Below are positions 1 through 64,000 of a stretch of DNA of 64,000 nt, one piece after another (within the stretch, counting starts at the first letter, position 1; every line of letters begins with the position of its first letter). Source of the stretch: an uncultured Bacteroidota bacterium. GTDB taxonomy: Bacteria; Bacteroidota; Bacteroidia; JABEUT01. The stretch is from contig CAIPDV010000069.1 in assembly GCA_903863935.1 (NCBI GenBank), positions 19,322-83,321 of the forward strand. The letters are read 5' to 3'. The translations under genes were made by a program, and so were the position numbers. The notes beneath the pieces were generated by a model. The model had not been told where the DNA came from. It made no database searches and saw nothing but the letters and a program-made list of their open reading frames with translations.

Positions 1-435
1 GTTTTCATGAATACCTTGGTATAACATTTGATTATTTCTCCTCATTTATTCCGGAAACAAATGATGTTAATCCCAATATCAACATTCAAAATTTCGGCTC
101 CAATGCTGAGCTATCCTTCAATTTTGGGTTCTCGTTAAATTAAGAAATAGAGAAGAATCAAAATTTACATTGCATACCAGCGACAAACGGGGAGATTATT
201 CACAAACTATCGACTTCAAGAGATAACACCTTCCATTGGTGTTTATAGTTATTCTTTTTAATAGTCCGGTTCGGTTCACATAGGCCAGGCCGGATTTGTT
301 AAAATTTCTTAAATGCAATATACTCCCCAAACGTTTTATTCCTCACCCCCGTTATCAAAGGGTGTAGAGCTAATAAAGTTGGAATAATTTACGATAAGAA
401 ATAAACAAGATGGTTTTTGAATTACCTCATTTCAG

Positions 436-509
436 TGGTCCCGGCGGGATTCGAACCCACGACCCACAGATTAGAAATCTGTTGCTCTATCCAACTGAGC
501 TACGGAACC
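436..509 (-). tRNA. tRNA-Arg (anticodon TCT), 74 nt, no encoded CCA
   Basis: The reverse complement folds as a canonical cloverleaf. Acceptor stem GGTTCCG/CGGGACC, D-arm GCTC...GAGC, anticodon stem ACAGA/TCTGT with loop TTTCTAA, T-arm GTGGG-TTCGAAT-CCCGC. Confidence 0.85.
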
Positions 510-523
510 AAAATAGGTGGTTG

Positions 524-598
524 TCGGGGTAGGCAGATTCGAACTGCCGACCTCCACGTCCCGAACGTGGCGCGCTAACCAGGCTACGCTACACCCCG
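524..598 (-). tRNA. tRNA-Pro (anticodon CGG), 75 nt
   Basis: Reverse complement gives acceptor stem CGGGGTG/TACCCCG, anticodon stem CCACG/CGTGG with loop TTCGGGA, and T-arm GTCGGCAGTTCGAATCTGCC. Confidence 0.8.
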
Positions 599-631
599 TT
601 TTACGTTAAACGGCCGCCAAAAGTATTAAAT

Positions 632-2077
632 TTGCATCACTTAAAAACAAAAACATTGAAAACAAAGTCTATTTTTTTATCCGTTTTTATGCTGGCTGCC
701 CTTGCAGTATCAGCTTTTCCAGGCAAACCGGTAAAGCACCGTTACGATTTTAACCTCAAAGGTTTACATCATACCAAATGCTTCTTGGGGTTTTATTATG
801 GCGATAAAAGCTATGTGCTTGATTCATCGGATGTTGATGAAAAAGGCAACTTCCATTTTTCAGGAGATAGCGTACTTCCCGGCGGGGTTTATTTTGTTTT
901 ACTTAAGGACAAAAAATATTTCGAATTCATTATTGATAAGGAACAGCATTTCACAATGAGTTCCGATACCAACGACTTTATAAAGTTCATGAAAGTGGTA
1001 GGTTCACCTGAAAACCAGCTATTTTATAGTTACCTGAATTATGCTGCTTCCCAGTATACAAAACTTCAAAAAATTCAGGATTCGGCTAAAACCCCCAAAG
1101 AAAAGGCAACCGCCCATGTAAAAATTGATTCGCTGAACAATGCTGTAAAAAAATACAAAGATGACTTTGCAGCAAAACATCGTGATTATTTACTCTCCGA
1201 GATTTTTAAAGCAGCCGAATATCCCGATGTGCCGGAAACTCCTATCCTTAAGAATGGCAGAAAAGATTCAAGCTTTGCATTCCGCTATTATAAGGCTCAC
1301 TTCTTCGATAATATTAATTTCTCCGACGACCGAATGGTGCATACACCATCGCAGGTTTTCTTCGACCGTATTAAGGAATATTTCAGCCGTCTTACCTTCC
1401 AGATTCCGGATTCTATAAACGCTGCAGCCGATTATATCCTGGCAAAAGCACGCAAGAGCCCCGATATGTATAAGTTCCTGGTGAACTACATTTCGTATAC
1501 CTACGAAAGCTCCAACATTATGGGAATGGATGCTGTGTTCGTACACATGGTTAAGAATTATTATACTCCCCAATCTGCAGTATGGGAAAGCCCATCTCAC
1601 CTCGAAAAAATGAGGGAACGAGCCGATGTGCTCGAGCCAATTTTGATTGGCAAACCTGCCATACCAATTGTGCTGCCCGATACAGCAAACGTAATGAAAG
1701 AAATGTATGCCATAAATGCCCGTTACACCATATTGTTTTTCTGGGATTATGATTGCGGCCTTTGCCAAAAGGAAATGCCTAAAATGATTAAGTGGTACGA
1801 TTCCATTAAAGGACAAGGCATAGAGGTTTATGCAGTTGAAATTAATGAGGCCGACCCCGGCAAATGGAAAGACTATATTAAAGCCCACAAGCTAGACTGG
1901 ATCAACGTTGCAGATCTATTCCATACAAGTAATTTCCGTCACGATTATGATGTAATAAGCACCCCTATGATTTATGTGCTGGATGAACGCAAATACATCA
2001 TTGCCAAAAAGATTGATGTTGGCGACCTGAACGGTATCCTGCGGCACGATGAGCAGATACATTCGGGAGGGAAGTAG
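632..2077 (+). CDS. Secreted thioredoxin-fold thiol-disulfide oxidoreductase-like protein (TlpA/AhpC-TSA-like C-terminal domain)
   Basis: N-terminal signal peptide (KSIFLSVFMLAALAVSA). C-terminal CGLC (CxxC) redox motif in a thioredoxin-like context (FWDYDCGLCQKEMPKM). Confidence 0.5.
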   Translation: MHHLKTKTLKTKSIFLSVFMLAALAVSAFPGKPVKHRYDFNLKGLHHTKCFLGFYYGDKSYVLDSSDVDEKGNFHFSGDSVLPGGVYFVLLKDKKYFEFIIDKEQHFTMSSDTNDFIKFMKVVGSPENQLFYSYLNYAASQYTKLQKIQDSAKTPKEKATAHVKIDSLNNAVKKYKDDFAAKHRDYLLSEIFKAAEYPDVPETPILKNGRKDSSFAFRYYKAHFFDNINFSDDRMVHTPSQVFFDRIKEYFSRLTFQIPDSINAAADYILAKARKSPDMYKFLVNYISYTYESSNIMGMDAVFVHMVKNYYTPQSAVWESPSHLEKMRERADVLEPILIGKPAIPIVLPDTANVMKEMYAINARYTILFFWDYDCGLCQKEMPKMIKWYDSIKGQGIEVYAVEINEADPGKWKDYIKAHKLDWINVADLFHTSNFRHDYDVISTPMIYVLDERKYIIAKKIDVGDLNGILRHDEQIHSGGK

Positions 2078-2114
2078 CCGAGAATACAGTAACTTTGCAA
2101 TAGAAATAATTTAT

Positions 2115-2495
2115 ATGGGATTGACATATTCAAAGATAAAATTAAGTAATCCGCGCAATACTGACTTATTACCAATTGAACTTAATGCTCTTGTAGATAC
2201 AGGAGCTTTAACAATGTGTATATCGCAATCGGTAGCGTTCCAATTAGAACTTGAAGAATTGGAAAAGCGACCTGTAACTATTGCTGATGGCAGTACGCAT
2301 GAGGTGCCTTATGTTGGCCCGGTGAGAGTTGATTTTGAAAACCGGTTTTGTTTTACAGGGGCCTTGGTAATCGGAGATGAAGCCTTATTAGGTGCCGTAC
2401 CAATGGAAGAAATGGATTTAATTGTGCATCCTGCTAAACAAAAGCTAATGGCAAACCCATTGCATCCAAATAGGCCAGGTTATACTATTAAGTAG
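2115..2495 (+). CDS. Retropepsin-like (clan AA) aspartic protease family protein
   Basis: D-T-G-A active-site motif (LVDTGALTMCIS) in a ~125 aa protein. Start moved to the internal Met (MGLTYSK) to remove the overlap with the upstream CDS. Confidence 0.45.
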   Translation: MGLTYSKIKLSNPRNTDLLPIELNALVDTGALTMCISQSVAFQLELEELEKRPVTIADGSTHEVPYVGPVRVDFENRFCFTGALVIGDEALLGAVPMEEMDLIVHPAKQKLMANPLHPNRPGYTIK

Positions 2496-2501
2496 GTTGT
2501 A

Positions 2502-5246
2502 CTATTTCTGAATTACCACCTTGCCGCTGCCAAGTGTGTTTCCGCTTTCAGTTATTACCCTATAGAAATAAACCCCGTTAGGTTGATTGCTGATATTTAT
2601 TTCTTCACTCTTTGCTCTCAGTTCTTCGCTTTTAACTCTCTGCCCCAGTACATCATAAATTTCTACTGACAACTGTCCACTGGCAACTGACGACTGAATT
2701 GTGAAGGTGCCATTATTTGGGTTGGGGAAGATGGTGATGTTGCTGCTTCCGGTGGCTAGTTGATTAATACCTGTGCAATCCTCAACAAACAAGCTATCGG
2801 TAGCTGTTGCAGAACAGCCATTAGAATCGGTAAAGCTATAGTAAATAAAATTAAACGAATTAGTAACAGCGGAATCAGGATAAAAATGAGTTCCAACAAT
2901 TGCAAGACCTGTTAAAACTCCACCTGAAGGATAAGAATAAATGGAAATAACGCCATTGGAATTACAAACTGAATCACTTGAGCGATGCACAATAATCACA
3001 GTTGGTAATGGATTAACGTGAATAAGTGCACTATCTTTAGTCTTACACCCCACAAAATCAGATACAGTTATTAAGTATTTCGTGTCAATTTTAGGTGCTA
3101 CGGAAATTGAGGTGGTTGTTTTACCATTGCTCCAAAGATACTTATATGGAGAAATACCACCGGCTGAGTAATCATTCAAATAAATAGTATCACCTAAGCA
3201 AATAGACGTATATGGAATTGTATCTGTTAATCTTGAAGGCTGAGTAATAGTTACTGTTGCAAAACCTGCACATCCGTTATAATCAGTTATCGTTAAGGTA
3301 TAAGTTCCTGCTGTCAGCGCATTATCCGAAGCATTTGTTCCTCCTCCAGGACTCCAAAAATATTGATATGGGTTAGTACCCCCGCTAACTGATGAAGTTA
3401 TATAACCGGAATTATCTTCAAAACATTTTAAATTATGTGGATTTAAAGTAACGTTTAGTGCTGGTGGCTGTTTAATTGTATCAAAAAGAATTGATTTGCA
3501 ATTATTTGCATCATTAATAACTATTGTAAATGTGTTGGCAGAAAGATGTGTAAGACTTGAAGTAGTATTTCCATTGCTCCAGAGATAGGTGTATGGGGTT
3601 GCACCACCTGTAACTAAAATAATGGATGACCCATCATTCCCACCATAGCAACCAATATCGGTGTTCAGGATTATTATTGTTTTAGATGGAGGTTGTGTAA
3701 TTGTAACTTGTGTGGAGTCTATGCATCCGTTTTTGTCAGTAATATTTATAGTGTAAATTCCGGCAATTAATCCGGTGGCTAAAGCATTTGTTCCTCCTTT
3801 ACCAGTCCATTTATATGTGTAAGGAGTGGTTCCACCACTTAAGGTAACGTTTGCAATACCGACACTGTCTCCATAGCAAGACTCATTATTCAATACCGCC
3901 CCATTTAATAGTAGTGCCCCAGGTTGGGTAATAGTAACTGTTGCTGTACTTGCACAACTATATTTATCGGTAATACTTACTGTATAACTGCCTGCACTTA
4001 AATTGCTCGCGCTTACATTTGTTCCTGCTCCGCCGCTCCAGGTATAGTTATATGGGCCTGTTCCACCATTTAAAGTAACCATAATGCTTCCATTATTTTC
4101 TCCGTAACAAAAAATGCTTTGAACTACAGAAGCAGTTGCAGAAAAGCTACAGTTATATATTTCACGAATCCGATTGTTCAGCAAATCGTCAATAAATAGT
4201 CTCCCTAAACCATCCATAACTACTCCTGCAGGTTGATTAAGCTCGGCACTTGTAGCAGGCCCTCCATCACCGCTAAAACTGCCAAACCCAGTTCCGGCAA
4301 TTGTATTGATATTTCCCGATGTATTTACTTCCCGAACACAATTATTAGCAATGTCTGAAAAATATAAATTGCCAGTTGGATCAATAGAAATAAAAGAAGG
4401 TCCGTCTAGTTTCGCTGATTTAGCAGGTCCACCATCACCACTGTACCCCGCAATTCCATTACCAATAATAGTTGAAATAATACCTGATGTGGTTATCATC
4501 CTGACACGATTATTACCTCTATCACATATATATAAATTTCCGGCAGGATCCGTTGTAAGTCCAACCGGATAATCCAATTCAGCAGCTGAAGCAGCACCAC
4601 CATCTCCAGAATAACCAAATATATTCGGTTTACCGGCAAAAGTGGTTATAATACCACTTGTATTTACTTTTCGAATAATTGAATTTCCAAAGTCAGCTAT
4701 ATACACATTGCCAGATAAATCAACTGTTACACCTGCTGGAAGATTCAGATCGGCATTTGTTGCCTGTCCACCATCCCCACTGTACCCAGTAATATGTTCG
4801 CCAGCAAATGTTGAAATTATCCCGGAAGTAGTTACTTTACGTATAACGGCGTTATCCCGATCTGCTATATACATATTTCCGGAAGGATCAAATGCTATAT
4901 CAAGGGGGGTATGCAATTCGGCAGCTGAAGCCTGCCCCCCATTACCACTATATCCGGCAACTCCTGCCTTTCCTGCAATAGTGTATATAAGACCGGTAGT
5001 TGTATTAACCATGCTTATAATTTGAGATCCGGCTTCTGCGGAATAAATATTACCTGTTGCATCTGTATTCATACCGTCCGGTTCATTTAATTCGGCGGCA
5101 GTTGCTGGTCCGCCCATTCCACTGTATCCTGCCGGACCAATACCTGCAATTGTAGTTATAATTTGAGCCGCATTGTATGAGAAGAAACCAGAACAGAAAA
5201 TTAAAATCGATACTACCAGTAATTTATTTTTATTCATATACTTCAA
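2502..5246 (-). CDS. T9SS-secreted cell-surface protein: N-terminal NHL-repeat beta-propeller + SprB-type repeats + type-A Por C-terminal sorting domain
   Basis: Signal peptide. Repeated NHL-like units (GNIYIAD.., SGDGGQAT). At least four SprB-like repeats (CYG..G...V.GGT.PYTY.WS.G). C-terminal IFPNPNNGTFTI...VIQK tail typical of the Por_Secre_tail family. Confidence 0.6.
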   Translation of the reverse strand: MKYMNKNKLLVVSILIFCSGFFSYNAAQIITTIAGIGPAGYSGMGGPATAAELNEPDGMNTDATGNIYSAEAGSQIISMVNTTTGLIYTIAGKAGVAGYSGNGGQASAAELHTPLDIAFDPSGNMYIADRDNAVIRKVTTSGIISTFAGEHITGYSGDGGQATNADLNLPAGVTVDLSGNVYIADFGNSIIRKVNTSGIITTFAGKPNIFGYSGDGGAASAAELDYPVGLTTDPAGNLYICDRGNNRVRMITTSGIISTIIGNGIAGYSGDGGPAKSAKLDGPSFISIDPTGNLYFSDIANNCVREVNTSGNINTIAGTGFGSFSGDGGPATSAELNQPAGVVMDGLGRLFIDDLLNNRIREIYNCSFSATASVVQSIFCYGENNGSIMVTLNGGTGPYNYTWSGGAGTNVSASNLSAGSYTVSITDKYSCASTATVTITQPGALLLNGAVLNNESCYGDSVGIANVTLSGGTTPYTYKWTGKGGTNALATGLIAGIYTINITDKNGCIDSTQVTITQPPSKTIIILNTDIGCYGGNDGSSIILVTGGATPYTYLWSNGNTTSSLTHLSANTFTIVINDANNCKSILFDTIKQPPALNVTLNPHNLKCFEDNSGYITSSVSGGTNPYQYFWSPGGGTNASDNALTAGTYTLTITDYNGCAGFATVTITQPSRLTDTIPYTSICLGDTIYLNDYSAGGISPYKYLWSNGKTTTSISVAPKIDTKYLITVSDFVGCKTKDSALIHVNPLPTVIIVHRSSDSVCNSNGVISIYSYPSGGVLTGLAIVGTHFYPDSAVTNSFNFIYYSFTDSNGCSATATDSLFVEDCTGINQLATGSSNITIFPNPNNGTFTIQSSVASGQLSVEIYDVLGQRVKSEELRAKSEEINISNQPNGVYFYRVITESGNTLGSGKVVIQK

Positions 5247-5259
5247 AGATTCGATTTGG

Positions 5260-8200
5260 TCATTTCTGAATCACAAATTTTCGACTCGATTTTAATACCC
5301 CATTCCCATTCATTACCTGGCAAATATACACTCCGTTAGGCTGAGTGCTAAGGTCTATTTTTTTAGAAAAGCTATTCCCTGAAACAAAAAAATGAGAATC
5401 ATATATTTTTTGACCCAGCACATTATCTATTTCCAATGAAATTGTTCCATTTATTGATCCGGACTTTATATTGAAATTACCGTTATTTGGATTGGGGTAG
5501 ATCAACCAATCCCCTGCGACTCCGGCTAGTAGAGGTATTCCAGTGCAACTTTCTACATAAATACTGTCTGTAACCGATGCGGAACATCCGTTTGAATCTA
5601 TGTAGCTGTAGTAGATAAAATTAAATGCTCCGGTTTTAGCTGAATCCGGATAAAAATATTTCCCATGCACTGCATCCCCGCTTAATATCCCCCCCTTGGG
5701 ATTCATAAAAATGGTTATTACTCCCGCCCCGTTGCAAATTGTATCATTCGATTGAAGGATGAGAATTAATGAAGGTAGCGGATTTACTTTAATTATGGAA
5801 CTATCTTTTGTAAGACATCCGGTAGAATCTGTTACAGCAAGAATAAATTTGCTTGTATTTACCGGTGCAATGGAAATAAAATTATATGTTCCGCCTGTAC
5901 TCCACAAATAAGTGTAAGGGTTGAACCCGCCAGAACTATAATCAAATAACGTAACTGAATCACCAATGCAAACTGACGTTTTGGGAATGCTGTCCTTGAT
6001 TTTAGTGGGTTGAGTAATTGTAATAGCCGCAAAACCTGCACATCCATTATTATCGGTAATGTTAAGAGTATAAGTATTAGCTACCAGGTTACTATCTACG
6101 CTTCCTGTTGCTCCACCAGGTTTCCATAAGTATGTGTATGGCCCTGTACCTCCCGTAACTGTTGAACTAATATTTCCATTTTTATCTCCAAAGCAATGAA
6201 GATTGTGTACACTGTCTGCTATCTTTATTTCCTGGGGTTGGGTAATGGTGTCAGTTAAAATCAGAGTACAGTTATTTTTATCTTTTATAGTAATTGAATA
6301 AACTCCCCTGGATAGATTATTTACACTTAAAGTTGTATTGCCGTTGCTCCATAAATAGGTATATGGTGCCAACCCCCCGGAAACTATTGCATATGCCGAG
6401 CCATCGTTACCACCATAACATTGTACATTATTACTTGCAGTATAAACATTCATAACTGGGGCCTGCGTAATAACCACGGAAGCTGTTGAATTGCATCCGG
6501 AAGCATCCTTAATAGACACCGTATATGTGCCTGCACTAAGTCCACTGATATAAGAATTAGTACCATAACCCGCACTCCATAAATAAGTATAGGGTGCTAA
6601 ACCTCCTATTGTTGATATAAAGGCGTCAGCATTTGAATCTCTGTTACAAACAATATTGTTTATAACCGATATTGAAGCGACTAATGGGCTAATTTGGGCA
6701 ACGCTAAAAGTATCGGTAACTGCAAAATCACAATTGTGTGACACGGTTACAGTATAATTTCCTGCAATTAACCCGGTCACGGTTCTACTTGTAGCTCCAT
6801 TACTCCACGAATAAGAATATTGATTGGTATCCCAAAGGCATCCATTAATTGTTGCTGAAACTACAGCCCCGTCACAGTAATTGGTATGATTTTTATTAAC
6901 TGTTAAGCTGTAAATACTTGGTAAATTGAAACTGGAAATAAATTGATTACCGCAAACTATTAGTTTATTATTTATAGCAACACGAAGATCATAAATTTGA
7001 TTTGTGGCATTAATAACCGTTGTAATATTCAATCCCGTATCTAATACTTCCACTTTTGTGTTATTTGCTACGTAAATATTTTCACATAAATCTAAATCTA
7101 TTCCGCTCCAGTTCAAACTTGAGGCACCAATGTTTTTTGTAAATGTATTTACCCCAGTACTTTTATAATATCTCCGAAGGGTTTGTCCATCAAATAAATA
7201 GATCCATTTAGAACCTGCAACTTCACCATTCGGCGATGAACTATAACCTTGCTTTCCATCAATATAACTCAAATCGGGCAAGCCTTCGTAAAATGAAAAA
7301 CCATCAGATATAATATAATTAGTTGTCATGTAAGGCAATGTACATTTAACTAAAACATTATCGAAATCGGTTAAACTCGAATTGGTTTTCATAATTGCAG
7401 CATAAACGGCTGTATTGGAATTGTCAATTGCAAGAAGTGCAACATCATGTTGTGTTTCTCCACTGTGCAGAATATCAAATCCCTGAATAGAAGTAAAACT
7501 GGTATCTAGTAAGCAAATTTGGTTAGGATCTGCTGTTCCCCCGCCACCTATAACTAACTGTCCTATGCATTTACTATATGCTACTTTCCATAATTCTTCC
7601 ATAGGGTGTCCAATTGTGTAGGAATTTACCTGAATGCCATTAGAGTTTAATTTTAGGATAGTTGGTTCACCTGCACACCCCAAATAACTCGTACCACTTA
7701 CTTCATCTACGGCAAAGCTTCCGAACCCTGCAAGGGTATTCGGATAAATCGCATTAAAAATCCACTGAATATTTCCTGTACTGTCAAGTTTTATTTCTTG
7801 ATATGGGTTGAAACTACCATAAACATAAACATTGCCATGTAAATCGTAGTTTATATCATAACCCGCGTCATAACCCGTAAATAAAGGATTTACCGTCCAA
7901 GGGTCAATAACTAATGTTTTACTTTTATCATAAATACATAAAAACGATATTTCGTTTCCACTTTTTTGAAATGAGGCAGATACATTTTCATTGCTCTCTT
8001 TGTAAAAAACTTTTGTGGGCTTATGGTCAGTAAAATCGCCAAAGGAGCTTTGCAACTCGATATTACCGGAAGAATTAATTATACTATTATTTGCGTCTTT
8101 ATACAACAGTTTTACTTGTGATAGATTTGCACCCGGATGAATAATTACTGAGTACTCTAATCCCTTATCATTTGCAGGGAAGGAATATTCAATATCTATT

Positions 8201-8697
8201 CCATTATATATGTTTTTATACAGAATTTTTTTACACGCATGTGCAAAAACAGTATGGTTATTTCCAGCAGGATAGCAGTAATAGAACTTTACAGGGTCTT
8301 CTGATATTAATTCAACATTCGGATTTGCATTTTCCCATTCAACTGAAAAAAAATGTGTCTCCGGCTTATTTCTATCTGTATCTTTTCTTTCATCTTCATC
8401 TCCGGCAGGAGGAGGAAATTTATCATATCGGTAAGTAACTCCTTTAGGCGTAAAGTATACATCAACCCCTGTTATGCGTGTTGTGCATAATATTTTACCT
8501 TTTTCGGCAGGTATCTTTCCATCTAATTGTCCTTCATTATTCTCAATAAATACCTTCAGCTCAAATGGCTCGTTTACGGTCCATTTAGCTTGTGAAAGGC
8601 CATTTGCAGGTATAGTACTACTCTGTCCCATCACCTTAAAACAGGGGAATAATAAAATCAGAAAAATATAAAAAAAGTAATTTTTTACTATCTTCAT
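5260..8697 (-). CDS. T9SS-secreted large surface protein with SprB-type repeats and type-A C-terminal sorting domain; paralog of the downstream gene
   Basis: Signal peptide. The C-terminal ~500 aa are collinear and ~55% identical to 2502..5246 (CYGGNDGS..GG.APYTYLWSNGNTT.., ..NGCAGFA..TITQP..). C-terminal LIYPNPNNGNFNIKS..VIQK tail. Confidence 0.6.
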   Translation of the reverse strand: MKIVKNYFFYIFLILLFPCFKVMGQSSTIPANGLSQAKWTVNEPFELKVFIENNEGQLDGKIPAEKGKILCTTRITGVDVYFTPKGVTYRYDKFPPPAGDEDERKDTDRNKPETHFFSVEWENANPNVELISEDPVKFYYCYPAGNNHTVFAHACKKILYKNIYNGIDIEYSFPANDKGLEYSVIIHPGANLSQVKLLYKDANNSIINSSGNIELQSSFGDFTDHKPTKVFYKESNENVSASFQKSGNEISFLCIYDKSKTLVIDPWTVNPLFTGYDAGYDINYDLHGNVYVYGSFNPYQEIKLDSTGNIQWIFNAIYPNTLAGFGSFAVDEVSGTSYLGCAGEPTILKLNSNGIQVNSYTIGHPMEELWKVAYSKCIGQLVIGGGGTADPNQICLLDTSFTSIQGFDILHSGETQHDVALLAIDNSNTAVYAAIMKTNSSLTDFDNVLVKCTLPYMTTNYIISDGFSFYEGLPDLSYIDGKQGYSSSPNGEVAGSKWIYLFDGQTLRRYYKSTGVNTFTKNIGASSLNWSGIDLDLCENIYVANNTKVEVLDTGLNITTVINATNQIYDLRVAINNKLIVCGNQFISSFNLPSIYSLTVNKNHTNYCDGAVVSATINGCLWDTNQYSYSWSNGATSRTVTGLIAGNYTVTVSHNCDFAVTDTFSVAQISPLVASISVINNIVCNRDSNADAFISTIGGLAPYTYLWSAGYGTNSYISGLSAGTYTVSIKDASGCNSTASVVITQAPVMNVYTASNNVQCYGGNDGSAYAIVSGGLAPYTYLWSNGNTTLSVNNLSRGVYSITIKDKNNCTLILTDTITQPQEIKIADSVHNLHCFGDKNGNISSTVTGGTGPYTYLWKPGGATGSVDSNLVANTYTLNITDNNGCAGFAAITITQPTKIKDSIPKTSVCIGDSVTLFDYSSGGFNPYTYLWSTGGTYNFISIAPVNTSKFILAVTDSTGCLTKDSSIIKVNPLPSLILILQSNDTICNGAGVITIFMNPKGGILSGDAVHGKYFYPDSAKTGAFNFIYYSYIDSNGCSASVTDSIYVESCTGIPLLAGVAGDWLIYPNPNNGNFNIKSGSINGTISLEIDNVLGQKIYDSHFFVSGNSFSKKIDLSTQPNGVYICQVMNGNGVLKSSRKFVIQK

Positions 8698-8768
8698 ACT
8701 ATAAAGATAATGAATTTATTACAAATGAAAGGCAACGCACTATTAATTAAAATGCCTTTCATTCACAA

Positions 8769-9152
8769 TTATTCCCCATCCTCATCTATAGGCTCCCAAG
8801 GATTATCATTAAAAGTGTTAAGACGGTTCTGTTCATCAACAAAGTTTTTATAAAAAATCCCGAGCATTTTAATTAAAACCCGCACATCTCCGGCTTCAAT
8901 TTTGCGCATTGCTATCTCAAGTAATTCCTCTTTTGCGTGTCGGTGCCGTATGTCTAGTAAACTCCCTACGGAGTTATTATAGTCATTGTCTTCCCTGCAC
9001 CATCGGTAGTGAGTCCGTTCCGAAACCTTTGCATCTAAAGCTGCATTTTTCACATTCCCATGAAATGCTTCTAAAGAGGCAAGCATGACTCCTTTTTGTT
9101 TGGCTGTTTCATTTTTTGAATTCCTGCGCATAAACTTTAATTTATGATGCAA
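8769..9152 (-). CDS. Small helix-turn-helix protein, phage terminase small-subunit-like / phBC6A51-type HTH
   Basis: Motif GNVKNAALDAKVSERTHYRWCRED matches the G-N-V-x-x-A-x-x-x-G-(I/V)-S-x-x-T-x-Y-x-W signature of terminase-small-subunit-type HTH domains. No other phage genes nearby. Confidence 0.4.
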   Translation of the reverse strand: MHHKLKFMRRNSKNETAKQKGVMLASLEAFHGNVKNAALDAKVSERTHYRWCREDNDYNNSVGSLLDIRHRHAKEELLEIAMRKIEAGDVRVLIKMLGIFYKNFVDEQNRLNTFNDNPWEPIDEDGE

Positions 9153-9284
9153 AAATAAATCGTGGAAAAGTGTTTTTTATCAAAGTCAATGACTTTTCAA
9201 CCCCGAATTTATGAACATTGCTTTTCGGAAGTAAAGTTAATATTAGCTATATAAATGTGTGGCATTTGCCTGGCAATTGTGTGC

Positions 9285-9322
9285 CAAAAAAAATGTGTCA
9301 GTACCTCCTCGCCACTGACACA
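9285..9322 (-). terminator. Rho-independent terminator downstream of nadD
   Basis: 9-bp perfect stem TGTGTCAGT/ACTGACACA with an 11-nt loop. An A8 run on the plus strand gives a T8 tract after the hairpin on the minus strand. Confidence 0.6.
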
Positions 9323-9438
9323 AAAATGGAGTATTCAATTAGCATTAAATCAAATGCTTATAAAGATGTGTCAGTAAAGTGTTTTTTTGATTTTACTGAC
9401 ACATTCGCAAAATCAGTTTCTGAAAAAATCACGAAAAT

Positions 9439-10065
9439 TTAGCCCTCTTTTCCCTCAGTATCTTTTTTAATTGCCAGCCGGGCTCCGGCGTAAAAGTTCA
9501 TCTCCCTTATGTACTCTCCTACCTGCGGAGGAACCATGTGTTTAATGGTCTTGCCTTCTTTAATAGCATTACGGATGAAGGTAGAGGAAAGCTCTACAAT
9601 AGGGGCTTCTGTAATAACAACGGAAGGGTGAGTTGCCAATGCAGCAGGTGTTTCCTCAGCGGATACACGGGGGTAGACAAACAGCTTAGAGTTCTTTAAA
9701 AGTTGTTCGTAGTTCTTCCATTTGTGCAGAGTGGCCAGGTTATCATACCCCAATATGAGTGAGAACTCCATCTTCGGATGTTTATCACTTAATATTGTAA
9801 GTGTGTCGATTGTGAAAGAGGGGCGTGGCAAGTCAAACTCAATGGAACTTGCCTTAAACCGGGAGTCGTACTCAATAGCCAGGCGTACCATGCTAATGCG
9901 GTTCTTTTCATTCAGCAGGGTTTCTTTCTTTTTCAAGGGGTTTTGAGGGGAGACTACAAACCAAACCTCATCGAGGTCGGTAAACTCAACCATATACTCG
10001 GCAATAACCAAATGCCCTATATGAATGGGATTAAAGGAACCAAAGAAAAGACCGACACGTTTCAT
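9439..10065 (-). CDS. nadD: Nicotinate-nucleotide adenylyltransferase
   Basis: N-terminal GLFFGSFNPIHIGHL nucleotidyltransferase (H/T)xGH motif. Length ~208 aa, typical of NadD. Confidence 0.85.
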   Translation of the reverse strand: MKRVGLFFGSFNPIHIGHLVIAEYMVEFTDLDEVWFVVSPQNPLKKKETLLNEKNRISMVRLAIEYDSRFKASSIEFDLPRPSFTIDTLTILSDKHPKMEFSLILGYDNLATLHKWKNYEQLLKNSKLFVYPRVSAEETPAALATHPSVVITEAPIVELSSTFIRNAIKEGKTIKHMVPPQVGEYIREMNFYAGARLAIKKDTEGKEG

Positions 10066-10091
10066 TTGATGATTGTTGAACTATCTAATCG

Positions 10092-10131
10092 TTCATAACT
10101 CATAGTTCATAGTTCTAAGCTCTTAGCTTAG
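10092..10131. repeat. Heptad tandem repeat array TTCATAAC TCATAGT TCATAGT TCTAAGC TCTTAGC in the nadD/mlaE divergent region, ~30 nt upstream of the nadD start
   Basis: Directly visible. Same repeat family as the three other arrays. Confidence 0.6.
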
Positions 10132-10274
10132 TGGCGGTAGTGCGAGTTATGTGTACTGAAATTAGGGCAGGTTCCGCAATGGTTCTTCCCCCGGAATATG
10201 AAGCATCCGGTAAGCAACTGCATGGAGGTTAATACGGTAATAAGGAGTAATACCCGTCTTGATTTCTTTGCCAT
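10128..10274 (-). CDS. Hypothetical 48-aa lipoprotein-like mini-protein (MAKKSRRVLLLITVLTSMQLLTGCFIFRGKNHCGTCPNFSTHNSHYRH)
   Basis: Hand-translated ORF below the 60-aa cutoff of the ORF track. Basic n-region, hydrophobic core, LTGC lipobox, Cys/His-rich tail. Sits in the 286-bp nadD/mlaE divergent intergenic region. Confidence 0.25.
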   Translation of the reverse strand: MAKKSRRVLLLITVLTSMQLLTGCFIFRGKNHCGTCPNFSTHNSHYRH

Positions 10275-10351
10275 GTTTGCAAATATACTATGGAATTGAA
10301 TATCCCCGGACTAAGGCAGCGTAATTTTAAAATACCTAATTTAGCAGCTTA

Positions 10352-11098
10352 ATGTTTAAAAGAGGGTTTTTTCATATAGGCAGGTACTTTAACATGCTCC
10401 AACGGGTTTTTTCAACCCCTGAAAAGTGGAGTGTTTACAAAAAAGAGTTCTTTCACGAGGTTGATAGTCTTGGAATTACCTCTCTGCCTATCATTGCCAT
10501 TATATCGCTGTTTATGGGCGCGGTAATTACCATTCAGGCCGCATTTGGTTTCACCAGTGCCTGGGTACCGCTATATGCCATTGGCTATACTACCCGCGAT
10601 TCAGTAATACTGGAGTTTTCCCCAACTATCATAAGTCTCATCCTGGCGGGAAAGGTGGGTTCGAACATTGCCTCGGAAATAGGAACTATGCGTATAAGTG
10701 AACAAATAGACGCGCTTGAAATTATGGGGGTCAATTCCCGGTCTTTTCTTATCATGCCCAAGATAGCAGCCTGTGTAATCATCAACCCGTTCCTTATTAT
10801 CATTAGTATGTTTTTAGGTATTGCAGGGGGCTGGTTGCTCGGTACGCTGGCCGGGGTGGTTACTACCTATCAATTTGTGTATGGTATTCAATACCAGTTC
10901 AACTCATTTAATATTACCTACGCACTTATCAAGACAGTGGTGTTTGCCTTTATCATTGCTTCCGTTTCTGCCTATCATGGGTATTACACCGAGGGTGGAG
11001 CATTGGAAGTAGGGAAGTCCAGTACAAGGGCTGTGGTGTATTGCAGTATACTTATTTTAGTGTTTAACTTCCTGCTAACCCAAATATTACTCTCTTAA
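10352..11098 (+). CDS. mlaE: MlaE-family ABC transporter permease
   Basis: Multi-TM protein. The conserved GTMRISEQIDALEIMGVN segment is characteristic of MlaE/Ttg2B permeases. Immediately followed by the ATPase gene. Confidence 0.7.
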   Translation: MFKRGFFHIGRYFNMLQRVFSTPEKWSVYKKEFFHEVDSLGITSLPIIAIISLFMGAVITIQAAFGFTSAWVPLYAIGYTTRDSVILEFSPTIISLILAGKVGSNIASEIGTMRISEQIDALEIMGVNSRSFLIMPKIAACVIINPFLIIISMFLGIAGGWLLGTLAGVVTTYQFVYGIQYQFNSFNITYALIKTVVFAFIIASVSAYHGYYTEGGALEVGKSSTRAVVYCSILILVFNFLLTQILLS

Positions 11099-11104
11099 AA
11101 GCTT

Positions 11105-11866
11105 ATGATAGAAGTTAAAAATATCAATAAGACTTTCGGTGGCAGGCATATCACCCAAAACTTCTCATGCACCTTTGAAAAGGGCAAGACTAATCTGATA
11201 ATCGGAGAGAGTGGTTCCGGCAAAACGGTATTGTTGAAATGTATTGTAGGCCTCACGGAAGTTGATTCCGGCGAGGTATTATACGATGGACAAAACTTCC
11301 TGAAATTTAATGCAAAAGAAAAGCAGAATCTCCGTAAGGAAATAGGCATGTTGTTCCAGGGAGGGGCTTTGTTTGACTCTAAAACTGTAGAGGAGAATAT
11401 CATGTTTCCATTGGCTATGTTTACCGATATGACAGAAAAGGAACAGAAGGAAAGAGCCGATTTTTGTCTGTCAAAGGTTAATTTAAGCCAGGCAGGCGAC
11501 CTCTACCCATCGGAATTAAGCGGTGGAATGAAGAAGAGGGTTGCTATTGCGCGGGCTATTGCACCTAACCCCAAATATTTGTTTTGCGATGAACCAAACT
11601 CGGGGCTCGATCCTAAAACATCCATCCTGATTGATAAGCTGATAAAGGATATTACAGAAGAGTTCCAGATGACCACAATTGTTATTACCCATGATATGAA
11701 CTCGGTAATGGAAATAGGGGAGAAGGTGGTATTCATCTGCAAAAACCAGAAATGGTGGGAAGGTACAAACCAAACCATACTTGATACTGACAATAAGGAA
11801 CTACAGGATTTCATCTATGTTTCCAAATTCCTGAAAGAACTTAAAGATAAAAAAACGAATGCGTAA
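11105..11866 (+). CDS. mlaF: MlaF-like ABC transporter ATP-binding protein
   Basis: Walker A GESGSGKT, ABC signature LSGGMKKRVAIARA, Walker B LFCDEP. Confidence 0.75.
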   Translation: MIEVKNINKTFGGRHITQNFSCTFEKGKTNLIIGESGSGKTVLLKCIVGLTEVDSGEVLYDGQNFLKFNAKEKQNLRKEIGMLFQGGALFDSKTVEENIMFPLAMFTDMTEKEQKERADFCLSKVNLSQAGDLYPSELSGGMKKRVAIARAIAPNPKYLFCDEPNSGLDPKTSILIDKLIKDITEEFQMTTIVITHDMNSVMEIGEKVVFICKNQKWWEGTNQTILDTDNKELQDFIYVSKFLKELKDKKTNA

Positions 11867-11908
11867 CGGGCACTCGATATAATACTTATATTTGTAAAAA
11901 AACATACC

Positions 11909-12265
11909 ATGGCTATGAAGGTAGAAAAGCACAAAAACTGTATGGTGGTAAGAATTCAGGCTGAAAAGCTGGATACAGCCATAGCTCCAGACCTGAAAGC
12001 ACATTTCGTTAACATCAGTTCAGAAGGGGCAAAAAACATAATTCTTGATTTATCCATTCCACGCTATTGCGATTCTTCCGGACTAAGCGCAATACTTGTG
12101 GGTAACCGTTTATGTAAGAATGCGGGTGGAAAGCTTGTTCTTACAGGCGTCAGGGATCCTGTTAAAAAACTCATTCTTATTTCACAATTAGACAGCATTC
12201 TTAACTCCGCTTCTTCTGTTGACGACGGCATAAAGATGCTAAGTGAGCTTGAGACAAGCAAGTAA
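11909..12265 (+). CDS. STAS-domain protein (anti-sigma-factor antagonist-like / MlaB-like)
   Basis: ~118 aa. SpoIIAA-like STAS pattern (..ILDLS...Y.DSSGL..L). Sits directly after mlaEF, consistent with an MlaB-type role. Confidence 0.55.
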   Translation: MAMKVEKHKNCMVVRIQAEKLDTAIAPDLKAHFVNISSEGAKNIILDLSIPRYCDSSGLSAILVGNRLCKNAGGKLVLTGVRDPVKKLILISQLDSILNSASSVDDGIKMLSELETSK

Positions 12266-12268
12266 TTT

Positions 12269-13186
12269 GTGGAGGCCTTTGATGTAACCATTCTTGGCTG
12301 TAGTTCGGCTCTTCCGGCTTTCGGACGCTATCCCAGTTCTCAGCTTGTTCAAATTGCCAGCCGCTATTTCCTGGTAGATTGTGGTGAAGGCACCCAAATG
12401 CAACTTCGCCGGTATTCATTGAAGTTCCAGCGGATCGAACATATTTTTATTTCTCATTTGCATGGCGATCATTATCTCGGTTTACCCGGACTTTTATCGA
12501 GCATGCATTTGCTTGGCAGGACTGATCCATTGCACATATACGGGGACAAAGGCCTGGAGGAAATTCTGAATATAAATAATAAGTATTCGCACACGGTTTT
12601 AAAATATGAGGTTCATTTTCACGCACTCGATTTTAAAGAACCCAAATTATTATTTGAGGATGATAAAGTGAAAATATCATCAATTATTTTAAAGCATTCT
12701 ATTGATTGTTGCGGATTTGTTTTTGAAGAAAAAAACCGCCCCAGAAAACTAATAAAAGAAAAAATTGAGGCGCTCAAAATACCCATCGCATCATTGGAGT
12801 CTATAAAGTGGGGTGCCGATTACACCTATCCCGAAGGAACCGTAACCATCCTCAATAAAGATATTACAACCGACCCTTTGCCACCACGTAAATATGCCTA
12901 TTGCTCCGATACTATATATAATCAGGATTTGATTTCGCATATTCAGAATTCTGATATGATTTATCACGAAGCAACCTTTATGGAAGACATGCGTGAACGC
13001 GCTGACCAGACTATGCACTCCACGGCTATGGATGCTGCACGCATAGCCAAAGATGCAAATGTGAAACGATTATTGCTCGGGCATTTTTCGGCACGGTACA
13101 AAGACCTGAATCTATTGCTTGAAGAAGCCAAAACCATTTTCCCTGCAACCTATCTCGCACAGGAAGGAGAGAAATATTATTTGTGA
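12269..13186 (+). CDS. rnz: Ribonuclease Z (tRNA 3' endonuclease), metallo-beta-lactamase fold
   Basis: HxHxDH motif (SHLHGDHYLGLPGLL). ~305 aa. The N-terminus VTILGCSSALP is typical of RNase Z. Likely GTG start. Confidence 0.8.
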   Translation: MEAFDVTILGCSSALPAFGRYPSSQLVQIASRYFLVDCGEGTQMQLRRYSLKFQRIEHIFISHLHGDHYLGLPGLLSSMHLLGRTDPLHIYGDKGLEEILNINNKYSHTVLKYEVHFHALDFKEPKLLFEDDKVKISSIILKHSIDCCGFVFEEKNRPRKLIKEKIEALKIPIASLESIKWGADYTYPEGTVTILNKDITTDPLPPRKYAYCSDTIYNQDLISHIQNSDMIYHEATFMEDMRERADQTMHSTAMDAARIAKDANVKRLLLGHFSARYKDLNLLLEEAKTIFPATYLAQEGEKYYL

Positions 13187-13192
13187 TTAGAT

Positions 13193-13285
13193 ACAATGGA
13201 ACGCTGATGACGCAGATGATTATGATTAACACAGATAAAAAATCAGCGGAAATCAGTCCAATCCGCGTCATCAGCGTTCCATTGT
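13193..13285. repeat. Inverted repeat with 21-bp perfect arms (ACAATGGAACGCTGATGACGC / GCGTCATCAGCGTTCCATTGT) and a ~51-nt spacer, between rnz and tadA
   Basis: Read directly from the sequence. Followed by ATTTT. Could act as a long-loop terminator or a structured RNA. Confidence 0.6.
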
Positions 13286-13301
13286 ATTTTAAAATAATGG
13301 T

Positions 13302-13757
13302 ATGGATTTAGTAAAACAAGACGAACACTACATGCGCGAAGCTTTGAAGGAAGCCCGCAAAGCACTCGAAAAAGACGAAGTGCCTATTGGTGCTGTTATT
13401 GTCTGTGATGGACTTATAATAGCCCGTGCCTATAATTATACCGAACATTTAAACGATGTTACCGCCCACGCCGAAATGCAAGCTATTACTTCAGCAGCTA
13501 ATAATTTAGGAGGAAAATATTTGCAGGAATGTACGTTGTATGTAACTATTGAACCTTGTGTAATGTGTGCCGGAGCTTTGTTCTGGGCACAGATTGGCAG
13601 AATTGTCTACGGTGCCAGTGACCCGAAAAGAGGCTTCTCTAAAATAGGTGTGCACTTATTGCACCCCCGCACAAAAATATCTAAAGGAATTTTGGAAGAA
13701 GAGTGTTCAAGCATCCTAACAAACTTTTTTGAAGGGAAAAGAAGGGAGAGGAATTAA
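13302..13757 (+). CDS. tadA: tRNA-specific adenosine deaminase
   Basis: CDA-fold zinc motifs HAEMQAI and PCVMCAGAL. ~150 aa. Confidence 0.85.
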   Translation: MDLVKQDEHYMREALKEARKALEKDEVPIGAVIVCDGLIIARAYNYTEHLNDVTAHAEMQAITSAANNLGGKYLQECTLYVTIEPCVMCAGALFWAQIGRIVYGASDPKRGFSKIGVHLLHPRTKISKGILEEECSSILTNFFEGKRRERN

Positions 13758-13970
13758 ATCTTTAGAGTCATTGACTTTTTTCGCAAGTACTATTTCATGA
13801 CTTATTTTTGTACTGAAACAAGTTCGGCACAGGCTTTATGGAAAAAACAGGGGCATGCAAAAAAATAATTTTCAGGAGAATAGTATTCACCATTTTTTTG
13901 TTATTTACTGTTATTAACAGGCGGATACTTTGTAATGCGCTCATATTCAATATGCGAAAAAAATCTACGT

Positions 13971-14040
13971 CTCTGTTATTTACCTGTTATTCTCCTGTTA
14001 CCTCTCTGTTATTGCTCCTGTTAATTCCCTGTTATTTTTA
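13971..14040. repeat. Tandem array of six 11-12-bp units (consensus cCTGTTATTnnn) upstream of hemH
   Basis: Units: ctctgttatttac, ctgttattctc, ctgttacctct, ctgttattgctc, ctgttaattcc, ctgttattttta. The ~11.5-bp period is about one helical turn. Confidence 0.6.
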
Positions 14041-14073
14041 GTCTTTTTTGTGGTAAAACCTCAACTTTTCAAT

Positions 14074-14102
14074 ATATAACTCATAACGTATAACTCATAA
14101 CT
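14074..14102. repeat. Heptad tandem repeat array (TATAAC TCATAAC GTATAAC TCATAAC) ~25 nt upstream of the hemH start
   Basis: One of four similar arrays in the window (see findings). Confidence 0.6.
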
Positions 14103-14125
14103 GTTCAAATCGCTACTTTTGTGCA

Positions 14126-15160
14126 ATGAGCATCTCTCAAAAAACCGGCATCTTACTTTTAAATCTTGGTACACCTGATAGTCCAAGTACTGCAGATGTT
14201 AGGAAATACCTTCGTGAATTCCTTTGCGACCCGCGTGTGATCGATGTTCCCTGGCTACAAAGGCAACTGCTGGTGAAGTTGATAATCGCTCCTTTCAGAG
14301 GGCCGAAATCAGCAGCACAGTATCAACAAATATGGACCAAAGAGGGTTCCCCACTTCTTATACATAGCATGAACTTGGCGAAAAAGATGCAACAGAAAAT
14401 GGGCGATAAGTATGTTGTAGAGTTGGGAATGCGATATCAAAGCCCTCCTGTTTCGGAAGCACTGAATAAGATACTAAAGACTCCCGGAGTAGGGAAAGTG
14501 GTCATTGTTCCGCTCTATCCACAATACTCTGCATCTGCTACATCTTCATCGGTAGACAAGGCGATTGAGCTTCTCAAAAAGCAGGATGTAATACCTCCTT
14601 TTACTTTTACCGGTCCTTTCTACGATAACCCTTTATACATTGAAGCTTTTGCAAAGGTCTGGAAGAAGAAATACAACTTTGATGAGTACGATCATTTCTT
14701 ATTCAGCTATCACGGACTTCCTGAAAGGCACATCCACACTGCCTCTAACGAAAAGAATATGAAATGTAATCTGAATGGTTGCTGTGATGCTATCTCCTCT
14801 CAAAACTATTTCTGTTACCGTGCCTCTTGTTTCCATACAACACGATTATTAGTCGAAGCACTCGGACTCAAACCAGGTACTTATACCTCATCCTTCCAAT
14901 CAAGACTTGGTAAAGACCCTTGGATAAAACCTTACACCGACCATACCATTATTGACATCGCCAAAAAAGGAATTAAAAAGATGTTGGTTTTTTCGCCTGC
15001 ATTTGTAGCCGATTGTTTAGAGACTATTTTTGAAGTGAAAGTAGAATATGCACGTCTGTTTAAAGAGCATGGTGGCGAAACCCTGCATTTGGCCGAAAGC
15101 CTGAATGACAACGATGAATGGGTAGAGGCTTTGGAGGGCATAATTTTAAATGCTAAATAG
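14126..15160 (+). CDS. hemH: Ferrochelatase
   Basis: N-terminus GILLLNLGTPDSPSTADVRKYLREFL.DPRV and overall ~344 aa length match protoporphyrin ferrochelatase. Confidence 0.85.
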   Translation: MSISQKTGILLLNLGTPDSPSTADVRKYLREFLCDPRVIDVPWLQRQLLVKLIIAPFRGPKSAAQYQQIWTKEGSPLLIHSMNLAKKMQQKMGDKYVVELGMRYQSPPVSEALNKILKTPGVGKVVIVPLYPQYSASATSSSVDKAIELLKKQDVIPPFTFTGPFYDNPLYIEAFAKVWKKKYNFDEYDHFLFSYHGLPERHIHTASNEKNMKCNLNGCCDAISSQNYFCYRASCFHTTRLLVEALGLKPGTYTSSFQSRLGKDPWIKPYTDHTIIDIAKKGIKKMLVFSPAFVADCLETIFEVKVEYARLFKEHGGETLHLAESLNDNDEWVEALEGIILNAK

Positions 15161-15227
15161 GAAACCATTTAAGGTTCTTTAACAATCCGTGGTTTGGGTT
15201 TCATCGTAAATGCTTTAAATTTATACC

Positions 15228-15716
15228 ATGAATACACGACTTATAATTCTAACCTTGCTAACATTCACCTTAAAGGGATGTTCGCAACAACCTTCGAAAA
15301 CTATGGATAACACACAAAATCAAACCCAGGTTGATACTAATCACTGGAGAAAGTTAACTCCTGAAGAAGCTTATGTAATTGTAAACAAGGGAACCGAACG
15401 CCCCGGAACAGGAAAGCTGTTGTATAATAATGTGCAGGGTATTTATACGTGCAGAAGATGTGGAACCCCGCTATTCACCTCGCATGATAAGTTCCAGAGC
15501 GAATGCGGATGGCCCAGTTTTGACGATGCAATTGCAGGGGCTGTTCTTCAAATTCCGGATGCAGATGGAGAACGAACCGAAATAGAATGTGCCCGATGCC
15601 ATGCCCACTTAGGCCATGTATTTACAGGAGAACACATGACATCCAAAAATACCCGCTACTGCGTAAACTCTGTCTCCATGGATTTTATTCCGGCAGATAG
15701 TGTGAAAGCAAAATAA
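15228..15716 (+). CDS. msrB: Peptide-methionine (R)-S-oxide reductase MsrB, lipoprotein-type signal peptide
   Basis: SelR-domain motifs GIYTCRRCGTPLF, CGWPSF and catalytic RYCVNS. Confidence 0.85.
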   Translation: MNTRLIILTLLTFTLKGCSQQPSKTMDNTQNQTQVDTNHWRKLTPEEAYVIVNKGTERPGTGKLLYNNVQGIYTCRRCGTPLFTSHDKFQSECGWPSFDDAIAGAVLQIPDADGERTEIECARCHAHLGHVFTGEHMTSKNTRYCVNSVSMDFIPADSVKAK

Positions 15717-15799
15717 TAGTTAAAGAAAGTTTGATGGTTAAAGGCTCCGCTTCAAGAAATTGGAGCGGGGCTTTTAGTTAATTGCCAGTCGGGCTCCGA

Positions 15800-17725
15800 C
15801 TAGGCTGTAATCTTATTCAACTCCTCAGAAAACCCTTCCCAAACTTTGAATTTCTCTTCAAGTTTGGTTTTCAGGGTTTGGTAATCGGCCAATATTTTGG
15901 AGGTATCCGGATATGTTTCGTAGAAGTCAGGATGGTTAATAACCTTTTCGGCATCGCTTATTTGTTTCTCTAATTCGGCAATCTCGTCTTCGGTCTTTTT
16001 TATCTTCGATTCCAGGTTCTTCACTTTCCGTACCTCTTCATTCAATGCATTCTGGGCCTTTGGTTCCGCTTTGGCAACCTTCTTATCTTCCATACTTAAC
16101 CTGGTTTCGTTAAGCCTTTCCAGTTTGCGTTTGCGCATAAACTCATTAATATCGCACAGGTGTTCTTTCACATGCCCGTCACGGAATTCATAGAGTTTAT
16201 TTACAAGCCCATCTAAAAAGTCCCTATCGTGAGAAACGATAATCAGTGTGCCTTCATATTTGAGCAAAGCATTTTTCAAAATGTCTTTAGAACGAATATC
16301 CAAGTGGTTGGTAGGCTCATCAAGCATTAGTACGTTATATGGTTGAAGTAGAAGTTTGCATAAAGCTAACCGTCCGCGCTCACCACCGCTAAGTACTTTT
16401 ACTTTTTTATCTACATCCTCACCGCTGAAAAGGAAAGCTCCTAGCAGGTTTCGAATGCGTGCCCTAATCTCACCCACTGCCAATTCATCAATAGTATCAA
16501 AAACTGTTTTGTTGGAATCAAGCTTCTCCGCCTGATCCTGTTCAAAATATCCCATCAACACATTATGGCCCAGTTTTACCATTCCTTCTGTTGCGGTTTG
16601 GGCAGCTATCATTTTCATCATGGTAGTCTTTCCTTCGCCATTCCTGCCTACAAAAGCTATACGTTCTCCTTTCTCAATAATAAAATTAGCGTTTGAAAAT
16701 ATCCTCTTTTCGCCATACATTTTCCCTGCATTCTCCACCGTGAGTGCAATCTTGCCGCTATGCGCAGGAGGCGGGAATTTGAAATACATCGAAGCGGAAT
16801 CATCATTATCCACTTCAATAATATCCATCTTATCGAGCTGCTTAATCAACGATTGTGCGAATGCCGCCTTACTTGCTTTTGCCCTGTACTTGTCAATAAG
16901 CACCTGTGTCTTGGCAATTACCTTTTGTTGGTTTTTAGCAGCTGCTTCCTGTTGCTCTCTGCGCTCTTTGCGGAGCGTGAGGTAGTGGCTATAATTGGTT
17001 TTGTAATCGTAAATCTTATTGTTGGATATCTCAATAGTACGTGTGGTTACGTTATCCAAAAACTTTTTATCGTGGGAAATTAGCACCAACGACCCCGGAA
17101 ATGTTTCCATAAACTCCTCCAGCCATTGCATAGATTCAATGTCCAAGTGATTGGTTGGTTCATCTAATAAAAGTACATCCGGTTTTTGAAGTAAGAGTTT
17201 AACCAGCTCAATACGCATTCTCCATCCGCCGCTAAGCTCTGAGGTAGGACGGTTAAATTCACTTCGTTCAAATCCGAGACCTTTCAGTTTCTTTTCTATT
17301 TCCTCATCACGGTTTCCTGAGCCAAGTATATCAAGGCGATGGGTTATATCGGTTACTTCAGTTATTAAATTGGAATAGGCATCACTTTCATAGTCGGTTC
17401 GGGTCTCTAACTGATGGTTAACCTCGGTAAGCCGGGCTTCTAACTGTTGAATCTCAATAAAAGCAGTTGCAGCCTCTTCAAATACGGTTTTGCCATGTTG
17501 GTGAACCATATCCTGGGGCAAGTAGGCTATTTTAAGGCCGTTTGGTTTACCTATACTGCCAGAGGTAGGGTTTTGCAACCCCGACAAAAGTTTGAGCATG
17601 GTGCTCTTACCTGAGCCATTTTTACCAGCAAGGCCAATACGGTCATTATCATTAACAAGAAAGCTTACGTTCTCGAACAGATTAAAGCCTCCGAAGGCTA
17701 CGGTTATGTTATTTACTGATATCAT
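15800..17725 (-). CDS. ABC-F family ATPase (two fused ABC domains, C-terminal coiled coil), Uup/YbiT/EttA-like
   Basis: Two Walker A motifs (GKNGSGKST, GRNGEGKTT) and two LSGG signatures. No transmembrane domain. Lys/Glu-rich coiled-coil C-terminus. Confidence 0.8.
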   Translation of the reverse strand: MISVNNITVAFGGFNLFENVSFLVNDNDRIGLAGKNGSGKSTMLKLLSGLQNPTSGSIGKPNGLKIAYLPQDMVHQHGKTVFEEAATAFIEIQQLEARLTEVNHQLETRTDYESDAYSNLITEVTDITHRLDILGSGNRDEEIEKKLKGLGFERSEFNRPTSELSGGWRMRIELVKLLLQKPDVLLLDEPTNHLDIESMQWLEEFMETFPGSLVLISHDKKFLDNVTTRTIEISNNKIYDYKTNYSHYLTLRKERREQQEAAAKNQQKVIAKTQVLIDKYRAKASKAAFAQSLIKQLDKMDIIEVDNDDSASMYFKFPPPAHSGKIALTVENAGKMYGEKRIFSNANFIIEKGERIAFVGRNGEGKTTMMKMIAAQTATEGMVKLGHNVLMGYFEQDQAEKLDSNKTVFDTIDELAVGEIRARIRNLLGAFLFSGEDVDKKVKVLSGGERGRLALCKLLLQPYNVLMLDEPTNHLDIRSKDILKNALLKYEGTLIIVSHDRDFLDGLVNKLYEFRDGHVKEHLCDINEFMRKRKLERLNETRLSMEDKKVAKAEPKAQNALNEEVRKVKNLESKIKKTEDEIAELEKQISDAEKVINHPDFYETYPDTSKILADYQTLKTKLEEKFKVWEGFSEELNKITA

Positions 17726-17843
17726 TTTTTATACTTCTTACCCCGATTTTTTGGGTTTGGGCGTGCAAAAGTAAGCTAAAAAAGCGAAAAGGTCGCCTTA
17801 CCGTGAAGTAAGACAACCTTTCAGGTTGAAAAGAGAAGCAAAA

Positions 17844-18089
17844 TTACTTAGCGGCTTTCTTTACAGGAGCACCCTTATGGGTGTGTGCAGCTGGCTTAGC
17901 GGCTGGTTTGGTTGCCGGTTTAACAGCAGGCTTAACGGCTGGTTTAGCAGCAGGTTTTGTGGTTTGTTTCGGATCTTGTTTTGCAACAGGAGCTTTTGTT
18001 GTTTGTTTTACATGTTTTACACTTGGAGCTGCAAAAGCAAAACTTCCGAAGAGAACTGCACTGGCGAGGATCAAACTTAACTTTTTCAT
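17844..18089 (-). CDS. Small secreted Lys/Ala/Pro-rich low-complexity protein, copy 1 of 3 (81 aa)
   Basis: Signal peptide MKKLSLILASAVLFGSFAFA|AP, then KPAAKPAVKPAVKPATKPAAKPAA repeats. Conserved promoter/leader upstream and a hairpin + T-tract downstream. Confidence 0.5.
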   Translation of the reverse strand: MKKLSLILASAVLFGSFAFAAPSVKHVKQTTKAPVAKQDPKQTTKPAAKPAVKPAVKPATKPAAKPAAHTHKGAPVKKAAK

Positions 18090-18129
18090 GACTTTTTTTG
18101 TTTTAATATTATTTGTTAGAATCTGAAAG

Positions 18130-18137
18130 CAAAATTA
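18130..18137 (-). promoter_or_regulatory. Bacteroidetes-type -7 promoter box TAATTTTG for copy 1 of the small Lys-rich genes
   Basis: Matches the TAnnTTTG consensus of Bacteroidetes sigma-A promoters, ~40 nt upstream of the ATG. Lies within a ~75-bp block conserved upstream of all three copies. Confidence 0.45.
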
Positions 18138-18230
18138 CAGTAACAGAATGAAGATGGTATGAAGACCTTCGTGGATAGTGTGTTAATGGATGTTAAAAAA
18201 ACGCGATTGTAAAAAAGATTGGCAGGTTGA

Positions 18231-18272
18231 TTAAAATAAAAAAGGTTGTCTTGCACCAGAGCAAGACAACCT
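18231..18272 (-). terminator. Rho-independent terminator of small Lys-rich gene copy 2
   Basis: Perfect 11-bp stem GGTTGTCTTGC/GCAAGACAACC with a 7-nt loop, followed on the minus strand by a T-tract. Confidence 0.65.
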
Positions 18273-18294
18273 TCCAGGTTGAATAGGACAAGAA

Positions 18295-18660
18295 TTACTT
18301 GGTTTTGGTAGCCTTAGCACCTTCTACTTTTTTGGCCGGAACTTTCTTCACTTCTTTTTTTACTGCAGGTTTGGTAGTTGCAGCTTTAGTAGCAGGAGCC
18401 TTTGTAGCTGGTTTTGCAGTTGCTTTTACAGCCGGGGTTTTAGCCGCTTGCTTGGTTGAACTTGCTTTAGTCGTCTTGGTAGCATGCAAGCCGTTCTTAG
18501 CAGCTGCCGGTTGCATCGTTTGTTTTGCAGCCGGAGTTTTGGTGTCTTGTTTTACTGCAATATTTTTACCAACTTTTGGTACATGTTTTACCATTGGAGC
18601 TGCGAAAGCAAAACTTCCAAAGAGAACTGCACCTGCGAGAATTAAACTTAACTTTTTCAT
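18295..18660 (-). CDS. Small secreted Lys/Ala/Thr-rich low-complexity protein, copy 2 of 3 (121 aa)
   Basis: Same signal peptide (MKKLSLILAGAVLFGSFAFA|AP). Same conserved mature N-terminus (VKHV.K...AVKQD.K). Divergent K/A/T-rich repeat body. Confidence 0.5.
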   Translation of the reverse strand: MKKLSLILAGAVLFGSFAFAAPMVKHVPKVGKNIAVKQDTKTPAAKQTMQPAAAKNGLHATKTTKASSTKQAAKTPAVKATAKPATKAPATKAATTKPAVKKEVKKVPAKKVEGAKATKTK

Positions 18661-18698
18661 GACGTTTTATTTTTTATTAGTTGTTAGAATCTGAAAGC

Positions 18699-18706
18699 AA
18701 AATTAC
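18699..18706 (-). promoter_or_regulatory. -7 promoter box TAATTTTG for copy 2
   Basis: Same position within the conserved upstream block as for copy 1. Confidence 0.45.
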
Positions 18707-18857
18707 AGTAGCAGAATGAAGATGGTATGAAGTATTGGGCTATTGGAGTGTTAACGGAAGTTAATATTTGCAAGATGAAGAATAGTATAAAAGTAAAAGT
18801 GAAAAGGCTGCCCGACGTACCCGCCTGACAGCCTTTCAAGAATTTAAGGAAGTGAAA

Positions 18858-19067
18858 TTACTTAGCGGCTTTCTTGTCAGCTTTTTTCTCAACTTTCTTG
18901 TCAGCTTTCTTTTCCATCTTTTTGTCTACCTTCTTGTCTTCTTTCTTATCGGCTTTCTTAACTGCCTTCTTTTCGGTTTTAGGCTTTTCTTGCTTTACAA
19001 CCGGACGAGCAATAGACATTCCTCCGAAGAGTACTACACCTGCTAGGATCAAACTTAACTTTTTCAT
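18858..19067 (-). CDS. Small secreted Lys-rich low-complexity protein, copy 3 of 3 (69 aa)
   Basis: Related signal peptide MKKLSLILAGVVLFGGMSIA, then KKADKKEDKKVDKKMEKKADKKVEKKADKK repeats. Conserved upstream block and downstream hairpin. Confidence 0.45.
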   Translation of the reverse strand: MKKLSLILAGVVLFGGMSIARPVVKQEKPKTEKKAVKKADKKEDKKVDKKMEKKADKKVEKKADKKAAK

Positions 19068-19108
19068 GACTTTTTTGTTTTTAATATTATTTGTTAGAAA
19101 CTGAAAGC

Positions 19109-19116
19109 AAAACTAC
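19109..19116 (-). promoter_or_regulatory. -7 promoter box TAGTTTTG for copy 3
   Basis: Fits the TAnnTTTG consensus, within the conserved upstream block. Confidence 0.4.
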
Positions 19117-19235
19117 ATCAGCAGAATGAAGGTCGTATGAAGATGAATAGTAGTGCAATGTGAAGGAATGTTAAAATAATTAATTGTCCTTTCTGAATAG
19201 ATTCTATTTTTGCGGTCTCATTAAACATAAACATC

Positions 19236-20210
19236 ATGAAAAAAGGACCAATATCAACATTCATTGACAAGAACTATTTGCACTTTAATTCTGCAACACT
19301 GGTAGATGCATCCAATGCCTACATAAAGCACATGGATAAAAAAGGCAAAATGATGATTACCCTAGCGGGGGCTATGAGTACTGCTGAGTTAGGTATCTCA
19401 CTTGCTGAAATGATTCGCAAGGATAAAGTATCTATTATTTCCTGTACCGGTGCAAACTTGGAGGAGGATATCATGAACCTGGTTGCACATAATCATTATA
19501 AAAGGGTTCCGCATTACAGGCAATTGTCTCCTGCCGAAGAATGGGATTTGTTGGAGCATGGCTATAACCGTGTAACGGATACCTGCATTCCGGAAGAAGA
19601 AGCTTTCCGCCGCATACAATCTCATATTCATAAGTTGTGGAAAAAGGCACAAACCTCAGGTAAACGCTATTTTCCACATGAATATATGTATCAACTGCTG
19701 CTTTCAGGAGTGATGAAAAAGCACTATGAGATTGATACCAAGAATAGTTGGATGATAGCCGCAGCAGAGAAGAACCTGCCTATTATTTGCCCGGGTTGGG
19801 AAGATTCCACTATGGGAAATATTTTTGCTTCTTATTGTATAAAAGAAGAGTTGCAACCTAGCATCGTAAAATCGGGTATTGAATATATGATGTGGCTTGC
19901 CAATTGGTATACCCAAAATTCAAAAGGACAAGGTGTAGGCTTCTACCAGATTGGCGGTGGTATTGCGGGTGATTTCCCAATTTGTGTAGTACCGATGTTA
20001 TATCAGGATATGGAAAGGACCGATACTCCATTCTGGGCTTATTTCTGTCAGATATCGGACTCAACTACCAGTTATGGTTCATACTCGGGAGCAGTGCCAA
20101 ATGAAAAGATTACCTGGGGTAAACTGAGCGATAAAACTCCACGTTTTATAATAGAATCAGACGCTACCATTGTGGCTCCGCTGATGTTTGCATACATATT
20201 AGGTAAGTAG
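19236..20210 (+). CDS. Deoxyhypusine synthase-like protein (DHS family)
   Basis: The N-terminal region (GKMMITLAGAMSTAELGISLAEMIRKDKVSIISCTGANLEEDI) resembles the Rossmann-like core of deoxyhypusine synthase and homospermidine synthase-like proteins. Confidence 0.5.
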   Translation: MKKGPISTFIDKNYLHFNSATLVDASNAYIKHMDKKGKMMITLAGAMSTAELGISLAEMIRKDKVSIISCTGANLEEDIMNLVAHNHYKRVPHYRQLSPAEEWDLLEHGYNRVTDTCIPEEEAFRRIQSHIHKLWKKAQTSGKRYFPHEYMYQLLLSGVMKKHYEIDTKNSWMIAAAEKNLPIICPGWEDSTMGNIFASYCIKEELQPSIVKSGIEYMMWLANWYTQNSKGQGVGFYQIGGGIAGDFPICVVPMLYQDMERTDTPFWAYFCQISDSTTSYGSYSGAVPNEKITWGKLSDKTPRFIIESDATIVAPLMFAYILGK

Positions 20211-20286
20211 CAAATAGAGTTTAGGATAATGCTTCACGTCTTTAGATGTGAAGCATTATTCATTTATGTAACTTGCAAAAGTATTT

Positions 20287-21030
20287 ATGACACATACCTA
20301 CAAAATAACCGGAATGACTTGCAGTGGCTGTGAAGCCACCGTGAAAGGTAATTTACTGAAACTGTCCGAGGTTGAATCCGTAGAATTATCAAAGGATACA
20401 GGTATTGCGACTATAGGAATGAGCAAACATCTTTCAGTTTCCGATTTACAGAATGCAATTGGAATAAATAGTAAATATCATATTTCGGAAGATAGTAATC
20501 AGTCATCAGTTGTCAGTAGTCAGTCATCTACCGAGTATAGAAGTTGGTTAGCTACTTACAAACCCCTCATCATTCTGTTTAGTTTAATATTTAGTGTTTC
20601 ACTCATCGCATCTAAAAAGGCTGACGGAACTGTTGAATTTACAACCTGGATGCGGTATTTCATGGCAGGATTTTTTCTTTGCTTTTCATATTTCAAGCTC
20701 ATTAATGTAAAAGCTTTTGCCGATTCATTCAGTATGTATGACATTGTCGCTAAACGTATAAAAACCTGGGGATTTATGTACCCTTTTATGGAACTCGCTT
20801 TAGGTATTTTGTATGCAATGAATTTATACCCGCTATATACCAATATTGCAACCGTTGCCATTATGGGTGTAAGCAGCATCGGGGTAATACAAAGTGTTGC
20901 GAGCAAGAAAAAAATTCAATGTGCTTGCTTGGGTGCAGTGTTTAATTTGCCGATGAGTACTATTACCATTATAGAAGACTTATTAATGGTAGTAATGGCA
21001 GGTGGAATGATTTGGATGGAGTTGAAATAA
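20287..21030 (+). CDS. Heavy-metal-associated (HMA) domain fused to a MauE/DoxX-like membrane domain
   Basis: N-terminal GMTCSGCEATV metal-binding motif. C-terminal ~140 aa have four predicted TM helices with MauE-like features. Confidence 0.5.
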   Translation: MTHTYKITGMTCSGCEATVKGNLLKLSEVESVELSKDTGIATIGMSKHLSVSDLQNAIGINSKYHISEDSNQSSVVSSQSSTEYRSWLATYKPLIILFSLIFSVSLIASKKADGTVEFTTWMRYFMAGFFLCFSYFKLINVKAFADSFSMYDIVAKRIKTWGFMYPFMELALGILYAMNLYPLYTNIATVAIMGVSSIGVIQSVASKKKIQCACLGAVFNLPMSTITIIEDLLMVVMAGGMIWMELK

Positions 21031-21033
21031 GTT

Positions 21034-21354
21034 CTATTTATAGTCCTTACTCTTCATAGCCGTAACATGCCCTGAGTTATTATCAATCCTGAAAATCTTA
21101 TATATCCGGGTTACTATAGTGGAAGGTTTTTTATCCTCAGGGTCAACATTCTCAAAACTCACGGTTATGCTCCAGCTCTTCTTTTCTTCGCTTAACTCCA
21201 CTTCTTCCAGCATAATATTCTTAGCATTCGAATAAAATGACTTAAGGTATTCTATAGCTGCATTGGCAGCTTCTTTTGCATTTATCATAGTAGAGGTTGT
21301 TTTCTTATTATACATCAAAGTTAGCACTATATTTACAACCTCACTTATAGGCAT
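21034..21354 (-). CDS. Hypothetical small protein; true start probably the internal Met (MINAKEAANAAIEYL..., ~84 aa, start near 21288)
   Basis: ORF only. A hairpin + T-tract directly abuts the most upstream ATG, so the longer start is unlikely. Confidence 0.3.
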   Translation of the reverse strand: MPISEVVNIVLTLMYNKKTTSTMINAKEAANAAIEYLKSFYSNAKNIMLEEVELSEEKKSWSITVSFENVDPEDKKPSTIVTRIYKIFRIDNNSGHVTAMKSKDYK

Positions 21355-21614
21355 AAAAAAAGGAAGGTAAGTCGTCCTTACCTTCCGATTGTTAGGCTTT
21401 GCTTGCTAAGCCTAATTTCAACTCGCACTCAATCTGAGATATACTCTGACTGAAACTCAAAGGCAAAAGTATAGTGAACTTAGTCCTTTGTCCATGACAG
21501 GCATCAATTGGGTGAGATGATATTAACATGGACTTAAAGAAAATTATTTATCTTGTGTCCGGAATCTTGCCCTCACTTCGTCATTACAGCATAAACCAAT
21601 AAAACTAAATAGTC

Positions 21615-22034
21615 ATGGCAAAAACAATTGTTCAAAAAGTAGTGTTTAAGAACACAACACCAAAAGCACTTTACGACCTATATATGGATGCTAAAAAGCA
21701 TACCTTAATATGCGGTGCAGATTGCGAAATAACTCCCAAAGAGGGAACTAAATATTCCGTTTACGGAGGATATGCTACCGGGAAAAACCTTCAATTAATA
21801 AAAGATAAACTCATTGTTCAATCGTGGAGGGCGTCGGACTGGGATGAAAACCAAATGGACTCAACCTTTATTATCAACCTTGAACAAAAAGGTAAGGATG
21901 TAGTTTTGAATGCCATTCACGCTAATTTACCGGATAAAGAAGCTAAGAGTATTGACCAGGGCTGGCATGATTTTTACTGGAATCCCTGGAAACAACATCT
22001 AGCAGGCAAACCGATCACTCGTGCAGAAATGTAA
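21615..22034 (+). CDS. SRPBCC-superfamily protein (Aha1/activator-of-Hsp90-ATPase-like domain)
   Basis: ~139 aa with sequence features of the AHSA1/SRPBCC ligand-binding fold. Weak, pattern-based call. Confidence 0.4.
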   Translation: MAKTIVQKVVFKNTTPKALYDLYMDAKKHTLICGADCEITPKEGTKYSVYGGYATGKNLQLIKDKLIVQSWRASDWDENQMDSTFIINLEQKGKDVVLNAIHANLPDKEAKSIDQGWHDFYWNPWKQHLAGKPITRAEM

Positions 22035-22107
22035 ATTATTTTTTCGGTTTGTCCGGAAATGAAAATAGAGAACGGCTTAATAGTATAAATCAACAAACAA
22101 AAACAAA

Positions 22108-22593
22108 ATGAAAAAGTCAAGTTACGAGTCAGAAATTATTCTGAAACTGAACAGCAGATTATTTACCAGTGCATTGGATGGTGTTACCGATGAACATGCC
22201 GCTCAGCAATTAAGTGACCACAATAATCCGTTAAAATGGATTGCGACCCATACCGTCTGGGCAAGGTATAATATGTTGAATATTTTAGGCAAGCCTGCAA
22301 CAAATCCGTATGCCGGAATGTTTGAAAATTTCAGACCTTATAATGCTGCCGACAAATACCCTACACTTGCTGAGGTGAAACAAGAATGGGCTAAAGTTAC
22401 AGCGTTACTCTACGATGCAATGGCTTCAGTAACGGAAGAACACCTTGCCGCTGATTGTCCTTTGAAAAGCCCTATTGGAGATTTTTCAAATGGAGGAACC
22501 TTCGCTTTCCTTGCACAGCATGAGAGTTATGATATTGGTCAAATAGGCTTTTTGAAAAAGTATTACACAAAGGAAGCAATGAAGTATAATTAA
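22108..22593 (+). CDS. DinB/YfiT-like (DinB_2 family) protein
   Basis: ~160 aa helical-bundle protein with conserved His/Asp positions typical of the DinB-like metalloenzyme superfamily. Confidence 0.4.
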   Translation: MKKSSYESEIILKLNSRLFTSALDGVTDEHAAQQLSDHNNPLKWIATHTVWARYNMLNILGKPATNPYAGMFENFRPYNAADKYPTLAEVKQEWAKVTALLYDAMASVTEEHLAADCPLKSPIGDFSNGGTFAFLAQHESYDIGQIGFLKKYYTKEAMKYN

Positions 22594-22679
22594 TTTCAGT
22601 TCATTGTCCGGAAGTAAAAACCTCACACGTCATAGTATCATAAAACAATAAATTAGTAACCTTTAAAACAACAACCAAA

Positions 22680-23024
22680 ATGGAAAAATTCTTGTATTTA
22701 TTCAGAGGGGGTATGGATTATACCGCTGCGTCACCCGAAGCTATGCAGGCAAATATGCAAAAATGGAATCAATGGATGGGTAAGTTAATGCAGGATGGCA
22801 TTATGCAAGGCGGAGAGCCATTGCAAGCTGCATCTAAAAAAGTGGCAGGAAAATCGAAAGTAGTTACCGACGGCCCATTTGCCGAAGCCAAAGAAATTGT
22901 TGGCGGTTATCTGCTCATCAATGCCAATGATATAAACCATGCCGTTGAATTATCAAAAGGCTGCCCCATATTCGAAATGGATGGAAGCGTTGAAGTTCGT
23001 CCTATTCAGAAAATGGAAATGTAA
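22680..23024 (+). CDS. YCII-related (DGPF-like) domain protein
   Basis: ~114 aa. GGEPLQ....GGYLLINANDINHAVELSKGCP matches the YciI-like family. Directly upstream of an ECF sigma factor. Confidence 0.6.
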   Translation: MEKFLYLFRGGMDYTAASPEAMQANMQKWNQWMGKLMQDGIMQGGEPLQAASKKVAGKSKVVTDGPFAEAKEIVGGYLLINANDINHAVELSKGCPIFEMDGSVEVRPIQKMEM

Positions 23025-23026
23025 AC

Positions 23027-24292
23027 TTGCCTTCAAACGAAGACAAATCAGTAAGTACAATGGTTGACCATCTTTTCCGGCACGAGTCGGGAAAGATGGT
23101 TGCCGTTTTAACAAGGGTATTCGGTTTTGCAAACATTGAGCAGGCCGAAGACATTGTTCAGGATACCCTTATTCGTGCCCTTGAAACATGGAGATTTGGT
23201 AAAATACCGGATAATCCTCAAGCATGGCTTTATCGCACTGCGAAGAATAAAGCCATCGATTTAATCCGCCGTCAAAAAGTAAAACACAAAATTGAAAGTG
23301 AGCTTGCACCACTTTTAAAATCTGAATATACATTAGTTCCTTCCATGAATGAAATGTTCCGTGAAAATGAAATTAAAGATAGCCAGTTGAGAATGATGTT
23401 TGCCTGTTGCCATCCGGCTATTGCACTCGAGTCGCAACTTACATTGATGCTAAAAACACTTTGTGGACTTAGTTCAAAAGAGATAGGCAATGCATTTCTT
23501 TCAAGTGAAGATACTATTCAAAAACGACTTTACCGTACCAAAGAAAAAATAAAAGAAGAACGTATTTCGCTCGAGTATCCGGGAGCCGATAGTATGCCTG
23601 TGAGGTTAGATACTGTGCTGAAAGCATTGTATTTATTGTTTAATGAAGGGTACAATTCTTCTCACCCGGAAAAATTGATTCGGGATGATTTATGTGAAGA
23701 AGCTATACGTTTAACACTTCTGCTAACAGAAAACCCGAAGACTAACCTTCCGCAAACCAATGCACTTTTAGCCTTGATGTGTTTTCAGGCTTCGCGCTTT
23801 GGTGCAAGGCTTGATGATAAAGGATTCATGGTGCTTTTAAAAGACCAGGACAGAACTCATTGGAACAAATTCTTAATTCAACGAGGAAATGAATATCTCA
23901 ATAGTGCTGCCGAAGGAGACATGATTCATGAATATCATTTTGAAGCAGCAATTGCATCTCTTCACGCTAATGCAAAATCGTATGAAGAAACTAATTGGAG
24001 TTTAATTCTGCAACTATATAATAGTCTTTCCAGCCGCACACAAAACCCAATGGTGGCTATTAACAGGTGCATTGTATTGGGTGAAGTGGAAGGATATGAA
24101 AAAGCAATTTCAGAATTAGAAAAAATTAAAGGATTTAATAATAATTGCTACTACAATGCATCTCTCGGAGAGATGTATCTGAAAGCAGGCAACAAAAATG
24201 AAGCCATCAGCTATTTTCAAAAAGCACTTGAACTAACTTCCTCCAATGCAGAGATTGAATTGATAAGAAGGAAGATAAATATGTGTAAGTAA
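23027..24292 (+). CDS. ECF-type RNA polymerase sigma factor with a long C-terminal TPR-like extension (ECF42-like architecture)
   Basis: Sigma-70 region 2 (DIVQDTLIRALETWRFGKIPDNPQAWLYRTAKNKAIDLIRRQ) and region 4 (TLCGLSSKEIGNAFLSSEDTIQKRLYRTKEKI). A ~230-aa C-terminal helical repeat extension. A YCII/DGPF neighbour is the known ECF42 context. Confidence 0.6.
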   Translation: MPSNEDKSVSTMVDHLFRHESGKMVAVLTRVFGFANIEQAEDIVQDTLIRALETWRFGKIPDNPQAWLYRTAKNKAIDLIRRQKVKHKIESELAPLLKSEYTLVPSMNEMFRENEIKDSQLRMMFACCHPAIALESQLTLMLKTLCGLSSKEIGNAFLSSEDTIQKRLYRTKEKIKEERISLEYPGADSMPVRLDTVLKALYLLFNEGYNSSHPEKLIRDDLCEEAIRLTLLLTENPKTNLPQTNALLALMCFQASRFGARLDDKGFMVLLKDQDRTHWNKFLIQRGNEYLNSAAEGDMIHEYHFEAAIASLHANAKSYEETNWSLILQLYNSLSSRTQNPMVAINRCIVLGEVEGYEKAISELEKIKGFNNNCYYNASLGEMYLKAGNKNEAISYFQKALELTSSNAEIELIRRKINMCK

Positions 24293-24349
24293 TTTTATTA
24301 TTTTTACTATTCAAACAAATAGTATTAATAACTCTAGAACCAAAACCTT

Positions 24350-24754
24350 ATGAACTGGAAGCTTATTTTCGGATTGTCATTCTTTGGTTTGATAGTTGTA
24401 TTTACAACGGCTTATTTTATACCCTCAACTAGTGCCCCAATTATTGCCTGCTCTGGGATATTTGTTATTTGGGCATATCTGGCAGCGAAATACGCCTTTG
24501 GTAAATATTTTTGGCATGGGTTTTGTATCATTCTTGCAAACTGTGTTTGGGTTGTTGCGGCCCGAATTTTATTATTCAGCACCAACATAGTAAAACACAC
24601 ACGGGAGTTGGATATACGTAACAAAATAGAAATTCTGCATGGGCATTCAAGGCTGGAATTGATAATTATGGGGCTAATTGGAACAATTGCCTTTGCAGTT
24701 GTTCTGGGCTTGTTCTGTGTTATAGCAAGTAAAGAGGTGACGAAGAAGGCATAA
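24350..24754 (+). CDS. Hypothetical small membrane protein (4 predicted TM helices)
   Basis: ORF with hydrophobic segments. No recognisable motif. Confidence 0.35.
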   Translation: MNWKLIFGLSFFGLIVVFTTAYFIPSTSAPIIACSGIFVIWAYLAAKYAFGKYFWHGFCIILANCVWVVAARILLFSTNIVKHTRELDIRNKIEILHGHSRLELIIMGLIGTIAFAVVLGLFCVIASKEVTKKA

Positions 24755-24760
24755 AGATTT

Positions 24761-25291
24761 GTGGCACAAATATCTAATAAACTAAAAGGCGGAGACCTGC
24801 GCTCCTTAGGCAAAACAAAAGTTGTTATTTCTGAAATAACCAATCAAAAGGAATTTGATGAGTTATTTAAAAACTTATTTAATCCCGACAGGCTAGTAGT
24901 TATGCGCGCTGCAGATGCGGTTGAGAAACTTACACAGACACATACGGATTATTTGGATTCGCATAAAAATGAACTTCTTGAATTATTTCAAACAGCCAAT
25001 CATATTGAATTAAAATGGCATCTCGCTCAATTAATACCTCGTTTGATTATTCGATTAAAGTTAAGCGAAGATGAAACTGGCATGGTTTGGGATAGGCTTA
25101 CACAATGGGCCCTGGATAAATCAGGCAGCAGAATTGTAAGAGTTAACTCTATGCAGGGCTTATATGATATTCAAAAGAAATTCCCTGAATTAAAAAAGGA
25201 TTTCACCGATACACTTTTAAAACTCGATAGGGAAACAATACCGAGTTTAGTAGCGCGAATTAAAATTCTAAGGAAGAAGATGAAATCTTAG
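24761..25291 (+). CDS. Hypothetical helical-repeat protein, possibly DNA-alkylation-repair (AlkD/HEAT-like) family
   Basis: ~176 aa, alpha-helical, weak resemblance to HEAT-like repeat proteins. Low confidence. Confidence 0.3.
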   Translation: MAQISNKLKGGDLRSLGKTKVVISEITNQKEFDELFKNLFNPDRLVVMRAADAVEKLTQTHTDYLDSHKNELLELFQTANHIELKWHLAQLIPRLIIRLKLSEDETGMVWDRLTQWALDKSGSRIVRVNSMQGLYDIQKKFPELKKDFTDTLLKLDRETIPSLVARIKILRKKMKS

Positions 25292-25321
25292 CAGTATATT
25301 TACGCAAAGAGTTTTCGTGTA

Positions 25322-27148
25322 ATGAGAGTTGGGTTGTTTTTTTCTTTCTTTTTAATGCCTTTAATAGTGACGGCCCAAACTGTGATACCGCCGGATACAG
25401 CTCATTATTTTTCTATTTATAGTTTTAATTATTACATACCAGATGAATCAGAAACGCCAACTAGCATTGTTCCATCACCAGATGGCAACTCTAACATAGG
25501 TTTAACATTTCAGTCTGAAAGTATAAAAATTTGGCCTAATGTAAATGAGATTGGCCACAAACAATCCTATTTAAGTTTTGATAAATTGGCTTATGAGCAT
25601 TTAATGAAAGAAGCACCTGGAAGCTTTTCCATTTCCGATTTGGTATTCAATCCTCGGATAAAATCAATCAACCGAATCTCATGGAACAGAGAGCCATTGC
25701 TTTCTTTTTACTTGTGGTCGGATATGCATTTTGTGAATTCATTAACCGGTTATATGACTTGTTTTGGAAAATTATACAAAACCATTGATGCCGGGAATCA
25801 TTGGACCAGTTTATTGGATAGCAGTAAGGTAGTGGATAGAGTATTCTATGGTAAACGGAGCGTGTTTGCTGTTTTAACTAATCACGATTATGTTAAAATG
25901 GATGCCTATGGAATAATCCAAAAGATTGGAAGATTCAAATCGGGTAAACATGCTGACCAGATTGCTTCAATCCAATTTCAAAATGACAGTACTGCTTTTT
26001 TTCTTGTTGGAAATGGATTGAATGAAATAAAGTTTGCATTGTATAAATCGGTGAACGATATCATTCAACGGAAGCCACTGTTAAGGAACTTGCCCAACTA
26101 TACCAAAATGATTGTTACCGCAAAATCAATTATCATTTGGGAGAGAGGGAAAGTAATTTTTAAGTCAGATGATGGTGGAGAAACCTGGATTCAATATAGA
26201 GTTTTAGATGCCTCAACCCCTTCCATTCCACAAGTCAACTTAAAGGGATTGTTTGTTGCTCATGACAGCATTATAATGGGATTTGGCTTTTCATATCAAC
26301 CTTATGATGCCTATTTCAGCACCGGCAAAGTGTTGTTTGACCAACATCTCGATTCAGTGGAAACCATCAGCTATAAAAGAAGATTAGAAACGTTTAACAA
26401 AACGGAGAAAGTGAAACACGATTCTCTTACCTATTGCAAGTGCAGGGACTATGCATCTACAATACAAAATCACCGCCAGATTGAAAATGGAACATATATT
26501 CAAACCCAATTGACCTACTTGTTTGACAAGGCTCCGGATATTATCTTAAAGGATGGTAAATTTTGGTATAATCCCAGAGGATTTAACAAAAAGCAAACAG
26601 CCCAAAATGAATCGATGCCTGAAACAAAAGGCGATTATGTTGCATCTGAGAATTCAATTACATTTACCACCAACGAGAAGAATAATTATTTCAACGCTAC
26701 CTATTATTATATGTTCGATGGAAATAATTTTTCTATTTATAAGTGTGATTTGAAAAAGGGACAGACCAACTTAATTCAATTCCATGATTTCGGTAAGGAG
26801 AATGTTTATTATCCACCCGTACCAATAGCTGAATCAGTGGATGAGCATTTTCCTCACGCTTCAGATTATCTCTATTCGTTTACTTCAGACACCAATAAAT
26901 TTATCATAACCTTAACGGATATGTCAGGCAGGGCAATCAATGATGCCTCCATAAAATTTGATGATATATATGCGACACTAGTTTTCGATGGGCAATATTA
27001 TTTTGATAAACGTACGTTGAAAGAGTTTAACCCATTAACAAGTAAACCAACACTGATAGTCATTTCACACCCCGATTACGATCCACTGGTGATAAGCTAC
27101 CCAACTGTAGTTAAGAAATATATTCTACAAAAGAAAAAGAAGAAATGA
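25322..27148 (+). CDS. Hypothetical secreted protein (608 aa)
   Basis: Signal peptide (MRVGLFFSFFLMPLIVTAQT). No recognisable catalytic motifs. Its stop lies 3 bp from the stop of convergent bioD. Confidence 0.4.
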   Translation: MRVGLFFSFFLMPLIVTAQTVIPPDTAHYFSIYSFNYYIPDESETPTSIVPSPDGNSNIGLTFQSESIKIWPNVNEIGHKQSYLSFDKLAYEHLMKEAPGSFSISDLVFNPRIKSINRISWNREPLLSFYLWSDMHFVNSLTGYMTCFGKLYKTIDAGNHWTSLLDSSKVVDRVFYGKRSVFAVLTNHDYVKMDAYGIIQKIGRFKSGKHADQIASIQFQNDSTAFFLVGNGLNEIKFALYKSVNDIIQRKPLLRNLPNYTKMIVTAKSIIIWERGKVIFKSDDGGETWIQYRVLDASTPSIPQVNLKGLFVAHDSIIMGFGFSYQPYDAYFSTGKVLFDQHLDSVETISYKRRLETFNKTEKVKHDSLTYCKCRDYASTIQNHRQIENGTYIQTQLTYLFDKAPDIILKDGKFWYNPRGFNKKQTAQNESMPETKGDYVASENSITFTTNEKNNYFNATYYYMFDGNNFSIYKCDLKKGQTNLIQFHDFGKENVYYPPVPIAESVDEHFPHASDYLYSFTSDTNKFIITLTDMSGRAINDASIKFDDIYATLVFDGQYYFDKRTLKEFNPLTSKPTLIVISHPDYDPLVISYPTVVKKYILQKKKKK

Positions 27149-27151
27149 TTG

Positions 27152-27763
27152 TTACAAGGTAAACGTTTTTGCATAAGCCGAAACTTTTTCCGGAGTGATA
27201 AAAGTCTCAGGTTTTATTCTTCCGATAACCGGGAAGTCGCAAAATGACAGTATCGATCTTTCCGCCATCAGGTTATCTTCTCCGTTATATACAATGCCTA
27301 AGACTTTTAAATTCCGGTCAGCCAGTGCCATGCAGGATAACATCGTATGATTGATACTTCCCAAATAGTTTTGTGAAACAAGAATTACCTCTGCATCCCA
27401 TTGTTCTATCATATCAATCATTAGCTCATTCTCATTGATAGGAACCATTAGTCCGCCTGCACCTTCTATCACTAAAATATTATCAGTTTTTGGTAGTGCA
27501 ATATTTTTTATTTCAATTCTTATACCTTCATCTTCAGCGGCTGCAAAAGGAGAAGCAGGCTTTTTTAAAGAATAAGCTTCAGGATGAATTATGGTTTTTT
27601 TATTGCTGATTAAATTTCGAATTGTATCTGAATCTTTTGGTTCGGAGTCAACACCCGTCTGTATTGGTTTCCAGTAATCTGCTTGTAATGCTTCTGTTAC
27701 AATTGCTGATACCAATGTTTTACCAACCCCCGTACCGATTCCTGTTATGAATATTTTCCTCAT
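27152..27763 (-). CDS. bioD: Dethiobiotin synthetase
   Basis: N-terminal P-loop ITGIGTGVGKT. ~200 aa. Overlaps the upstream bioF by 4 bp, consistent with an operon. Confidence 0.8.
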   Translation of the reverse strand: MRKIFITGIGTGVGKTLVSAIVTEALQADYWKPIQTGVDSEPKDSDTIRNLISNKKTIIHPEAYSLKKPASPFAAAEDEGIRIEIKNIALPKTDNILVIEGAGGLMVPINENELMIDMIEQWDAEVILVSQNYLGSINHTMLSCMALADRNLKVLGIVYNGEDNLMAERSILSFCDFPVIGRIKPETFITPEKVSAYAKTFTL

Positions 27764-28875
27764 TCGCTTGCAATAGTTTCAAATAACAAATCAATTTCCT
27801 CTTTTGTATTATACGAATGCATACAAACCCGGATGCGTTCTTTCCCCTTAGGCACAGTAGGGTTTAGAATAGGCCGCACATCAATATCTTTCTCCTGAAT
27901 CTTGGCGCATAACTCTCGCACTTCATTATTGCCGGGCACAATCAGGCTTTGTATGGAACTTTTGCTTTCGAGCCAATGATGCTTATCAGAACCTTTTATC
28001 TTTTCCTTGAAATAAGAAATATTATCATGCAGTTTTTTTTGAACGGATTCACTTTTTTCAAGCAATTCATGGGCACATTCAATACTAATTAAACTGTGTA
28101 GTGGCAATGCAGTTGTGTATATAAACGATCGTGCAAAATTTACCATGTATTCATTTAAGATTTGCGAACCGAGAACAACAGCACCGTGGCAACCCAATGC
28201 TTTACCGAATGTATGAACACGTGCAAAAATATCTTCTTCCAATTTCAAATGATGAACAATCCCTTTACCGAATACTCCCGTTGCGTGGGCCTCATCAACA
28301 ATCAAATTAGCTTTGTGTAATTTGCACAAATCGGAAATTTCCCGGAGTGGTGCAATGTCTCCATCCATGGAATAAATAGATTCTATTACTACGTACATAT
28401 TGCCGGAGGATTGTTTTAATCTTTCCTCTAAATGTATTATATCATTATGCTTTACCGGAAAACTATCGGCCTTTGAAAGTCTTATTCCGTCGTGAATAGA
28501 GGCATGTACTAATTCATCATATAATATGGAATCCCCTTTTTTTGCTATAGACGAAAGCAATCCAATATTGGCATCATATCCTGAATTGAATAGAAGTGCA
28601 GATTCTGAGTGATAATATTTTGCAAAGTATGCTTCCAATTCTTCGGCTTCCTTTGAATTGCCAGACAGCAGCCTCGACCCGCCGGAGCCAATTTTTTTTT
28701 CACTCTCTGAAATTTTCTCTCCAATCATATTGAAAAGCACCTCCGATTTCGCAAAACCAAGATAATCGTTGGAAGTAAAATCGATGCTTTTTTTAAATAA
28801 CGTTAGTTTACGCAACGAGTTTTGCTCTTGCCTTTTATCTAAAGCTTCTGATAAATCTTTTTCTGCCGGAAACAT
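27760..28875 (-). CDS. bioF: 8-amino-7-oxononanoate synthase (class II PLP aminotransferase)
   Basis: A PLP-lysine region (FGKALGCHGAVV) and overall similarity to BioF/Kbl-type alpha-oxoamine synthases. Coupled to bioD. Confidence 0.7.
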   Translation of the reverse strand: MFPAEKDLSEALDKRQEQNSLRKLTLFKKSIDFTSNDYLGFAKSEVLFNMIGEKISESEKKIGSGGSRLLSGNSKEAEELEAYFAKYYHSESALLFNSGYDANIGLLSSIAKKGDSILYDELVHASIHDGIRLSKADSFPVKHNDIIHLEERLKQSSGNMYVVIESIYSMDGDIAPLREISDLCKLHKANLIVDEAHATGVFGKGIVHHLKLEEDIFARVHTFGKALGCHGAVVLGSQILNEYMVNFARSFIYTTALPLHSLISIECAHELLEKSESVQKKLHDNISYFKEKIKGSDKHHWLESKSSIQSLIVPGNNEVRELCAKIQEKDIDVRPILNPTVPKGKERIRVCMHSYNTKEEIDLLFETIASE

Positions 28876-28914
28876 GCAGCTAAGATAATAAATTACATCA
28901 TGGAAGTTTTAAAT

Positions 28915-29802
28915 TTAAAAATGATAAGCGGAAAAATCTTCTTTAAATTCAGTGTCAGGAATAATGGGATTCAATTGCAACTTGGTATAAAAATACTCTT
29001 CAAAGAATCCCTTATCATCGTATGCTCGGATAACTACCGGTAAATAATTATCCTTTCGTATAAATAATACAGTGGACTTGGCATAAGCACTTGGTAAAAG
29101 GATTTGTTGCCCAATGTCAAGCTCATCATTATACCAGGAAAGATTATTGAGCGTAAGTATTTTGTATTCGCTCAGGTAATATTTTGCGGCCAATTTAGTA
29201 ACCGTCTCGCCTTTTTCTTTTACGGTATAATTGGTAAAAGTATATGAAGAAAAATTTATTTCAATTTTATAACACGCGGCTCCATCCCAAATTGTATCAG
29301 CATCACGCTTAATATACTTGGTATATGCATCGGGAAATTTGGCCAGTGAATGATACATAATGTCGGAAATATAACTAAACCCTAACCTGTTTACGGTTTG
29401 ATGTTGCTCCTTTCGCATCACTTTACCTAATGGGTCAAGATGAAGGTTGACATAAGGAAATCCATTCGGGTTAATGGTGGCTTCATTGTTATTTTGGCCC
29501 TCAAGGTATAATACTTCGACTCCTTTATCCAGATCTTTCGAATAAGATTTTACAGGAGAGGTATTAAGTTTAACCGCATACCGGGTTAATTTGTTTTTCC
29601 CATCTATTCGTTCTAGTGAGGTCATGTTGGTCCGCAATGTTTTCACATTGTTTATCGCTGAAAACATTTTGCTGAAAATATCTTCATTTTTCAAAGCGGC
29701 ATTCTGTCCATAGGAATAAGATGGAGCAATGAAAAGGCTTAATCCTAATCCAATTGTTCTAGTAATTATTTTTATATGTGAGCAAGCAATATTCACATTC
29801 AA
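28915..29802 (-). CDS. Hypothetical secreted protein with a LysM-like segment
   Basis: Signal peptide. Segment TKLAAKYYLSEYKILTLNNLSWYNDELDIGQQILLPS resembles a LysM motif. Confidence 0.35.
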   Translation of the reverse strand: MNVNIACSHIKIITRTIGLGLSLFIAPSYSYGQNAALKNEDIFSKMFSAINNVKTLRTNMTSLERIDGKNKLTRYAVKLNTSPVKSYSKDLDKGVEVLYLEGQNNNEATINPNGFPYVNLHLDPLGKVMRKEQHQTVNRLGFSYISDIMYHSLAKFPDAYTKYIKRDADTIWDGAACYKIEINFSSYTFTNYTVKEKGETVTKLAAKYYLSEYKILTLNNLSWYNDELDIGQQILLPSAYAKSTVLFIRKDNYLPVVIRAYDDKGFFEEYFYTKLQLNPIIPDTEFKEDFSAYHF

Positions 29803-29810
29803 AAATAGGG

Positions 29811-30989
29811 TTATTCAAAAGCAGAAATACCGGTGACATCCATACCGGTTATAAGTAAATGTATATCGTGAGTTCCTTCGTAAGTTATAACCGATTCCAA
29901 ATTCATCATGTGGCGCATAATCGGGTATTCTCCGGTTATTCCCATGCCACCGTGAATCTGCCGCGCTTCCCGTGCAATCTGCAATGCCATATTCACATTG
30001 TTGCGTTTTGCCATAGATATTTGAGCAGGAGTAGCGCGTTTATCATTCATCAGAACACCTAACCTCCAGCAAAGTAATTGGGCTTTGGTAATTTCAGTAA
30101 TCATTTCAGCCAGTTTTTTCTGAGTTAGCTGAAAGCTAGCAATAGGTTTACCAAATTGTATACGTTGTTTAGAATATCGTAATGCTGAATCATAGCAATC
30201 CAATGCAGGGCCTACTGAACCCCATGAAATGCCATACCTAGCCATATTCAAACAGGATAACGGTCCTTTCAGTCCTTTCACTCCGGGGAATACATTTTCC
30301 TTAGGAATCTTAACATTATCAAAGACAAGTTCGCCTGTAGCACTTGCACGCAATGACCATTTACCATGCGTTTCAGGAGTAGTGAATCCTTCCATTCCTC
30401 TTTCCACAATCATTCCGCGAATTACTCCTTCTTCATCTTTTGCCCAAACCACGGCTATATCAGCTATAGGCGAATTTGATATCCACATCTTTGCGCCGTT
30501 CAATAAATAATAAGTTCCTTTATCTTTAATATTACTGACCATGCCATTTGGATTGGAGCCGTGGTCAGGTTCTGTAAGCCCGAAGCAACCAATTTTTTCG
30601 CCAGCCGCAAGCGAAGGAAGCCATTTTCTTTTTTGTTCTTCACTTCCGAAAGCATAGATAGGGTACATTACCAGTGAGCCCTGAACGGAAGCCATAGAAC
30701 GAATTCCCGAATCTCCACGTTCAATTTCCTGCATAATAATTCCGTATGAAATATAGTCGAGTCCGGCACCACCATACTCCTGTGGAATGGTCGGTCCGAA
30801 AGCTCCAATTTCCGCTAAGCCTTTTACAATTTGTTTCGGGAATTCCGATTTCTGACAGGCCTCTTCAATAATCGGACTGATGGATTTTTTTACAAATGTA
30901 CGGGCGGTATCCCTGATCAACTTATGTTCATCAGTAAGTAATTCATCTATTAAATAGTAGTCGTGTCCCTGATAATTATCTGTAGCCAT
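29811..30989 (-). CDS. Acyl-CoA dehydrogenase (glutaryl-CoA dehydrogenase-like)
   Basis: ACAD family features throughout (GCFGLTEPDHGSN, YEGTHDIH near the C-terminus). ~392 aa. Confidence 0.8.
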   Translation of the reverse strand: MATDNYQGHDYYLIDELLTDEHKLIRDTARTFVKKSISPIIEEACQKSEFPKQIVKGLAEIGAFGPTIPQEYGGAGLDYISYGIIMQEIERGDSGIRSMASVQGSLVMYPIYAFGSEEQKRKWLPSLAAGEKIGCFGLTEPDHGSNPNGMVSNIKDKGTYYLLNGAKMWISNSPIADIAVVWAKDEEGVIRGMIVERGMEGFTTPETHGKWSLRASATGELVFDNVKIPKENVFPGVKGLKGPLSCLNMARYGISWGSVGPALDCYDSALRYSKQRIQFGKPIASFQLTQKKLAEMITEITKAQLLCWRLGVLMNDKRATPAQISMAKRNNVNMALQIAREARQIHGGMGITGEYPIMRHMMNLESVITYEGTHDIHLLITGMDVTGISAFE

Positions 30990-31045
30990 TATATATATGT
31001 ATTTCCGTTATGCGGCAAAATTAGCATTAAACTGAGAATCTAAAC

Positions 31046-31825
31046 CTAATTATGGTTATTATCCGCTATAGCATTGGTTAAATCAACAAAATCCTGCCAT
31101 GAAAGCTGTTCAGCCCGTTTATGCCCTATATCTGTTCTTATTTTATGCCCTTCTATCAAGCCTGATAATGCATTGGAAAGTTTTTTCCTGCGCTGGTTAA
31201 AGGCGGTCTTCACTACTTTTTTAAATAAAAGCTCATCACAACCCAAACTTGAATTCGATTTCCTTAATAATTTAATAACTCCTGAATTCACCGCAGGCGG
31301 CGGAATAAAACTTTCCGGAGGCACATCAAAAAGATATTCTGTTTCGTAATAGGCCTGAATAAGCACACTCAAAATACCATAATCACGATTACCTGCCGGA
31401 GAACATATCCGCTTTGCCACTTCTTTTTGAAACATGCCTACAATTTGAACGATCATGTCTTTATGGTCGAGTGCCTTAAAAAGTATTTGCGAAGAAATGT
31501 TGTATGGGAAATTCCCAATTACCGAGATCTTCTCATTTCCAAAATTACTCTCCAGATCAAGTTGTAAAAAATCGCCATAAATAATATTGGGCTTTAATTC
31601 CGGGTAATATGTTTTAAGATATTCAACCGATTCATTATCTACTTCCGATACCCACAAATTTTCACCCCAATCTTTAAGCAGGTATTTTGTAAGGCTGCCC
31701 ATCCCGGGGCCTATTTCAAGGGCCTTTTCTGTGGAGTGTTCAAGTGTACTTGCTATTTTAGCGGCAATATCTTCATCTTTCAGAAAATGCTGGCCCAACC
31801 TTTTTTTAGCACGTACACTACTCAT
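31046..31825 (-). CDS. rsmA: 16S rRNA (adenine1518/1519-N6)-dimethyltransferase
   Basis: The N-terminus KKRLGQHFLKDEDIA plus a SAM-binding LEIGPGMGSLT motif are classic for KsgA/RsmA. Confidence 0.85.
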   Translation of the reverse strand: MSSVRAKKRLGQHFLKDEDIAAKIASTLEHSTEKALEIGPGMGSLTKYLLKDWGENLWVSEVDNESVEYLKTYYPELKPNIIYGDFLQLDLESNFGNEKISVIGNFPYNISSQILFKALDHKDMIVQIVGMFQKEVAKRICSPAGNRDYGILSVLIQAYYETEYLFDVPPESFIPPPAVNSGVIKLLRKSNSSLGCDELLFKKVVKTAFNQRRKKLSNALSGLIEGHKIRTDIGHKRAEQLSWQDFVDLTNAIADNNHN

Positions 31826-31827
31826 AC

Positions 31828-32898
31828 TTATTTGGATGGTTTATAACCGGATTCCTTGTATATTTTGTCTGCACTTTTCATCGCCATCAATTGGGGTAGT
31901 GTAACATCCGGGTTATTTTTCATGTAGGTTCTTACAATCTGCCAGCCAATCCAGAAGCCAGTTCTGGAAGGGGCTAGATCATGATTGAATATGGATGTGA
32001 ACGGCCCGTCTTTCATCAGTTTACCAGTGCTAGCCTGGTCGGTAGAGTACAACAGTTTTTCGCGGATAATGTAAGCCCACATATTGAATTCATTGTCTTT
32101 GCACCACTCCAGCTGTTTTTTTGTATAACGTATCTTAATCGTGTCATTTACTTTGGGTAACATGGCATCCACTGAATACATGATTTTTCCTTCGTGTATT
32201 ATTTCCGCCAAAAGGTCATTCTTATCTTCATTCGGTTTGAAAACACTTTCTATCCAACCATACACTGCATCACTAAGCATGTAATCTTTGGTCATGAATT
32301 GAGCCTTATACCTAGGAATCTGAGCGTAAGTGTAAAGCATGTTATTCCGGCCAAGGTAACGTTCCAATGAAATTCCGAGAGTCGAATCGTAATAAATAAT
32401 TCCATAATCATACCCGCTCATAACAGTAACTACATTGGGTAGTATGTTATTCGGGTAGTAATAGTGATAATGCCTGAAAGCTTCTGTCAAACCATCCTCC
32501 AGAAATCCTACATCAGGATACATTTTTTCGCACGTATCATAGGTATCACGCATATCACGGTCGGTAATAAATCGTCTCAGTCCGGCGGCATAGGTAGAGT
32601 CCATTATGCCTCCATTATTGAGGAATGCTGTAACAAAGTCGGTATAAAAGATTCCGTATTTTTTTTGCATCCTCCGGGTATATTGATTAACGCTGTCTTT
32701 TGGCATTGCAAATATGTCACGTTCCATTCTGCCAATTTTTACCTGCGGAACAATAACTTTTGAAACATCAATATCCAGCGGATTACGATGACAGGATGCA
32801 AAGAAAAAAATTAATACAAATAACCCCAAACCCCTAAAGGGGCTTTTAATAGCACTATTTAAAGCCCCTTTAGGGGTTTGGGGTTGAAATGAATTCAT
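31828..32898 (-). CDS. gldB: Gliding-motility lipoprotein GldB-like
   Basis: Lipobox FFFASC. Downstream region KIGRMERDIFAMPKDS...YTRRMQKKYGIFYTDFV resembles the GldB N-terminal region. Start is ambiguous. The ATG overlaps the pcrA stop (TAATG), but a 64-bp palindrome + T-tract lies inside the first 25 codons. An internal TTG at ~32829 is the alternative start. Confidence 0.5.
   Translation of the reverse strand: MNSFQPQTPKGALNSAIKSPFRGLGLFVLIFFFASCHRNPLDIDVSKVIVPQVKIGRMERDIFAMPKDSVNQYTRRMQKKYGIFYTDFVTAFLNNGGIMDSTYAAGLRRFITDRDMRDTYDTCEKMYPDVGFLEDGLTEAFRHYHYYYPNNILPNVVTVMSGYDYGIIYYDSTLGISLERYLGRNNMLYTYAQIPRYKAQFMTKDYMLSDAVYGWIESVFKPNEDKNDLLAEIIHEGKIMYSVDAMLPKVNDTIKIRYTKKQLEWCKDNEFNMWAYIIREKLLYSTDQASTGKLMKDGPFTSIFNHDLAPSRTGFWIGWQIVRTYMKNNPDVTLPQLMAMKSADKIYKESGYKPSK
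32822..32885. repeat. 64-bp perfect palindrome (25-bp arms AACCCCAAACCCCTAAAGGGGCTTT / AAAGCCCCTTTAGGGGTTTGGGGTT, 14-nt loop) at the pcrA/gldB junction; likely pcrA terminator or an in-frame palindromic insertion
   Basis: Read directly from the sequence. A T-rich tract follows on the minus strand. Each arm also contains a cccc-taaa-gggg mini-hairpin. Confidence 0.6.
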
Positions 32899-35213
32899 TA
32901 TCCAACAATTTTCAATTTAGCAAACTTTAGCAGCAATTGTTTTTTATCTCCGTTGCCGAACATAACCGTTGCTTTACTGTTCGGATAAGAACCTTCTATA
33001 GTTAAAACTTCGCCCTGGCCGAATCGTTCATGTTCAACCCGGTTACCAACTTTCAGTCCGCTTAAATGCGAATTGTCCATTGGTAAAGAAGTTTGAGCAG
33101 CTTTGTTCATGCTCATTAATTTTTTCCCAACAATTGTTGGTGGCGGGGATTTAATAGCTGTTTGTGCAGGTTTTCGGAATGCTGAAGGAGTTCTGGAATA
33201 GACATGTTCACTGGCTTCTTCCCTGAAAGAAACATTGGTAAGGCATTCTGCAGGAATTTCTTCCAGGAAACGGCTTGGCTCGTTGCTTTGAGGGCTTCCA
33301 TAGCGGAAACGATAGATGGCATTCGAAAGTATAAGTTGCTTTTTTGCACGCGTAACGGCAACATAAAAGAGTCTGCGTTCCTCTTCTAACTCCTCCCTTG
33401 AATTCAGTACCATTTGCGATGGAAAAAGATTTTCTTCCATTCCTGCTATATACACGTAATTAAACTCCAGCCCTTTTGCAGCATGGATTGTCATAAGAAG
33501 AACCTTATCACTTTTAGATTTATCTTCTTTGGTCCTATCTTCATTTGTAAGCAGAGCCACATCTTCCATAAACATGCTAAGGCTTGGAATAACGCCTTCA
33601 TCCAATGGTTTCTCCGAAAAGTCTTTCAGTCCGTTGAATAATCCAAGAATGTTTTCGATCCGGTTAACCCCTTCCGGAGTGCGATCCTGTTCCAGTTCGC
33701 GTTTTAGTCCTGTAGTAGCGTAAATATATTCACCCATCTGGTATGCAGTAGATGTGGAAGCCATTGCAGCAAAGCTTTTGATCATATTTACAAACTCGGC
33801 AATCCTTTCGGTAACACGGGGAGAAAGCCCAAGATTAAAATCTTTTATGTTATCCATTACCATCCAAATGCTGATATCATTATCAGCAGCAGCCACAATC
33901 ATTTTATCGAATGTAGTATCGCCAATTTCACGTTTCGGATAGTTGATAACCCTTCTCAAAGCCTCTTCGTCATGTTGATTGATAGCTAAACGGAAATAGG
34001 CCAGCAAGTCCTTAATTTCCTTACGCTGATAGAATGAAAGTCCGCCATAAATACGGTAAGGGATATTGAGTTTTATCAACGCCTCCTCAATGGAACGTGA
34101 TTGTGCATTGGTTCGGTATAGTATTGCAAACTCACTATTGGCAGCTTGTTTGGTAGCTTTGAAATTAAAAATAGATTGAGCTATAACTCTTCCTTCGTCA
34201 GTATCGCGTTCAGCACGCATCAGCTGGATCTTTTCGCCTTCACCGTTTGATGTCCAAACGGTTTTTTGCAACTGGTCACGGTTTTTAGAGATAACTAAAT
34301 TGGCAGCGTGTACCAGAGTTTTGGTAGAACGGTAATTCTGTTCCAGTTTAAAAACCTGGGTATCGGGGTAGTGCTTCTGGAAGTTTAAAATGTTCTGAAT
34401 ATTCGCTCCGCGGAAGGCATAAATACTTTGTGCATCATCACCCACAACAGCTATGTTTTGGTGGCGTGCAGCAAGCTGGCGCAGAATCATATACTGTGAA
34501 AAGTTGGTATCCTGGTATTCATCCACCAATATGTAACGGAACATGTCCTGGTATTTTAACAGCACTTCAGGATGATCACGGAGCAACATATTTGTCTGGA
34601 ACAAAAGGTCGTCAAAATCCATGGCACCGGCTTTGAAAAGCCTTTTATTGTAGGTGAGAAAAATATGTGCGAAATGCTCCCTGCGGGCTGCCCTGTCATC
34701 ACTCATATATTGTGCATCGTTCACATATGCTTCTGCTGAAATGAGCATGTTTTTCATACTCGAAATACGACCCAATATGGTTGATGCCTTGTAGGTAGAA
34801 TCATTCAATCCTAATTCCTTGGTAATACTTTTTATCAAGCCCTTGGAATCATCCGTATCGTAAATGGTAAAGTTCTGAGGGTATCCTATTTTTTCAGCTT
34901 CTTTGCGCAATAAGCGTGCAAATACCGAGTGAAAAGTACCCATCCAGAGATTACGGGCATCGCCACCAATAAGCTCAATGATACGCTCTTTCATTTCGGC
35001 GGCGGCCTTATTTGTAAAGGTTAGCGAAAGCACCCTGAAAGGATCAACACCTTGTTTAAGCAGGTAGGCAATCCGATAGGTAAGCACCCTTGTTTTGCCT
35101 GAACCGGCACCTGCAATAATCATTACAGGGCCTTCGGTGGCTTCTACCGCTTTGCGTTGTTCCTCGTTAAGTTCATCTAAAAAATTATCTATCCTCGATT
35201 CCATAGCTTGCAA
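32898..35213 (-). CDS. UvrD/PcrA/Rep-family ATP-dependent DNA helicase
   Basis: Walker A GAGSGKT near the N-terminus. Helicase motifs DEYQDTN, VGDDAQSIYAFRGA, and a C-terminal motif VI region (VTRAK). Confidence 0.8.
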   Translation of the reverse strand: MQAMESRIDNFLDELNEEQRKAVEATEGPVMIIAGAGSGKTRVLTYRIAYLLKQGVDPFRVLSLTFTNKAAAEMKERIIELIGGDARNLWMGTFHSVFARLLRKEAEKIGYPQNFTIYDTDDSKGLIKSITKELGLNDSTYKASTILGRISSMKNMLISAEAYVNDAQYMSDDRAARREHFAHIFLTYNKRLFKAGAMDFDDLLFQTNMLLRDHPEVLLKYQDMFRYILVDEYQDTNFSQYMILRQLAARHQNIAVVGDDAQSIYAFRGANIQNILNFQKHYPDTQVFKLEQNYRSTKTLVHAANLVISKNRDQLQKTVWTSNGEGEKIQLMRAERDTDEGRVIAQSIFNFKATKQAANSEFAILYRTNAQSRSIEEALIKLNIPYRIYGGLSFYQRKEIKDLLAYFRLAINQHDEEALRRVINYPKREIGDTTFDKMIVAAADNDISIWMVMDNIKDFNLGLSPRVTERIAEFVNMIKSFAAMASTSTAYQMGEYIYATTGLKRELEQDRTPEGVNRIENILGLFNGLKDFSEKPLDEGVIPSLSMFMEDVALLTNEDRTKEDKSKSDKVLLMTIHAAKGLEFNYVYIAGMEENLFPSQMVLNSREELEEERRLFYVAVTRAKKQLILSNAIYRFRYGSPQSNEPSRFLEEIPAECLTNVSFREEASEHVYSRTPSAFRKPAQTAIKSPPPTIVGKKLMSMNKAAQTSLPMDNSHLSGLKVGNRVEHERFGQGEVLTIEGSYPNSKATVMFGNGDKKQLLLKFAKLKIVG

Positions 35214-35413
35214 AGTTACTCCTATTGGGTCAGACCATAAGCCCTGTTAATAATTTTTGAAAAGAGTTTATTCTGATCTTGTACACTTATTCAGTAAATA
35301 TTGGCATATGCTGTAACAAAACCGTGAATCATGTAATTTTCATAGACACAAATATAACACGGAATGAGTGGCCTCTGGCGACTTTTGTAACGAACAAATT
35401 AATTCCCTACAAA

Positions 35414-35587
35414 ATGAAAAAACTAATATTTATGCTATGCTTATTTGTTGCAGTATCAATGCAAAGTTGTGTAGCTTATGTTCACCCGATGGGTGATGGA
35501 AGAGGGCGTGGAGGAGAACATCATGATGAAGGACACCATGATAATGGACATCATGAAGGGAATGAACATCATGATGATCATCATTGA
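35414..35587 (+). CDS. Small His-rich lipoprotein (57 aa): MKKLIFMLCLFVAVSMQSCVAYVHPMGDGRGRGGEHHDEGHHDNGHHEGNEHHDDHH
   Basis: Lipoprotein signal with SC lipobox, RGRGG motif, then a 30-residue tail that is >40% His with acidic residues. The ORF track gives a longer frame (35279..35587); the internal ATG fits a signal peptide. Confidence 0.4.
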   Translation: MKKLIFMLCLFVAVSMQSCVAYVHPMGDGRGRGGEHHDEGHHDNGHHEGNEHHDDHH

Positions 35588-35660
35588 AAGTGCACATAAG
35601 TAGATTCCCATATCCGTTAATAATTGTAAGAGGTTAAATAATAAATAAAATAAAATCAGT

Positions 35661-35780
35661 ATGAAAAGGTTACTTCTTGGGCTATGCCTATTATCAATGC
35701 TTTCAATGGAAGGTTGTTTTGTAAGAGGGCGGGGATGGCATGAACATCACGGCGGCGGAGGCCATCATGAAAGGCACTAG
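35661..35780 (+). CDS. Second small His-rich lipoprotein (39 aa): MKRLLLGLCLLSMLSMEGCFVRGRGWHEHHGGGGHHERH
   Basis: Hand-translated, below the ORF-track cutoff. Same architecture (signal + Cys lipobox + RGRG + His-rich tail) as the adjacent gene. Confidence 0.35.
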   Translation: MKRLLLGLCLLSMLSMEGCFVRGRGWHEHHGGGGHHERH

Positions 35781-35786
35781 GATTTT

Positions 35787-36887
35787 TTAGCTGGCGGTTT
35801 TCTGAACCCTCCATTGATGGAGTACAAAAATGGTAGAGGCAAAAAGCAGAAATGCTCCAGTTTGATGTAGCACGCCAAGTACAACCGGCACAGTGTAAAC
35901 AAGTGTAAATACGCCTAAAAAGAATTGCACCAACACCATACCAATAAGAAATTTAATACCGTGAGATTGGGTTGGTAAAAGTTGAAGTTTTAATGATTTG
36001 AACCAAATAACTATTACCAGCAAAACAACCAGATATGCATTGTAGCGATGTATAAATTGAACACCAACAAGACCATCTATAAAGTTGCGCCAGATTGGGG
36101 AGATGGCTGTAACCTCCGGAGCAATCCAGTTTTCGCCCATTTTAGGCCAGGTGGGATAAACCTGTCCTGCATGGAGGCCTGAGGTAAAGGCTCCATAAAC
36201 AATTTGTATTACCACAAGTATCAACAATGCCCAATTCCATTTTCGTACTATTTCGAATTTTCTATGGACTACCTGAAGGGTCATAGTGCTTTTATCTGTT
36301 ACCGGATACATTAAATCAAGTGCCACCCAAAAGCTATACCCAAATGTGATGAACGCAGTTATTAAATGTGCGGCCAAAAAATAATGACTTACGTGAGGCA
36401 CATCCTGCAACCCGCTCGCCACCATATACCAGCCAATTATACCCTGTACTCCTCCCAAGGCAAATATGATGAGTGTTTTCCATATTAAAGAACCTTTCAA
36501 CCAACCTTTAATTATAAAAAACGCAAATGGAATAAGAAATACCATCCCAATAGAACGACCAATTAGACGGTGAATAAACTCCCACCAATAGATATGTTTG
36601 TAATCTTCTAAGGTAAAGTTGCTGTTTACTTGCTTGTATTCGGGAGTTTGTTTGTAATCATTGAAGTCTGAATTCCATTCTTCATCGGTATGCGGAGGAA
36701 TAACGCTCGATATTTTCCACTTAGCCATGGAGAGGCCGGAGTGGGTAAGGCGGGTAATTCCGCCAACTACAACCATTCCCCATATTAGCAGGCAACCTGC
36801 CAATAGCCATATTATAATAGGTTTGGAATGATTCATGGGTATAATTTTATGCAAATGTAAAGAAAGAAGAAATGTTAAGAATGACAA
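35787..36887 (-). CDS. Heme A synthase (CtaA/COX15-like) integral membrane protein
   Basis: Eight predicted TM helices with conserved His residues in helix pairs (HRLIG, HLITA). Typical size. Confidence 0.5.
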   Translation of the reverse strand: MSFLTFLLSLHLHKIIPMNHSKPIIIWLLAGCLLIWGMVVVGGITRLTHSGLSMAKWKISSVIPPHTDEEWNSDFNDYKQTPEYKQVNSNFTLEDYKHIYWWEFIHRLIGRSIGMVFLIPFAFFIIKGWLKGSLIWKTLIIFALGGVQGIIGWYMVASGLQDVPHVSHYFLAAHLITAFITFGYSFWVALDLMYPVTDKSTMTLQVVHRKFEIVRKWNWALLILVVIQIVYGAFTSGLHAGQVYPTWPKMGENWIAPEVTAISPIWRNFIDGLVGVQFIHRYNAYLVVLLVIVIWFKSLKLQLLPTQSHGIKFLIGMVLVQFFLGVFTLVYTVPVVLGVLHQTGAFLLFASTIFVLHQWRVQKTAS

Positions 36888-36975
36888 CTGTCATATTCCA
36901 TACACGGCAAAAGACTGTGAATTGTATAAAATAGATGTTTTCGGACAAGCTAATCCCATCAGGATGGTTGTCTTT

Positions 36976-38220
36976 TTAATTCTGAGGGTCCAAATGAAAG
37001 CCAATATAATTTTTGGCGCAGAAATCCTTAACCGCATTTTTAAGTTCTTCAACCTGACCTGACTTTATATGATTATAGGTCCATTCCGTTTTAGTAAGAT
37101 TGCCGTCGTCAATGTGCATCAATTCTATAACATGGCTATCGATGCTTCTATAGTGATAGATTGTCCGGAATGTAATGGAAACGCATAAGGGTGCGCCAAT
37201 AACATCCATTTTTTCCAGGTCTTCTCCATGACGCTCGTAGCCAATTGCAAATGCATTATCATAAACATAAAACTCTTTGTATTTTACAAGCCTGATAACA
37301 AGGAAAACTATTAGAGCAGCCGATAATCCCCAAATGAAAATATGTTGAATAACATCGATACGGCCAAACAGGAAAAAGGTAAAAAACAGGTAAACCCCAA
37401 TTCCGCCTGAAGACAGAACAGTATTCATAAGTGTTCTTCCTTTGGTCCGGTAAATTAAAATGCCGGGGTCTATATTTTGAAAACTCTTGAGTAATTCTTC
37501 TCGGGCTTCGGTTATTTTAGAGAAATCTCCCGAAGGGTCCTGATTTAATAATATGCAAGTCTGGCGATAAATTTCAGGGTGTTTTTCTTTAAACTCTTGG
37601 GATGCCTCAAAAAAACATTCCATGCAAACAGCAAAAAACTCTTGCTGATTGGTGCCGCCATAATCCCTGAAAAAGGAGGTTTCATGCTTTGCAAGTTTCT
37701 TAAACTCTGTGCTTGAAATAGCCCACCATCTGTCAAAATAGGCATCAAAGAACGCATCTCTGCCTTCATCAATTTTGTCAGTCAATAGTAATGCATGCGC
37801 CATTTCATGCAAGCCCAGGTTCGTTTTGCCGTGTTCTTCATTGTATGCCTCCTGAAAATCTTTCCATGAAAACACAATAGCACCCATAATATTAGTTTCT
37901 CCTTTGTGCCAGTGCTTTGTCAAGCCATTATAGTAGTCATGAGGATAAATAAATATTTTAGAGAAATGCGGTAATTCATATTCTGACAGGCCGAAAGTTA
38001 ATTCAATGGCAGCCGCTGAAATGAGTGTTTTAATATTGTCCATCTCATCCAGTATATCCTTCGCATCCCGGGTTAGGAATTCTTTATTGTTCGCAAAGAG
38101 ATAGGTACGGTCAACAAATTTTTTCTGGTCTTCGGGGTTAAGCTTTTTATAATACTTAAACTTCGCAGATAGAATCAGTTCTATCTTATCTTTATCAAAA
38201 TCTCCCGAGGATTGTTCCAT
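36976..38220 (-). CDS. Zinc-metallopeptidase-like (HExxH; MtfA/M90-like) domain fused to a C-terminal membrane domain
   Basis: HEMAHALL motif in the N-terminal soluble half. The C-terminal ~150 aa contain 3-4 hydrophobic helices. Confidence 0.4.
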   Translation of the reverse strand: MEQSSGDFDKDKIELILSAKFKYYKKLNPEDQKKFVDRTYLFANNKEFLTRDAKDILDEMDNIKTLISAAAIELTFGLSEYELPHFSKIFIYPHDYYNGLTKHWHKGETNIMGAIVFSWKDFQEAYNEEHGKTNLGLHEMAHALLLTDKIDEGRDAFFDAYFDRWWAISSTEFKKLAKHETSFFRDYGGTNQQEFFAVCMECFFEASQEFKEKHPEIYRQTCILLNQDPSGDFSKITEAREELLKSFQNIDPGILIYRTKGRTLMNTVLSSGGIGVYLFFTFFLFGRIDVIQHIFIWGLSAALIVFLVIRLVKYKEFYVYDNAFAIGYERHGEDLEKMDVIGAPLCVSITFRTIYHYRSIDSHVIELMHIDDGNLTKTEWTYNHIKSGQVEELKNAVKDFCAKNYIGFHLDPQN

Positions 38221-38335
38221 GCTAATAACCTATTGGTTTTAAGAGATAAAAATAACAGAAAATTTTAGAAGAATTAATTTTATTTATTAAATCGATTATT
38301 CCTTAAGAATATTTGAGCGTAAAATTCAGAAGCAA

Positions 38336-38896
38336 TTAAAACCGCATAAGTTCTTCGTAAACCTCTTTAGTAGGTAGGCCCATTACATTGGTATACGATC
38401 CTTCAATTCGTTCTATTCCTATATATCCGATCCACTCCTGTATTCCGTAGGAGCCTGATTTATCGTAAGGGCGATATTTTTTTACATAAAAGGTTCGTTC
38501 TTCTAATGTGAGTTCTTTAAAAAACACATCGGTAAGCACATGAAAAACCTTTTTCTTTTCTTTCGACCGCAAGCAAACCCCTGTTGCCACTCTATGTTTG
38601 CGGCCTGAAAGTTTACCTAACATATTTATCGCATCCTGTTCATCGGTTGGTTTTAAGAGCGACTTACCATCAAGCCATACAATTGTATCGGCAGTGAGTA
38701 GAATAGCATCTTCCGGAATTTCATCATTTGTAAAAGCCTTTGATTTTTTATCAGCCAGAAATTCTACCACCTCTTCACATTGTAAATGTTCGGGATAGGA
38801 TTCTTCAACGTCTTTAGGGCGTAGTTCATAGGAAAATCCAATTTCTTCAAGAAGTTGGCGGCGGCGAAGGGATTGGGAGGCGAGGATTATTATCAT
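38336..38896 (-). CDS. maf: Maf-like nucleoside triphosphate pyrophosphatase
   Basis: N-terminus IILASQSLRRRQLLEEIGF and ~186 aa match the Maf/Ham1 family. Confidence 0.8.
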   Translation of the reverse strand: MIIILASQSLRRRQLLEEIGFSYELRPKDVEESYPEHLQCEEVVEFLADKKSKAFTNDEIPEDAILLTADTIVWLDGKSLLKPTDEQDAINMLGKLSGRKHRVATGVCLRSKEKKKVFHVLTDVFFKELTLEERTFYVKKYRPYDKSGSYGIQEWIGYIGIERIEGSYTNVMGLPTKEVYEELMRF

Positions 38897-39879
38897 TTCA
38901 GAAAATCAAAAATTTTATTATGTTGTTGGTACCAAATATCGTATGCAAATACAAAGAAATAAGAAATTCCTGTAAACATGATGAACTTAAGCCATTTGCT
39001 CACAATTTTAAAATCCTTAGGTGAAAAGGCCATGCTTGACTGCACTATTACCATCAAAAGGGGTAATTGAATGAATAACCCAATATAATAAGCTGAGAAT
39101 GGCATGTTAGGAGTATGGCAATATTCATATTGATATGTTCCAAGCAAAGGAATCATCACAAAAGAAAGTAATTGAACCAGGCTTTTTGAAGCCCTTATTC
39201 CGATAGTAATTGGAACAGTTCTACAACCTGCATGGGCATCACCTTCAATATCTTCAATGTCCTTAACAATCTCCCTGATTAAGGTAGATAGAAATGCAAA
39301 CAATGCTACTCCCCATGCTAAATACCGCAATGAGTTAATTTCTATAGGATCAATTGGTGCAGAATGTTTGATAATATATTGCGACTGTATATATATCCCT
39401 GATAACGGAACAAGTCCTAAACAGATTGAGACTAAAATATTGCCAAACAAAAAGGTTGATTTAAGTTTATAGGAATAAATCAATAAGCCAATAAAATAGA
39501 ATAGAAAAATGAAAGCAAGCCATGGAACTTCTGCTTTAATACAAGAGTAAAAACCAATGATTAGCCCGAAAATGCTAATAATCCAGTATGTCCTGAGAGC
39601 ATTTGAAGGAAGAATTAATTGCCCAATAATCAATTTTGTCGGTTTGTTTATAATATCAATCTCAACATCATAATAATCATTAATAATATATCCCCCGGCG
39701 GCCATTAATAAAAAGGATAATGAAAATAGAGCATATGTAGATTCATTTAATCCAATATCATTATGGTAAAAACCCCGCAAAGGAAGAATGATACAAAACC
39801 TTACCATATATAAGGTAAAGGCAATAATAAACAGGTTAAGTGGCCGAATCAACCTTACATATGCCAAAAACAGCTTCAT
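38893..39879 (-). CDS. UbiA-family prenyltransferase
   Basis: Polytopic membrane protein with Asp-rich motif NDYYDVEID (NDxxDxxxD). Overlaps maf by 4 bp. Confidence 0.65.
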   Translation of the reverse strand: MKLFLAYVRLIRPLNLFIIAFTLYMVRFCIILPLRGFYHNDIGLNESTYALFSLSFLLMAAGGYIINDYYDVEIDIINKPTKLIIGQLILPSNALRTYWIISIFGLIIGFYSCIKAEVPWLAFIFLFYFIGLLIYSYKLKSTFLFGNILVSICLGLVPLSGIYIQSQYIIKHSAPIDPIEINSLRYLAWGVALFAFLSTLIREIVKDIEDIEGDAHAGCRTVPITIGIRASKSLVQLLSFVMIPLLGTYQYEYCHTPNMPFSAYYIGLFIQLPLLMVIVQSSMAFSPKDFKIVSKWLKFIMFTGISYFFVFAYDIWYQQHNKIFDFLK

Positions 39880-39917
39880 GTGATTGGATTTAAGCTGTCA
39901 GATAAGTTAATTATTCT

Positions 39918-40235
39918 TTAAGCTTTTGCGGTAGGTCCACCAAAGTTCATTGGTATTGCATTAACTTCACTATCTTGTATGGGCCCATGCATCGATTCAA
40001 ACTTCGAAAGGTTGTCTTTTAAGGCTTTCATAAGCCTTTTAGCATGCTGAGGGGTAAGCAGTATTCTTGATTTAACTTTAGCTTTCGGTACTCCGGGCAT
40101 AATTCTTATAAAATCAAGGATAAATTCAGAATTAGAGTGGGTAATAATCGCGAGGTTTGAATAAATACCTTCGGCTACTTCTTCGGGCAGTTCTATATTG
40201 ATATTTACTTGTTCAGGGGCATTCTTTTCGTCCAT
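39918..40235 (-). CDS. Conserved hypothetical protein (DUF3467-like)
   Basis: ~105 aa. Motif LAIITHSNSEFILDF is recalled from a Bacteroidetes-conserved family. No functional inference. Confidence 0.4.
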   Translation of the reverse strand: MDEKNAPEQVNINIELPEEVAEGIYSNLAIITHSNSEFILDFIRIMPGVPKAKVKSRILLTPQHAKRLMKALKDNLSKFESMHGPIQDSEVNAIPMNFGGPTAKA

Positions 40236-40340
40236 TGGTATAGATTATAAAGGAGAAATTAGGAATAGTATATCTTTGGGCAAAAGTAGCATTTATTGAC
40301 GGAAATAGGCTCAAAAATCACCCAATGATTAATTTGAGGT

Positions 40341-40368
40341 TTGTATGTGTCAATATTTATTACTTTTG
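40341..40368 (+). promoter_or_regulatory. Candidate Bacteroidetes sigma-A promoter for acpP (-33 TTTG ... -7 TACTTTTG)
   Basis: The -7 box TACTTTTG fits the TAnnTTTG consensus ~25 nt upstream of the acpP ATG. A TTTG lies 16 nt upstream of it. Confidence 0.4.
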
Positions 40369-40393
40369 CACCCAATTTAAAATTAACCAGACC

Positions 40394-40645
40394 ATGACAA
40401 ATAAAAATGATGCCACCATTGAAGCGCGCGTAAAATCAATTATTGTTGACAAATTAGGTGTCGATGAAAAAGAGGTAACACCACAAGCCAGCTTCACCAA
40501 TGACCTGGGGGCTGACTCTTTGGATACTGTAGAGTTAATCATGGACTTCGAAAAGGAGTTTAACATTGCCATTCCTGACGAACAAGCTGAAAAGATCAAT
40601 ACTGTAGGAGAAGCTATTGCCTACATTGAAGCTAACGTAAAGTAA
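40394..40645 (+). CDS. acpP: Acyl carrier protein
   Basis: DSL phosphopantetheine-attachment motif ([13 protein letters not shown]). 83 aa from the internal ATG. Immediately upstream of fabF. Confidence 0.85.
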
Positions 40646-40666
40646 TCATTTCCACTTGCATTCACA

Positions 40667-41917
40667 ATGCAGTTGAAACGCGTTGTAGTAACGGGTCTGG
40701 GAGCCCTTACCCCTATCGGGAATACCCTTCCACAATTCTGGGAAAATTTGATTGCCGGAGTCAGTGGTTCAGCTGCTATTACCCGTTTTGATGCTTCAAA
40801 ATTCAAAACCCGTTTCGCTTGCGAGTTGAAAGGTTTTAAGATAGAGGACCATTTTGAGCGTAAGGAAGGTCGCAAGATCGATCCGTATGCTCAATATGGT
40901 CTTGTTGCTTCTGCCGAAGCTATTCTTGATTCAGGGCTCGACCTTGAGGTAGTGAATAAGGATAGGGTAGGAGTCATCTGGGGTTCCGGAATTGGTGGAT
41001 TGGACACATTCCTTGAAGAATGTGGCAATTATGCCAAAGGTGATGGAACACCTCGATTCAATCCTTTCTTTATTCCAAAGATGATTGTGGATATCCTTTC
41101 GGGTCATATTTCTATTAAATATGGATTCCGTGGGCCAAACTTTACCACCGTTTCAGCGTGTGCTTCTTCTACTAATTCGCTTATCGACGCCTATACCTAT
41201 ATAAGATTAGGGAAGGCCGATGTTATTGTGAGCGGTGGTTCGGAAGCTGCTGTAAACCCTGCAGGTATGGGAGGTTTCAATGCCATGAAAGCCTTGTCGG
41301 AACGAAATGATTCACCGGAAACAGCATCCCGCCCATTTGATAAAGACCGTGATGGTTTTGTTATGGGGGAAGGCGCAGGCAGTATTATCTTGGAAGAATT
41401 GGGACATGCCTTAAACAGAGGTGCAAAAATATATGCTGAGGTAGTTGGCAGTGGAATGACTGCTGATGCACATCACATGACAGCACCACATCCGGAAGGA
41501 TTGGGTGCGATTAATGTTATGAACCTTGCTTTGCAAGATGCAGGATTGACTACATCGGGTATTGATTATATTAATGTTCACGGTACTTCCACACCTTTAG
41601 GTGATATAGCTGAAACCAAAGCTATTCTAAAAGTATTTGGAGCAGATGCGTATAAGCTGAATATAAGTTCTACTAAATCAATGACAGGGCATTTGCTTGG
41701 TGCCGCTGGTGCGGTAGAAGCTATTGCAACTATTATGGCGGTGAAAAATGATATCGTTCCGCCTACTATCAATCACTTTACCGACGACCCTGAGTTAGAT
41801 AATAATCTCAACTTCACATTCAATAAAGCTCAACATCGAGTGGTTAATGCCGCCCTGAGCAATACCTTCGGTTTCGGAGGACACAATGCTTCAGTCATTG
41901 TGAAGAAGTTTCAATAA
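40667..41917 (+). CDS. fabF: 3-oxoacyl-ACP synthase II
   Basis: Active-site Cys region (TVSACASS), HGTSTPLGD and GHLLGAAG motifs, C-terminal NTFGFGGHNASVIVKKF. 416 aa. Confidence 0.9.
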   Translation: MQLKRVVVTGLGALTPIGNTLPQFWENLIAGVSGSAAITRFDASKFKTRFACELKGFKIEDHFERKEGRKIDPYAQYGLVASAEAILDSGLDLEVVNKDRVGVIWGSGIGGLDTFLEECGNYAKGDGTPRFNPFFIPKMIVDILSGHISIKYGFRGPNFTTVSACASSTNSLIDAYTYIRLGKADVIVSGGSEAAVNPAGMGGFNAMKALSERNDSPETASRPFDKDRDGFVMGEGAGSIILEELGHALNRGAKIYAEVVGSGMTADAHHMTAPHPEGLGAINVMNLALQDAGLTTSGIDYINVHGTSTPLGDIAETKAILKVFGADAYKLNISSTKSMTGHLLGAAGAVEAIATIMAVKNDIVPPTINHFTDDPELDNNLNFTFNKAQHRVVNAALSNTFGFGGHNASVIVKKFQ

Positions 41918-42001
41918 AAGAGGTAAAAGTTTAAAAGTATTCTGGCTTTTGGGAAAGCTTGGAATAAATAAGCCAGTATTCGTATATTTGCAAGTATATA
42001 A

Positions 42002-42277
42002 TTGAAAAACATTAGTTCTATGCAGCCAACGATTCAAAGCAATAAATCTGTTTTGCCAAGATTAGAAAGGCAAAAAAATACCCTTGCAAAAAAGGTTCTT
42101 TCTATAAAAGACGAGGAAACTATAGCATTATTATCATCTTATTTCCAAGACTTAGTTTCTACCAAACGGATTACCAAAGCACAATACAATAGAGAATTAG
42201 ATGCAGCGGAAAAGGCCGTGAATGAAGGAGAATTTGTTACCAATGAACAGGTAATGAAAGAAATGAAAAAATGGTAA
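42002..42277 (+). CDS. Putative type II antitoxin
   Basis: Small helical protein immediately upstream of, and 1 bp from, a RelE/ParE-like toxin gene. Function assigned by position. Confidence 0.4.
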   Translation: MKNISSMQPTIQSNKSVLPRLERQKNTLAKKVLSIKDEETIALLSSYFQDLVSTKRITKAQYNRELDAAEKAVNEGEFVTNEQVMKEMKKW

Positions 42278-42278
42278 G

Positions 42279-42593
42279 GTGATTAAAGCTAAAAAGAGGC
42301 TAAAAGTTGTTTGGCATATAAATGCCCAAAATCATCTGAAAGAACTTATTGAGCATTTGTCTGAGAGATATTCTCTAAAATTTATTGAGTTGATCAAAGG
42401 TGAGATTGAAAGGAACACCAAATTAATCAGCCTTCGGCCAAGGATATTTCCTTTGGATATTTTGAAATCAAATAATGACGGAAGCTACCGCTACTTTAAT
42501 GTTCCCGCCATAAGGATCGCATATAAAATAGAGCCTAAACGAATAATAATACTTCGGGTGCGGCATCAAAGCCAAGAGCCGCTGGCATACTAA
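42279..42593 (+). CDS. RelE/ParE-family type II toxin
   Basis: ~104 aa. N-terminal KVVWHINAQNHLKELIEHL and C-terminal IRIAYKIEPKRIIILRVRHQSQ match the ParE/RelE fold pattern. Confidence 0.55.
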   Translation: MIKAKKRLKVVWHINAQNHLKELIEHLSERYSLKFIELIKGEIERNTKLISLRPRIFPLDILKSNNDGSYRYFNVPAIRIAYKIEPKRIIILRVRHQSQEPLAY

Positions 42594-42596
42594 AAT

Positions 42597-42649
42597 CCTT
42601 CGGTTTCGGAGGACACAATGATTCAGTTATTGTGAAGAAGTTTCAGTAA
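42597..42649 (+). repeat. Duplicated copy of the fabF 3' end (53 bp, 3 mismatches to 41865..41917) downstream of the TA cassette
   Basis: ccttcggtttcggaggacacaatgattcagttattgtgaagaagtttcagtaa vs ccttcggtttcggaggacacaatgcttcagtcattgtgaagaagtttcaataa. It encodes FGFGGHNDSVIVKKFQ* but has no upstream ORF. Confidence 0.85.
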
Positions 42650-42741
42650 GAAATAAAAGTTCTTAAGGTTTATAAAGTTCTAAAAGAGAAAACTCTCTTT
42701 TAGATTGCTATCTGGATTTATGTTATTTACCCCGAAAGAAC

Positions 42742-43998
42742 CTAAGGCGTTTCCCAGAATGCAGCAGGGTTATTGGTTTTATAAACAACGTAAGTTGTAT
42801 TTGAACTTTTAATAGTGTTTTTATCAATAGCGGGAGTTTGTTTATAATACTCTAATGGTAGCAATTTGATGTAACTAATTGTTTTTCCATCTTCTCTTGT
42901 TTCCATGTTATATTCACTGTTAACAGGGCATTCCAGCATATATAGGTTTTTCGCCATGTAATATTCAAGGTAGTATTTTTCGTTTTGCGAACTTTTGTGA
43001 TTCCAGTTTGCATCCGGATTAATTAGTAGGGTTTTTCCGGCAATCAGCCTTTCCCTAACCTCTTCAATACTTAATAACTCACCTGTTTCATTCATAACAT
43101 AGGCATCGAAAGTGGGGTCCATCCAAACCCATTTTTTCAGAGAAGGCAGATAAACGGAATTAATAACATGGCAGTCCGGGTCAATTTGCATACTGTCTTT
43201 CGGCAGGCAGGTAACTATTCTCGACTTAAAACCCATGGATAAATAACATTCATTTAATACGGTTGCAAGCCCCCGGCAATTCAATCCGCGATTATCTTTT
43301 TTACATATGGCTATCATAGCCATGGCATTTTTAACAGTTGGGTTTTCGTGGCTTCCATCGTGCGGTATCAGGTTATGAATAAAATGAAGCATGCTAATAA
43401 CCTTTGAAATATCATTGCCTTTGCCTGCTACTGAATCTAATTTGAATGATTTTCGCAACTCAACCAAATTCGGATTGTCTTTACTTTGGTATGTAAATGC
43501 CGGCAGTTGCCTTGAGTCGGCGCGATTATATTTACTGGCGTTTTTCAGTATATATAAGTAGTCGCCAATCTGCCTCATTTTGTTGGCAATTATCTTGAAT
43601 TCGATTTCATTGCGGATATTATTGAGGTCACTGTCTCCCAAAATATGCGTGTAATTATAATATTCTGCCTCATACGATTTTCTAAAATATTCCAATGCTT
43701 TCGATTTGACATTTTGCAAGGAGTAAAGGCAACACAAATTATAATAGGCACCGTTTAAATCTTGCATAAACTCTTTTTTGCCCGAAGAATCTAACTTGTC
43801 ATATTTTTTTAAAAATAAGGAGAGTTGCTTTTTGTATGCATTTGAATCCCTTATATAGTAAGCTTTCATACAAACACTGTCGGTAAGATGTGCTAATTGC
43901 CTGAACTCTGCATTCTCTTTTTGTGCACTACCCGCTATCGAAATAAATAATAAGATACAGGAAATAAAAAATCGAAATTTCAAATGAACTGCAATCAT
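42742..43998 (-). CDS. Secreted transglutaminase-like cysteine protease-fold protein with N-terminal helical (TPR-like) region
   Basis: Signal peptide. Candidate Cys-His-Asp core (GLNCRGLATVLNECY ... DCHVINSVY ... WVWMDPT). Confidence 0.4.
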   Translation of the reverse strand: MIAVHLKFRFFISCILLFISIAGSAQKENAEFRQLAHLTDSVCMKAYYIRDSNAYKKQLSLFLKKYDKLDSSGKKEFMQDLNGAYYNLCCLYSLQNVKSKALEYFRKSYEAEYYNYTHILGDSDLNNIRNEIEFKIIANKMRQIGDYLYILKNASKYNRADSRQLPAFTYQSKDNPNLVELRKSFKLDSVAGKGNDISKVISMLHFIHNLIPHDGSHENPTVKNAMAMIAICKKDNRGLNCRGLATVLNECYLSMGFKSRIVTCLPKDSMQIDPDCHVINSVYLPSLKKWVWMDPTFDAYVMNETGELLSIEEVRERLIAGKTLLINPDANWNHKSSQNEKYYLEYYMAKNLYMLECPVNSEYNMETREDGKTISYIKLLPLEYYKQTPAIDKNTIKSSNTTYVVYKTNNPAAFWETP

Positions 43999-44050
43999 AG
44001 GTATTGAATTAATAATTGCAAATATAAGGTGATTTAAGAATAAAAAAATA

Positions 44051-45289
44051 TTACTCTCTCTCCATCATTGCCATATAGAACCCATCAAACCCCGATTCGG
44101 AGGGAAGTATCTTTTTCTCTTTTACTTTTTTAAAGTTAGGGTGTTCGCTAAGAAATTTATCTACAATCTTTTCATTTTCCGATGGAAGAATACTGCAAGT
44201 GGCATAAATTAATTTGCCACCTTTCTTTGTCATCACACAATAATCCGAAAGAATTTTAGCCTGTTCTTTCCTTATATTATCAATGCTTTCAGGACTAAGT
44301 TTCCATTTAATATCGGGGTTGCGTTTGAGTATGCCAAGGCCAGAACATGGTGCGTCAATCAAAACACGGTCTGCTTGTTCTGCAAGGCGTTTAATTGTTT
44401 TTGAAGATTCGATTATTCGGGTTTCAATAATACTGACTCCCGCTCTCTTGGCTCTTCTTGAAAGCTCTTTCAGTTTCCATTCAAAAATATCCAGTGAAAT
44501 TATTCTCCCTTTATTCTGCATCAAAGCAGCCATGTGCAAGGATTTACCTCCTCCTCCGGCGCAGGCATCTACTACACGCATTCCAGGGGTGAGGTCCATG
44601 AAGTAGGCCACTTCCTGCGAAGATGCATCCTGCACTTCAAACCACCCGTCCTGAAAACAATGGGTAGTGAAAATTCGCTTCCGTTCACTTACCACAAGTG
44701 CATCCGGATGGTTTGGTATTACAGCGGTTTCCGTTTCTTCGTCGCGTAACGCTTTCTGTAAACTATTCCGGTTTACTTTTATCGTATTGGCTCTTATTAC
44801 AAAATCGGCTTGTTTGTTGAGTTCTGCAATTTCTGTTTCCCAAACATCTCCTAATTCTTCTTCAGCAATACTGTCGAGCCAATCGGGAATAGATTCACGT
44901 ATAACACGTATTCCTTCAGCTTTATCTAATCTGTCATGAACGGCATTCAGGTTAATATTTTCAAATTCTTCCCAGGCTGGCAAATACATACCTTTATTAA
45001 CAAGGTAAACTCCGCAAAGCTTCCATAAGCCTGCGTTGGTTAGATTGGGTTCTTCACCTACTACAAACCACAGTTTGCGCCACCACCGTACAATATCATA
45101 TATTGTTTCTGCAATAAACTTGCGGTCTGATGAGCCCCATTTCGGGTTCGACTTTAGCAGGTTGTTTACAACACTGTCGGCATGTTTTCCATCCGTATAA
45201 ATCTGCCTGAGGCCCTCAATACAGGCTTTCACCAAATTAGGATGTAGCCTAACCCTTGAACGCTTTTCATTTTCGTTTTCTTTGTTCAT
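44051..45289 (-). CDS. rsmB: 16S rRNA (cytosine-C5)-methyltransferase, RsmB/Sun family
   Basis: SAM motif VVDACAGGGGKS and catalytic DAPCSGLG...RNPD. Start set to the internal Met (MNKENENEK) to avoid running into the upstream gene. Confidence 0.7.
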   Translation of the reverse strand: MNKENENEKRSRVRLHPNLVKACIEGLRQIYTDGKHADSVVNNLLKSNPKWGSSDRKFIAETIYDIVRWWRKLWFVVGEEPNLTNAGLWKLCGVYLVNKGMYLPAWEEFENINLNAVHDRLDKAEGIRVIRESIPDWLDSIAEEELGDVWETEIAELNKQADFVIRANTIKVNRNSLQKALRDEETETAVIPNHPDALVVSERKRIFTTHCFQDGWFEVQDASSQEVAYFMDLTPGMRVVDACAGGGGKSLHMAALMQNKGRIISLDIFEWKLKELSRRAKRAGVSIIETRIIESSKTIKRLAEQADRVLIDAPCSGLGILKRNPDIKWKLSPESIDNIRKEQAKILSDYCVMTKKGGKLIYATCSILPSENEKIVDKFLSEHPNFKKVKEKKILPSESGFDGFYMAMMERE

Positions 45290-45344
45290 ATAAAAAGAAA
45301 AGGCAACCGTCTGGGTTGCCTTTGTAAAATTATTACTTGAATTA

Positions 45345-46292
45345 TTAGAAAGAAGCTCTTGATTTGTATTGTTTCTTTTCAAAGAATTTCTTCTTCATGT
45401 GCTTGGAAATTTTTGGATTGATCATGAATCCAAAATTGATAGCCGTGGTTACAAAACTATCGTTGTTCTTTGAGTTTCCACGTGGGCTACCCGGTCCATA
45501 GTTAGCAAGTTCTTGTCTGGTGATACCCGGTACAAACTGAGATTGATTGGTAAGGTATTTACTATAAGTGTTTGGAAGATTAACGTCGTAACCATACTTA
45601 GGGTACTTTCCACTTACGTCATCAATATAATCGGTAAAGGTTTTATCCCAGCAAAGTTCCCATCCTAATCTGAAAGCTTTATTGAATGTATAGTAGAAAC
45701 CAATACCTACAGGTATAGCAGCCTGAATTAGCTTGTAAGGGGCCTCTCCTTCAGTAGTTAAGGTATGTAATGGATCATAATCACCGGGAGAATATGTAAT
45801 ACCATTCACTTTGTCGTGCCAGGTATGGGTGAACATAGCTTTCGGGTTCATGTGATAAATTCCTACTCCTGCAAATAAATAAGCAGTGAAGGTAGTAGTA
45901 TAGTTAAAGTTGCCACCAACATCCGGGTTATCATAAAAGGTCCATTCGCCTCTTACGGATCCTTCCATAATGTCATTTCTGTAGTTCAGGTTCCTGTCGC
46001 GGATTGAAGTAACCTTTGAAAGGCTATCAAATCCTTGCAACCGAATATAGTCAAAATGACCTGAGATGTGGAATCTTCTGCTTAATTTAAATCGGAGGTA
46101 AGCTCCTAAGTCCCAGCGAATTTGACTTGATTGCATATCAAGTAACCAAGGACGTCCGGCATTATTTACCCCACCAATGTCACATAATCCAGTGGAAGCT
46201 CCTGCTTTTATTCCTGCTTCAAACCCGATTTGACTGAATCCGAGTGTAGGAATAATAAAGCATCCAAGTAATAGTATTTTATTTAGACGCAT
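45345..46292 (-). CDS. Outer-membrane beta-barrel protein (hypothetical)
   Basis: Signal peptide. Alternating amphipathic beta-strands and aromatic-rich sequence. C-terminal aromatic residue. Confidence 0.45.
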   Translation of the reverse strand: MRLNKILLLGCFIIPTLGFSQIGFEAGIKAGASTGLCDIGGVNNAGRPWLLDMQSSQIRWDLGAYLRFKLSRRFHISGHFDYIRLQGFDSLSKVTSIRDRNLNYRNDIMEGSVRGEWTFYDNPDVGGNFNYTTTFTAYLFAGVGIYHMNPKAMFTHTWHDKVNGITYSPGDYDPLHTLTTEGEAPYKLIQAAIPVGIGFYYTFNKAFRLGWELCWDKTFTDYIDDVSGKYPKYGYDVNLPNTYSKYLTNQSQFVPGITRQELANYGPGSPRGNSKNNDSFVTTAINFGFMINPKISKHMKKKFFEKKQYKSRASF

Positions 46293-46520
46293 ATCTTATT
46301 GTTTTAGGTGACAAATATAAAGATTAATTGGAATATGATTGCACGGAATTTCATTTTTTTAATAAAAAAGTCATATATGTTTAATATGCCTTTGAAATAC
46401 AGTGCCATAGAAGCCCATAAATTTATTAAGAATAAGAGCATATTTTGAAAGGGCTATATAAATTATTTAATTAAAAATCGGAATGTTTTATTTTTCATAA
46501 ATTAGCAAAAAATTTACCCT

Positions 46521-47087
46521 ATGAATATTAAATTAATTGTGTTCGCATGCATGGTCGGAGGATTGATGTTTGCTTTGACGTCTTTTACCCGGAATGCCGA
46601 CAAAAGTACATTGTACGATTTTAAAGCTAAAACCATTGATGGCAAAGATTTTGACTTTTCTACCCTAAAAGGTAAAAAGGTTTTAATTGTGAATACGGCT
46701 TCGTTATGTGGGAACACCCCCCAATATGCCGATCTTGAAAAGTTATATAAGGAATACGGTGGGGCTCATTTCACCATTATTGGTTTTCCGGCAAATAATT
46801 TTGGAAGTCAGGAACCCGGTTCTAATTCTGAGATACATGAGTTCTGTACCAAGAACTATGGCGTTACTTTCCAGATGATGCAGAAGATTTCAGTTAAAGG
46901 AGATTCTATTCATCCGCTTTATTCATGGCTAACCGAAAAATCGCTGAATGGTGTTCAGGATTCGCCTGTAACCTGGAATTTCCAGAAGTTTTTAATTGAT
47001 GAAAACGGAAATTGGGCAGGAGTGCTTACTCCAAAAGAATCGGTTCTGGAAGACCGTGTTATTAAATGGATAAAAGGAAATAAATAA
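46521..47087 (+). CDS. Glutathione peroxidase
   Basis: GPx active-site region NTASLCGNTPQY and WNFQKFL motif. Confidence 0.8.
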   Translation: MNIKLIVFACMVGGLMFALTSFTRNADKSTLYDFKAKTIDGKDFDFSTLKGKKVLIVNTASLCGNTPQYADLEKLYKEYGGAHFTIIGFPANNFGSQEPGSNSEIHEFCTKNYGVTFQMMQKISVKGDSIHPLYSWLTEKSLNGVQDSPVTWNFQKFLIDENGNWAGVLTPKESVLEDRVIKWIKGNK

Positions 47088-47091
47088 AATT

Positions 47092-47133
47092 AAAAAATGG
47101 AGAGTAGAATAGAATTCTAACCCTCCATTTTCA
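47092..47133. terminator. Bidirectional hairpin terminator between convergent gpx and the bacilliredoxin-like gene
   Basis: AATGGAGAG...CCCTCCATT stem around a TAGAATTCTA palindromic loop. A- and T-runs flank on both sides. Confidence 0.5.
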
Positions 47134-47151
47134 TATTATAATTATTGATGT

Positions 47152-47562
47152 TTAGCAGTATTCTTCGTAAGCTGCTTTAAGGTTTTCTGCAACCATTCCC
47201 GCTGAATGGCCTTCAATCCGATGACGCTCGATAAAATAAGCGAGTTTACCATCTTTAAATAATGCTATAGAAGGGGATGATGGAGGATATGGTAAAGTAT
47301 ACCTGCGTGCTTGTGCTGTGGCTTCCACATCGAAACCTGCAAAAACAGTAACTAAATTATCCGGCTTTTTATTATTGTCGAGTGACATAAGAATGCCCGG
47401 GCGGGCTGCACCTGCGGAGCAACCACATACGGAATTAAATACTAATAGTGTAGTGCCTTTTTCCTGGATTGCATTATCAACTGCAACTGGGGTTGTGAGA
47501 TCTCTGAACCCGGCTTCGGTAAGTTCAGACTTCATGGGTATTACTAACGCTTCTGGATACAT
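47152..47562 (-). CDS. Bacilliredoxin-family (YphP/YqiW, DUF1094-like) redox protein
   Basis: CGC motif in NSVCGCSAGAARP, within a thioredoxin-like ~136 aa protein. Confidence 0.5.
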   Translation of the reverse strand: MYPEALVIPMKSELTEAGFRDLTTPVAVDNAIQEKGTTLLVFNSVCGCSAGAARPGILMSLDNNKKPDNLVTVFAGFDVEATAQARRYTLPYPPSSPSIALFKDGKLAYFIERHRIEGHSAGMVAENLKAAYEEYC

Positions 47563-47672
47563 ATTGAATTTATTTGTTTAAATTAAAAATTAAGGAGTGC
47601 AAATATAGGCTTTTTTAGGGAAAAGTAGTGCGTTTTAAGTGAAAAGCCTTGAAAATCATACGTTATGTATGA

Positions 47673-48521
47673 CTATGAAAACCCTTTTTCTTTCTTCACA
47701 GTTTCATAGGCTTCCTGCACTTTTTTGAACTTCTCTTCAGCTGATTTTCTTACGTCTTCACCTAAATGGGTAACCCTGTCAGGGTGATATTTAAGTGCCA
47801 TCTGCCGGTAGGCTTTCTTAATTTCTTCTTCAGTAGCACTTTTTTCGATACCTAATATTTCATAGGCTTTCGATTTGTTGGCAACGCTACCACCTCCTCC
47901 GCCAAACATGGCCCCCACTGTTTTAAAGTCTGTGGGGCTTATTTGCAGGTAAACTGATATTTTGTATAATAAAGCTTGCTCGTGGGTCGAGAAGCTTCCA
48001 TCGGCGTAAGCTATTCCGAATAAATAGTGCATTAACTGCAACCGGCTGTGGTAGGTCATTTTGCTTTGGGCTGCATAACAAATCCTTTCAAGCGGTATTT
48101 CATTCTTTAAGGCTTCGCGAAGCATAAGCAGGTTTTGTTTGGCTTTTTCAACCCCGAACTGGCGCACAAAAAAATCTTTTACATATTCCAGTTCCGAGCG
48201 GGTAGTTTTACCATCGCTTCGCATTACTGCGGCGGAAAGGGATACAAGTATAAAATTAAATCCCCCGCTGTAATTCTCAAGTATTGAGTCAAGGTTCGGG
48301 TTTCCTGTACTCCCCGGAGTATCTTTCGGATCTTCTTGTTTTGATCGCATGTATTCATCGTAAAGGGCACCAAGCAAAAAACCTGCTATAGCCCCATCTA
48401 ACCGCGCAAAAAACCAACCAATAATTACTCCGAAAAACTTTCCTGTTATATTTATCATACCGATTATGGTGTAAAAATAGGTTGTTTTAAGCAGACCGAT
48501 GTTAAAAAAGCTCCGATCCAT
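47673..48521 (-). CDS. DjlA-like membrane-anchored J-domain co-chaperone (TM + TerB-like + DnaJ domain)
   Basis: C-terminal J domain with HPD ([14 protein letters not shown]). Central TerB-like region. N-terminal hydrophobic helix. Start trimmed to Met 99 (MDRSFF) of the 380-aa ORF. Confidence 0.55.
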
Positions 48522-48570
48522 TAACGAATGGCTATTAGCTAATTTGTTAATTTTGGGCTGCACAATATAT

Positions 48571-49302
48571 ATGTACGCACTTTTAAAAAAGGAAATATCT
48601 GGCTTTCTGGGGTCCCTTATCGGATACATTGTAATAGGTGTATTCCTTATTACCATTGGGTTACTGCTATGGGTAGTTCCTTCCGAATCGAATATCCTAA
48701 GCAGCGGGTATGCAGGTATCGACCCCTTATTTGTTTTAGCTCCCTGGGTATTTATGTTTCTTATTCCGGCAGTTAGTATGCGTTCTTTTGCAGAAGAGAA
48801 AAAGACCGGCACCATAGAACTTCTTTTAACCCGACCCCTCAGCGACCTTGAAATTATCCTGGCAAAATATTTGGCTTGTATTGTTCTGGTTATTCTGTCC
48901 TTGTTGCCTACGTTGGTATATTATTTCTCCGTTTCTATTTTAGGCAGCCCTCCCGGAAACCTTGACAATGGCCGTACATGGGGTTCGTACCTGGGGCTGA
49001 TTTTCCTTGCCAGCGGCTTTGCTTCTATCGGGGTGTTTGCTTCCTGCATCAGTGGCAACCAAATAGTGTCATTTATAATAGCGGTGATACTTTGCTTTAT
49101 ATGCTATACCGGGTTTGGCTTTGTCGGCCAATATCTTTCTTCGGGTATGCTGGGTAATTTTGTTCAATCTATGGGGATAAGCCTCCATTATTCCTCCATG
49201 AGCAGAGGAGTGATTGATACCCGCGATGTGCTATATTTTGCCAGTATTTCAACGGCTTTTATTTTAATGACCAGAACCTCTCTTGAAAGCAGAAAATGGT
49301 GA
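48571..49302 (+). CDS. gldF: Gliding motility ABC transporter permease GldF-like
   Basis: ABC-2 type permease. The N-terminal region ([29 protein letters not shown]) resembles the GldF N-terminus. Followed by a gldG-like gene overlapping by 7 bp. Confidence 0.6.
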
Positions 49303-51056
49303 ACGGAGAGCATAAGAATAAAAAGAAAACTGCCGGAAAAGACCTGCTAAGACTGGGTTTGAGTCTGCTTATTTTATTTTTACTGAATTACGTTGGGTCA
49401 TTTGTTTTCCACCGGTTCGATCTTACCTCCGAAAAACGTTACACGCTTTCTCCTCAGTCGAAAAAGATTGCCGAAAATATTCAGGGTACTGCATTCTTCA
49501 AGGTTTACCTGGAAGGAAATAAACTACCTGCGGGCTTTATCCGAATGCGCGATGAAACCAAAGAGATGCTTGATGAATTCCGGGCTTACTCGGGTGGCAA
49601 GATACAATATGAGTTTGTAGATCCTTCTGCTAATCCTGACAAAAATGCAAGGATGGCATTTTACGAACAGCTTTACAGGGAGGGACTTTCACCTATCAAC
49701 CTGCATCTCCAGGAATCGAGCGGCAATTCCGACATAATGGTAGTTCCCGGTGCTATTCTTTCCTATCGCGGTAGGGAAATTGCCATGAATATATACCAGG
49801 ATCAGGGCAATCCCAACACAATGGCTGCTGTTAATTATTCCATTGAAGAGCTGGAATACAATATTGATAATGCCATCCACAAACTCACCATTGATTTCAA
49901 GCCCGATATTGCCTTTCTGCAGGGGCATGGAGAATTAGATTCAATACATGTTGCAAGTTCAATTAAAACATTGAGCGAATACTATAATATAAGGAGCATA
50001 ACCATCAACCATCGTTCAGGTGCGTTGCTCGATTCTTCGGGCAATGTGCGCTACAAAGCTATTATTGTTGCCAAGCCCGATACCGTTTTCCCTGAGCCCG
50101 ATAAAATTGCCATTGACCAGTATATTATGCATGGCGGAAAAGTGTTCTGGCTGATAAGCCCTGTTTATGCGCCTATGGACTCCCTCTCTAAAAATGGTTA
50201 TACGGTGGGCTTTCCGAACAACCTGAACCTGGATGATATGATGTTCAACTATGGGGTAAGGCTGAATACCAATTTAGTAATGGATTTTCAGTGCTCGGGA
50301 GTGCCCATAAATACGGCCATGCGCGGAGAACCGGCCCGCTGGGAAGTCTGCCCCTGGTTGTATGAACCGCTGGTAGGCTCAACAGGCAACAGCACTATAG
50401 TTAAGAATTTGAACCTGGTGGAATTGAATATGGCGAGCAGTTTAGATACCATCAAGGTTCCTAATGTAAAAAAAACCGTTTTGTTAAATACATCAAAAAA
50501 TACGAAATTGCAAAACGGAACTTTTGCGCGGATTAGTTTTCAGTTGGCCATTAAGCTGGCGCATCTTTCGCCGGCAGATAGGGAACAATTGATGGATGCC
50601 CAGTTTAAAGAAGGGCATCAACCTGTTGCTGTATTGCTGGAAGGTACGTTCAAATCCTTGTATCAGGGCCGGATACCATATCCTTACAATACTCCTAAAT
50701 ACAACTACCTTGCAGAAAGCAAGCCCACCGCCATGATTATTGTTTCGAATGGTGATGTAATACGGAATGAAACGGAATCGGGCGGGAAAGCCGCTTCACC
50801 ATTGGGGTGGGATACATATGCCAGGCAAATGTACAGCAACAGCGATTTTGTGCTGAACAGTATGAATTATTTATGTGGCGATTCAGCTTTGCTGAATGTG
50901 AGAGATAGGCAGTTGCAAATACGTTTGCTTGATGATAAACGTGTAAAGCTCGAGAAAACCCAATGGCAGGTTATCAACTTAGTTATACCTGTAGCATTAA
51001 TAATTATACTCGGATTGATACTCGCCGCAGTGCGGAAGGCGATGTACGCAAAGTAA
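49296..51056 (+). CDS. gldG: Gliding motility-associated ABC transporter auxiliary component GldG-like
   Basis: ~586 aa with N- and C-terminal TM anchors around a large periplasmic domain. Operonic with the gldF-like gene. Confidence 0.6.
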   Translation: MVNGEHKNKKKTAGKDLLRLGLSLLILFLLNYVGSFVFHRFDLTSEKRYTLSPQSKKIAENIQGTAFFKVYLEGNKLPAGFIRMRDETKEMLDEFRAYSGGKIQYEFVDPSANPDKNARMAFYEQLYREGLSPINLHLQESSGNSDIMVVPGAILSYRGREIAMNIYQDQGNPNTMAAVNYSIEELEYNIDNAIHKLTIDFKPDIAFLQGHGELDSIHVASSIKTLSEYYNIRSITINHRSGALLDSSGNVRYKAIIVAKPDTVFPEPDKIAIDQYIMHGGKVFWLISPVYAPMDSLSKNGYTVGFPNNLNLDDMMFNYGVRLNTNLVMDFQCSGVPINTAMRGEPARWEVCPWLYEPLVGSTGNSTIVKNLNLVELNMASSLDTIKVPNVKKTVLLNTSKNTKLQNGTFARISFQLAIKLAHLSPADREQLMDAQFKEGHQPVAVLLEGTFKSLYQGRIPYPYNTPKYNYLAESKPTAMIIVSNGDVIRNETESGGKAASPLGWDTYARQMYSNSDFVLNSMNYLCGDSALLNVRDRQLQIRLLDDKRVKLEKTQWQVINLVIPVALIIILGLILAAVRKAMYAK

Positions 51057-51059
51057 CTG

Positions 51060-51875
51060 TTACTTTACCCTTATTCCTTTTGTTTGCGAGGTATGTGCAC
51101 TGAAATATCCCAGTGCATTGTTTGAAATATTTGAGAGCGGATTATAAGGTGTCACATTTGTTGAACCTGACGCCTGCCGGAAGGTGCTGAAATAATTGTA
51201 GGCTCCCAGGTCGATGCATTGCATTTCTACACGAACAGTGTCTCCAATGTGGAGGGATGTATCTGAACGCATGGTGTAGTTAATGAATTTACCATTGTCA
51301 AACTGATCGTTAATTGTAAACATGCGTGTAACAATCGAATCATTGCGGGTTTCCACAAAGTGATAATAATTTACAGAATTGCCCGGGTCAAGAAAAACGG
51401 GCATTGGGTAAATGGCGGTATCCCGGAAGCGGAATTGTTTAACAGAAACAAGCGTATCAAAGTTCACCTTTTGAGGCATTGTGCAGGTTGAAATGTATGT
51501 TTGTCCGTTCGCAATAACTTTCAAGGTGTAAGTATGTCCCTGCGCACCTGCAATTTTGGTGGTTTTGTAAGTGCCGGGAATGCTTTCAGCAAGTGTATCT
51601 ATAGTGCCCATATCATCGGAAATAGTAATAAAGGCACTACTTATAGGAGGAAAAGTATTATTCTGGCTGAAGTTTACGGTTTGGTTCAGGGTAACTATGT
51701 AAGGTCCGGATTGGTCATTCACATTGCCTACAATTACAATGGCAGGAGAGGCTGAATTCAAATCCACATTTATTACTTTTTGACAAGAGATAAAAGATAA
51801 AAGTGAAAAACTAAAAATGAAAAATAAGGTGTGCCTGACACTTTTAATTTTTAGTTTATAATTTGTAATATTCAT
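51060..51875 (-). CDS. Lipoprotein (DUF4249-like) partnered with the upstream TonB-dependent receptor
   Basis: Lipobox FISCQK. Starts at the stop codon of the TBDR gene (1-bp overlap). Confidence 0.45.
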   Translation of the reverse strand: MNITNYKLKIKSVRHTLFFIFSFSLLSFISCQKVINVDLNSASPAIVIVGNVNDQSGPYIVTLNQTVNFSQNNTFPPISSAFITISDDMGTIDTLAESIPGTYKTTKIAGAQGHTYTLKVIANGQTYISTCTMPQKVNFDTLVSVKQFRFRDTAIYPMPVFLDPGNSVNYYHFVETRNDSIVTRMFTINDQFDNGKFINYTMRSDTSLHIGDTVRVEMQCIDLGAYNYFSTFRQASGSTNVTPYNPLSNISNNALGYFSAHTSQTKGIRVK

Positions 51876-54220
51876 TAGAATTTGAAATTATAAGAAACAG
51901 AAGGAATTATTCCGAAAAGTGAAGTAAGCACAGCCTGTGTTTGCTGGGAGTTATTTGGATTCTGTTGGAAAGTAATTGTGTAGGCATTCCAACGGTCATA
52001 GGCATTGTAAACAGAAAATGACCACTCCGCCTGGTAGTGCGGATGCTTTTTGCAATGATATGTTGCACCTACATCCATTCTGTGATAGTCGGGCATGCGG
52101 TAACCATTTCGGGAGGTGTAGTAATAAATTACATTGTCGTTAATGGCATATTTCCCGCTGGGAAAGGTAACAGGATATCCTGTATTGTAAATCCATGTGG
52201 CGGAAAAGGACCATTTTTTATTCAGGTCGTAAATTACAACAACATCAATATCATTTGTAATATCCTGCCTTGCTGGATACCAGTCTCCATTATTAACACC
52301 AGGTATTTGCAATTCTGTTTTCGACAGTGTGTAGCCCAGCCATCCGGTTAGTTTACCGAATTTTCTTTTCACAAAAAATTCCGCACCAAAGGAACGGCCG
52401 CTACCAAAGAGTAATTCATTTTCCACATTCTGATTGAGGTTGAGTTGTGCACCATTCTTATAATCGATCTGGTTCTGCATTATCTTATAATATGTTTCTA
52501 CCGAAAATTCATATTTATTATTTAAAAAATTACGGTAGTAACCAATGGAGAACTGATCTGATATTTCAGGTTTTACATTGTTACTGCTCGGAATCCACAG
52601 GTCAGTCGGGTTGGAAGATGTGGAATTGGAAAGCAAGTGCAGGTTCTGCACATTACGGTCATACGAAGCTTTGATGGAAGAAACCTCATTCAGCATGTAA
52701 TTCGCATTGAAGCGGGGTTCCGGGTTGATATATGTTTTCACAAACTGTCCGCTTGAGTACTTGGCTGAATCAACCGGATTGCCATTTGCATCATAGGTAT
52801 AGAATGTTCCCGCACCCAGCAGTGAGAAGGATGTTAACCTTATTCCTGCTACAAATTTTAACCGTTCACTCACTTTAAATTCATCGGAAACAAACAGGGC
52901 GGCCTCAAGCGCATAGCGGCTTTGAATGTGTGTGCTGTTTATATTCGAATCATTCGAGACGATGTTGCCTGGCACAATAGTGTGATGTATAACATTAAAG
53001 CCAAATAGAATTTTATTTTTTGAATTCGGATAATATTGAAATTCCTGTTTCAGGTTCCAGTCGTTAATAGTAGATTGTATCCCGATATTAAGACTTGGTG
53101 TTGTAATACTTATATTGAAATTATAGTTGCTGTAAATTAAAGAAGTATTCGAAAATAGCTTAGCCCCGAAGATGTGGTTCCAGCGCAGGGTTCCGGTTGT
53201 ATTGCCCCAGTTAATTCCAAATTGATTATTCGCACCCAACACATCTTTACCCAAATATCCCGACAGATAAATACGGTCGTTTTCACCCAGGGTATAGTTG
53301 CCTTTAATATTGAAATCGTAAAAATAAAGGCTGCTGTTGCGCAATGAAGTATTGTTGGAAAGTTTCAAAAACAGATCGGCATATGTTCTTCTGGCCGAAA
53401 CCAAAAATGAGCCTTTGCCTTTTTTTATGGGTCCTTCAAAATTCAACCTTGATGCTATAAGTCCTATACCGCCGCTTACATGATATGATTGATCGTTGCC
53501 GTCATTCATGCGGATATCCTCTACCGAAGCGAGGCGGCCACCGTAATTCACCGGCATTCCGCTTTTATAAAGCGTTACATTCTTTATAGCATCGGAATTG
53601 AAAACGGAAAAGAAACCCAGCAAGTGAGATGCATTATAAACCGGGGCTTCATCCAGCAGAACAAGATTCTGGTCGGCAGCACCTCCACGTACATAAAAAC
53701 CGCTGTTACCATCGCCGGCAGAAATAACGCCCGGCAGCAGTTGCATGGTTTTTAATACATCTTTTTCACCAAAGAACACCGGTATTTTGGCAATCTCTTT
53801 CACATCAAGCTGAACCATACCGGTTTGTGTGCTGGTTACATTCTCCGTTGGCTTTGCACCCTGCACGCTTACTTCCTGCAAGGTGGAACTATTGGAAGAT
53901 AGGGTGACATTATGTTTAAAATTCTGCTTAAGTGTAATTTTTATGGAGTCGGTATTATAGCCCAGGTAGGTATAGTAAAGTGTATAGGAACCTTCAGGCA
54001 AGGTTAATGAGTAAAACCCATATTTATTGGTGCTTACGCCTGTAGCCTCCAATTCTTTCACCGAGACTATAGCACCAATAAGTTCTTCGCCTGATGCGGA
54101 ATCTTTAATAGTACCGCTTACCGTAAATTTTTGCCCTGACTGGGCAAAAACTAAATTGGTAATTAGTAAAAGAGCAAACAGACTTAGTTTCCTTAGTGAC
54201 ATAAAGTGCCAAATATACAC
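51875..54220 (-). CDS. TonB-dependent outer-membrane receptor with N-terminal carboxypeptidase-regulatory-like domain
   Basis: Signal peptide. CarbopepD_reg-like start (KFTVSGTIKDSASGEELIGAIVSV). A plug region. 781 aa ending in a terminal Phe. Confidence 0.8.
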   Translation of the reverse strand: MYIWHFMSLRKLSLFALLLITNLVFAQSGQKFTVSGTIKDSASGEELIGAIVSVKELEATGVSTNKYGFYSLTLPEGSYTLYYTYLGYNTDSIKITLKQNFKHNVTLSSNSSTLQEVSVQGAKPTENVTSTQTGMVQLDVKEIAKIPVFFGEKDVLKTMQLLPGVISAGDGNSGFYVRGGAADQNLVLLDEAPVYNASHLLGFFSVFNSDAIKNVTLYKSGMPVNYGGRLASVEDIRMNDGNDQSYHVSGGIGLIASRLNFEGPIKKGKGSFLVSARRTYADLFLKLSNNTSLRNSSLYFYDFNIKGNYTLGENDRIYLSGYLGKDVLGANNQFGINWGNTTGTLRWNHIFGAKLFSNTSLIYSNYNFNISITTPSLNIGIQSTINDWNLKQEFQYYPNSKNKILFGFNVIHHTIVPGNIVSNDSNINSTHIQSRYALEAALFVSDEFKVSERLKFVAGIRLTSFSLLGAGTFYTYDANGNPVDSAKYSSGQFVKTYINPEPRFNANYMLNEVSSIKASYDRNVQNLHLLSNSTSSNPTDLWIPSSNNVKPEISDQFSIGYYRNFLNNKYEFSVETYYKIMQNQIDYKNGAQLNLNQNVENELLFGSGRSFGAEFFVKRKFGKLTGWLGYTLSKTELQIPGVNNGDWYPARQDITNDIDVVVIYDLNKKWSFSATWIYNTGYPVTFPSGKYAINDNVIYYYTSRNGYRMPDYHRMDVGATYHCKKHPHYQAEWSFSVYNAYDRWNAYTITFQQNPNNSQQTQAVLTSLFGIIPSVSYNFKF

Positions 54221-54432
54221 ATCATTAATAAGCTTACAGAAAAGAGTAAAATAACCTCAAATAGTTGTTTTGTGTGATTATAGCGTATTTGGTGTACTTC
54301 GTTTTAGTGGTAGACGATGAAGCAAACGGAATAGTTGTGTAGAAAATAAATTATCTCCAAGTAGATGCAGGTTTTTATTCCTGAATCAAGTGAAAACTAA
54401 GCCATAAAATTGTAAAAGAAATATGGGTGGCC

Positions 54433-55206
54433 CTATAAATAATCGTTATCAACCAGCCACTTTACAATGCGTTTCAATGCCTCTGAATTGCGGTCGATGG
54501 CTGACCAACTTTTTTCGATATGATCCTTTAAAACTATAGGAACCGACCTTGTACTGTTATCTTTCATGGTGGTCATATCGCATTTTTGAGCATTATTTCC
54601 ATCAGTGAAACTTGCTCTTGCAATTACAACGCCCGAGGGCAACCTGAATTCGTAGGTATCAACCCCGCTTCCATCAACAGTAACATCCGCAAAGCTGCCG
54701 ATGGTTTTACTTTGTTTAATGGTTTTATCTGTCTGCAATTCAATAATCCAGCTGCGGTTGCGGCCAACAAGCGTATAATCAATACGGTCATCCGGCATTT
54801 TACCTTCCTTGGTAATAAAGGCTTTCACCTTGTCGGCATCCAACTTGCCATTCACAAATATTCCGCTTTTGCCTATCAATTTTGCCAATGATTTTTCGGT
54901 GCCCAATTTGGAAACACCGAAAATGCCTTTCTGGTTGGTGGTCATAAAGGTGAGGTTGTAATAATAGCTCATGGTATTTTCCTGGTTTTCAACAGCCTTA
55001 TCGTTATATACAGCCGTAATAAGTGTATCGCCACTCATCGATAGTATTTTAAAAATATTCATAAGGCCCATTGGTCCCTTAATTTTGTATACCGTGGCAA
55101 CAGCATTGCCATCAACCATTATGGTATTGTCTTTATAGTCTACTTTTTGCGCCGACAAAATACCGGCGAAAAATAAAATTGCCGAAAAGAGGAATATTTT
55201 TCTCAT
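54433..55206 (-). CDS. Hypothetical secreted protein
   Basis: Signal peptide. No recognisable motifs. Confidence 0.35.
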   Translation of the reverse strand: MRKIFLFSAILFFAGILSAQKVDYKDNTIMVDGNAVATVYKIKGPMGLMNIFKILSMSGDTLITAVYNDKAVENQENTMSYYYNLTFMTTNQKGIFGVSKLGTEKSLAKLIGKSGIFVNGKLDADKVKAFITKEGKMPDDRIDYTLVGRNRSWIIELQTDKTIKQSKTIGSFADVTVDGSGVDTYEFRLPSGVVIARASFTDGNNAQKCDMTTMKDNSTRSVPIVLKDHIEKSWSAIDRNSEALKRIVKWLVDNDYL

Positions 55207-55404
55207 GTTAAATTATATTTATATAGTTGAAATAAAATTCAAATATACTATTTTATATATTCTGCTAATAAATTAAATAGTAGGCTGTTCGACCCAAATA
55301 TGGAATGTGATTGAAGTCTTAGGAAAAGAATAAGATCTCACAGTCCGCCGGAATAACAAGGAGTATTAACGCTTCCCCGAATGGGGAAAAGGAAGGGGCC
55401 AAAA

Positions 55405-55722
55405 CTACCTGAACAACAAATTTATTACGCCGGAGGCTGATTTCTTGACAGCATCGAAAAGTTTGTCTTTAATATCATGAGGGTCTTTTTGAATATTTAC
55501 GGCCGTATCAATACCCTGAGCTACCAGTAACTCAATTATTTCGCTCTTTTTCTCTTTGCCTTGTTTAAAGCGGTCGCCAATAATACTTCTGATTATAATT
55601 GAACCGGCATGGTCGGTTATATAGTCGGTTTGGGCATTAATTTCCTCTCCTTTGGCTTTGCACTTTGCAGCCAGTTCAGCTTTGCGGCTTTGCAACTCCG
55701 CTAATGCATTCTTCTTTGCCAT
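55405..55722 (-). CDS. Hypothetical small protein (possible YqjD/ElaB-like stress protein)
   Basis: ORF only. Paired with an adjacent small membrane protein. Confidence 0.3.
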   Translation of the reverse strand: MAKKNALAELQSRKAELAAKCKAKGEEINAQTDYITDHAGSIIIRSIIGDRFKQGKEKKSEIIELLVAQGIDTAVNIQKDPHDIKDKLFDAVKKSASGVINLLFR

Positions 55723-55724
55723 AG

Positions 55725-56084
55725 TTAATCGTTGTTAGCGTTTGAATCGGTTTGTTCTAATACCTTACGGATGATATAATTCCGCACCTGTTTACGGCCA
55801 AAAGTTGAGAAATACCATAGTAAAAGCAGGTAAAACCCTGCCGAAATAAGGAATCCAAGCCCATAACTATGCACCCACTGGCCTATAAAAAAGGATAAGG
55901 CTATAAAAAGGGAAAGAAAAACAAGTGAAATAAGAATGAACCCTATTATTGCGGCAAAAATTAACGATGCCACCTTGGCAATATATTCAATTACCGATAG
56001 GCGGGTTAACTCGGTTTTTAATTCAATATATTCCAGAATCTGAGCCTTCAGGGCTTTAAGAGGTTGGTCCGTGTTTATATCCAT
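55725..56084 (-). CDS. Small two-TM membrane protein (holin superfamily III / YqjE-like)
   Basis: ~119 aa. Charged N-terminus and two long hydrophobic helices. Confidence 0.35.
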   Translation of the reverse strand: MDINTDQPLKALKAQILEYIELKTELTRLSVIEYIAKVASLIFAAIIGFILISLVFLSLFIALSFFIGQWVHSYGLGFLISAGFYLLLLWYFSTFGRKQVRNYIIRKVLEQTDSNANND

Positions 56085-56213
56085 AGGTTGGTTTTATGCT
56101 ATAAATATACAAAATAACAACCATACGGGTTTTGGGGTAATGACAGATGTCATAATAAAGTATGTTTATTCACCAATCAATTAAACGGTTATATTTGCAG
56201 CCCGAAAAAACAT

Positions 56214-56291
56214 GGTGGATGTAGCTCAGTTGGTTAGAGCATCAGATTGTGGTTCTGAGGGTCGCGGGTTCGAGCCCCGTCTTCCACCCCA
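56214..56291 (+). tRNA. tRNA-His (anticodon GTG) with encoded G-1 and CCA
   Basis: GGTGGATG acceptor (8-bp with G-1), D-arm GCTC..GAGC, anticodon stem TCAGA/TCTGA with loop TTGTGGT, T-arm GCGGGTTCGAGCCCCGT, then CTTCCACC-CCA. Confidence 0.85.
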
Positions 56292-56381
56292 AAAACAGTT
56301 CGGAGCGTGAGATAAGAGAGTGAAAAGTTAAATTTTTACTCTTCTTACAACTTATCACTTACAACTAAAGACTATATTTTG

Positions 56382-56389
56382 TAAATTTG
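56382..56389 (+). promoter_or_regulatory. -7 promoter box TAAATTTG upstream of the 56413 gene
   Basis: Perfect TAnnTTTG consensus ~23 nt upstream of the ATG. Confidence 0.4.
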
Positions 56390-56412
56390 CGATTCATTAC
56401 CTCTTAACCCTT

Positions 56413-56937
56413 ATGAAATTAAACCCGCGCTTCGTTGTCATTACATTACTTATAGTATTAGCTGCTTCAACACGCTTGTTCCCACATTTGCCAAACTTTA
56501 CCGCCTTATCGGCTTTGGCTTTGTTCGGTGCTGCCCAGTACAATAAAAAAATAATGGCCTTCCTTGTGCCGTTGACGGCACTTGTATTGAGTGATGCAAT
56601 CCTTGGGTTTTATGCAGGGATGGAATGGGTGTACGGAACTTTCATTTTAATTATTATTTCCGGGTTTGCCTTACGCAATAAAGTAACTGCGCCACGTGTA
56701 ATATTGCTTTCCGTTGTTTCTTCACTTCTAATGTATGTTGTTTCCGACTTTGGCATGTGGATTGGTAGTGGAATATACCCTCATACACTTACTGGATTTA
56801 CCACATGTTATGTTGCTGCGCTTCCTTTTCTTAGAAATGAATTACTCGGAGACTTATTTTACTGCGGACTTTTATTCGGGCTCTTTTATCTTGCCCAACT
56901 CAAGTTCCCTACACTTTTAAAGCAACGTATTAAATAG
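56413..56937 (+). CDS. Hypothetical integral membrane protein (5-6 TM; possibly an ECF-transporter S-component-like protein)
   Basis: ORF with multiple hydrophobic helices. No signature motif. Confidence 0.35.
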   Translation: MKLNPRFVVITLLIVLAASTRLFPHLPNFTALSALALFGAAQYNKKIMAFLVPLTALVLSDAILGFYAGMEWVYGTFILIIISGFALRNKVTAPRVILLSVVSSLLMYVVSDFGMWIGSGIYPHTLTGFTTCYVAALPFLRNELLGDLFYCGLLFGLFYLAQLKFPTLLKQRIK

Positions 56938-56999
56938 TTTCTTCCTATTGATTACATATACGCCGGTTAGTTTTATTATTAATTGCTATTTATCCGGTT

Positions 57000-57935
57000 A
57001 TGCGTATTAAAGTAGTATCATTCCTTATTCTTATTGGCTTTTTATCACTGCTTCCCTGCAAGGGAAATGCTTTGCCATTCGATTCGGCTTCGCTGCTGAA
57101 AGTTTACGAAGACTCCATGAAAGCGGTGCAGTTTATCCGGATAAATGCCCGCAGCGACAAAGAAAAGATGGAGGCTAATACAAAATTGTATAACTGGATG
57201 AGCAAAGCTCTTGCACTGCCCACTTCGTTCGATTATCCGTTTGATTCACTTAAAACCATAGGTAGGTTAATGTCACCTGACAAGCAATTCCGGATCATAA
57301 ATTGGGATGTGCCAGTGTCGGGCGGAAAGGTTGCCTATTATGGATTCATTCAATCGTTTAATGCCAAAAAAAAGAAATACGATGTATTTGTGCTTACCGA
57401 TAAAACGGAGGATATCATTAACCCTCAAAATGCTACTTGCACACCCGACAAATGGATGGGGATGCTTTACTTTAAAATAATTAAAGAAAAAGGAGTTAAG
57501 TTTTATACGTTACTGGCCTGGGAAGGGGTAAGCAAACAGATTACCCGAAAAGTTATTGATATACTAACATTCAATTCACAAGGTATCCCGACCTTTGGCA
57601 AAGCGGTTTTTATGAAGCTGCCTTCAACCTATAAAGGGGCTATTAAAAGAATGATCTTTGAATATTCGGCCGATGTAACTATGTCGTTGAGTTATAATGA
57701 CCCGAAGAACCAGATAGTGTTCGACTTACTTGGTCCGCGGGAAGATGGTCTGGAAGGTCAGCACCAGTACTATGGCCCTAGTTTTCAGATAGATGGGCTG
57801 AATTGGAGAAGCGGTATGTGGGAATATATAAGCAATGTAAAAGCCCTAAACCCCAATGATAAAGGCGACCCGAAATACAAAGACCCGAAGAACGATGATT
57901 ACAAAATAAATAAGAAGGTTTATAAGACCAAGTAA
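57000..57935 (+). CDS. Hypothetical secreted/lipoprotein-like protein
   Basis: Signal peptide with possible lipobox (LLPCKG). Confidence 0.35.
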   Translation: MRIKVVSFLILIGFLSLLPCKGNALPFDSASLLKVYEDSMKAVQFIRINARSDKEKMEANTKLYNWMSKALALPTSFDYPFDSLKTIGRLMSPDKQFRIINWDVPVSGGKVAYYGFIQSFNAKKKKYDVFVLTDKTEDIINPQNATCTPDKWMGMLYFKIIKEKGVKFYTLLAWEGVSKQITRKVIDILTFNSQGIPTFGKAVFMKLPSTYKGAIKRMIFEYSADVTMSLSYNDPKNQIVFDLLGPREDGLEGQHQYYGPSFQIDGLNWRSGMWEYISNVKALNPNDKGDPKYKDPKNDDYKINKKVYKTK

Positions 57936-57979
57936 GCGGGTTTTAGTACTTTTGACCATAATAATATTGTTCATATTTT

Positions 57980-59053
57980 ATGAAAGGAAAACACAACTTT
58001 AGCGCAGGACCTGCAATCCTTCCTGCGGAAGTAATTCAGGAAGCAGCAGCAGGCGTTTTAAACATCAACAACTCCGGACTATCCATTATTGAAGTATCGC
58101 ACCGGGATAAAGATTTTGTTGCCATTATGGAAGAAGCCCGTTCACTCGTAAAAGAGCTGATGGGTCTTGGTGACGAATACAAAGTTTTATACTTAGGCGG
58201 AGGTGCAAGCCTTCAGTTTGCCATGGTGCCGAGCAATCTGCTGGCAACGGGCGGCACTGCGGCTTATCTCGATACGGGCGTGTGGGCGCACAAAGCAATT
58301 AAGGAAGCTAAAATGGTTGGCAACATTAATGTTGTTGCTTCTTCGGAGAAGGAGAAATATAACCATATTCCAAAAAATTATGTAATCCCTACGGATGCGA
58401 ATTATCTGCACATTACATCCAACAATACGATTTACGGTACACAAATGCACCACTTTCCGGATTCACCAATTCCGGTGGTGTGCGATATGTCATCGGATAT
58501 TTTCAGCCGCCGCATGGACTTTAACAAGTTTGACCTGATATATGCAGGAGCCCAGAAAAACATGGGTGCAGCAGGAGCCACTATGGTTATTGTGAAAGAA
58601 AGCATTCTCGGTAAAACCGGAAGAAAAATGTTTTCGATGCTCGACTACCAGGTGCATATTAAAGGAGAATCGATGTATAACACACCTCCCGTGTTCTCGG
58701 TTTATGTTTGCTTGTTAACACTAAGATGGCTCAAGAAAAATGGCGGCCTTGCATGGATTGAAGAAATAAACCGCAGAAAAGCAGAAGCCATGTATGCTGA
58801 AATAGACCGCAATTCACTCTTCACTGGAACGGTTGTAAATGAAGACCGCTCCTGGATGAATGCTACCTTTCTGCTCACCAAACCCGAACTGGAAGAAACT
58901 TTTAACAAAATGTGGAAAGAAACCGGAATAGTGGGTATTAAAGGCCACCGTGATGTGGGTGGTTACCGTGCTTCAATGTATAATGCACTTACTATTGAGG
59001 ATGTGAATGCCCTGGTAAATGTAATGAAAGAACTGGAAAAGAAAAACGGATAA
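57980..59053 (+). CDS. serC: Phosphoserine aminotransferase
   Basis: N-terminus NFSAGPAILPAEV. PLP-binding region. ~357 aa. Adjacent to a serA-like gene. Confidence 0.9.
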   Translation: MKGKHNFSAGPAILPAEVIQEAAAGVLNINNSGLSIIEVSHRDKDFVAIMEEARSLVKELMGLGDEYKVLYLGGGASLQFAMVPSNLLATGGTAAYLDTGVWAHKAIKEAKMVGNINVVASSEKEKYNHIPKNYVIPTDANYLHITSNNTIYGTQMHHFPDSPIPVVCDMSSDIFSRRMDFNKFDLIYAGAQKNMGAAGATMVIVKESILGKTGRKMFSMLDYQVHIKGESMYNTPPVFSVYVCLLTLRWLKKNGGLAWIEEINRRKAEAMYAEIDRNSLFTGTVVNEDRSWMNATFLLTKPELEETFNKMWKETGIVGIKGHRDVGGYRASMYNALTIEDVNALVNVMKELEKKNG

Positions 59054-59112
59054 AATAATTGTAAATGAAATTCATTCAGCATTTACAATTCACAATTATT
59101 TAAAAATAGTAC

Positions 59113-60060
59113 ATGAAAAAAATACTGGCCAACGACGGAATGGAAGAAGAAGGAATCCGCATGTTGGAAAAAGAAGGATTTATTGTAGTAACTGAAAAAG
59201 TTGCACAGGATGAATTAGTGGAAGTTATTAATGCCGAAGATTTTTTGGCACTGGTAGTGCGGAGCGCAACCCGTGTCGACAAAGCCCTGATAGATGCTTG
59301 TCCGTCTTTACGCCTTATTGCACGCGGTGGAGTTGGTATGGATAACATTGATGTAGAACATGCAAAATCGAAAAACATACAGGTTGTAAATACACCTGCG
59401 GCTTCTTCTTTATCGGTGGCGGAATTGGTGATGGCAAGCATTTTCACTATGGCCCGTAATCTGGATGATGCCAACCGCAACATGCCCGTTAAAGGCCAAA
59501 CCGATTTCGGCGGATTAAAGAAAAAATATTCCAAAGGCATTGAAGTAAGTGGAAAGAATTTGGGAATTATTGGTTTCGGACGTATAGGCCAATGCCTTGC
59601 CAAACTTGGTTTAGGGACAGGTATGAATATATACGCTTACGACCCATACATACCGGAAGCTACATTGGAAATGACTCTGAATGGTTCACAAAAGGTGAAT
59701 GTGCAAATTAAAACCTGTACCATGGATGAACTCCTAGCTAAGAGTGATTTTATATCGCTGCATGTACCCGGAGGAAAAGTGATAGGCCATGCCCAGATAA
59801 AGAAAATGAAAAAAGGTGTAATGCTTGTGAATGCCTCTCGTGGCGGGGTTATTGAAGAACAGGCGTTGCTGGACGGATTAAACTCAGGTCATATTGCACA
59901 CGCTGCGCTTGATGTTTTTGAAGACGAAAAATCGCCCCGTGCCGAAATATTACACCACCATAAAATATCGCTCACTCCGCACATTGGCGGTTCCACCGAA
60001 GAAGCACAACAACGCATTGGTAAAGAACTAGCGGAAAAGATCATTCACTTTTTGAAGTAG
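59113..60060 (+). CDS. serA: D-3-phosphoglycerate dehydrogenase (D-isomer-specific 2-hydroxyacid dehydrogenase family)
   Basis: NAD-binding GIIGFGRIGQ. Catalytic-domain motifs. Genomic coupling to serC. Confidence 0.75.
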   Translation: MKKILANDGMEEEGIRMLEKEGFIVVTEKVAQDELVEVINAEDFLALVVRSATRVDKALIDACPSLRLIARGGVGMDNIDVEHAKSKNIQVVNTPAASSLSVAELVMASIFTMARNLDDANRNMPVKGQTDFGGLKKKYSKGIEVSGKNLGIIGFGRIGQCLAKLGLGTGMNIYAYDPYIPEATLEMTLNGSQKVNVQIKTCTMDELLAKSDFISLHVPGGKVIGHAQIKKMKKGVMLVNASRGGVIEEQALLDGLNSGHIAHAALDVFEDEKSPRAEILHHHKISLTPHIGGSTEEAQQRIGKELAEKIIHFLK

Positions 60061-60078
60061 TCGGAGTCCGACTGGCAA

Positions 60079-60552
60079 TTATCCTCCGTTTTGCACCATT
60101 CTCTTTATCAGCACAATCTGCCCCAAATGATAATGGCAATGTTCAATAATACCATGCAGATTGCGGTAGTAGTTGCCATATTTTTCATCCACAAATGTTT
60201 CCCAAAGTTTGCTCTCGGGTAATTGGTCAATCATACAGGCAAAGTTTTCTACCTCAGCGTAAGTTTTATCCAATAATTGTTTCCACTCATCTTCGGAGGT
60301 TATTGACGGATGAATAAAACTGTATTCATCTTTGGAATCGATAGGTTTCCCTTTGAACACCCGTGTTACAGCCTCCATGTAATAATTGGTGTGAAAGACA
60401 AGTGTAGCGATCGTGTTAAAGGAATAAACTTTTGTTGTCGCTTGCTGCCAGGTCACATCTTTTAAACTATCCTTAAAGTTTACAGCAGTCCAGTTGCCTC
60501 CAAAATAAACCTCTCGTAAATGCTTTGCTATTTGTCCCGCAATATCGGTCAT
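60079..60552 (-). CDS. DinB-family protein (second copy in the window)
   Basis: ~157 aa with conserved His cluster (HCHYHLGQI) typical of DinB/YfiT-like metal-dependent proteins. Confidence 0.45.
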   Translation of the reverse strand: MTDIAGQIAKHLREVYFGGNWTAVNFKDSLKDVTWQQATTKVYSFNTIATLVFHTNYYMEAVTRVFKGKPIDSKDEYSFIHPSITSEDEWKQLLDKTYAEVENFACMIDQLPESKLWETFVDEKYGNYYRNLHGIIEHCHYHLGQIVLIKRMVQNGG

Positions 60553-60577
60553 AACTTATAACTCATAACTTATAACT
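60550..60577. repeat. Heptad tandem repeat array CATAACT TATAACT CATAACT TATAACT abutting the start codon of the DinB-like gene
   Basis: Directly visible. Overlaps the annotated ATG at 60552 and fills the first ~28 nt of the leader. Confidence 0.6.
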
Positions 60578-60581
60578 GACT

Positions 60582-61205
60582 TTATGAGAACTTCTTATGG
60601 AACCAGAACAGCCTTGAAATGATTCCAACCCACATTAAAGTAATAATGCAAAAGGCTACCACCGGTAACCAGAAAGCAATAATAGCACTACCCAGTACAA
60701 TAGGAATTGCTAAGCGCGGTCCATGAATTTTGGTGCGCATTTGTTTCTGGCTGTGTTCATCGCGAATAAGTAGTTTGGGTTTAAATGTAGAGTAAAGCAG
60801 CAGCGCATATCCTGTAGATTGCAACAGATTAAATGCACAGTAAATAACCACTGCCGGCGTCGCATATTCGGTATCTAAATATTCCGCTACAAGGGCAGAT
60901 GCAAAAGGAAAAAGCACAATAGTGAGCAGATAAAAACCATTGGCAAACATTAAATGCAGCGATGATTTATCAAGTAGTTTAAAGATCCCATGGTGCGAAA
61001 GCCATCCCAGCAGGATAATGATAAAACTCAATACCACAGCGAATAAGTTAGGCCACAGTTTGCTTAATGCAATCCAGAATTCATGCACCGAATGAACGGA
61101 TTCCGCATTGGGTACTTTTATTTCCAATACCAGCAACGTGATTGCGATGGCAAAAATTCCATCGGAGAAAAACTCTAACCGTTCATTTTCTTTTATAGCA
61201 GACAT
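60582..61205 (-). CDS. DUF1211/TMEM175-like membrane protein (putative K+ channel family)
   Basis: N-terminal signature RLEFFSDGIFAIAITLLVLEI (RxxxFSDGxxAxxxTLLVLE). Six TM helices. Confidence 0.6.
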   Translation of the reverse strand: MSAIKENERLEFFSDGIFAIAITLLVLEIKVPNAESVHSVHEFWIALSKLWPNLFAVVLSFIIILLGWLSHHGIFKLLDKSSLHLMFANGFYLLTIVLFPFASALVAEYLDTEYATPAVVIYCAFNLLQSTGYALLLYSTFKPKLLIRDEHSQKQMRTKIHGPRLAIPIVLGSAIIAFWLPVVAFCIITLMWVGIISRLFWFHKKFS

Positions 61206-61330
61206 AATGGGGTGTATTGTGTTACAATATTAAGGAAAAATAAAATAATGCAGGAGTTGTTCATTAAGACTCATTTGAAACCAACGTAAGGGCAATAAAA
61301 AGATAATTGCCAGTTCGGCTCCGCCTACAA

Positions 61331-61360
61331 TTCATAGTTCATAGCTTATAGTTCATAGCT
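61331..61360. repeat. Heptad tandem repeat array TTCATAG TTCATAGC TTATAG TTCATAGC ~20 nt upstream of the uvrB start
   Basis: Directly visible. Same repeat family as at 10092, 14074 and 60550. Confidence 0.6.
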
Positions 61361-61380
61361 AATTGCCTAACTTTGCAACT

Positions 61381-63414
61381 ATGGAATTTCAATTAGAAGC
61401 CCCTTTTAGCCCAACAGGCGATCAGCCGCAAGCCATTGAACAACTTACCAAAGGGGTTACAAATGGTATTGCCAACCAGGTTTTGCTAGGTGTTACAGGC
61501 TCCGGTAAAACATTTACCATTGCCAACGTTATTGCCAATACCAAGAAACCCACTCTTGTGTTGAGCCACAATAAAACGCTGGCAGCACAGCTTTTTGGGG
61601 AGTTTAAAACGTTCTTTCCGAAGAATGCGGTGGAATATTTTGTCTCGTATTATGATTACTATCAGCCCGAGGCTTACCTTCCAACTACCAATACATACAT
61701 TGAAAAGGACCTTTCCATAAACGAAGAAATTGAAAAGTTGCGTTTGGCAACAACGTCGGCACTACTCTCCGGAAGGCGCGATATTATTGTGGTTTCATCG
61801 GTCTCGTGCATTTATGGTATTGGTAACCCGGTTGAGTTTGAAAATACGGTTATTGCCATACAAAAGAATCAAAAAATAAGCCGTACCAAGTTTTTAAATT
61901 TATTGGTCATTGCCCTCTATTCCCGCACCGAAGGCGACTTTGACCGGGGTAACTTCCGGGTGAAAGGTGATACCGTCGATATTTACCTGGCTTACGCCGA
62001 CCATGCTTTACGTGTGCAGTTTTTGGGTAATTCCATCGAAGGAATTGAAACCTTTGAAGCCTCTACAGGTAAGAGAATTGAATCACTGGATTCCATAAAA
62101 ATTTATCCTGCAAATATATTTGTCACTTCCCCTGATACATTAAATAAGTCGTTGCAAAACATTGCGGAAGATTTAGTGAAACAAGTCAATTTTTTAAAAG
62201 AGATTGGAAAGGATGAAGAAGCTGAACGGCTGCAAAAGCGCGTGAATTATGACCTGGAGATGATGCGCGAACTGGGCTACTGTTCAGGCATTGAAAACTA
62301 TTCGCGTTATTTTGACGGCAGAAGACCGGGTGAAAGGCCTTATTGCCTGCTTGATTATTTCCCGAAGGATTACCTGATGGTGATTGATGAAAGCCACGTA
62401 ACCATAGGACAAATAAATGGCATGTATGGAGGCGACCGTTCACGCAAAACTACGCTTGTTGATTATGGTTTCCGTATGCCTTCAGCACTGGATAACCGTC
62501 CGCTTAAGTTTGATGAGTTTGAAGCTTTCCAGACACAGACCATTTTTATGAGCGCAACCCCCGCTGATTACGAATTGCAAAAGGCGGAAGGTGTTGTGGT
62601 GGAGCAATTGATACGGCCCACTGGCTTGCTTGACCCGATTATTGAAGTGCGCCCTACACTCAACCAGATTGATAATTTATTGGAAGAAATCCGTAAAAAT
62701 GTAGAGATAGAAGAAAGAGTAATTATTACTACGCTCACCAAGCGCATGGCGGAAGAACTGGCCAAATACCTTGCCAAAGTAGATGTGCGTTGCCGTTATG
62801 TTCACTCCGATATTGATACGCTGGAGCGAGTTGAAATACTTCACGATTTGCGAATGGGCCTCTTTGATGTGCTGATTGGTGTTAATTTATTGAGAGAGGG
62901 TATTGACCTTCCGGAAGTATCGTTGCTGGCTATTTTAGATGCGGATAAAGAAGGTTTCCTGCGTTCGGAGCGTTCGCTTACGCAGATTGTAGGCCGTGTG
63001 GCACGTAACTCAAACGGGCGTGTTATAATGTATGCAGACCGCATAACAGGCTCGATGCAGAAAACAATGGATGAAACCCAGCGCAGGCGCAAAAAGCAAA
63101 TTGCTTATAACTACGAACATAATATTACTCCTACTACTATCATAAAAGGTAAGGAAAGTATTATGGAACAAGCCGGCCTTGGAGATTCAAGAAGTACGAA
63201 AGCGAAAATTTATTTAGCAAATACGGAAGCCCAGAATGCCGCTCTGGCTGCGGAATCACTTACTGAATACCAAAGTATACCTAAATTGGAAGACGAAATA
63301 AAACGCACTAAAAAGGCCATGGAAAAAGCAGCCAAAGAAATGGATTTTATTGAAGCAGCAAGGTTGCGCGACCATTTGCAGGCATTGCAAAAAATGCTTG
63401 AAAGCAAAAAATAA
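61381..63414 (+). CDS. uvrB: Excinuclease ABC subunit B
   Basis: Walker A GVTGSGKT, helicase motifs, and C-terminal UVR domain (EMDFIEAARLRDHL). Start set at MEFQLEAPF. Confidence 0.9.
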   Translation: MEFQLEAPFSPTGDQPQAIEQLTKGVTNGIANQVLLGVTGSGKTFTIANVIANTKKPTLVLSHNKTLAAQLFGEFKTFFPKNAVEYFVSYYDYYQPEAYLPTTNTYIEKDLSINEEIEKLRLATTSALLSGRRDIIVVSSVSCIYGIGNPVEFENTVIAIQKNQKISRTKFLNLLVIALYSRTEGDFDRGNFRVKGDTVDIYLAYADHALRVQFLGNSIEGIETFEASTGKRIESLDSIKIYPANIFVTSPDTLNKSLQNIAEDLVKQVNFLKEIGKDEEAERLQKRVNYDLEMMRELGYCSGIENYSRYFDGRRPGERPYCLLDYFPKDYLMVIDESHVTIGQINGMYGGDRSRKTTLVDYGFRMPSALDNRPLKFDEFEAFQTQTIFMSATPADYELQKAEGVVVEQLIRPTGLLDPIIEVRPTLNQIDNLLEEIRKNVEIEERVIITTLTKRMAEELAKYLAKVDVRCRYVHSDIDTLERVEILHDLRMGLFDVLIGVNLLREGIDLPEVSLLAILDADKEGFLRSERSLTQIVGRVARNSNGRVIMYADRITGSMQKTMDETQRRRKKQIAYNYEHNITPTTIIKGKESIMEQAGLGDSRSTKAKIYLANTEAQNAALAAESLTEYQSIPKLEDEIKRTKKAMEKAAKEMDFIEAARLRDHLQALQKMLESKK

Positions 63415-63429
63415 ATCAGCGGAAAAGCC

Positions 63430-63561
63430 TTAAAACATTTTCGATCCCGAGGCCGGATGCTTGTGTCTGCTGGAAGCATGGCCTGCATCGCAGGACACTA
63501 GAAATACAGCAGTCAATAGTACTCCGCAAACCAACAACGATATTTTTTTAAGTGTTTTCAT
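63430..63561 (-). CDS. Hypothetical 43-aa lipoprotein-like mini-protein (MKTLKKISLLVCGVLLTAVFLVSCDAGHASSRHKHPASGSKMF)
   Basis: Hand-translated. Signal peptide with LVSC lipobox and a basic/His-containing tail. Lies between uvrB and the transaldolase-like gene. Confidence 0.25.
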   Translation of the reverse strand: MKTLKKISLLVCGVLLTAVFLVSCDAGHASSRHKHPASGSKMF

Positions 63562-63565
63562 TTCT

Positions 63566-64000
63566 TTAAGCTTTAACTTTTTGAGATGCATTGTAATCGG
63601 CAAGGAATTTCTCCAGTCCTATATCGGTGAGTGGATGCTTTAACAAAGCCATAATAGAACTCAATGGGCAAGTAGCTACATCAGCTCCATACTCAGCACA
63701 TTTTACAATGTGAACAGGATGCCTGATAGATGCGGCCAGTATTTCGCACTTGTAATTGTAATTATCGAAAATCAAACGGATTTGTGCAATCAACTCCATT
63801 CCATCCTGAGAAATATCATCTAATCTTCCAATGAAAGGTGAAACATAAGCAGCACCTGCTTTGGCTGCCAATAGAGCCTGTCCGGCGGAAAAAATGAGCG
63901 TGCAGTTCACCTTAATGCCATTATCGTGTAAATATTTTATCGCCTTCACACCATCCTTTATCATCGGTATTTTTACCACAATGCGTGGGTGAATCTTTAC
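63566..64000 (-). CDS. Transaldolase / fructose-6-phosphate aldolase family protein (3' part; gene continues beyond the window)
   Basis: GRLDDIS and Schiff-base region (VSPFIGR) typical of TalC/Fsa-type transaldolases. The frame stays open to the window edge. Confidence 0.7.

Follow-up and report, generated by a model that had tools for sequence, protein, structure and literature searches.

How did two neighbouring genes come to encode proteins with one common stalk and two different heads, and what might such proteins do? The pair, here called A and B, lies in a window of 64,000 nucleotides (the whole stretch of DNA analysed) and had been singled out by an original prediction as giant, paralogous cargo of a type IX secretion system (T9SS). 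Our answer, which we hold to be likely, is that B and A, in this order, form an operon of two genes for secreted binding proteins, displayed on the surface of an uncultured, gliding member of the Bacteroidota, and that the locus arose by duplication and module exchange. Both genes are intact open reading frames (ORFs), adjacent on the minus strand, and were delimited from the ORF list and from Pfam/NCBIfam matches; at 914 and 1145 aa their products are too small for the word 'giant'.

2502-5246, minus strand: gene A, 914 aa (911 aa from ATG); public call P0121
5260-8697, minus strand: gene B, 1145 aa; public call P0001
5247-5259, minus strand: spacer between B and A, 13 nt long (22 nt with A starting from the ATG at 5237)
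8718-8769, minus strand: hairpin (stem of 17 bp) lying between the small upstream ORF and B (RNA fold)
8769-9152: small upstream ORF with sub-threshold resemblance only to HTH proteins and terminase small subunits
632-2077, plus strand: thioredoxin-like gene, on the 3' side of A and convergent with it
2049-2495, plus strand: clan AA aspartic protease gene, adjoining the 3' end of A and convergent with it

The gap of 13 bp predicted at the outset applies if A starts with the TTG at 5246 and grows to 22 nt if translation begins, as in P0121, at the ATG three codons further on. In fact, the public calls of both genes use later start codons than the longest ORFs, and P0001, which is 100% identical to B but begins at M23, loses the predicted signal peptide through this late start. 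A terminator scan found no terminator-like site in the spacer (13-22 nt), and from their arrangement B and A most likely form a two-gene operon. The hairpin ahead of B (-18.1 kcal/mol, z -2.9) may terminate transcription of the upstream gene, in which case the unit would begin with B; further upstream of B, beyond the small HTH-like ORF, lies nadD. A sigma-70 promoter scan returned 32 sites, no excess over the 29.3 in shuffled sequence, with a model that does not cover Bacteroidota promoters. The idea that the thioredoxin-like and retropepsin-like (aspartic protease) genes are co-transcribed with the pair has to be dropped, since both sit on the opposite strand.

What the two proteins have in common is found in their C-terminal halves, which carry five SprB units each (about 76 aa per unit; PF13573 at 115.5 and 93.8 bits for the two proteins, cut-off 28), followed by a sorting domain:

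3675-4145, minus strand: A, SprB units 1-2 (aa 368-524)
2742-3674, minus strand: A, shared stalk (aa 525-835), SprB units 3-5 and an unassigned domain of about 80 aa
2505-2741, minus strand: A, type A T9SS C-terminal sorting domain (aa 836-914; TIGR04183, PF18962)
6445-6912, minus strand: B, SprB units 1-2 (aa 596-751), unit 1 degenerate
5512-6444, minus strand: B, shared stalk (aa 752-1062), SprB units 3-5 and an unassigned, Cys-bracketed domain of about 80 aa
5263-5511, minus strand: B, type A T9SS C-terminal sorting domain (aa 1063-1145; TIGR04183, PF18962)

Failure of these halves to align had been named beforehand as evidence against paralogy, and BLASTP aligns them collinearly with 48% identity over 554 columns (E 7e-164). 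The collinearity initially proposed is thus borne out, while the identity of about 55% over the C-terminal ~500 aa is reached only over the 311 aa from SprB unit 3 to the sorting domain (A 525-835 against B 752-1062); it amounts to 44% between the sorting domains, 33-43% between units 1-2 and 52.8% over the last ~390 aa. As units 1-2 of A and B are no more alike than SprB units generally, specific paralogy is confined to these last ~390 aa. The low values for units 1-2, of the order seen between any two SprB units, together with the fact that tandem cargo genes of generic similarity are common, might be read to mean that A and B are unrelated neighbours whose likeness is simply that of SprB repeats and sorting domains at large. 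We consider this very improbable, because units 3, 4 and 5 match by position (51, 58 and 54%, against 26-43% off the diagonal) and because A and B share 50% identity in the non-repeat tail, where no other protein retrieved exceeds 34%. Among ~240 database homologues, moreover, the C-terminal parts of A and B are mutual best matches (48%), the next best protein reaching 37% and 35%, and scans of GTDB genomes and JGI metagenomes gave none closer than 44-45%.

Ahead of the stalks, the two proteins part company, as had been predicted, with TEN_NHL (PF25021) and NHL (PF01436) matching the head of A (132.8 and 67.9 bits) and DUF7948 (PF25778) that of B (142 bits):

4152-5159, minus strand: A, six-bladed NHL beta-propeller (about aa 30-365), from TEN_NHL and NHL matches
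7897-8550, minus strand: B, DUF7948 domain (aa 50-267), in the model a beta-supersandwich of the galactose-mutarotase-like kind
6913-7890, minus strand: B, seven-bladed beta-propeller (about aa 270-595), from an AF2 model

Six repeats of about 56 aa (GYSGDGG...GN.Y.AD..N..IRKV) can be read in the head of A (aa 30-365), and three 69-nt DNA repeats lie within the gene at 4259-4834. Sequence searches of the PDB matched this head to a teneurin-like protein (9ifo, E 1e-72), to the Pizza designed six-bladed propellers and to PknD (1rwi). The six NHL repeats are common to A, the PknD sensor, the teneurin NHL domain and the bacterial teneurin-like 9ifo, the last three being extracellular modules for ligand binding or interaction; what sets A apart from these is that its propeller is fused to an SprB stalk and a sorting domain for the T9SS. 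Such a fusion is also seen in P0131, P0148, P0196, P0205 and P0235, and the head of A is 50-55% identical to the propellers of many other proteins. A tetranucleotide comparison that asked whether P0235, a third paralogue (NHL, SprB and type A sorting domain), belongs to the same genome gave a correlation of 0.95, a value like that of unrelated Bacteroidia MAGs.

As for B, a PDB sequence search with residues 1-595 gave no match, and residues 268-595 gave no Pfam match even at E<=10. Structure prediction, suggested at the outset for this N-terminus, yielded confident AF2 models of a supersandwich (second model, DUF7948 part, pLDDT 92.7) and a propeller of 27 strands in 7 blades (pLDDT 90.2, pTM 0.90), for which Foldseek gave target-normalised TM-scores of 0.75 with WDR5, 0.68 with YncE and 0.60 with Brat NHL. 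The DUF7948 model resembles the supersandwich domains of glycoside hydrolases and polysaccharide lyases, and also YidC, with sequence identity below 10% to every structural match. With high model confidence, we therefore describe the head of B as a predicted DUF7948 supersandwich plus seven-bladed propeller, a conserved two-domain head. The region once called an 'unrelated ~600-aa region' does differ from the head of A, but it is itself conserved, and 'swapped propellers' was an apt description, given that B contains a propeller as well. The latter is probably a divergent propeller of the SBBP type: distant DUF7948 relatives carry Pfam SBBP (PF06739) repeats in this region and, while the repeat model finds none in B itself, the seven blades of the fold suggest that it would work like an SBBP propeller.

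The B head is widespread, with matches to at least 792 representative clusters (50% identity) at E<=1e-30 and with 92 database homologues (excluding B's own public call) that align over residues 268-595. DUF7948 cargo proteins from Bacteroidia and Chitinophagia MAGs (P0006, P0009, P0022; P0109 from Pinibacter aurantiacus) share the ~600-aa head at 35-48% identity (65% for the fragment P0241); as in B, DUF7948 and propeller lead into a first SprB-like unit that is degenerate. SprB or PKD repeats come next, and then a T9SS sorting domain. That domain is mostly of type B (PF13585) in these relatives, whereas B has a type A domain and the stalk it has in common with its NHL neighbour. The closest relative of the B head, L166, comes from a contig that is frameshifted and chimeric after about nt 4950, so its tail is not comparable with that of B; its equivalent of the first SprB-like unit is, at 49%, closer to unit 1 of B than unit 1 of A is (33%), and on this sequence comparison the first unit of B belongs to the DUF7948-head lineage.

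Stalks that are each other's closest relatives, joined to heads of unrelated families whose best relatives are elsewhere, argue that the pair is a mosaic, most likely made by duplication plus module exchange. In this scenario the last ~390 aa would long ago have been duplicated in tandem or exchanged between neighbouring cargo genes, leaving one stalk with two heads, either by N-terminal replacement or by C-terminal transfer of a stalk between neighbours. With stalk identity only 48-55% and no close outgroup, order and direction of the events are not reconstructable. Hence, the duplicated cassette with N-terminal replacement that was originally proposed stands as far as duplication and head exchange go, with its paralogy reduced to ~390 aa and its direction undecidable. 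Recent gene conversion between A and B was considered and rejected: they have no long DNA repeat in common, only short repeat-motif families of 60-84% identity. The original prediction had proposed to compare copy number at orthologous loci in related genomes, and neither the GTDB nor the JGI scan contained such a locus. None of the 80 loci from the GTDB scan, which covers representative genomes (the host genome not among them), is syntenic with the window or has a nadD, thioredoxin, protease or small-ORF match, the best head identity being 45%, and in the JGI metagenomes the shared stalk matched generic SprB proteins only (at most 44%). Related MAGs commonly have such cargo genes in tandem arrays, with the same kinds of module in many combinations, and A and B are an ordinary example: Bacteroidota surface-protein diversification by module shuffling.

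How would the two proteins reach the surface? Their sorting domains score well above the curated cut-offs of TIGR04183 (A 57.3, B 46.3 bits; cut-off 23) and PF18962 (A 62.6, B 42.9 bits; cut-off 27) over aa 839-913 in A and aa 1066-1144 in B, and both end alike in ...PNPNNG.F.I...V(V/F)IQK. Consistent with this, the domain of A matches PDB substrate sorting-domain chains 8glk_D and 8glj_D (E 5e-6, sequence search), and a search for the type B domain (PF13585/TIGR04131) found a sub-threshold CHU_C match only (18.7 bits, cut-off 27). The type A Por tails first noticed by motif are thereby confirmed, and, of the models proposed as a check, SprB and TIGR04183 match both proteins above their cut-offs and NHL matches A. 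By eye, both N-termini have a charged n-region, a hydrophobic h-region and a Q after the likely cleavage site, and the B homologue consensus likewise has a leader of ~20 aa ending in A-Q; for B the putative signal peptide reads:

8626-8697, minus strand: B, putative signal peptide (about aa 1-24), MKIVKNYFFYIFLILLFPCFKVMG followed by QSS, read by eye

At the level of sequence, the reading of A and B as SprB-repeat proteins that are type A cargo of the T9SS, predicted to be secreted, is therefore supported. We infer export by Sec through the N-terminal signal peptide, after which the outer membrane would be crossed by the T9SS with recognition of the type A domain via the PorV shuttle, and the proteins would either be released or, as in Porphyromonas, have the sorting domain cut by PorU and become attached to anionic LPS (type A handling as in PMC12618676 and PMC9143113). 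The T9SS core genes sprA/sov, porV, porU and gldKLMN are absent from the 64-kb window. Like other type A cargo (the P. gingivalis gingipains, F. johnsoniae substrates), A and B have a predicted signal peptide and a C-terminal sorting domain of ~75 aa; in place of a protease or glycosidase domain, their passengers are binding-type modules. In each protein, a stalk made up of five SprB units and a small beta domain would keep a ligand-binding head at a distance from the cell.

The SprB repeats (CxG..G....GG..PYTY.W) which both proteins have in common with SprB of Flavobacterium johnsoniae, the presence of gldB, gldF and gldG in the window and the label 'gliding motility-associated' given to many homologues in source databases might suggest mobile gliding adhesins like SprB or RemA, propelled along the surface and giving traction on different substrata. 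Yet SprB is a 669-kDa protein with a type B sorting domain that needs an adjacent, co-expressed PorP-like partner, SprF (PMC9143113). At ~100-125 kDa, A and B are 6-7 times smaller, carry propeller heads and type A domains and have no porP/sprF-like gene among their neighbours. Moreover, the label is the name of a sorting-domain family rather than a tested function, and the type B PF13585 carried by most B homologues is lacking from B, so that a gliding role is, we think, improbable. Because of the type A domain, the missing sprF/porP-like neighbour and about one-sixth of its size, A and B are SprB-repeat proteins, not SprB orthologues.

Alternatively, since NHL/SGL-class propellers can be enzymes, the heads might be catalytic (lactonase, lyase or glycan-active) and the SprB stalk a mere spacer. 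Some sources do name homologues 'sugar lactone lactonase YvrE', and the invariant polar residues of the B head (Q57, Y164, D168, Y182, D265, D285, E368 in the homologue alignment) along with the hydrolase and lyase neighbours of the DUF7948 fold would suit such secreted enzymes. The SGL/gluconolactonase match in A, however, only just exceeds its whole-protein cut-off (29.5 bits, cut-off 26.3), that to Vgb lyase falls short (26.5 bits, cut-off 50), and no single stretch passes for either. The supersandwich of glycoside hydrolases and polysaccharide lyases, too, is usually an accessory rather than a catalytic domain, and Pfam and NCBIfam reveal no catalytic domain family in A or B, which makes enzymes of this kind unlikely.

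For both heads we consider binding the more likely function, and for B the galactose-mutarotase-like fold of the model suggests a carbohydrate ligand. This hint is weak because YidC, not a sugar-binding protein, has the same fold and because identity to the structural matches is so low. If the B head did bind polysaccharide, the DUF7948 family would offer candidate substrate-capture proteins of uncultured soil and freshwater Bacteroidia. A bolder and rather doubtful extension sees DUF7948 plus seven-bladed propeller as a widespread head for glycan recognition or processing, with neighbouring cargo genes routinely exchanging stalk and sorting cassettes and B having acquired the type A stalk of A; such exchange, if true, would re-route a head between PorV/LPS-anchored and PorP-anchored pathways. 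Beyond annotation, the pair is of little import, albeit a clean case of modular T9SS surface-protein evolution. For DUF7948 itself, on which a literature search found no paper, the model would provide the first fold assignment of a large family, and the 330 aa that follow it in B can now be annotated as a seven-bladed propeller.

Our analysis bears out the original prediction of two adjacent paralogous type IX secretion system (T9SS) cargo genes: A and B are real, each encoded by a long intact ORF, and both carry SprB repeats and type A sorting domains above cut-off.

2502-5246, minus strand: gene A, long intact ORF, 914 aa
5260-8697, minus strand: gene B, long intact ORF, 1145 aa, upstream of A

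A gap of 13 nt separates the B stop codon from the TTG at 5246 that starts A; it widens to 22 nt if A begins at the ATG three codons further on, as its public gene call does (P0121, 911 aa). A scan of this spacer for a terminator-like site found none. In one study, several metagenome contigs (L001-L004) carry the pair too, with identical neighbours. The exact longest ORFs of A and B are absent from the protein collection because the public calls start later; that for B (P0001, 1123 aa) begins at M23 and so misses the 22 codons of a probable hydrophobic signal peptide, MKIVKNYFFYIFLILLFPCFKVMG (window 8629-8697, minus strand). Since homologues of B have a leader of about 20 aa ending in A-Q, M1 is the better start; the homologue consensus supports the upstream ATG at 8697. 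As for composition, third-position GC in A (0.254) and B (0.272) is the lowest among the 43 ORFs of the window (mean 0.385, SD 0.049), an atypical codon usage for which acquisition, low expression or amino-acid composition could be the cause. Three antisense ORFs (4306-4572, 4642-5025 and 8172-8438) probably arise as artefacts, the coding strand being rich in repeats.

HMM searches placed two domains of both proteins well above curated cut-offs: the SprB repeat (PF13573, cut-off 28 bits) at 115.5 bits in A and 93.8 in B, and the type A sorting domain at 62.6 and 42.9 bits with PF18962 (cut-off 27) and at 57.3 and 46.3 bits with TIGR04183 (cut-off 23). In A, six NHL repeats make up the N-terminal 365 aa (TEN_NHL 132.8 bits, NHL 67.9 bits). 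Among PDB entries, the tail of A is similar to the substrate sorting-domain chains 8glk_D and 8glj_D. Both proteins share one order in their C-terminal halves, namely five SprB units of about 76 aa, a Cys-bracketed unassigned domain of about 80 aa (with the units, the stalk) and the sorting domain. The predicted collinearity over some 500 aa therefore stands, at an identity of 48% rather than about 55% (BLASTP, A 368-914 against B 596-1145, 554 columns, E 7e-164), and similarity is uneven along the way.

Identity between A and B along the C-terminal half
unit 1: 33%
unit 2: 43%
units 3-5: 51-58%
~80-aa domain: 57%
sorting domain: 44%
A 525-914 / B 752-1145 overall: 52.8%

Each of units 3, 4 and 5 is most like its counterpart at the same position (51, 58 and 54%; 26-43% for off-diagonal pairs), while units 1 and 2 are no closer to each other than SprB units are generally. 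The mosaic reading proposed for the pair is essentially right yet smaller in extent than was thought. In a set of about 240 retrieved homologues, each stalk finds its best match in the other (48%), the next best being P0235 (37% and 35%), and the non-repeat tails agree at 50%, with no other protein above 34%. P0235 is a third protein with NHL, SprB and type A domains, 40% identical to A and encoded at a separate locus, in assemblies from the study that gave L001-L004. Recent gene conversion between A and B is ruled out since no long DNA repeat joins the two genes; the event is therefore old. Within A, three 69-nt direct repeats (window 4259-4834, 62-74% identity) reflect its NHL blades.

That the N-termini differ was likewise foreseen, correctly for the NHL propeller of A; the supposedly unrelated region of B turns out to be a DUF7948 domain (aa 50-267, 142 bits) followed by a second kind of propeller. 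By sequence, the A head matches solved structures such as the six-bladed PknD/Pizza propellers and, at E 1e-72, a teneurin-like protein. For the roughly 330 aa that follow DUF7948 in B there is no Pfam match even at E<=10 and no sequence match in the PDB. An AlphaFold2 model of the B head, built on an alignment of 67 sequences, is confident (pLDDT 90.2, pTM 0.90) and predicts 27 strands in seven blades for residues ~270-595, a region whose fold matches (target-normalised TM-score) include WDR5 (0.75) and YncE (0.68), both seven-bladed, and the six-bladed Brat NHL domain (0.60). Pfam SBBP repeats fall in the propeller region of distant DUF7948-family members, but B itself has no SBBP match. An exhaustive HMMER search of 1.84 billion representatives with the B head returned 792 clusters at E<=1e-30, a number that rises to 2215 at E<=1e-10, and 92 of the retrieved homologues (P0001 left out) align across aa 268-595; judged from such alignments, the ~600-aa head is conserved as one unit. 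We found no mention of DUF7948 in the literature.

As to how this mosaic arose, the two heads have quite different closest relatives: NHL propellers across many architectures and phyla share 50-55% identity with that of A, and the B head is closest to P0241 (65% identity), encoded on contig L166. Unit 1 of B is nearer to the first degenerate SprB-like unit of L166 (49%) than to unit 1 of A (33%), and the L166 units that come next match B no better than A units do, which places the cassette junction between units 1 and 3; unit 1 of B belongs to the head lineage. The comparison stops before the tail because L166 is frameshifted and chimeric downstream. Most members of the B family end in a type B domain (PF13585), but B has the type A form there, as does its NHL neighbour. 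This is compatible with a B stalk taken from an A-like gene, transfer in the opposite direction and duplication followed by head replacement being possible alternatives. On L166 itself (1-5836), which carries the closest relative of the B head, the frameshift lies at the propeller/SprB junction, sequence after about nt 4950 is ThiF-like, GC-richer and looks foreign, so that the contig appears chimeric, and a second, divergent DUF7948 gene occupies 34-1608 on the minus strand.

Cargo genes with a DUF7948 head are multi-copy and often in tandem. A GTDB scan found 80 loci, of which about half have SprB or sorting-domain genes next to them on the same strand and four (L015, L024, L042, L066) have an NHL neighbour; none of the 80 is syntenic with the window, and a scan of JGI metagenomes gave no match above 44%. 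One MAG (Bacteroidia bacterium SEr2D2E2F bin 46, JBKQUY01) has at least nine separate loci (L007, L008, L011, L015, L026, L027, L035, L036, L066), a strong lineage-specific expansion. The A/B pair, then, is nothing unusual within the very large and well-known class of modular T9SS cargo, and its value lies in annotation and in pointing to the uncharacterised DUF7948-propeller head.

Cargo with a type A sorting domain is either released or, when that domain has been cut off, attached to anionic LPS (PMC12618676, PMC9143113). By analogy, A and B would be exported Sec-dependently across the inner membrane, have their sorting domains recognised by the PorV shuttle, pass the outer membrane via the T9SS and then be released, or anchored on anionic LPS once the sorting domain is removed. 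Since this mechanism is known for type A cargo, we read A and B as most likely surface-displayed binding proteins, with propeller heads on a common SprB stalk; there is a weak suggestion of a carbohydrate ligand for the B head. Although both carry SprB repeats, they are not SprB orthologues, from which they differ in sorting-domain type, in size and in having no sprF-like partner.

The surroundings of the pair include the following genes.

632-2077, plus strand: thioredoxin-like gene, 481 aa, DUF4369, DUF5106 and AhpC/TSA thioredoxin-fold domains
2049-2495, plus strand: clan AA (retropepsin-like) aspartic protease gene, TIGR03698, 69.6 bits
31828-32898, minus strand: gldB, PF25594, 318 bits, above cut-off
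48499-49302, plus strand: gldF, TIGR03518, 325 bits, above cut-off
49296-51056, plus strand: gldG, TIGR03521, 542 bits, above cut-off

The first two had been suggested as possibly co-transcribed with the pair; this has to be dropped, as both lie on the plus strand and converge with A. They overlap by 29 nt at the end of the thioredoxin-like gene and may be co-transcribed together. The presence of gldB, gldF and gldG in the window shows that this Bacteroidota host carries gliding genes. A 608-aa ORF (25322-27148, plus strand) has no Pfam/NCBIfam match at 1e-5. A 127-aa ORF (8769-9152), upstream of B and on its strand, shows only weak HTH-type likeness (HTH_Tnp_1_2, E 0.003; phrogs terminase small subunit, E 5e-4), and no homologue of it was found in related loci. 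Its stop codon is overlapped by a minus-strand hairpin (8718-8769; 17-bp stem, -18.1 kcal/mol, z -2.9) that ends 20 nt before the start of B and may act as a terminator or have a regulatory role. At the left window end lie tRNA-Arg(tct) (435-509) and tRNA-Pro(cgg) (523-598), both on the minus strand; just past the edge, after the tRNAs, L001 carries integrase, DNA methylase and ParB_N genes (18815-23372), so a tRNA-inserted mobile element probably adjoins, but excludes, the A/B pair.

Follow-up and report, generated by a model that had tools for sequence, protein, structure and literature searches.

Tandem heptamer arrays of one AT-rich family occupy two gene contexts in an uncultured freshwater Bacteroidia

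Within 64 kb of DNA from an uncultured freshwater member of the Bacteroidia, short tandem arrays of a 7-bp unit recur beside the starts of four genes: nadD, hemH, a DinB-like gene and uvrB. Does this recurrence reflect a common regulator acting on the four genes, or another process that places such repeats in non-coding DNA? A reading made from the sequence alone (the sequence-only reading) favored the former, describing the arrays as two sequence forms of a shared cis-element on the 5' leaders of their genes, with a damage-responsive regulator as one hypothesis. Here, we refer to the whole 64,000-nucleotide stretch analyzed as the window. Its genes confirmed by Pfam include nadD, mlaE, ferrochelatase (hemH), a TMEM175-like gene and uvrB; SprB and Por_Secre_tail genes are also present, and contigs identical to the window were found in lake metagenomes.

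One heptamer family in non-coding DNA

Tandem Repeats Finder (TRF) detects four period-7 arrays in the 64-kb window, at 10093-10128, 14076-14102, 60551-60577 and 61331-61358, with 5.1, 3.9, 3.9 and 4.0 copies, respectively, and unit matches of 77-90%. Arrays 2, 3 and 4 each contain an exact 14-bp double unit twice, which array 1 does not. We described the family by a degenerate three-unit pattern, TYATARYTYATARYTYATAR, allowing up to two mismatches, and used dinucleotide-preserving shuffles as the null. The pattern matches the window 13 times where 0.13 matches are expected, which rules out a chance origin and confirms the four arrays first reported; every match lies in or beside them, with the sole exception of a weak AT-rich stretch at 51842-51868. 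A sliding test of the window gave six peaks at period 7 and none at periods 5, 6 or 8-11. Divided into units, the arrays are as follows:

10092-10131, + strand: array 1, TTCATAA CTCATAG TTCATAG TTCTAAG CTCTTAG CTTAG; reverse with respect to nadD, intercistronic
14073-14102, + strand: array 2, TATATAA CTCATAA CGTATAA CTCATAA CT; forward with respect to hemH
60548-60579, + strand: array 3, GTCATAA CTTATAA CTCATAA CTTATAA CTGA; reverse with respect to the DinB_2-like gene
61331-61365, + strand: array 4, TTCATAG TTCATAG CTTATAG TTCATAG CTAATTG; forward with respect to uvrB

On the + strand of the window all four arrays share a single register, YTYATAR (equivalently TAACTNA/TAGYTNA), in four to five units, and the consensus YTCATAR is common to the four sites. 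A single position, A or G (TAA or TAG), separates the two forms that had been distinguished, and both forms occur in array 1, so that these arrays belong to one family rather than to two separate motif classes. All four lie on one strand of the window, as replication-strand polarity might produce; loci elsewhere with two arrays mix orientations.

The arrays are confined to non-coding DNA. Taking open reading frames (ORFs) of at least 100 aa as a proxy, approximately 87% of the window is coding, and all four arrays fall outside such ORFs. Heptamer arrays of other units do occur inside coding regions of the window (n=3), each with a sense strand free of stop codons. Every YTYATAR unit contains stop codons in both directions, TAR when read forward and TRA when read in reverse, kept at the degenerate positions, and three units therefore close all six reading frames. 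The two senses of the unit differ in a further respect: forward-sense units lack ATG, and reverse-sense units contain it.

Two further candidate identities were rejected. A miniature mobile element with shared flanks is ruled out, since the four arrays have no flanking sequence in common. A stable RNA structure is also ruled out, as only weak A-U hairpins are predicted (z -0.4 to -2.5, non-significant for the hemH and uvrB arrays; z=-2.2 for array 3). Among Rfam covariance models run on the window only three tRNAs reached the gathering score, with no structured RNA or riboswitch at the arrays.

Promoter DNA in one orientation, intercistronic spacer in the other

The nearness to start codons that drew attention to these arrays holds at all four genes. 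Array 1 ends 26 nt from the nadD ATG, array 2 lies 23 nt from that of hemH and array 4 lies 15-22 nt from that of uvrB (the true uvrB ATG being at 61381), while array 3 includes the ATG of the DinB-like gene. The two orientations nevertheless occupy different contexts. For the forward arrays, the relevant landmark is the Bacteroidota -7 promoter box, described in Flavobacterium johnsoniae, in which the G of the box lies at -5 (PMC6847099). In the window, 20 genes have a box of the form TAnnTTTG at a distance of 4-54 nt upstream, and at hemH and uvrB the box lies 4-5 nt before the ATG:

14114-14121, + strand: hemH -7 box, TACTTTTG, followed by TGCA and then the ATG at 14126 (box positions from PMC6847099)
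61320-61330, + strand: TCCGCCTACAA, 5' limit of the conserved promoter block of uvrB and the exact point from which the relatives L136 and L138 are similar
61368-61375, + strand: uvrB -7 box, TAACTTTG, with CAACT between it and the ATG at 61381; identical in five relatives

With the G of the box at -5, transcription of hemH is predicted to start at the A of its ATG (14126), as in a leaderless-type gene, and the arrangement TAACTTTG-CAACT-ATG likewise predicts a uvrB transcription start at or 1 nt before the ATG, i.e. a leader of 0-1 nt. Counted from these predicted starts, array 2 spans about -53 to -24 and array 4 about -49 to -15. Since the -7 box stands between array and ATG at both genes, these two arrays are promoter DNA and not part of the 5' leaders on which they had been placed. 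The box is retained before the ATG of hemH and uvrB in all relatives compared, with a -7-like box 4-10 nt before the ATG in the case of hemH.

This placement raises the first of the rival explanations, in which a DNA-binding protein reads contiguous 7-bp units and controls the adjacent promoters, so that the four genes would form a regulon, possibly related to DNA damage. The YTCATAR consensus at all four sites and the location of the hemH and uvrB arrays in the same promoter interval (about -52 to -15) would both fit such heptad operators. Operators built of contiguous short repeats have precedents in the omega repressor of pSM19035, a ribbon-helix-helix protein that binds heptad arrays, and in MetJ, which binds tandem 8-bp met boxes, with one dimer per repeat in each case. 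A preprint on Nostoc moreover ties heptamer repeats to the promoters of recF and recO (bioRxiv 10.1101/2022.06.06.494920). Against this stands the context of the other two arrays, which are not at promoters but behind stop codons in the opposite orientation:

10128-10274, - strand: small unannotated lipoprotein gene of 48 aa with the lipobox LLTGC; a homologue is present in the relative L133
10280-10287, - strand: -7 box, TATATTTG (CAAATATA on the + strand), ahead of the small lipoprotein gene with CAAAC between box and ATG (read from the sequence with the box definition of PMC6847099)
60079-60552, - strand: DinB_2/DUF1572-type gene, whose start codon (60552-60550) falls within the final unit of array 3
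60582-61205, - strand: TMEM175-like gene (Pfam), with its stop codon at 60582-60584; array 3 starts 5 nt after it

On the transcribed (-) strand, array 1 starts at the stop codon of the small lipoprotein ORF (10128-10130) and ends 26 nt before the nadD ATG (10065), nadD itself lying 62 nt downstream of that ORF. A divergent intergenic setting for array 1 is therefore ruled out by this minus-strand gene, whose stop codon falls inside the array. From its position, TATATTTG is probably the promoter of a transcript comprising the small ORF and nadD that would carry array 1 as RNA. Array 3 on the - strand reads TAA-AGTCA-(GTTATRA)x4 and occupies the 29 nt that separate the TMEM175-like stop codon from the DinB_2-like ATG. 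As arrays 1 and 3 each begin at or just after the stop codon of a co-directional upstream gene, both are intercistronic spacers.

The gene complement also bears on the proposed regulon. The DinB-like gene matches Pfam DinB_2 weakly (E=4e-5, just under the curated cut-off) and its homologues are named DUF1572 or DinB family in their source records; it is of the DinB_2/DUF1572 type, which rules out the DNA polymerase IV identity that its name might suggest. It is thus no repair polymerase, and when the functions of the target genes are compared, as the sequence-only reading had proposed, the four genes share none. The Bacteroidetes SOS box is CTAA-N5-TTAG (PMC8565304), and the window contains no match to it; the scan covered this form, the alternative GGA-N5-TCC being too degenerate for such a search. 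Taken together, these observations remove the grounds for a damage-responsive regulator.

The reverse arrays suggest an alternative at the level of RNA, namely that transcribed arrays act as Shine-Dalgarno-independent platforms for ribosome landing or re-initiation, bound by S1 or a Csp-like protein, as has been proposed for TAACTGA repeats. Such an element would suit the Bacteroidota, which do not use Shine-Dalgarno sequences and in which initiation depends on unstructured, A-rich leaders (PMC6847099). The intercistronic RNA immediately ahead of nadD and of the DinB_2 gene does contain arrays 1 and 3, respectively, and, read from the sequence, each array has a mini-ORF running from an AUG in the array to a UGA that overlaps the downstream AUG. 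The DinB_2 ATG falls within the array in five of six lineages. In Flexibacter litoralis, 12 of 14 TAACTGA repeat sets are forward and lie 1-43 nt from a start codon (PMC4679880), and in the broader sample of genomes described below forward arrays are nearer to start codons than reverse ones. However, this last trend cuts both ways, in that both intercistronic arrays of the window are in the reverse, AUG-containing sense, the one that is rarer near start codons elsewhere. At hemH and uvrB, the -7 box between array and ATG leaves the arrays outside the mRNA made from that promoter, and array 3 RNA is predicted to form its weak hairpin rather than to be unstructured. The relatives speak against it as well. 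In L262, array and DinB_2 ATG are parted by an insertion of 68 nt with a hairpin, the array remaining beside the upstream stop codon. The chain of AUG and UGA overlapping the next AUG is not conserved either: L265 and L267 have an AUG in the last unit only, which rules out this chain as the reason for the retention of array 3. We consider an RNA-level translation element unlikely on this balance.

Persistence at orthologous sites and spread in other genomes

The orthologous sites of relatives differ greatly in the extent to which they retain an array (all lineage counts include the window). The spacer between the TMEM175 stop codon and the DinB_2 ATG contains an array in six of six lineages, always of four to five heptamer units and starting about 5 nt after the stop, with a lag-7 identity of 0.58-0.77 although the TMEM175 gene has diverged by 55-62% at its four-fold sites. 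Variants of the unit at this spacer are lineage-specific and common to the units within one array (TATRAGT, GATAAGY, TATRARC), with drift across lineages to, e.g. GATAAGC, TATGAAC and TATAAGT. Units alike within an array and different between lineages indicate concerted evolution.

The uvrB site presents a different picture. Three of six lineages have the array, namely the window, L136 (UvrB 96% identical) and L138 (93%), and throughout these three the block comprising TCCGCCTACAA, the 35-bp array, CC, TAACTTTG, CAACT and the ATG has zero indels. Within it, the array is 14-17% diverged, compared with 53-58% at four-fold sites, and T2, T5 and G7 of the unit are nearly invariant. The intergenic region 3' of uvrB is diverged, with many indels. 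Both the uvrB and the TMEM175/DinB_2 arrays have thus been kept in relatives whose neutral sites are saturated, the former at a fixed length and the latter with concerted change. The remaining uvrB lineages, L265 and L267 (of the 94% UvrB lineage) and L140 (89%), have a different sequence in place of the array, weakly periodic or non-periodic. At hemH, only two of five lineages have an array, the window and L130 (83%), and it is missing from L129 (86%), L131 (85%) and L133 (77%). The nadD array is present in one of two lineages, since L133 has none between the small ORF and nadD. The sequence-only reading had regarded absence from the orthologous leaders of close relatives as counting against a shared element, and the outcome is divided: the array is missing at hemH in three of four relatives and at nadD in the one available, is replaced at uvrB in three of five, and is kept at TMEM175/DinB_2 in all six lineages.

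These comparisons also bear on phase variation, in which slippage would alter the number of units and so act as an on-off switch of promoter spacing or of the length of the leader, as at the hmw1A/hmw2A loci of Haemophilus influenzae (PMC2651432). Tandem 7-bp repeats in or beside promoters have this precedent, and the exact 14-bp duplications suggest recent slippage. However, the arrays here have four to five imperfect, alternating units as opposed to 13-38 perfect units at the hmw loci, the uvrB array is free of indels in three lineages, the DinB_2 site holds steady at four to five units in six, and the neighboring genes are housekeeping genes rather than surface antigens. Among same-strain contigs (L001-L003 and L135, from three data sets whose samples possibly overlap), no change in copy number was seen, and look-ups of identical proteins for strain variation returned only identical contigs. 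That the arrays are contingency loci is hardly credible in light of these data. One variant contig has, by its gene call, a TMEM175 protein of 245 aa.

To place the family in a broader sample, a scan for four perfect units, with one genome per species, returned at least 120 loci. By record title, those listed comprise approximately 83 from Bacteroidota (~69%), 14 from Cyanobacteriota (12%) and 23 others. A scan of metagenomes gave five loci, and a viral collection also matched, with giant-virus bins among the matches listed. Genes in these other genomes were approximated by ORFs of at least 100 aa rather than by real annotation, and by this proxy all 134 arrays among the listed loci lie outside ORFs, in either orientation. 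The 107 of them with genes on both sides are flanked in 39 cases by co-directional genes with the array forward, in 31 by co-directional genes with the array reverse, in 25 (23%) by convergent genes and in 12 by divergent genes; the background at the same listed loci is 431 co-directional, 85 convergent and 87 divergent (chi-square p=0.045). With placements such as the 25 between convergent genes, many arrays elsewhere adjoin no gene start. Orientation nevertheless tracks position in the listed loci. A start codon is found within 22 nt of 18 of 61 forward arrays as compared with 4 of 47 reverse arrays (Fisher p=0.008), and 29 of 63 reverse arrays are within 12 nt of the stop codon of the gene that reads RTTATGA on its sense strand. 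The -7 box is not enriched beside the 134 arrays (7 found, 8.8 expected), which rules out a general link between array and -7 promoter box.

Period 7 is itself prominent in this sample. Among further arrays in the 120 listed loci, not seeded by the search pattern and made of many other units, 253 have period 7, as compared with 43 of period 6, 79 of period 8 and 96 of period 9. Stop codons on both strands are found in 93 of 249 heptamer arrays at the listed loci versus 65±6 for letter-permuted units, in a sample that is not independent of the seed family. In the lineage of the window, 12 of 13 intergenic heptamer arrays in 172 kb are of the YTYATAR unit family.

These data weigh on the heptad-operator explanation from both sides. 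The uvrB array, at 35 bp in three lineages with T2, T5 and G7 nearly invariant and far below neutral divergence, is what a sequence-reading protein might leave behind. However, arrays are missing or replaced at the orthologous hemH, nadD and uvrB sites of equally close relatives, the sequence of the unit drifts at the best-conserved site of all, and arrays elsewhere often lie between convergent genes with no surplus of -7 boxes. Considered alongside the two arrays behind stop codons, the unrelated functions of the four genes and the lack of a CTAA-N5-TTAG box in the window, this makes a common operator improbable.

Probable heptamer simple-sequence repeats and their known counterparts

Four general features point to a simple-sequence-repeat process: the period of the arrays, their confinement to non-coding DNA, their patchy gain and loss, and the concerted way in which their units change. 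We judge it probable, if by no means assured, that the arrays are one AT-rich heptanucleotide simple-sequence-repeat (SSR) family of an already described class, with effects that depend on context, and not operators of a common regulator. Under this explanation, slipped-strand events that duplicate or delete units of 7 or 14 bp in non-coding DNA would create the arrays and drive their turnover, and arrays would survive only where harmless, as a tolerated or weakly useful spacer. There would be no dedicated binding factor, and any effect on a neighboring gene would depend on where the array happens to lie. In compact genomes, only 'inert' heptamers might be able to expand. Forward units, which lack ATG, would be tolerated in promoter and leader DNA, and the hemH and uvrB arrays would form the -52 to -15 part of promoters with a -7 box; reverse units, which contain ATG, would be tolerated mainly behind stop codons or where the ATG serves as a start codon.

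Several observations sit less comfortably with plain SSRs. Slippage that is blind to sequence does not predict the dominance of a single family (12 of 13 arrays in 172 kb). The uvrB array, with its fixed 35 bp and its T2, T5 and G7 positions, looks like the product of purifying selection and would fit a heptad-reading protein. Free-running slippage is not obviously expected to hold all conserved sites at four to five units, and SSRs leave unexplained the promoter geometry shared by the hemH and uvrB arrays, the orientation-dependent position of arrays in the broad sample, the stop codons kept on both strands at the degenerate unit positions and their excess over letter-permuted units at the listed loci. 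A more ambitious proposal is that of a conserved nucleic-acid-binding factor common to Bacteroidota and Cyanobacteria that reads YTNATAR arrays, TAACTGA included, with one 7-nt unit per binding module. The arrays would then exert control across the genome, through promoter DNA when in one orientation and through intercistronic RNA directly behind stop codons when in the other. The fixed-length uvrB array with its constant positions, the TMEM175/DinB_2 array of six lineages and the stop codons on both strands would be the footprints of such a factor. We regard this proposal as distinctly improbable.

The shared family of the sequence-only reading holds, as one recurring, non-random family beside gene starts in the window, and the leader, common-operator and damage-regulon parts fail, the arrays falling into two contexts of opposite orientation; the class is that of known heptamer repeats. 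The removal of a tempting but unsupported regulon hypothesis is the main present result. What is new is that the two contexts track orientation, upstream of the -7 boxes of leaderless-type genes versus directly behind stop codons; that comparative evidence shows arrays kept past synonymous saturation, one at fixed length and one with concerted change of units; and that the TCATAAY family has a very wide distribution among Bacteroidota. If the arrays are maintained by selection and not by continuous regeneration, they would offer compact test cases for the role of these repeats, in a phylum whose promoters are unusual and which does without Shine-Dalgarno sequences.

Knowledge of heptamer repeats goes back to 1990 for cyanobacteria and to 2015 for a few Bacteroidetes. 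The cyanobacterial STRR heptanucleotide repeats are attributed to Mazel et al. 1990 (cited in PMC4692102). The units of STRR1-3 are CCCCAGT, TTGGTCA and CAACAGT, and their hosts are heterocystous cyanobacteria. The YTYATAR arrays fall in the class formed by these STRRs, the TAACTGA-type direct repeats and the heptamer-dominated long SSRs. With the STRRs and long SSRs they share tandem 7-nt units in mostly non-coding DNA, many unit types per genome and an over-representation of period 7; they differ from the STRRs in their unit (YTYATAR), their host (Bacteroidia) and their short, imperfect arrays of four to five units, and do not match the STRR1-3 sequences. The operators of omega and MetJ resemble them as contiguous short repeats at promoters and may serve as a model of the mechanism by which a protein would read a 7-bp array. 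The arrays here are also found behind stop codons, and elsewhere between convergent genes.

Heptamers also predominate among prokaryotic SSRs in general, forming the heptamer-rich long SSR class of Mrazek et al. 2007 (as summarised in PMC4679880). The phase-variable promoter repeats of hmw1A/hmw2A are likewise heptanucleotide tandem repeats in a promoter region, with 13-38 perfect units that vary among strains (PMC2651432), whereas those of the window have few, imperfect units and a stable length. G-rich heptamer repeats of Xanthomonas and Nostoc (GGGAATC and GGGGAYT; PMC4692102) are similar in being intergenic, in occupying the same positions in related species and in varying in sequence and length; however, those repeats form quadruplexes, which the AT-rich units here are unable to do. 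Another parallel is found at recF and recO of Nostoc PCC 7120, where units of TTCAAAA and GACYAAT are reported to cause modest reporter changes, with no binding factor identified (bioRxiv 10.1101/2022.06.06.494920). There too, 3-8 contiguous heptamers lie 30-100 nt from starts or -10 boxes, some of them overlapping the start codon, and in both systems repeats adjoin DNA-repair genes (uvrB in the window), although the units differ.

Among the closest counterparts, together with the STRRs, are the direct repeats of TAACTGA found between genes in Beggiatoaceae, Cyanobacteria and a few Bacteroidetes (MacGregor 2015, PMC4679880), which occur as 2-6 tandem copies, often beside start codons, in sets 'split' by related 7-mers (PMC4679880). 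The sequence-only reading was thus correct that such arrays are not a standard annotation class, but the element type had already been described, in these repeats (PMC4679880) and in the cyanobacterial STRRs. The arrays in the window are alike in being tandem heptamers in comparable copy number (2-6), in their intergenic position and in the phyla concerned. The register is also identical, TAACTGA being equivalent to CTGATAA and the units here to CTYATAA/TTCATAG (TAACTYA/TAGYTYA). An exact TAACTGA occurs once, at the end of array 3, the other units being TAACTYA, TAACGTA and TAGYTYA; the variable position is C or T here and G there, and the window has a TAG variant in addition. As compared with the predominantly forward sets of F. 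litoralis, two of the four arrays in the window are forward (hemH and uvrB, 15-23 nt from the ATG with a -7 box in between) and two are reverse. To the description of these repeats, the arrays of this lineage and its relatives add direct evidence of long persistence at orthologous sites.

Predicted leaderless-type genes and a small lipoprotein gene

At several genes in the window, the Bacteroidota promoter box TAnnTTTG (the -7 box; PMC6847099) lies just 4-7 nt upstream of the ATG, and because of this short gap the mRNAs of these genes are predicted from sequence to be leaderless or to carry a 1-nt leader. The boxes close to an ATG, and a gene served by such a promoter, are:

14114-14128: -7 box and ATG
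61368-61383: -7 box and ATG
10272-10287, minus strand: -7 box and ATG
upstream of 32898..35204, minus strand: -7 box
upstream of 51875..54202, minus strand: -7 box
10128-10274, minus strand: unannotated 48-aa lipoprotein gene between mlaE and nadD, product MAKKSRRVLLLITVLTSMQLLTGCFIFRGKNHCGTCPNFSTHNSHYRH

The promoter of the lipoprotein gene is of the leaderless type (TATATTTG-CAAAC-ATG), and the gene probably shares one transcript with nadD. A counterpart is found at 6884-7060 of L133, a relative with 77% hemH identity. The gene is absent from the gene calls on contigs identical to the window. Leaderless or 1-nt-leader mRNAs have been described as rare both in F. johnsoniae and in Bacteroides thetaiotaomicron, the latter having ~3.7% of 5' UTRs <10 nt.

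Heptamer repeats outside the YTYATAR arrays

Heptamer repeats of other sequence occur both within coding regions and upstream of hemH:

2665-2697, 20494-20528 and 51782-51870: coding heptamer-periodic stretches with non-YTYATAR units
13973-14037 (also 13900-13925): six direct copies of CTGTTAT upstream of hemH
about 13839-14039, plus strand: possible 66-aa hydrophobic ORF enclosing the CTGTTAT copies

Among the coding stretches, a 914-aa SprB/NHL protein has ACTGACA-type units in its C-terminal sorting domain. A Ser-rich linker that joins HMA and MauE domains is made up of AGTMATC units, and in a DUF4249 lipoprotein gene the signal peptide is specified by T-rich units. This pattern suggests a role for 7-nt slippage in shaping coding sequence as well, at any place where no stop codon interrupts the sense strand. 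The CTGTTAT copies are spaced at 11-12 bp, in helical phase, and five of the 13 exact matches in the window fall within 130 nt in the hemH upstream region. Their GTTAT core and the ATAAC core in the hemH array 35 nt downstream are complementary; in relatives, the DNA differs at this place.

Junctions and orientation of the YTYATAR arrays

Synteny breaks directly upstream of both the uvrB array and the hemH array (uvrB/TMEM175 and hemH upstream regions; L124-L141 and L262-L267), and lineages of 83-96% protein identity differ in their upstream genes. Within this comparison, an FMN_red gene found in relatives has been lost from the window. A link between heptamer repeats and rearranged junctions was likewise drawn by MacGregor (PMC4679880). 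On contig If3AbE6l, which encodes an identical UvrB, a single 245-aa TMEM175 gene call takes the place of the TMEM175-like gene, array 3 and the DinB_2 gene (60079-61205), and this region is 389 nt shorter than in the window. Judged by its gene calls, If3AbE6l may be a deletion variant across array 3.

In several other genomes (L008, L054, L079, L086, L094, L111, L122), a TCATAAY array and its own inverted copy lie face to face with a short spacer between them, and these loci could therefore form long hairpins. In Lentisphaeria (L013, L044, L045, L122) the TCATAAY array belongs to a larger module that is itself repeated and also contains GAATGCT heptamers. Orientation is mixed at two-array loci in other genomes. 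In the window, all four arrays and a weak fifth stretch (51842-51868) have the same sense on the plus strand (about p=0.06-0.12), independent of the direction of neighboring genes, and a similar one-strand pattern of heptamer repeats was described in a Microcystis sample (MacGregor; PMC4679880).

Follow-up and report, generated by a model that had tools for sequence, protein, structure and literature searches.

Among described proteins, the closest analogue of those reported here is Asr of Escherichia coli, a positively charged, disordered periplasmic chaperone. Expression of asr depends on RstBA and is induced about 1000-fold by acid, and Asr feeds back on its two-component system; Asr is reported to help cells survive acid, to contribute to the integrity of the outer membrane and to control protein aggregation. 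CpxP, Spy and ZraP are small periplasmic proteins that are likewise tied to an envelope-stress two-component system and often encoded beside it; they are the most strongly induced targets of their system and serve as chaperones and/or feedback modulators. SilE is a disordered periplasmic protein whose gene adjoins silRS (PMC5008109). Demonstrated binding to polyanions, including polyphosphate granules, RNA and DNA, accompanies the composition typical of AlgP and PhaF (PMC9239181, PMC12818456). We find, in the genome of an uncultured soil member of the Bacteroidia, three neighbouring minus-strand genes with products of 69, 121 and 81 aa that in our analysis appear to represent an Asr-like envelope-stress protein family, resembling E. 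coli Asr without a detectable relationship to it.

Coordinates refer to the window, the whole 64,000-nt stretch of DNA that was analysed. As the initial annotation had proposed, the genes are tandem head-to-tail paralogues, all on the minus strand. Copy 1 (18858-19067, 69 aa) starts with the signal peptide MKKLSLILAGVVLFGGMSIA, then RP; codons 1-20 (19008-19067) encode this part, the predicted SPase I site falls between SIA and RP, and the mature part has 49 aa. Copy 2 (18295-18660, 121 aa) starts with MKKLSLILAGAVLFGSFAFA, then AP (coding part 18601-18660, predicted site between AFA and AP, mature part 101 aa), and copy 3 (17844-18089, 81 aa) with MKKLSLILASAVLFGSFAFA, then AP (coding part 18030-18089, predicted site again between AFA and AP, mature part 61 aa). 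Sequence analysis indicates that all three ORFs are real genes. The plus-strand ORFs at 17881-18126, 18299-18694 and 18874-19104 are reverse-complement low-complexity frames across them, and relatives were found for the minus-strand products only, in agreement with the initial view of the antisense ORFs as low-complexity artefacts. Between units, the 75 nt before the ATG are 81-88% identical and signal-peptide codons 1-22 are 74-91% identical, whereas the bodies, composed in all three genes of tandem 12-nt (4-aa) units, are 43-55% identical; for the DNA beyond the 75-nt upstream block the figure is 54-63%. These values bear out the conserved 5' region, including an upstream block of about 75 bp with a TAnnTTTG box, and the diverging body that had been described. 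Other parts of that description hold for some copies only. The bodies diverge as stated, but the mature parts measure 49, 101 and 61 aa and not 50-95 aa; the mature start VKHV..VAKQD.K, ascribed to all units, is present in copies 2 and 3 and not in copy 1; and the signal peptides are near-identical between copies 2 and 3 (19/20 residues, with 5 synonymous changes and 1 non-synonymous change in the region), whereas copy 1 shares 15/20. Within lineages, homogenisation has kept copies 2 and 3 alike at their 5' ends.

The arrangement supports a separate transcription unit for each gene, with its own promoter and its own terminator. A -7 box of the Bacteroidota sigma-A type, TAnnTTTG, is located 37-40 nt before each ATG and reads TAGTTTTG in copy 1 (19108-19115) and TAATTTTG in copies 2 (18698-18705) and 3 (18130-18137). 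The canonical -33 TTTG is replaced in these promoters by a direct repeat, CTTCAT-N5-CTTCAT, that has an 11-bp phase, ends 10 nt upstream of the TAnnTTTG box and is absent from the initial annotation. In copy 1 the repeat reads CTTCATACGACCTTCAT (19126-19142), covers the -33 region and is a candidate response-regulator site; in copies 2 (18716-18732) and 3 (18148-18164) it reads CTTCATACCATCTTCAT. Copy 1 also has a distal conserved box, TTTTAACATTCCTTCACA (19159-19176), containing CTTCAC and situated 23 nt upstream of the proximal repeat; all of these elements are on the minus strand. Exact copies of CTTCAT-N5-CTTCAT occur in the 64-kb window at the three promoters only, and allowing one mismatch gives 4 matches in total against 1.05 expected. 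In an anchored alignment of 21 paralogue and orthologue promoters the order CTTCAT-N5-CTTCAT, N10, TAnnTTTG is kept while the spacer DNA is not conserved, and in the loci L137, L117, L080, L009 and L011 the repeat is found once per 12-16 kb, always before a small gene. The individual terminators noted at the outset are all present on the minus strand as hairpins followed by U-tracts, with z-scores from comparison of folding energies with shuffled sequences: 18795-18837 for copy 1 (hairpin 18802-18837, U-tract 18795-18801; -22.9 kcal/mol, z -3.9), hairpin 18240-18275 for copy 2 (-23.1 kcal/mol, z -5.5) and hairpin 17787-17822 for copy 3 (-20.5 kcal/mol, z -5.5). Rfam returned no RNA family for the array region or the whole window except three tRNAs away from the array.

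The mature proteins are polycationic and predicted to be intrinsically disordered, as had been supposed, with net charges of +13 to +22 and AlphaFold models that reach a pLDDT of about 50-65 and have no tertiary structure. Copy 1 consists of (KKxD/E)n 4-aa repeats (12-nt tandem repeat x7.7), has a net charge of +13, a pI of 10.1 and a C-terminal Lys, and is modelled as one long low-confidence helix over residues 31-68. Copy 2 is rich in K, A, T and P, contains the family motif KKEVKKVPAKK and also ends in Lys (net charge +22, pI 10.7); its model, with pLDDT of about 50, has no secondary structure beyond the signal peptide. Copy 3 has six (KPAx) units with 12-nt periodicity, followed by HTHKGAPVKKAAK (net charge +14, pI 10.8); these tetrapeptide repeats are of the KPAA type, and copies 1 and 2 have other 4-aa units. 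The mature parts contain no aromatic residues and 0-4 Leu/Ile/Met; read from the translations, Met occurs in these mature parts once in copy 1, twice in copy 2 and not in copy 3. Since none of the three proteins contains a Cys, they are not lipoproteins.

The likeness to Asr extends over several properties. Both precursors have about 100 aa and a signal peptide of the form MKK...AFA followed by A; both mature parts are rich in Lys, Ala, Pro, Thr and Gln with some His and lack hydrophobic and aromatic residues; both are polycationic and intrinsically disordered, by prediction for the window proteins; and both genes have their own promoter and terminator. Expression of asr is driven by the OmpR-family RstA or by PhoB on direct repeats, and the window promoters carry a candidate 11-bp-phased repeat. 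The Asr family PF06392 is nevertheless unlisted even at E<=10 for the three window proteins and two Flavobacterium relatives of the wider class, although E. coli Asr itself scores 47.8 bits against a cutoff of 24.9, and hhalign of the family alignment A5 with Asr aligns residues 1-23, the signal peptide, only (47% probability). Because PF06392 is unmatched and only the signal peptide aligns, an Asr-like function would be analogy and not homology. The two also differ in phylum and in operator, CTTCAT-N5-CTTCAT here and the RstA box GTACATATCGTTACA upstream of asr. The window has three differentiated tandem paralogues with 4-aa repeats and basic residues near the cleavage site; Asr is His-rich and ends in ..QPAA, whereas the window family has much less His and a conserved C-terminal Lys.

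Other known systems are less close analogues. The initial annotation compared the composition to AlgP and histone H1. KPAA/AAKP repeats, extreme Lys/Ala/Pro content and disorder are indeed shared with AlgP (AlgR3)/PhaF of Pseudomonas and H1-like proteins, and copy 3 has the KPAA-type repeats; however, AlgP and PhaF are cytoplasmic, lack a signal peptide and have a structured N-terminal domain, whereas the window proteins have a signal peptide and no other domain, which makes the periplasmic Asr the closer analogue. SilE and PcoE are small, exported and disordered too, and are separately transcribed beside a CusRS-type system and an RND pump, as are the homologues in L117 and L137; SilE and PcoE, however, owe their Ag+/Cu+ binding to His/Met motifs, whereas in the Lys-rich window proteins His and Met are scarce or absent, and neither repeated His/Met metal-binding motifs nor a Pfam match were found in their three mature parts. 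CpxP, Spy and ZraP are folded, helical and of a defined family, without sequence or predicted structural similarity to the window proteins. Braun's lipoprotein Lpp is comparable in small size, strong promoter and terminator, and C-terminal Lys; the window proteins have neither a lipobox Cys nor coiled-coil heptads. With TonB and TolA they have a linker-like composition only in common, without the C-terminal domain or a Pfam TonB_C/TolA match.

Searches yielded 45 close relatives and 123 cluster representatives (about 120), nearly all of 44-90 aa and all unnamed proteins; among the cluster members listed, all sources are uncultured Bacteroidia. When the three window proteins and ten relatives were scanned against Pfam and NCBIfam, nothing rose above sub-threshold noise, and a PDB sequence search with the family profile gave no meaningful match; no characterised homologue emerged. 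Copy 1 has orthologues in P0011, P0014, P0016 and P0018, and the copy 3 orthologues P0002-P0009 have about 4-10 KPxx units each. Copy number, which had been singled out for comparison among related strains, varies, relatives carrying 1-3 copies. In at least 4 lineages the three genes are flanked by a deoxyhypusine-synthase-like gene on one side and an ABC-F gene on the other; by this comparison the triplet is old, its synteny is conserved and its paralogues have differentiated into types, a point missed initially. A functional link (Lys modification) to the divergent deoxyhypusine-synthase-like gene was considered and rejected, the synteny being confined to one clade with the whole 10-kb neighbourhood conserved; the linkage is absent in L009, L011, L117, L137 and L139. 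In the window, an HMA-domain membrane protein is encoded two genes from the array.

A metagenome scan with the promoter pattern returned 133 matches in 120 loci. About 60 of the 133 precede small Lys-rich ORFs with a signal peptide, many of them not alignable to the window family. An OmpR-family regulator is encoded nearby in 42 of the 120 loci, where the order is stereotyped: motif and small gene, then regulator and kinase, then a second motif and small gene. In at least 5 loci the motif stands directly before the regulator gene. Motif and two-component system co-occur across the phylum, and in homologues a CzcCBA cluster joins them: the homologue P0053 and the L117 gene each stand first in a cluster that continues with a CzcR-like regulator, a kinase, an outer-membrane factor, a membrane-fusion protein and a CusA/CzcA pump (951 bits with TIGR00914, whose cutoff is 701), and the homologues of L117 and L137/L138 adjoin a two-component system and heavy-metal RND (CzcCBA) efflux genes. 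At the L137 locus, the motif was not found upstream of the efflux genes. The 64-kb window contains no response regulator gene, and the link to a regulator therefore rests on other genomes; the array is flanked there by the deoxyhypusine-synthase-like and ABC-F genes, with no efflux system adjacent. We infer that the CTTCAT repeat may be the binding site of an OmpR/PhoB-family response regulator. Counting against a defined cognate regulator, the motif-associated regulators fall into two clades only about 31% identical to each other. A Pho-regulon reading, suggested by the Pho-box-like repeat and by a motif-bearing Porin_O_P gene, was set aside because the regulators score 138-160 bits against a cutoff of 270 for the Bacteroidota PhoB model and the porin case is confined to a single lineage. 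The best match of the Flavobacterium-type regulator is PmrA, at 180 bits against a cutoff of 330, and since the score is below the cutoff PmrA stays a lead only. The PmrA box resembles the CTTCAT repeat.

The explanation we prefer, and to which as a whole we give an even chance of being correct, is that the genes encode exported polycations, co-regulated by an OmpR/PhoB-family regulator, that protect the envelope under stress as Asr does. The Sec system would export the three precursors and signal peptidase I would cut after residue 20 (between SIA and R in copy 1, between AFA and A in copies 2 and 3), so that strongly cationic proteins (+13 to +22) of 49-101 residues, none with a folded domain, enter the periplasm or envelope. 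A Bacteroidota sigma-A promoter would drive each gene, and the regulator, encoded elsewhere in the genome, would bind the CTTCAT repeat and so induce the three genes jointly, within an envelope-stress regulon. Under acid and/or metal-cation stress the released polycations would, on the model of E. coli Asr, work electrostatically: they could bind or shield unfolded periplasmic proteins and anionic components of the envelope, and might feed back on the sensor kinase. The paralogues would offer different backbones: a charged (KKxD/E)n segment, possibly a helix, in copy 1, a random coil with a VKKVPAKK motif in copy 2 and an extended Pro-Lys segment in copy 3.

Export of all three products through a Sec signal peptide with an SPase I site is well supported. 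In E. coli, positive charge just after the signal peptide disfavours Sec export, and the net charge of +4 to +6 over the first 18 mature residues counts against our reading. With an N-terminal flank of +2, the positive-inside rule would favour the opposite topology, in which an uncleaved N-terminal anchor (N-out/C-in) leaves the polycationic tail in the cytoplasm. Tethered at the membrane, a protein of this AlgP/H1-like kind would have nucleic acids, ribosomes or polyphosphate as its ligands; copy 3 also has repeats of the same KPAA type as AlgP and PhaF, two cytoplasmic proteins with polyphosphate granules or RNA as their binding partners (PMC9239181, PMC12818456). We consider such an anchor distinctly unlikely. 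Over 153 relatives the in-register cleavage site has A, G or S at -1 in 153/153 and S, T, A or G at -3 in 142/153, Pro is frequent at +2 among family members, and Gln stands at +1 in 35/153, which fits the Bacteroidetes SPase I Q-rule of Gln at that position (PMC5837995, PMC10653852); the -3/-1 conservation and the Gln also back the export that the initial annotation had inferred. The window copies themselves have A or R and not Q at +1, a further point against our reading. The signal peptides have the n-region MKK and an h-region of just 17 residues (mean hydropathy about 2.2) that contains Gly, and Asr provides an example of an exported polycation. That the products are secreted antimicrobial or competition peptides, their tandem diversifying paralogues reflecting an arms race, is very improbable: they are small, cationic and preceded by a signal peptide, and the family includes tandem paralogues whose bodies evolve fast and differ in repeat number, but mature parts so poor in Leu, Ile and Met and devoid of aromatics have no amphipathic or hydrophobic character, genes for immunity, dedicated export or maturation are missing from the neighbourhood, synteny on the chromosome is stable, and a route across the outer membrane is lacking (no T9SS C-terminal domain).

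For exported proteins, other functions can be weighed. The roles put forward in the initial annotation, such as binding of eDNA, LPS or polyphosphate, are conjectural. A metal-stress sponge or accessory of a CzcRS/CzcCBA-type system, which like SilE, PcoE or CzcI binds the toxic ion or modulates the sensor kinase, is suggested by the homologues that head the regulator, kinase, outer-membrane factor, fusion protein and CzcA cluster in two lineages, by the HMA-domain protein near the array and by the disordered SilE encoded beside silRS (PMC5008109). Copy 3 and its orthologues contain short stretches with His (HTHKG, SHQHGHEHK), and His-rich relatives stand behind the same promoter in L019 and L066. 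We nonetheless regard this function as unlikely, given that soft or borderline metal cations are poorly bound by Lys, that copy 1 has neither His nor Cys and copies 2 and 3 have only 2 and 3 His, that the small gene/regulator/kinase modules of Flavobacterium-type loci have no efflux pump and that the genes of the window lineage are not beside any metal system. The C-terminal Lys is found in 53/57 motif-linked small ORFs and in 47/50 family members, for which composition would predict 15.5, a statistic inflated because the sequences are not independent. It could instead serve, as it does in Braun's lipoprotein, for covalent attachment to peptidoglycan by L,D-transpeptidases, making the proteins structural tethers or spacers that bridge the periplasm or occupy its volume. 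Linker regions of TonB and TolA have compositions reminiscent of the (KP)n and K/A/D/E-helix segments, the sizes are Lpp-like, and a strong promoter and terminator suggest high abundance. Such tethers are quite improbable here: the proteins lack a lipobox Cys and any other anchor in the outer membrane, which leaves nothing for them to tether, a heptad coiled coil is missing, the terminal Lys could equally shield a disordered protein from periplasmic proteases that recognise the C-terminus, and peptidoglycan-linked proteins of this kind are not known in Bacteroidota.

If the Asr-like interpretation is right, Bacteroidota have independently evolved an equivalent of the enterobacterial acid-shock protein, and envelope-stress two-component systems would switch on a whole class of disordered polycations, abundant and exported. 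A bolder proposal, to which we give little credence, is that throughout Bacteroidota dedicated two-component systems control small, fast-evolving exported polycations that reset the periplasmic fixed charge and Donnan potential, the window genes being one instance. Positive charge that cannot diffuse away, and that may be anchored on peptidoglycan by the conserved C-terminal Lys, would then depress the periplasmic concentrations of protons and of toxic metal cations; such a defence against stress would be physical and not enzymatic, and would operate alongside CzcCBA-type efflux. As regards the Asr-like interpretation, related modules occur in cultured Flavobacterium species, so that the idea is directly testable, and the signature CTTCAT-N5-CTTCAT, N10, TAnnTTTG provides a handle for finding the regulon and its regulators in any Bacteroidota genome. 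If true, it would add cases to the small known set of functional disordered periplasmic proteins of bacteria and might help account for tolerance of acid or metals in soil and peat Bacteroidia.

The three genes for exported Lys-rich proteins lie head to tail on the minus strand (read across 17500-19500): copy 1 (ORF 18858-19067, 69 aa), copy 2 (18295-18660, 121 aa) and copy 3 (17844-18089, 81 aa). Mean column identity of the three aligned units is 69%, yet it is spread very unevenly, reaching 81-88% between units in the last 75 nt 5' of the ATG and 74-91% in the first 22 codons, against 43-55% in the remaining coding region and 54-63% at positions -110 to -76. Every unit carries a Bacteroidota-type -7 element, TAGTTTTG or TAATTTTG (TAnnTTTG), 37-40 nt 5' of the ATG, then an A-rich leader that lacks a Shine-Dalgarno sequence, and at its 3' end a hairpin of 15-16 bp with a U-tract behind it. 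The terminator hairpins fold at -20.5 to -23.1 kcal/mol (z = -3.9 to -5.5), more stably than any of 200 shuffles. Tandem units of 12 nt (4 aa) make up the protein bodies: (KKxD/E)n for copy 1, (KPAx)n for copy 3. Identity by segment and folding thus bear out the array proposed in the initial annotation, three units with a conserved 5' region, divergent bodies and their own terminators; the near-identical signal peptide also proposed there holds for copies 2 and 3 and fails for copy 1, a more distant paralogue.

The signal peptides comprise an MKK n-region, a 17-aa h-region with an internal Gly and a mean hydropathy of about 2.2, and a c-region ending in AFA or SIA. When 153 family members were aligned in register, residue -1 was A/G/S in all 153 and residue -3 was S/T/A/G in 142; Pro was the most frequent +2 residue and 35 members had Gln at +1. 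Given that Gln at +1 is a signature of Bacteroidetes signal peptidase I substrates (PMC5837995, PMC10653852), the alignment strongly suggests that the predicted signal peptidase I site is used. The proteins contain no Cys and are therefore not lipoproteins. The first 18 mature residues carry a net charge of +4 to +6, and in E. coli positive charge early in the mature part works against Sec export. This charge favours a different topology, in which the hydrophobic N-terminus is a membrane anchor, oriented N-out/C-in, and the tail is cytoplasmic; we consider it quite unlikely, as the conserved -3/-1 residues and Gln at +1 point to cleavage by signal peptidase I. The mature parts have net charges of +13 (copy 1), +22 (copy 2) and +14 (copy 3), a pI of 10.1-10.8, no aromatic residues and 0-4 Leu/Ile/Met. 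AlphaFold, run with family alignments, models copy 1 as the signal-peptide helix and a second, long helix of low confidence (residues 31-68, pLDDT 54-67), and copy 2 with no secondary structure past the signal peptide (pLDDT ~50). Beyond composition, a short motif, (E)VKKVPA(K/R)K, is conserved: copy 2 carries it as KKEVKKVPAKK, and many distant members have it too. We regard it as highly probable that the three genes are real, each transcribed separately, and that they encode disordered polycations exported by Sec and processed by signal peptidase I.

A profile of the three proteins matched 45 proteins, all of 54-121 aa, in a collection of 5.8 billion sequences, every one 'hypothetical' or unnamed and from uncultured Bacteroidia. 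Among 1.84 billion representatives, searched exhaustively with HMMER, there were 123 matches, nearly all of 44-90 aa, and a recognisable copy occurs in only 5 of ~185,000 species genomes. Searches of Pfam, NCBIfam and PDB with the family matched no family, and the earlier expectation of a family without characterised relatives is upheld. On one side of the triplet lies a divergent deoxyhypusine-synthase-like gene and on the other an ABC-F gene, a placement that the window lineage (loci L001, L002) shares with three others (L003/L004, L005-L008, L140/L141), which argues that the triplication is old, not recent. Tandem copy number, which the initial annotation had put forward for comparison, does differ among relatives: others carry two in tandem (L010, L014, L015), or copies that are single or dispersed (L009, L011, L139). 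The number of 4-aa units also differs among orthologues, with about 4-10 KPxx units in those of copy 3 (P0001-P0007). In a terminator tree sequences group by position, i.e. orthology; in a 5'-end tree copies 2 and 3 cluster by genome or lineage and copy 1 with its own orthologues. Because the two trees disagree, the sequences indicate that the promoter/leader/signal-peptide block of copies 2 and 3 has been shaped by partial concerted evolution (gene conversion) plus purifying selection.

The gene divergent from copy 1 (19236-20210, plus strand) is deoxyhypusine-synthase/homospermidine-synthase-like (PF01916), and all NCBIfam equivalogs fall far under cutoff (~110 bits vs 304-450). Its synteny with the Lys-rich genes is limited to one clade; modification of their Lys residues by its product is a conceivable, unsupported candidate role. 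Two genes from the array, a plus-strand gene at 20287-21030 encodes a membrane protein in which a heavy-metal-associated domain (GMTCSGC) at the N-terminus is joined to a MauE-like one; its position is kept in related MAGs. AHSA1-like, DinB_2 and YCII genes and a Sigma70_r2+DUF6596 sigma-factor-like gene follow (21615-24292, plus strand), their order unchanged in all related MAG contigs. Rfam matches in the window are tRNA-Arg(TCT) with the adjoining tRNA-Pro(CGG) (435-598, minus strand) and tRNA-His(GTG) (56215-56291, plus strand), and no others.

Alignment of 21 paralogous and orthologous promoters, anchored on the -7 box, reveals a conserved CTTCAT(A/T)-N4-CTTCATTCTG that stops 10 nt 5' of TAnnTTTG, in the usual -33 place. 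A distal box, TTTTAACATTCCTTCACA, is likewise conserved and the ~16 nt separating it from the repeat are not. In the 64-kb window the exact repeat occurs at the three promoters only; allowing one mismatch gives 4 matches vs 1.05 expected. A direct repeat in 11-bp phase that overlaps the -35/-33 region is the classical layout of promoters activated by regulators of the OmpR/PhoB family. Given this shared architecture, control by such a regulator is a reasonable inference, and an OmpR-family regulator probably acts on the window genes through the CTTCAT repeat as candidate operator. The 64-kb window itself contains no response regulator gene.

A scan of metagenome contigs found the motif CTTCAT-N5-CTTCAT-N10-TAnnTTTG in at least 120 loci. 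About 60 of the 133 matches among the loci listed lie 20-60 nt 5' of a small ORF (55-90 aa) whose product combines a signal peptide with a Lys-rich tail. The signal peptides of many are quite different (MKKLAILAVAVLGT.., MRNLLMLLVAVLGTS.., MKLTNVIATG..), and these proteins are not alignable to the window family past that segment. Among the matches listed, the motif also precedes longer Q/E/T/K-rich secreted repeat proteins, OmpR-type response regulators, AraC-type regulators with an N-terminal CxxC domain, a Porin_O_P gene and DUF4382 lipoproteins. The repeat proteins (L021, L033, L040, L128; 120-225 aa, ..KEQKQTQTKEQ.., basic tail ..KKKGGK) may be a second low-complexity exported class in the putative regulon. 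The AraC-type regulators (HTH_18; L034, L061, L070, L087) lie directly 3' of the motif and their CxxC segment is HMA-like (MVCIRCQMAVKSELEKLG..). The phosphate-selective porin O/P gene (PF07396, 222 bits) is confined to one lineage (L025, L028, L083) and could reflect chance or hint at an anion-related function. Small secreted proteins in L042, L068 and L106 share a conserved C-terminal ..VKSARPDMSKARGARPP.. followed by a Gly/Pro/Arg-rich tail; the L042 representative matched no Pfam family.

An OmpR-family regulator lies within a few kb in 42 of the 120 loci listed. The module has a stereotyped order, motif, small gene, regulator, kinase, motif, second small gene, with motifs 400-660 nt before and ~2070-2085 nt after the regulator start; in at least five loci the motif is directly 5' of the regulator gene. 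The regulator-kinase module is present in cultured Flavobacterium species. Among the matches listed, this type occurs in L133, L135, L085, L120, L038, L039 and ~30 other loci; it often adjoins polA and a membrane metallophosphoesterase, and its kinase best matches the PorY family, under cutoff. Two regulator clades, only ~31% identical to each other, are associated with the motif. None reaches a named-equivalog cutoff, one clade being closest to PmrA or PhoB and the other to the heavy-metal CusR/CzcR subfamily. In two lineages (L117 1-9962; L137/L138 6073-16102) true homologues of the window family, the VKKVPAKK clade, head another cluster: a PagL-like lipid A deacylase, DUF2807, the small Lys-rich gene behind the motif, a CzcR-like regulator (254.6 bits on TIGR01387, cutoff 279), a kinase, an outer-membrane factor, a CzcB-like membrane-fusion protein and a CusA/CzcA-family RND pump (951 bits on TIGR00914, cutoff 701). 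Each of these loci has a single copy of the motif in 12-16 kb, and it invariably lies 5' of the small gene.

One Flavobacterium member of the wider class of small Lys-rich secreted proteins bears the UniRef name 'Acid-shock protein'. E. coli Asr, recorded in MG1655 as 'periplasmic chaperone Asr' (MKKVLALVVAAAMGLSSAAFA before the cleavage mark, AETTTTPAPTATTTKAAPAKTTHHKKQHKAAPAQKAQAAKKHHK... after it), is positively charged, intrinsically disordered and periplasmic. It is induced ~1000-fold at pH 4.4, where it accounts for ~2% of ribosome footprints. Cells need it to survive acid and to keep the outer membrane intact, and it either promotes or prevents client-protein aggregation. RstB-RstA, the two-component system through which it is transcribed, in turn receives feedback from Asr. 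Asr resembles the window genes in anatomy and logic, but membership is not demonstrable: PF06392 gives Asr 47.8 bits and matches no window or Flavobacterium protein, and in a profile comparison the signal peptide alone aligns. The AlgP/H1 likeness in composition drawn initially extends to the KPAA repeats, which AlgP and PhaF have in common with copy 3, and not to location. SilE and PcoE, disordered periplasmic proteins whose genes adjoin those of a CusRS-type system and an RND pump (PMC5008109), are alike in genomic logic but unlike in chemistry.

By analogy, the window proteins may act like Asr, in a protective or modulatory capacity, when acid and/or metal cations stress the envelope, a reading we hold tentatively; the explanation as a whole we judge evenly balanced. 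Besides the membrane-anchored cytoplasmic tail, rival readings are a metal sponge or accessory protein, an antimicrobial peptide, and a peptidoglycan-linked spacer attached through the C-terminal Lys. This Lys precedes the stop codon in copy 3 (17844-17849, ..KAAK), copy 2 (18295-18300, ..TKTK) and copy 1 (18858-18863, ..KAAK), all on the minus strand. It ends 47 of 50 members vs 15.5 expected from composition, a comparison among related sequences and so not a true probability, as well as 92 of 114 in the wider set and 53 of 57 unrelated-looking small proteins behind the motif.

Small periplasmic, polycationic, disordered stress proteins under two-component control are a kind already known. 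The family and its triplicated, differentiated form appear undescribed, as do the phylum-wide promoter signature and its association with two-component systems and Czc clusters; a literature search found no papers on this family or its promoter signature. Not a categorically new system, the window genes are a solid lead, and an especially testable one because cultured Flavobacterium species carry a related module.

Follow-up and report, generated by a model that had tools for sequence, protein, structure and literature searches.

Zn, Ni, Cu and Co are classically bound by clusters of histidine pairs and carboxylates, and Hpn and Hpn-like, the histidine tails of UreE, HypB and SlyD and the histidine loop of ZnuA all store or hand over Ni or Zn. 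These proteins share with the products of the two mini-genes analysed here, ORF1 and ORF2, histidine runs or pairs among Asp, Glu and Gly; unlike ORF1 and ORF2 they are cytoplasmic, or the histidines form loops in folded domains, and they have neither signal peptide nor lipid anchor. SmbP of Nitrosomonas europaea is, as far as the account of Barney et al. (2004) in PMC10893511 goes, a periplasmic binder of Cu, Mn, Zn and Ni with a high content of His and acidic residues. Judged by the same account, it resembles ORF1 and ORF2 as a small exported protein with short repeats of His and acidic residues and without an enzymatic domain; SmbP is ~10 kDa in size, soluble, folded and non-lipidated, whereas the ORF1 and ORF2 products have 21-39 residues, are predicted to be lipid-anchored and disordered, and share no sequence family with it. 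Hrl (MG_149) of Mycoplasma genitalium is a His-rich lipoprotein that is regulated by metal and by Fur and has been linked to nickel acquisition (PMC6968530); compared by description, it provides a precedent for metal handling by a lipoprotein that contains a His-rich region. Hrl has ~32 kDa, comes from a wall-less Gram-positive lineage and is paired with an ECF transporter regulon, whereas ORF1 and ORF2 are stand-alone and ten-fold smaller.

The window, that is the whole stretch of DNA analysed, comprises 64,000 nucleotides from an uncultured Bacteroidota bacterium. ORF1 and ORF2 are housed in the 582-nt gap between a helicase start and the ctaA stop:

32898-35204, minus strand: UvrD/PcrA-type helicase (PF00580 and PF13361), divergent neighbour, context only
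35414-35587, plus strand: ORF1, 57 aa, translation MKKLIFMLCLFVAVSMQSCVAYVHPMGDGRGRGGEHHDEGHHDNGHHEGNEHHDDHH (ORF listing with translations)
35588-35660, plus strand: A/T-rich spacer of 73 nt between ORF1 and ORF2, without a terminator-like hairpin
35661-35780, plus strand: ORF2, 39 aa, translation MKRLLLGLCLLSMLSMEGCFVRGRGWHEHHGGGGHHERH (ORF listing with translations)
35787-36836, minus strand: heme A synthase COX15/CtaA (PF02628, E = 3e-98), convergent neighbour, outside the mini-gene unit

Six nucleotides lie between the stop codons of ORF2 and ctaA, and 10-13 nt in relatives. On one contig (L046) the called genes for CtaA and the helicase encode 349 aa and 768 aa. The protein encoded by ORF1 has identical copies on 8-10 contigs. 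ORF2 was omitted by gene callers on three contigs that bear an identical copy, and its exact sequence has no entry in a collection of 15 billion proteins; proteins of this size are systematically overlooked. A sequence-only reading of this DNA had given the coordinates and translations of both frames correctly, had placed them rightly between the helicase start and the ctaA end, as the Pfam-annotated neighbours show, and had seen that ORF2 is unannotated.

Both translations have the make-up of a lipoprotein leader, with an MK(K/R) n-region that leads into a hydrophobic core and then Cys19. The n-region and the uncharged core are MKK-LIFMLCLFVAV in ORF1 and MKR-LLLGLCLLSML in ORF2. The leaders and mature parts lie as follows:

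35414-35467, plus strand: ORF1 signal peptide, residues 1-18, lipobox SMQS|C, with Cys19 at 35468-35470
35468-35584, plus strand: ORF1 mature peptide of 39 aa, starting at Cys19
35715-35717, plus strand: ORF2 Cys19, preceded by leader residues 1-18 and an atypical lipobox, SMEG|C
35715-35777, plus strand: ORF2 mature peptide of 21 aa, CFVRGRGWHEHHGGGGHHERH, starting at Cys19

Lipoboxes were scored with a rule of the PROSITE PS51257 type, [LIVMFWSTAG](2)-[LIVMFYSTAGCQ]-[AGS]-C, with the Cys at position 15-35 and K/R in the first 7 residues. SMQS-C of ORF1, with its Cys19, passes this rule. SMEG-C of ORF2 has Glu at -2, which is outside the PS51257 residue class and the sole such case among 89 family members; the ORF2 orthologues have TMQG-C or TMQS-C. 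Processing of ORF2 is therefore less certain, and it might be processed poorly or differently.

Surface lipoproteins of Bacteroidetes carry an export signal, K-(D/E)2 or Q-A-(D/E)2, right after the +1 Cys (PMC5080379). Neither form was found after the Cys of ORF1 or ORF2, whose mature N-termini, CVAYVHP and CFVRGRG, have no acidic cluster at +2 to +5. Together with the hydrophobic residue at +2, this leads us to expect the peptides on the periplasm-facing leaflet. AlphaFold2 modelled residues 2-22 of ORF1 as a helix and the remainder as coil at pLDDT 54-61, and the tails that follow the lipoprotein-type leader are predicted to be disordered.

The mature part of ORF1 is rich in histidine and acidic repeats: of its 39 residues, 11 are His and 9 Asp or Glu. 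That of ORF2 has 6 His in 21 residues. The ORF1 tail is built from a short repeat:

35516-35584, plus strand: ORF1 tail repeat, ~4 units of 15 nt (5 codons) encoding (G/E)-H-H-(D/E)-x, with DDHH at the end (TRF; direct-repeat families D1 and D2)

This repeat leaves several frames open on both strands. A long-range inverted repeat around the tail (35475-35485 and 35590-35600) was judged to be due to chance and shows no visible conservation in L001. The 16-nt stretch coding for RGRG is 88% identical between ORF1 and ORF2 and their tail DNA is ~70% identical, which identifies the two frames as paralogues. The architecture that had been proposed for both frames, a lipoprotein-type leader, a Cys and a His-rich tail, is plainly seen in the translations, and the proposed duplication is visible in the DNA of the RGRG 16-mer and of the tails. 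The RGRG motif itself is common to ORF1 and ORF2, as had been noted, but it is not kept in orthologues. His-rich peptides are also capable of heme binding, proton buffering or contact with membranes.

For comparison, syntenic loci were pulled from genomes of uncultured Bacteroidota with CtaA as the anchor, and three more (L050, L051 and L052) were reached via protein look-ups. Mini-genes are present at the same place and on the same relative strand in several syntenic loci: one ORF1-type gene each in L001 and L003, one ORF2-type gene in L002, and three genes, one of them of a third subtype, in L004. The three loci from the look-ups carry a mini-gene or mini-genes at ctaA as well, and L052 has the two types in reverse order, with 37 nt between the genes. 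Orthologues of ORF2 are found in L002, L004, L050 and L052. Three further loci of the same clade (L005-L007) have no mini-gene between ctaA and the helicase. In related genomes the copy number thus ranges from one to three, with many single-copy cases, some genomes without any copy and a varying order: the mini-genes form a small array in which copies are gained and lost.

The reading frame, the A-rich start context AAAATGAAAAA and an invariant Cys19 are kept in the relatives. In the first 26 codons of the ORF1-type genes the pooled pN/pS is 0.31 and pairwise omega (dN/dS) is ~0.2; between L003 and L004 these codons show 10 synonymous differences and 1 non-synonymous difference. ORF2 compared with its counterpart in L002 gives pS 0.82 and pN 0.22, and with that in L050 an omega of 0.27. 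In the tails pS is ~0.95 (saturated) and pN ~0.12, a value that is biased downwards since these low-complexity tails were aligned by protein similarity; CAT and CAC as well as GAT and GAC swap freely, the content of H, D, E and G is maintained, and orthologous tails differ in length by whole codons. At the level of codon comparison, these data show that ORF1 and ORF2 are under purifying selection. Loss of the frames in relatives had been named as the finding that would speak against the genes; the opposite was found, with the frame kept and pN/pS < 1. In 100 simulated, dinucleotide-matched versions of the window, not one ORF had both a lipobox-like leader and a tail with 30% His or more, and for lipobox-like small ORFs of all kinds 3 were observed versus 0.15 expected from the simulations. 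We conclude that ORF1 and ORF2 are very probably genuine genes.

The composition of the tails in His, Asp and Glu makes metal binding the most natural reading of these genes. ORF1 and ORF2 would be translated paralogues of a small birth-and-death array, and their transcription would start from conserved promoter-like sequence ~30-90 nt ahead of ORF1. After export by Sec, Cys19 would be lipidated and signal peptidase II would cut off the leader, which would yield lipopeptides of 39 residues (ORF1) and 21 residues (ORF2) that would remain on the periplasm-facing leaflet of the membrane. Their tails would be intrinsically disordered, with His pairs that have Asp, Glu, Gly or Asn between them, and the clusters of imidazoles and carboxylates might bind Zn, Ni, Cu and Co reversibly at multiple sites, with a load that we estimate at ~3-4 ions for ORF1 and 1-2 for ORF2. 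By analogy, we regard it as moderately probable that the peptides act as a membrane-tethered, low-specificity metal sponge or relay; this assessment applies to the whole chain, including the lipidation, location and metal binding that, like regulation, we infer. If metal binding is true, the peptides would be a very cheap, lipid-tethered part of envelope metal homeostasis, a field that deals mostly with soluble periplasmic proteins and transporters.

ORF1 and ORF2 match no Pfam family at E <= 1, no NCBIfam family, no PDB sequence and no Rfam family. The best NCBIfam matches, NF038104, NF050142 (PG1828) and NF040487 (CigR), reach E = 0.05-0.66 and 10-14 bits with cut-offs of 50-78 bits. These sub-threshold matches hit the leader or low-complexity sequence; that to PG1828 spans the leader only (residues 1-19) and that to CigR residues 7-52. 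The sequence-only reading's view that the pair is not a standard annotated family agrees with the searches of Pfam, NCBIfam and PDB. A search with a single sequence found four close relatives only, whereas a profile search of 1.84 billion representatives of 50% identity clusters gave 64 clusters at E <= 1e-3, 12 of them at E <= 1e-10, and a wider profile 134 clusters. Nearly all matches are 38-80 aa long (the longest 96 aa) and have one architecture: a signal peptide, a lipobox Cys and a tail of His, Asp, Gly and Arg. The Cys is invariant, and the lipobox rule is passed by 82 of the 89 members. At +2, 69 of 83 members have V, Y, F or I, the mature part has 20-49 residues (median 30), and the tails consist of 24% H, 16% D, 15% G, 11% R and 8% E; 22 of 83 members end in DHH.

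The hosts include Bacteroidota and cultured Klebsiella, Raoultella, Brenneria, Collimonas and Mucilaginibacter; Klebsiella michiganensis, K. oxytoca, K. grimontii, Erwinia, Paraburkholderia, Roseateles and Pseudomonas are also named. All members are labelled 'hypothetical protein' or plain 'Lipoprotein'. Outside the Bacteroidota clade, the similarity consists of the signal peptide and the composition, so that the wider set is best treated as an architectural class; from sequence comparison, its non-Bacteroidota members could be convergent rather than homologous. In the literature, a search for a described family of small His-rich lipoproteins returned only the Mycoplasma Hrl and general papers on metal homeostasis. 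His-rich lipopeptides of 20-50 residues are thus an unnamed, widespread class, the parts of which are known (His-rich metal binders and mini-lipoproteins) and the combination of which is new. Its interest rests on its spread, on its past neglect and on the ease of testing in cultured carriers: with look-alikes in the tractable Klebsiella michiganensis, K. oxytoca, Raoultella, Brenneria and Mucilaginibacter, the hypothesis of metal binding is directly testable.

From the proximity to heme A synthase, the sequence-only reading had argued for periplasmic metal buffering or metallochaperone roles, and on that argument the peptides might serve the biogenesis of heme A or of the cytochrome aa3 oxidase, for example by periplasmic hand-over of Cu or heme. 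The distance between a mini-gene and the ctaA stop is 6-13 nt in the window and at seven other loci (L001-L004, L050, L051 and L052). This adjacency holds while the far-side neighbour of ctaA varies among the loci, and it survives an insertion of three genes on the helicase side in L050. In addition, the tails of the ORF2 type (HGGGGH, GWH) and of the family member P0067, with four copies of GWHGD, resemble the Cu(II) unit HGGGW of the prion protein, which may serve as a lead.

On the other hand, ctaA lies on the opposite strand in convergent orientation, so that it cannot share a transcription unit with the mini-genes. All ctaA-adjacent cases come from one clade, in which CtaA is 75-88% identical to that of the window; three clade members (L005-L007) have no mini-gene, and neither have the two loci with a CtaA of ~60% identity (L008 and L009) next to ctaA. 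A close relative, P0014 (L049), is placed between pentose-phosphate genes and a GH94 gene, and distant members occur in seven further unrelated neighbourhoods without oxidase genes, for example in Klebsiella, with yoaJ on one side and a DUF2534 gene on the other, and in Mucilaginibacter, beside a GH16 gene. The eight differently placed members share no neighbour, and none of them adjoins a metal-transport or oxidase gene. Among the Pfam-scanned window genes (which span ~0.6-49 kb of the window) there are no cox, sco or PCuAC genes. The argument from proximity is therefore not supported, and a role in oxidase biogenesis is improbable. That the tail-to-tail junction has persisted within the clade is, as far as the loci compared indicate, most simply explained by shared ancestry. 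The case of heme A synthase illustrates that an inference based on neighbours can pick up a relic of shared ancestry.

Guilt by association was also tried on a sample of ten differently placed contexts and about 40 annotated window genes, and was rejected since no partner recurs across the ten contexts. The window genes are housekeeping genes (GldB, KsgA, acyl-CoA dehydrogenase, biotin synthesis, Maf, a UbiA-family prenyltransferase, ACP, KAS II, a ParE toxin), and the sole metal-related domain among those annotated is in an HMA-MauE fusion 15 kb away. Neither in the window nor in the sampled contexts does a mini-gene have a metal transporter, metallochaperone or metal regulator as its neighbour; the nearest metal gene in those contexts is CsoR/RcnR-like and lies 5 kb away on one proteobacterial contig. 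A more far-reaching proposal, which we regard as unlikely, is that these natural lipid-anchored His-tags, widespread from freshwater Bacteroidota to Klebsiella, would form a tunable periplasmic metal-buffering layer that in the clade of the window would be functionally coupled to heme A synthase or to aa3 oxidase maturation, either via hand-over of Cu or heme or via interference between convergent transcripts at the 6-13-nt junction.

Entericidins A and B (ecnAB) are tandem mini-lipoproteins of enterobacteria with amphipathic, non-His tails and a toxin-antidote role. With ecnAB the locus shares two adjacent paralogous lipoprotein genes, of ~40-50 aa there and ~40-57 aa here, and the mini-genes are stand-alone and variable in copy number. 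If the pair were membrane-active mini-lipoproteins of the entericidin or of the type-I-toxin type, their main effect would be to perturb or stabilise membranes, as toxin and antidote, and the His-rich tail would act as a pH switch; the pKa of His is near physiological pH. An entericidin-family small lipoprotein is described in PMC7296081. The tails of ORF1 and ORF2 differ from the entericidins in being His-rich, and there is no match to the Pfam entericidin family (PF08085) at E <= 1. Past 3-6 residues from the Cys, the mature parts have no amphipathic or hydrophobic segment; the tails, predicted to be coil, are acidic or zwitterionic, and the single copy in many relatives argues against an obligate toxin-antidote pair. 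We therefore think it quite unlikely that ORF1 and ORF2 are membrane-active toxins or antidotes.

The metal sponge or relay that we favour would be expressed from the region upstream of ORF1, in which the same blocks are found in the same order in eight orthologous upstream regions:

35324-35337, plus strand: conserved block GTGAATCATGTAAT (consensus GTGAAT[GC]AT[GA][CT]AAC in the eight orthologous upstream regions), candidate regulator site or distal promoter element
35353-35358, plus strand: conserved TATAAC (upstream alignment), possible direct-repeat half-site or -33 region
35380-35387, plus strand: GACTTTTG (nAnTTTTG), candidate -7 element, 7/8 match to TAnnTTTG, in all orthologues
35392-35397, plus strand: conserved GAACAA, followed by the A-rich start context AAAATGAAAAA

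TATAAC begins 21 nt after TGTAAT inside the first block (start to start) and lies ~15 nt past the end of that block. GACTTTTG is located ~21 nt past TATAAC and ~27 nt before the ATG of ORF1, and its position and sequence are conserved in all orthologues; the consensus of the Bacteroidetes -7 promoter element is TAnnTTTG. In L050 the blocks remain with the mini-gene although three genes part it from the helicase, which shows that the blocks belong to the mini-gene. A riboswitch or leader RNA was ruled out by RNAalifold, which gave zero consensus pairs across the eight orthologous upstream regions, and Rfam returned no match, so that the conservation is at the DNA level, as for a promoter and a probable regulator site. 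From the non-canonical -7 box together with the conserved distal blocks, we suspect that expression depends on a regulator. The upstream region shows no recognisable palindrome of the Fur or Zur type. A regulon marked by further copies of the upstream motif in the window was considered and rejected, since the distal block has one exact site only, without a second copy, and matches with one mismatch occur at the level expected by chance.

Regulated expression, as suggested by the upstream blocks, would also suit modulators of an envelope sensor or proton/pH buffers at the membrane surface, in which the tails would signal or buffer and would not store metal. NlpE and RcsF, small lipoproteins that signal to sensor kinases, set a precedent, and the tail composition would buffer near pH 6-7. 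Yet no two-component system is adjacent in the window, and the extremely variable length and sequence of the tails (20-49 mature residues) speak against a specific protein-protein interface, which makes such a role, in our estimate, a rather unlikely one.

It is very unlikely that ORF1 and ORF2 encode precursors of lipidated, post-translationally modified peptides (DAG-RiPPs), although RiPP precursors with lipoprotein signal peptides occur in Bacteroidota and other phyla and are likewise very small peptides that take the lipoprotein pathway in Bacteroidota (PMC13056109). These precursors need an adjacent MNIO-type maturase and a Cys-bearing core, neither of which was found at ORF1 and ORF2: Pfam annotates the neighbours scanned within ~10 kb as housekeeping genes only, and no maturase of the MNIO/DUF692, radical SAM, YcaO or another type is among them, although two ORFs in that range (24761-25291 and 25322-27148) lack a Pfam match; the core has no Cys other than that of the lipobox. 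Across ~10 contexts a radical SAM gene is nearby in one only.

That the two frames are no genes at all, and represent chance frames in (CAT/GAT)n-like low-complexity DNA or a histidine-sensing leader peptide, is suggested by the several open frames of the repeat on both strands and by the fact that ORF2 was never called, but this reading is highly improbable and largely refuted by the purifying selection with saturated synonymous change in the frame of ORF1 and ORF2, by the conserved leader and Cys, by the absence of such ORFs from the simulations and, for a histidine leader, by the lack of a downstream gene on the same strand (the next gene is convergent), of a terminator, of attenuator-like or consensus RNA structure and of an Rfam match.

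As to the transcription of ORF2, there is no terminator-like hairpin after ORF1 or after ORF2, and ORF2 may be either co-transcribed with ORF1 or transcribed from a weak promoter of its own. The sequence GTTAATAATT is present at 35246 and again at 35616. The ORF2-type gene of L004 comes with a separate copy of the promoter architecture.

The stop codons of the His-rich mini-gene and of ctaA, the heme A synthase gene, are convergent and lie 6 nt apart (window 35778-35789). In the related loci L001, L050, L051 and L052 the two stops are likewise convergent with a spacing of 10-13 nt. A terminator-like hairpin was not found at this junction. The 3′ ends of the two transcripts must, judged from the sequence, overlap, and this overlap would leave room for antisense interference between mini-gene and ctaA.

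The copy number and the order of the mini-genes differ among close relatives. The related locus L004 contains a mini-gene of a third subtype (3128-3235, minus strand; CFVEVHGHRWHRYHDVR), and in L052 (1070-1373) the order is swapped, with the ORF2-type gene located first, followed by the ORF1-type gene after a spacer of 37 nt.

On the other side of the mini-genes, the divergent helicase gene probably starts with the ATG at 35204 rather than with the TTG at 35213. Starting from this ATG the protein is 768 aa long, as called on contig L046. A perfect Bacteroidetes -7 box (TAACTTTG) is located 6 nt upstream of the helicase start (window 35202-35218, minus strand), which suggests that the helicase mRNA is nearly leaderless.

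Similar small lipoproteins were also found in other lineages. Klebsiella and Raoultella encode a 40-42-aa lipoprotein with up to eight consecutive histidines (e.g., ...SGCIVDPGYHHQHHHHHHDNRDWR), which is a tractable look-alike:

L059-L061, 7001-7126: His-run lipoprotein gene of Klebsiella michiganensis

The Klebsiella gene has yoaK-yoaJ on one side; on the other lies a DUF2534 gene and, beyond it, one of the LysE family. The tail of the metagenome protein P0067 consists of (GWHGD)x4 followed by DHH; the repeat recalls the Cu(II)-binding unit of the prion octarepeat, HGGGW. In one metagenomic context (L065, 5001-6466) a radical SAM gene begins 156 nt downstream of a mini-gene on the same strand; none of the other contexts examined showed this arrangement.

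Besides the mini-genes, the window contains a small lipobox ORF of another kind:

10128-10274, minus strand: lipobox ORF of 48 aa, MAKKSRRVLLLITVLTSMQLLTGCFIFRGKNHCGTCPNFSTHNSHYRH

This ORF carries a CxxC motif and has no match in Pfam; it and an MlaE permease gene are divergently oriented. A heavy-metal-associated (HMA) domain fused to a MauE/DoxX-like membrane domain is encoded at 20287-21030 (plus strand); no further metal-related domains were seen in the annotated part of the window (about 0.6-49 kb). A ParE-family toxin gene (42279-42593, plus strand) is preceded by a 91-aa ORF without match in Pfam, and both (42002-42593, plus strand) probably constitute a type II toxin-antitoxin pair. 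The genome is marked as that of a gliding Bacteroidota by GldB (31828-32898) and by two large cargo proteins of type IX secretion (2502-8697, minus strand), which carry SprB repeats and sorting domains of the Por_Secre_tail type.
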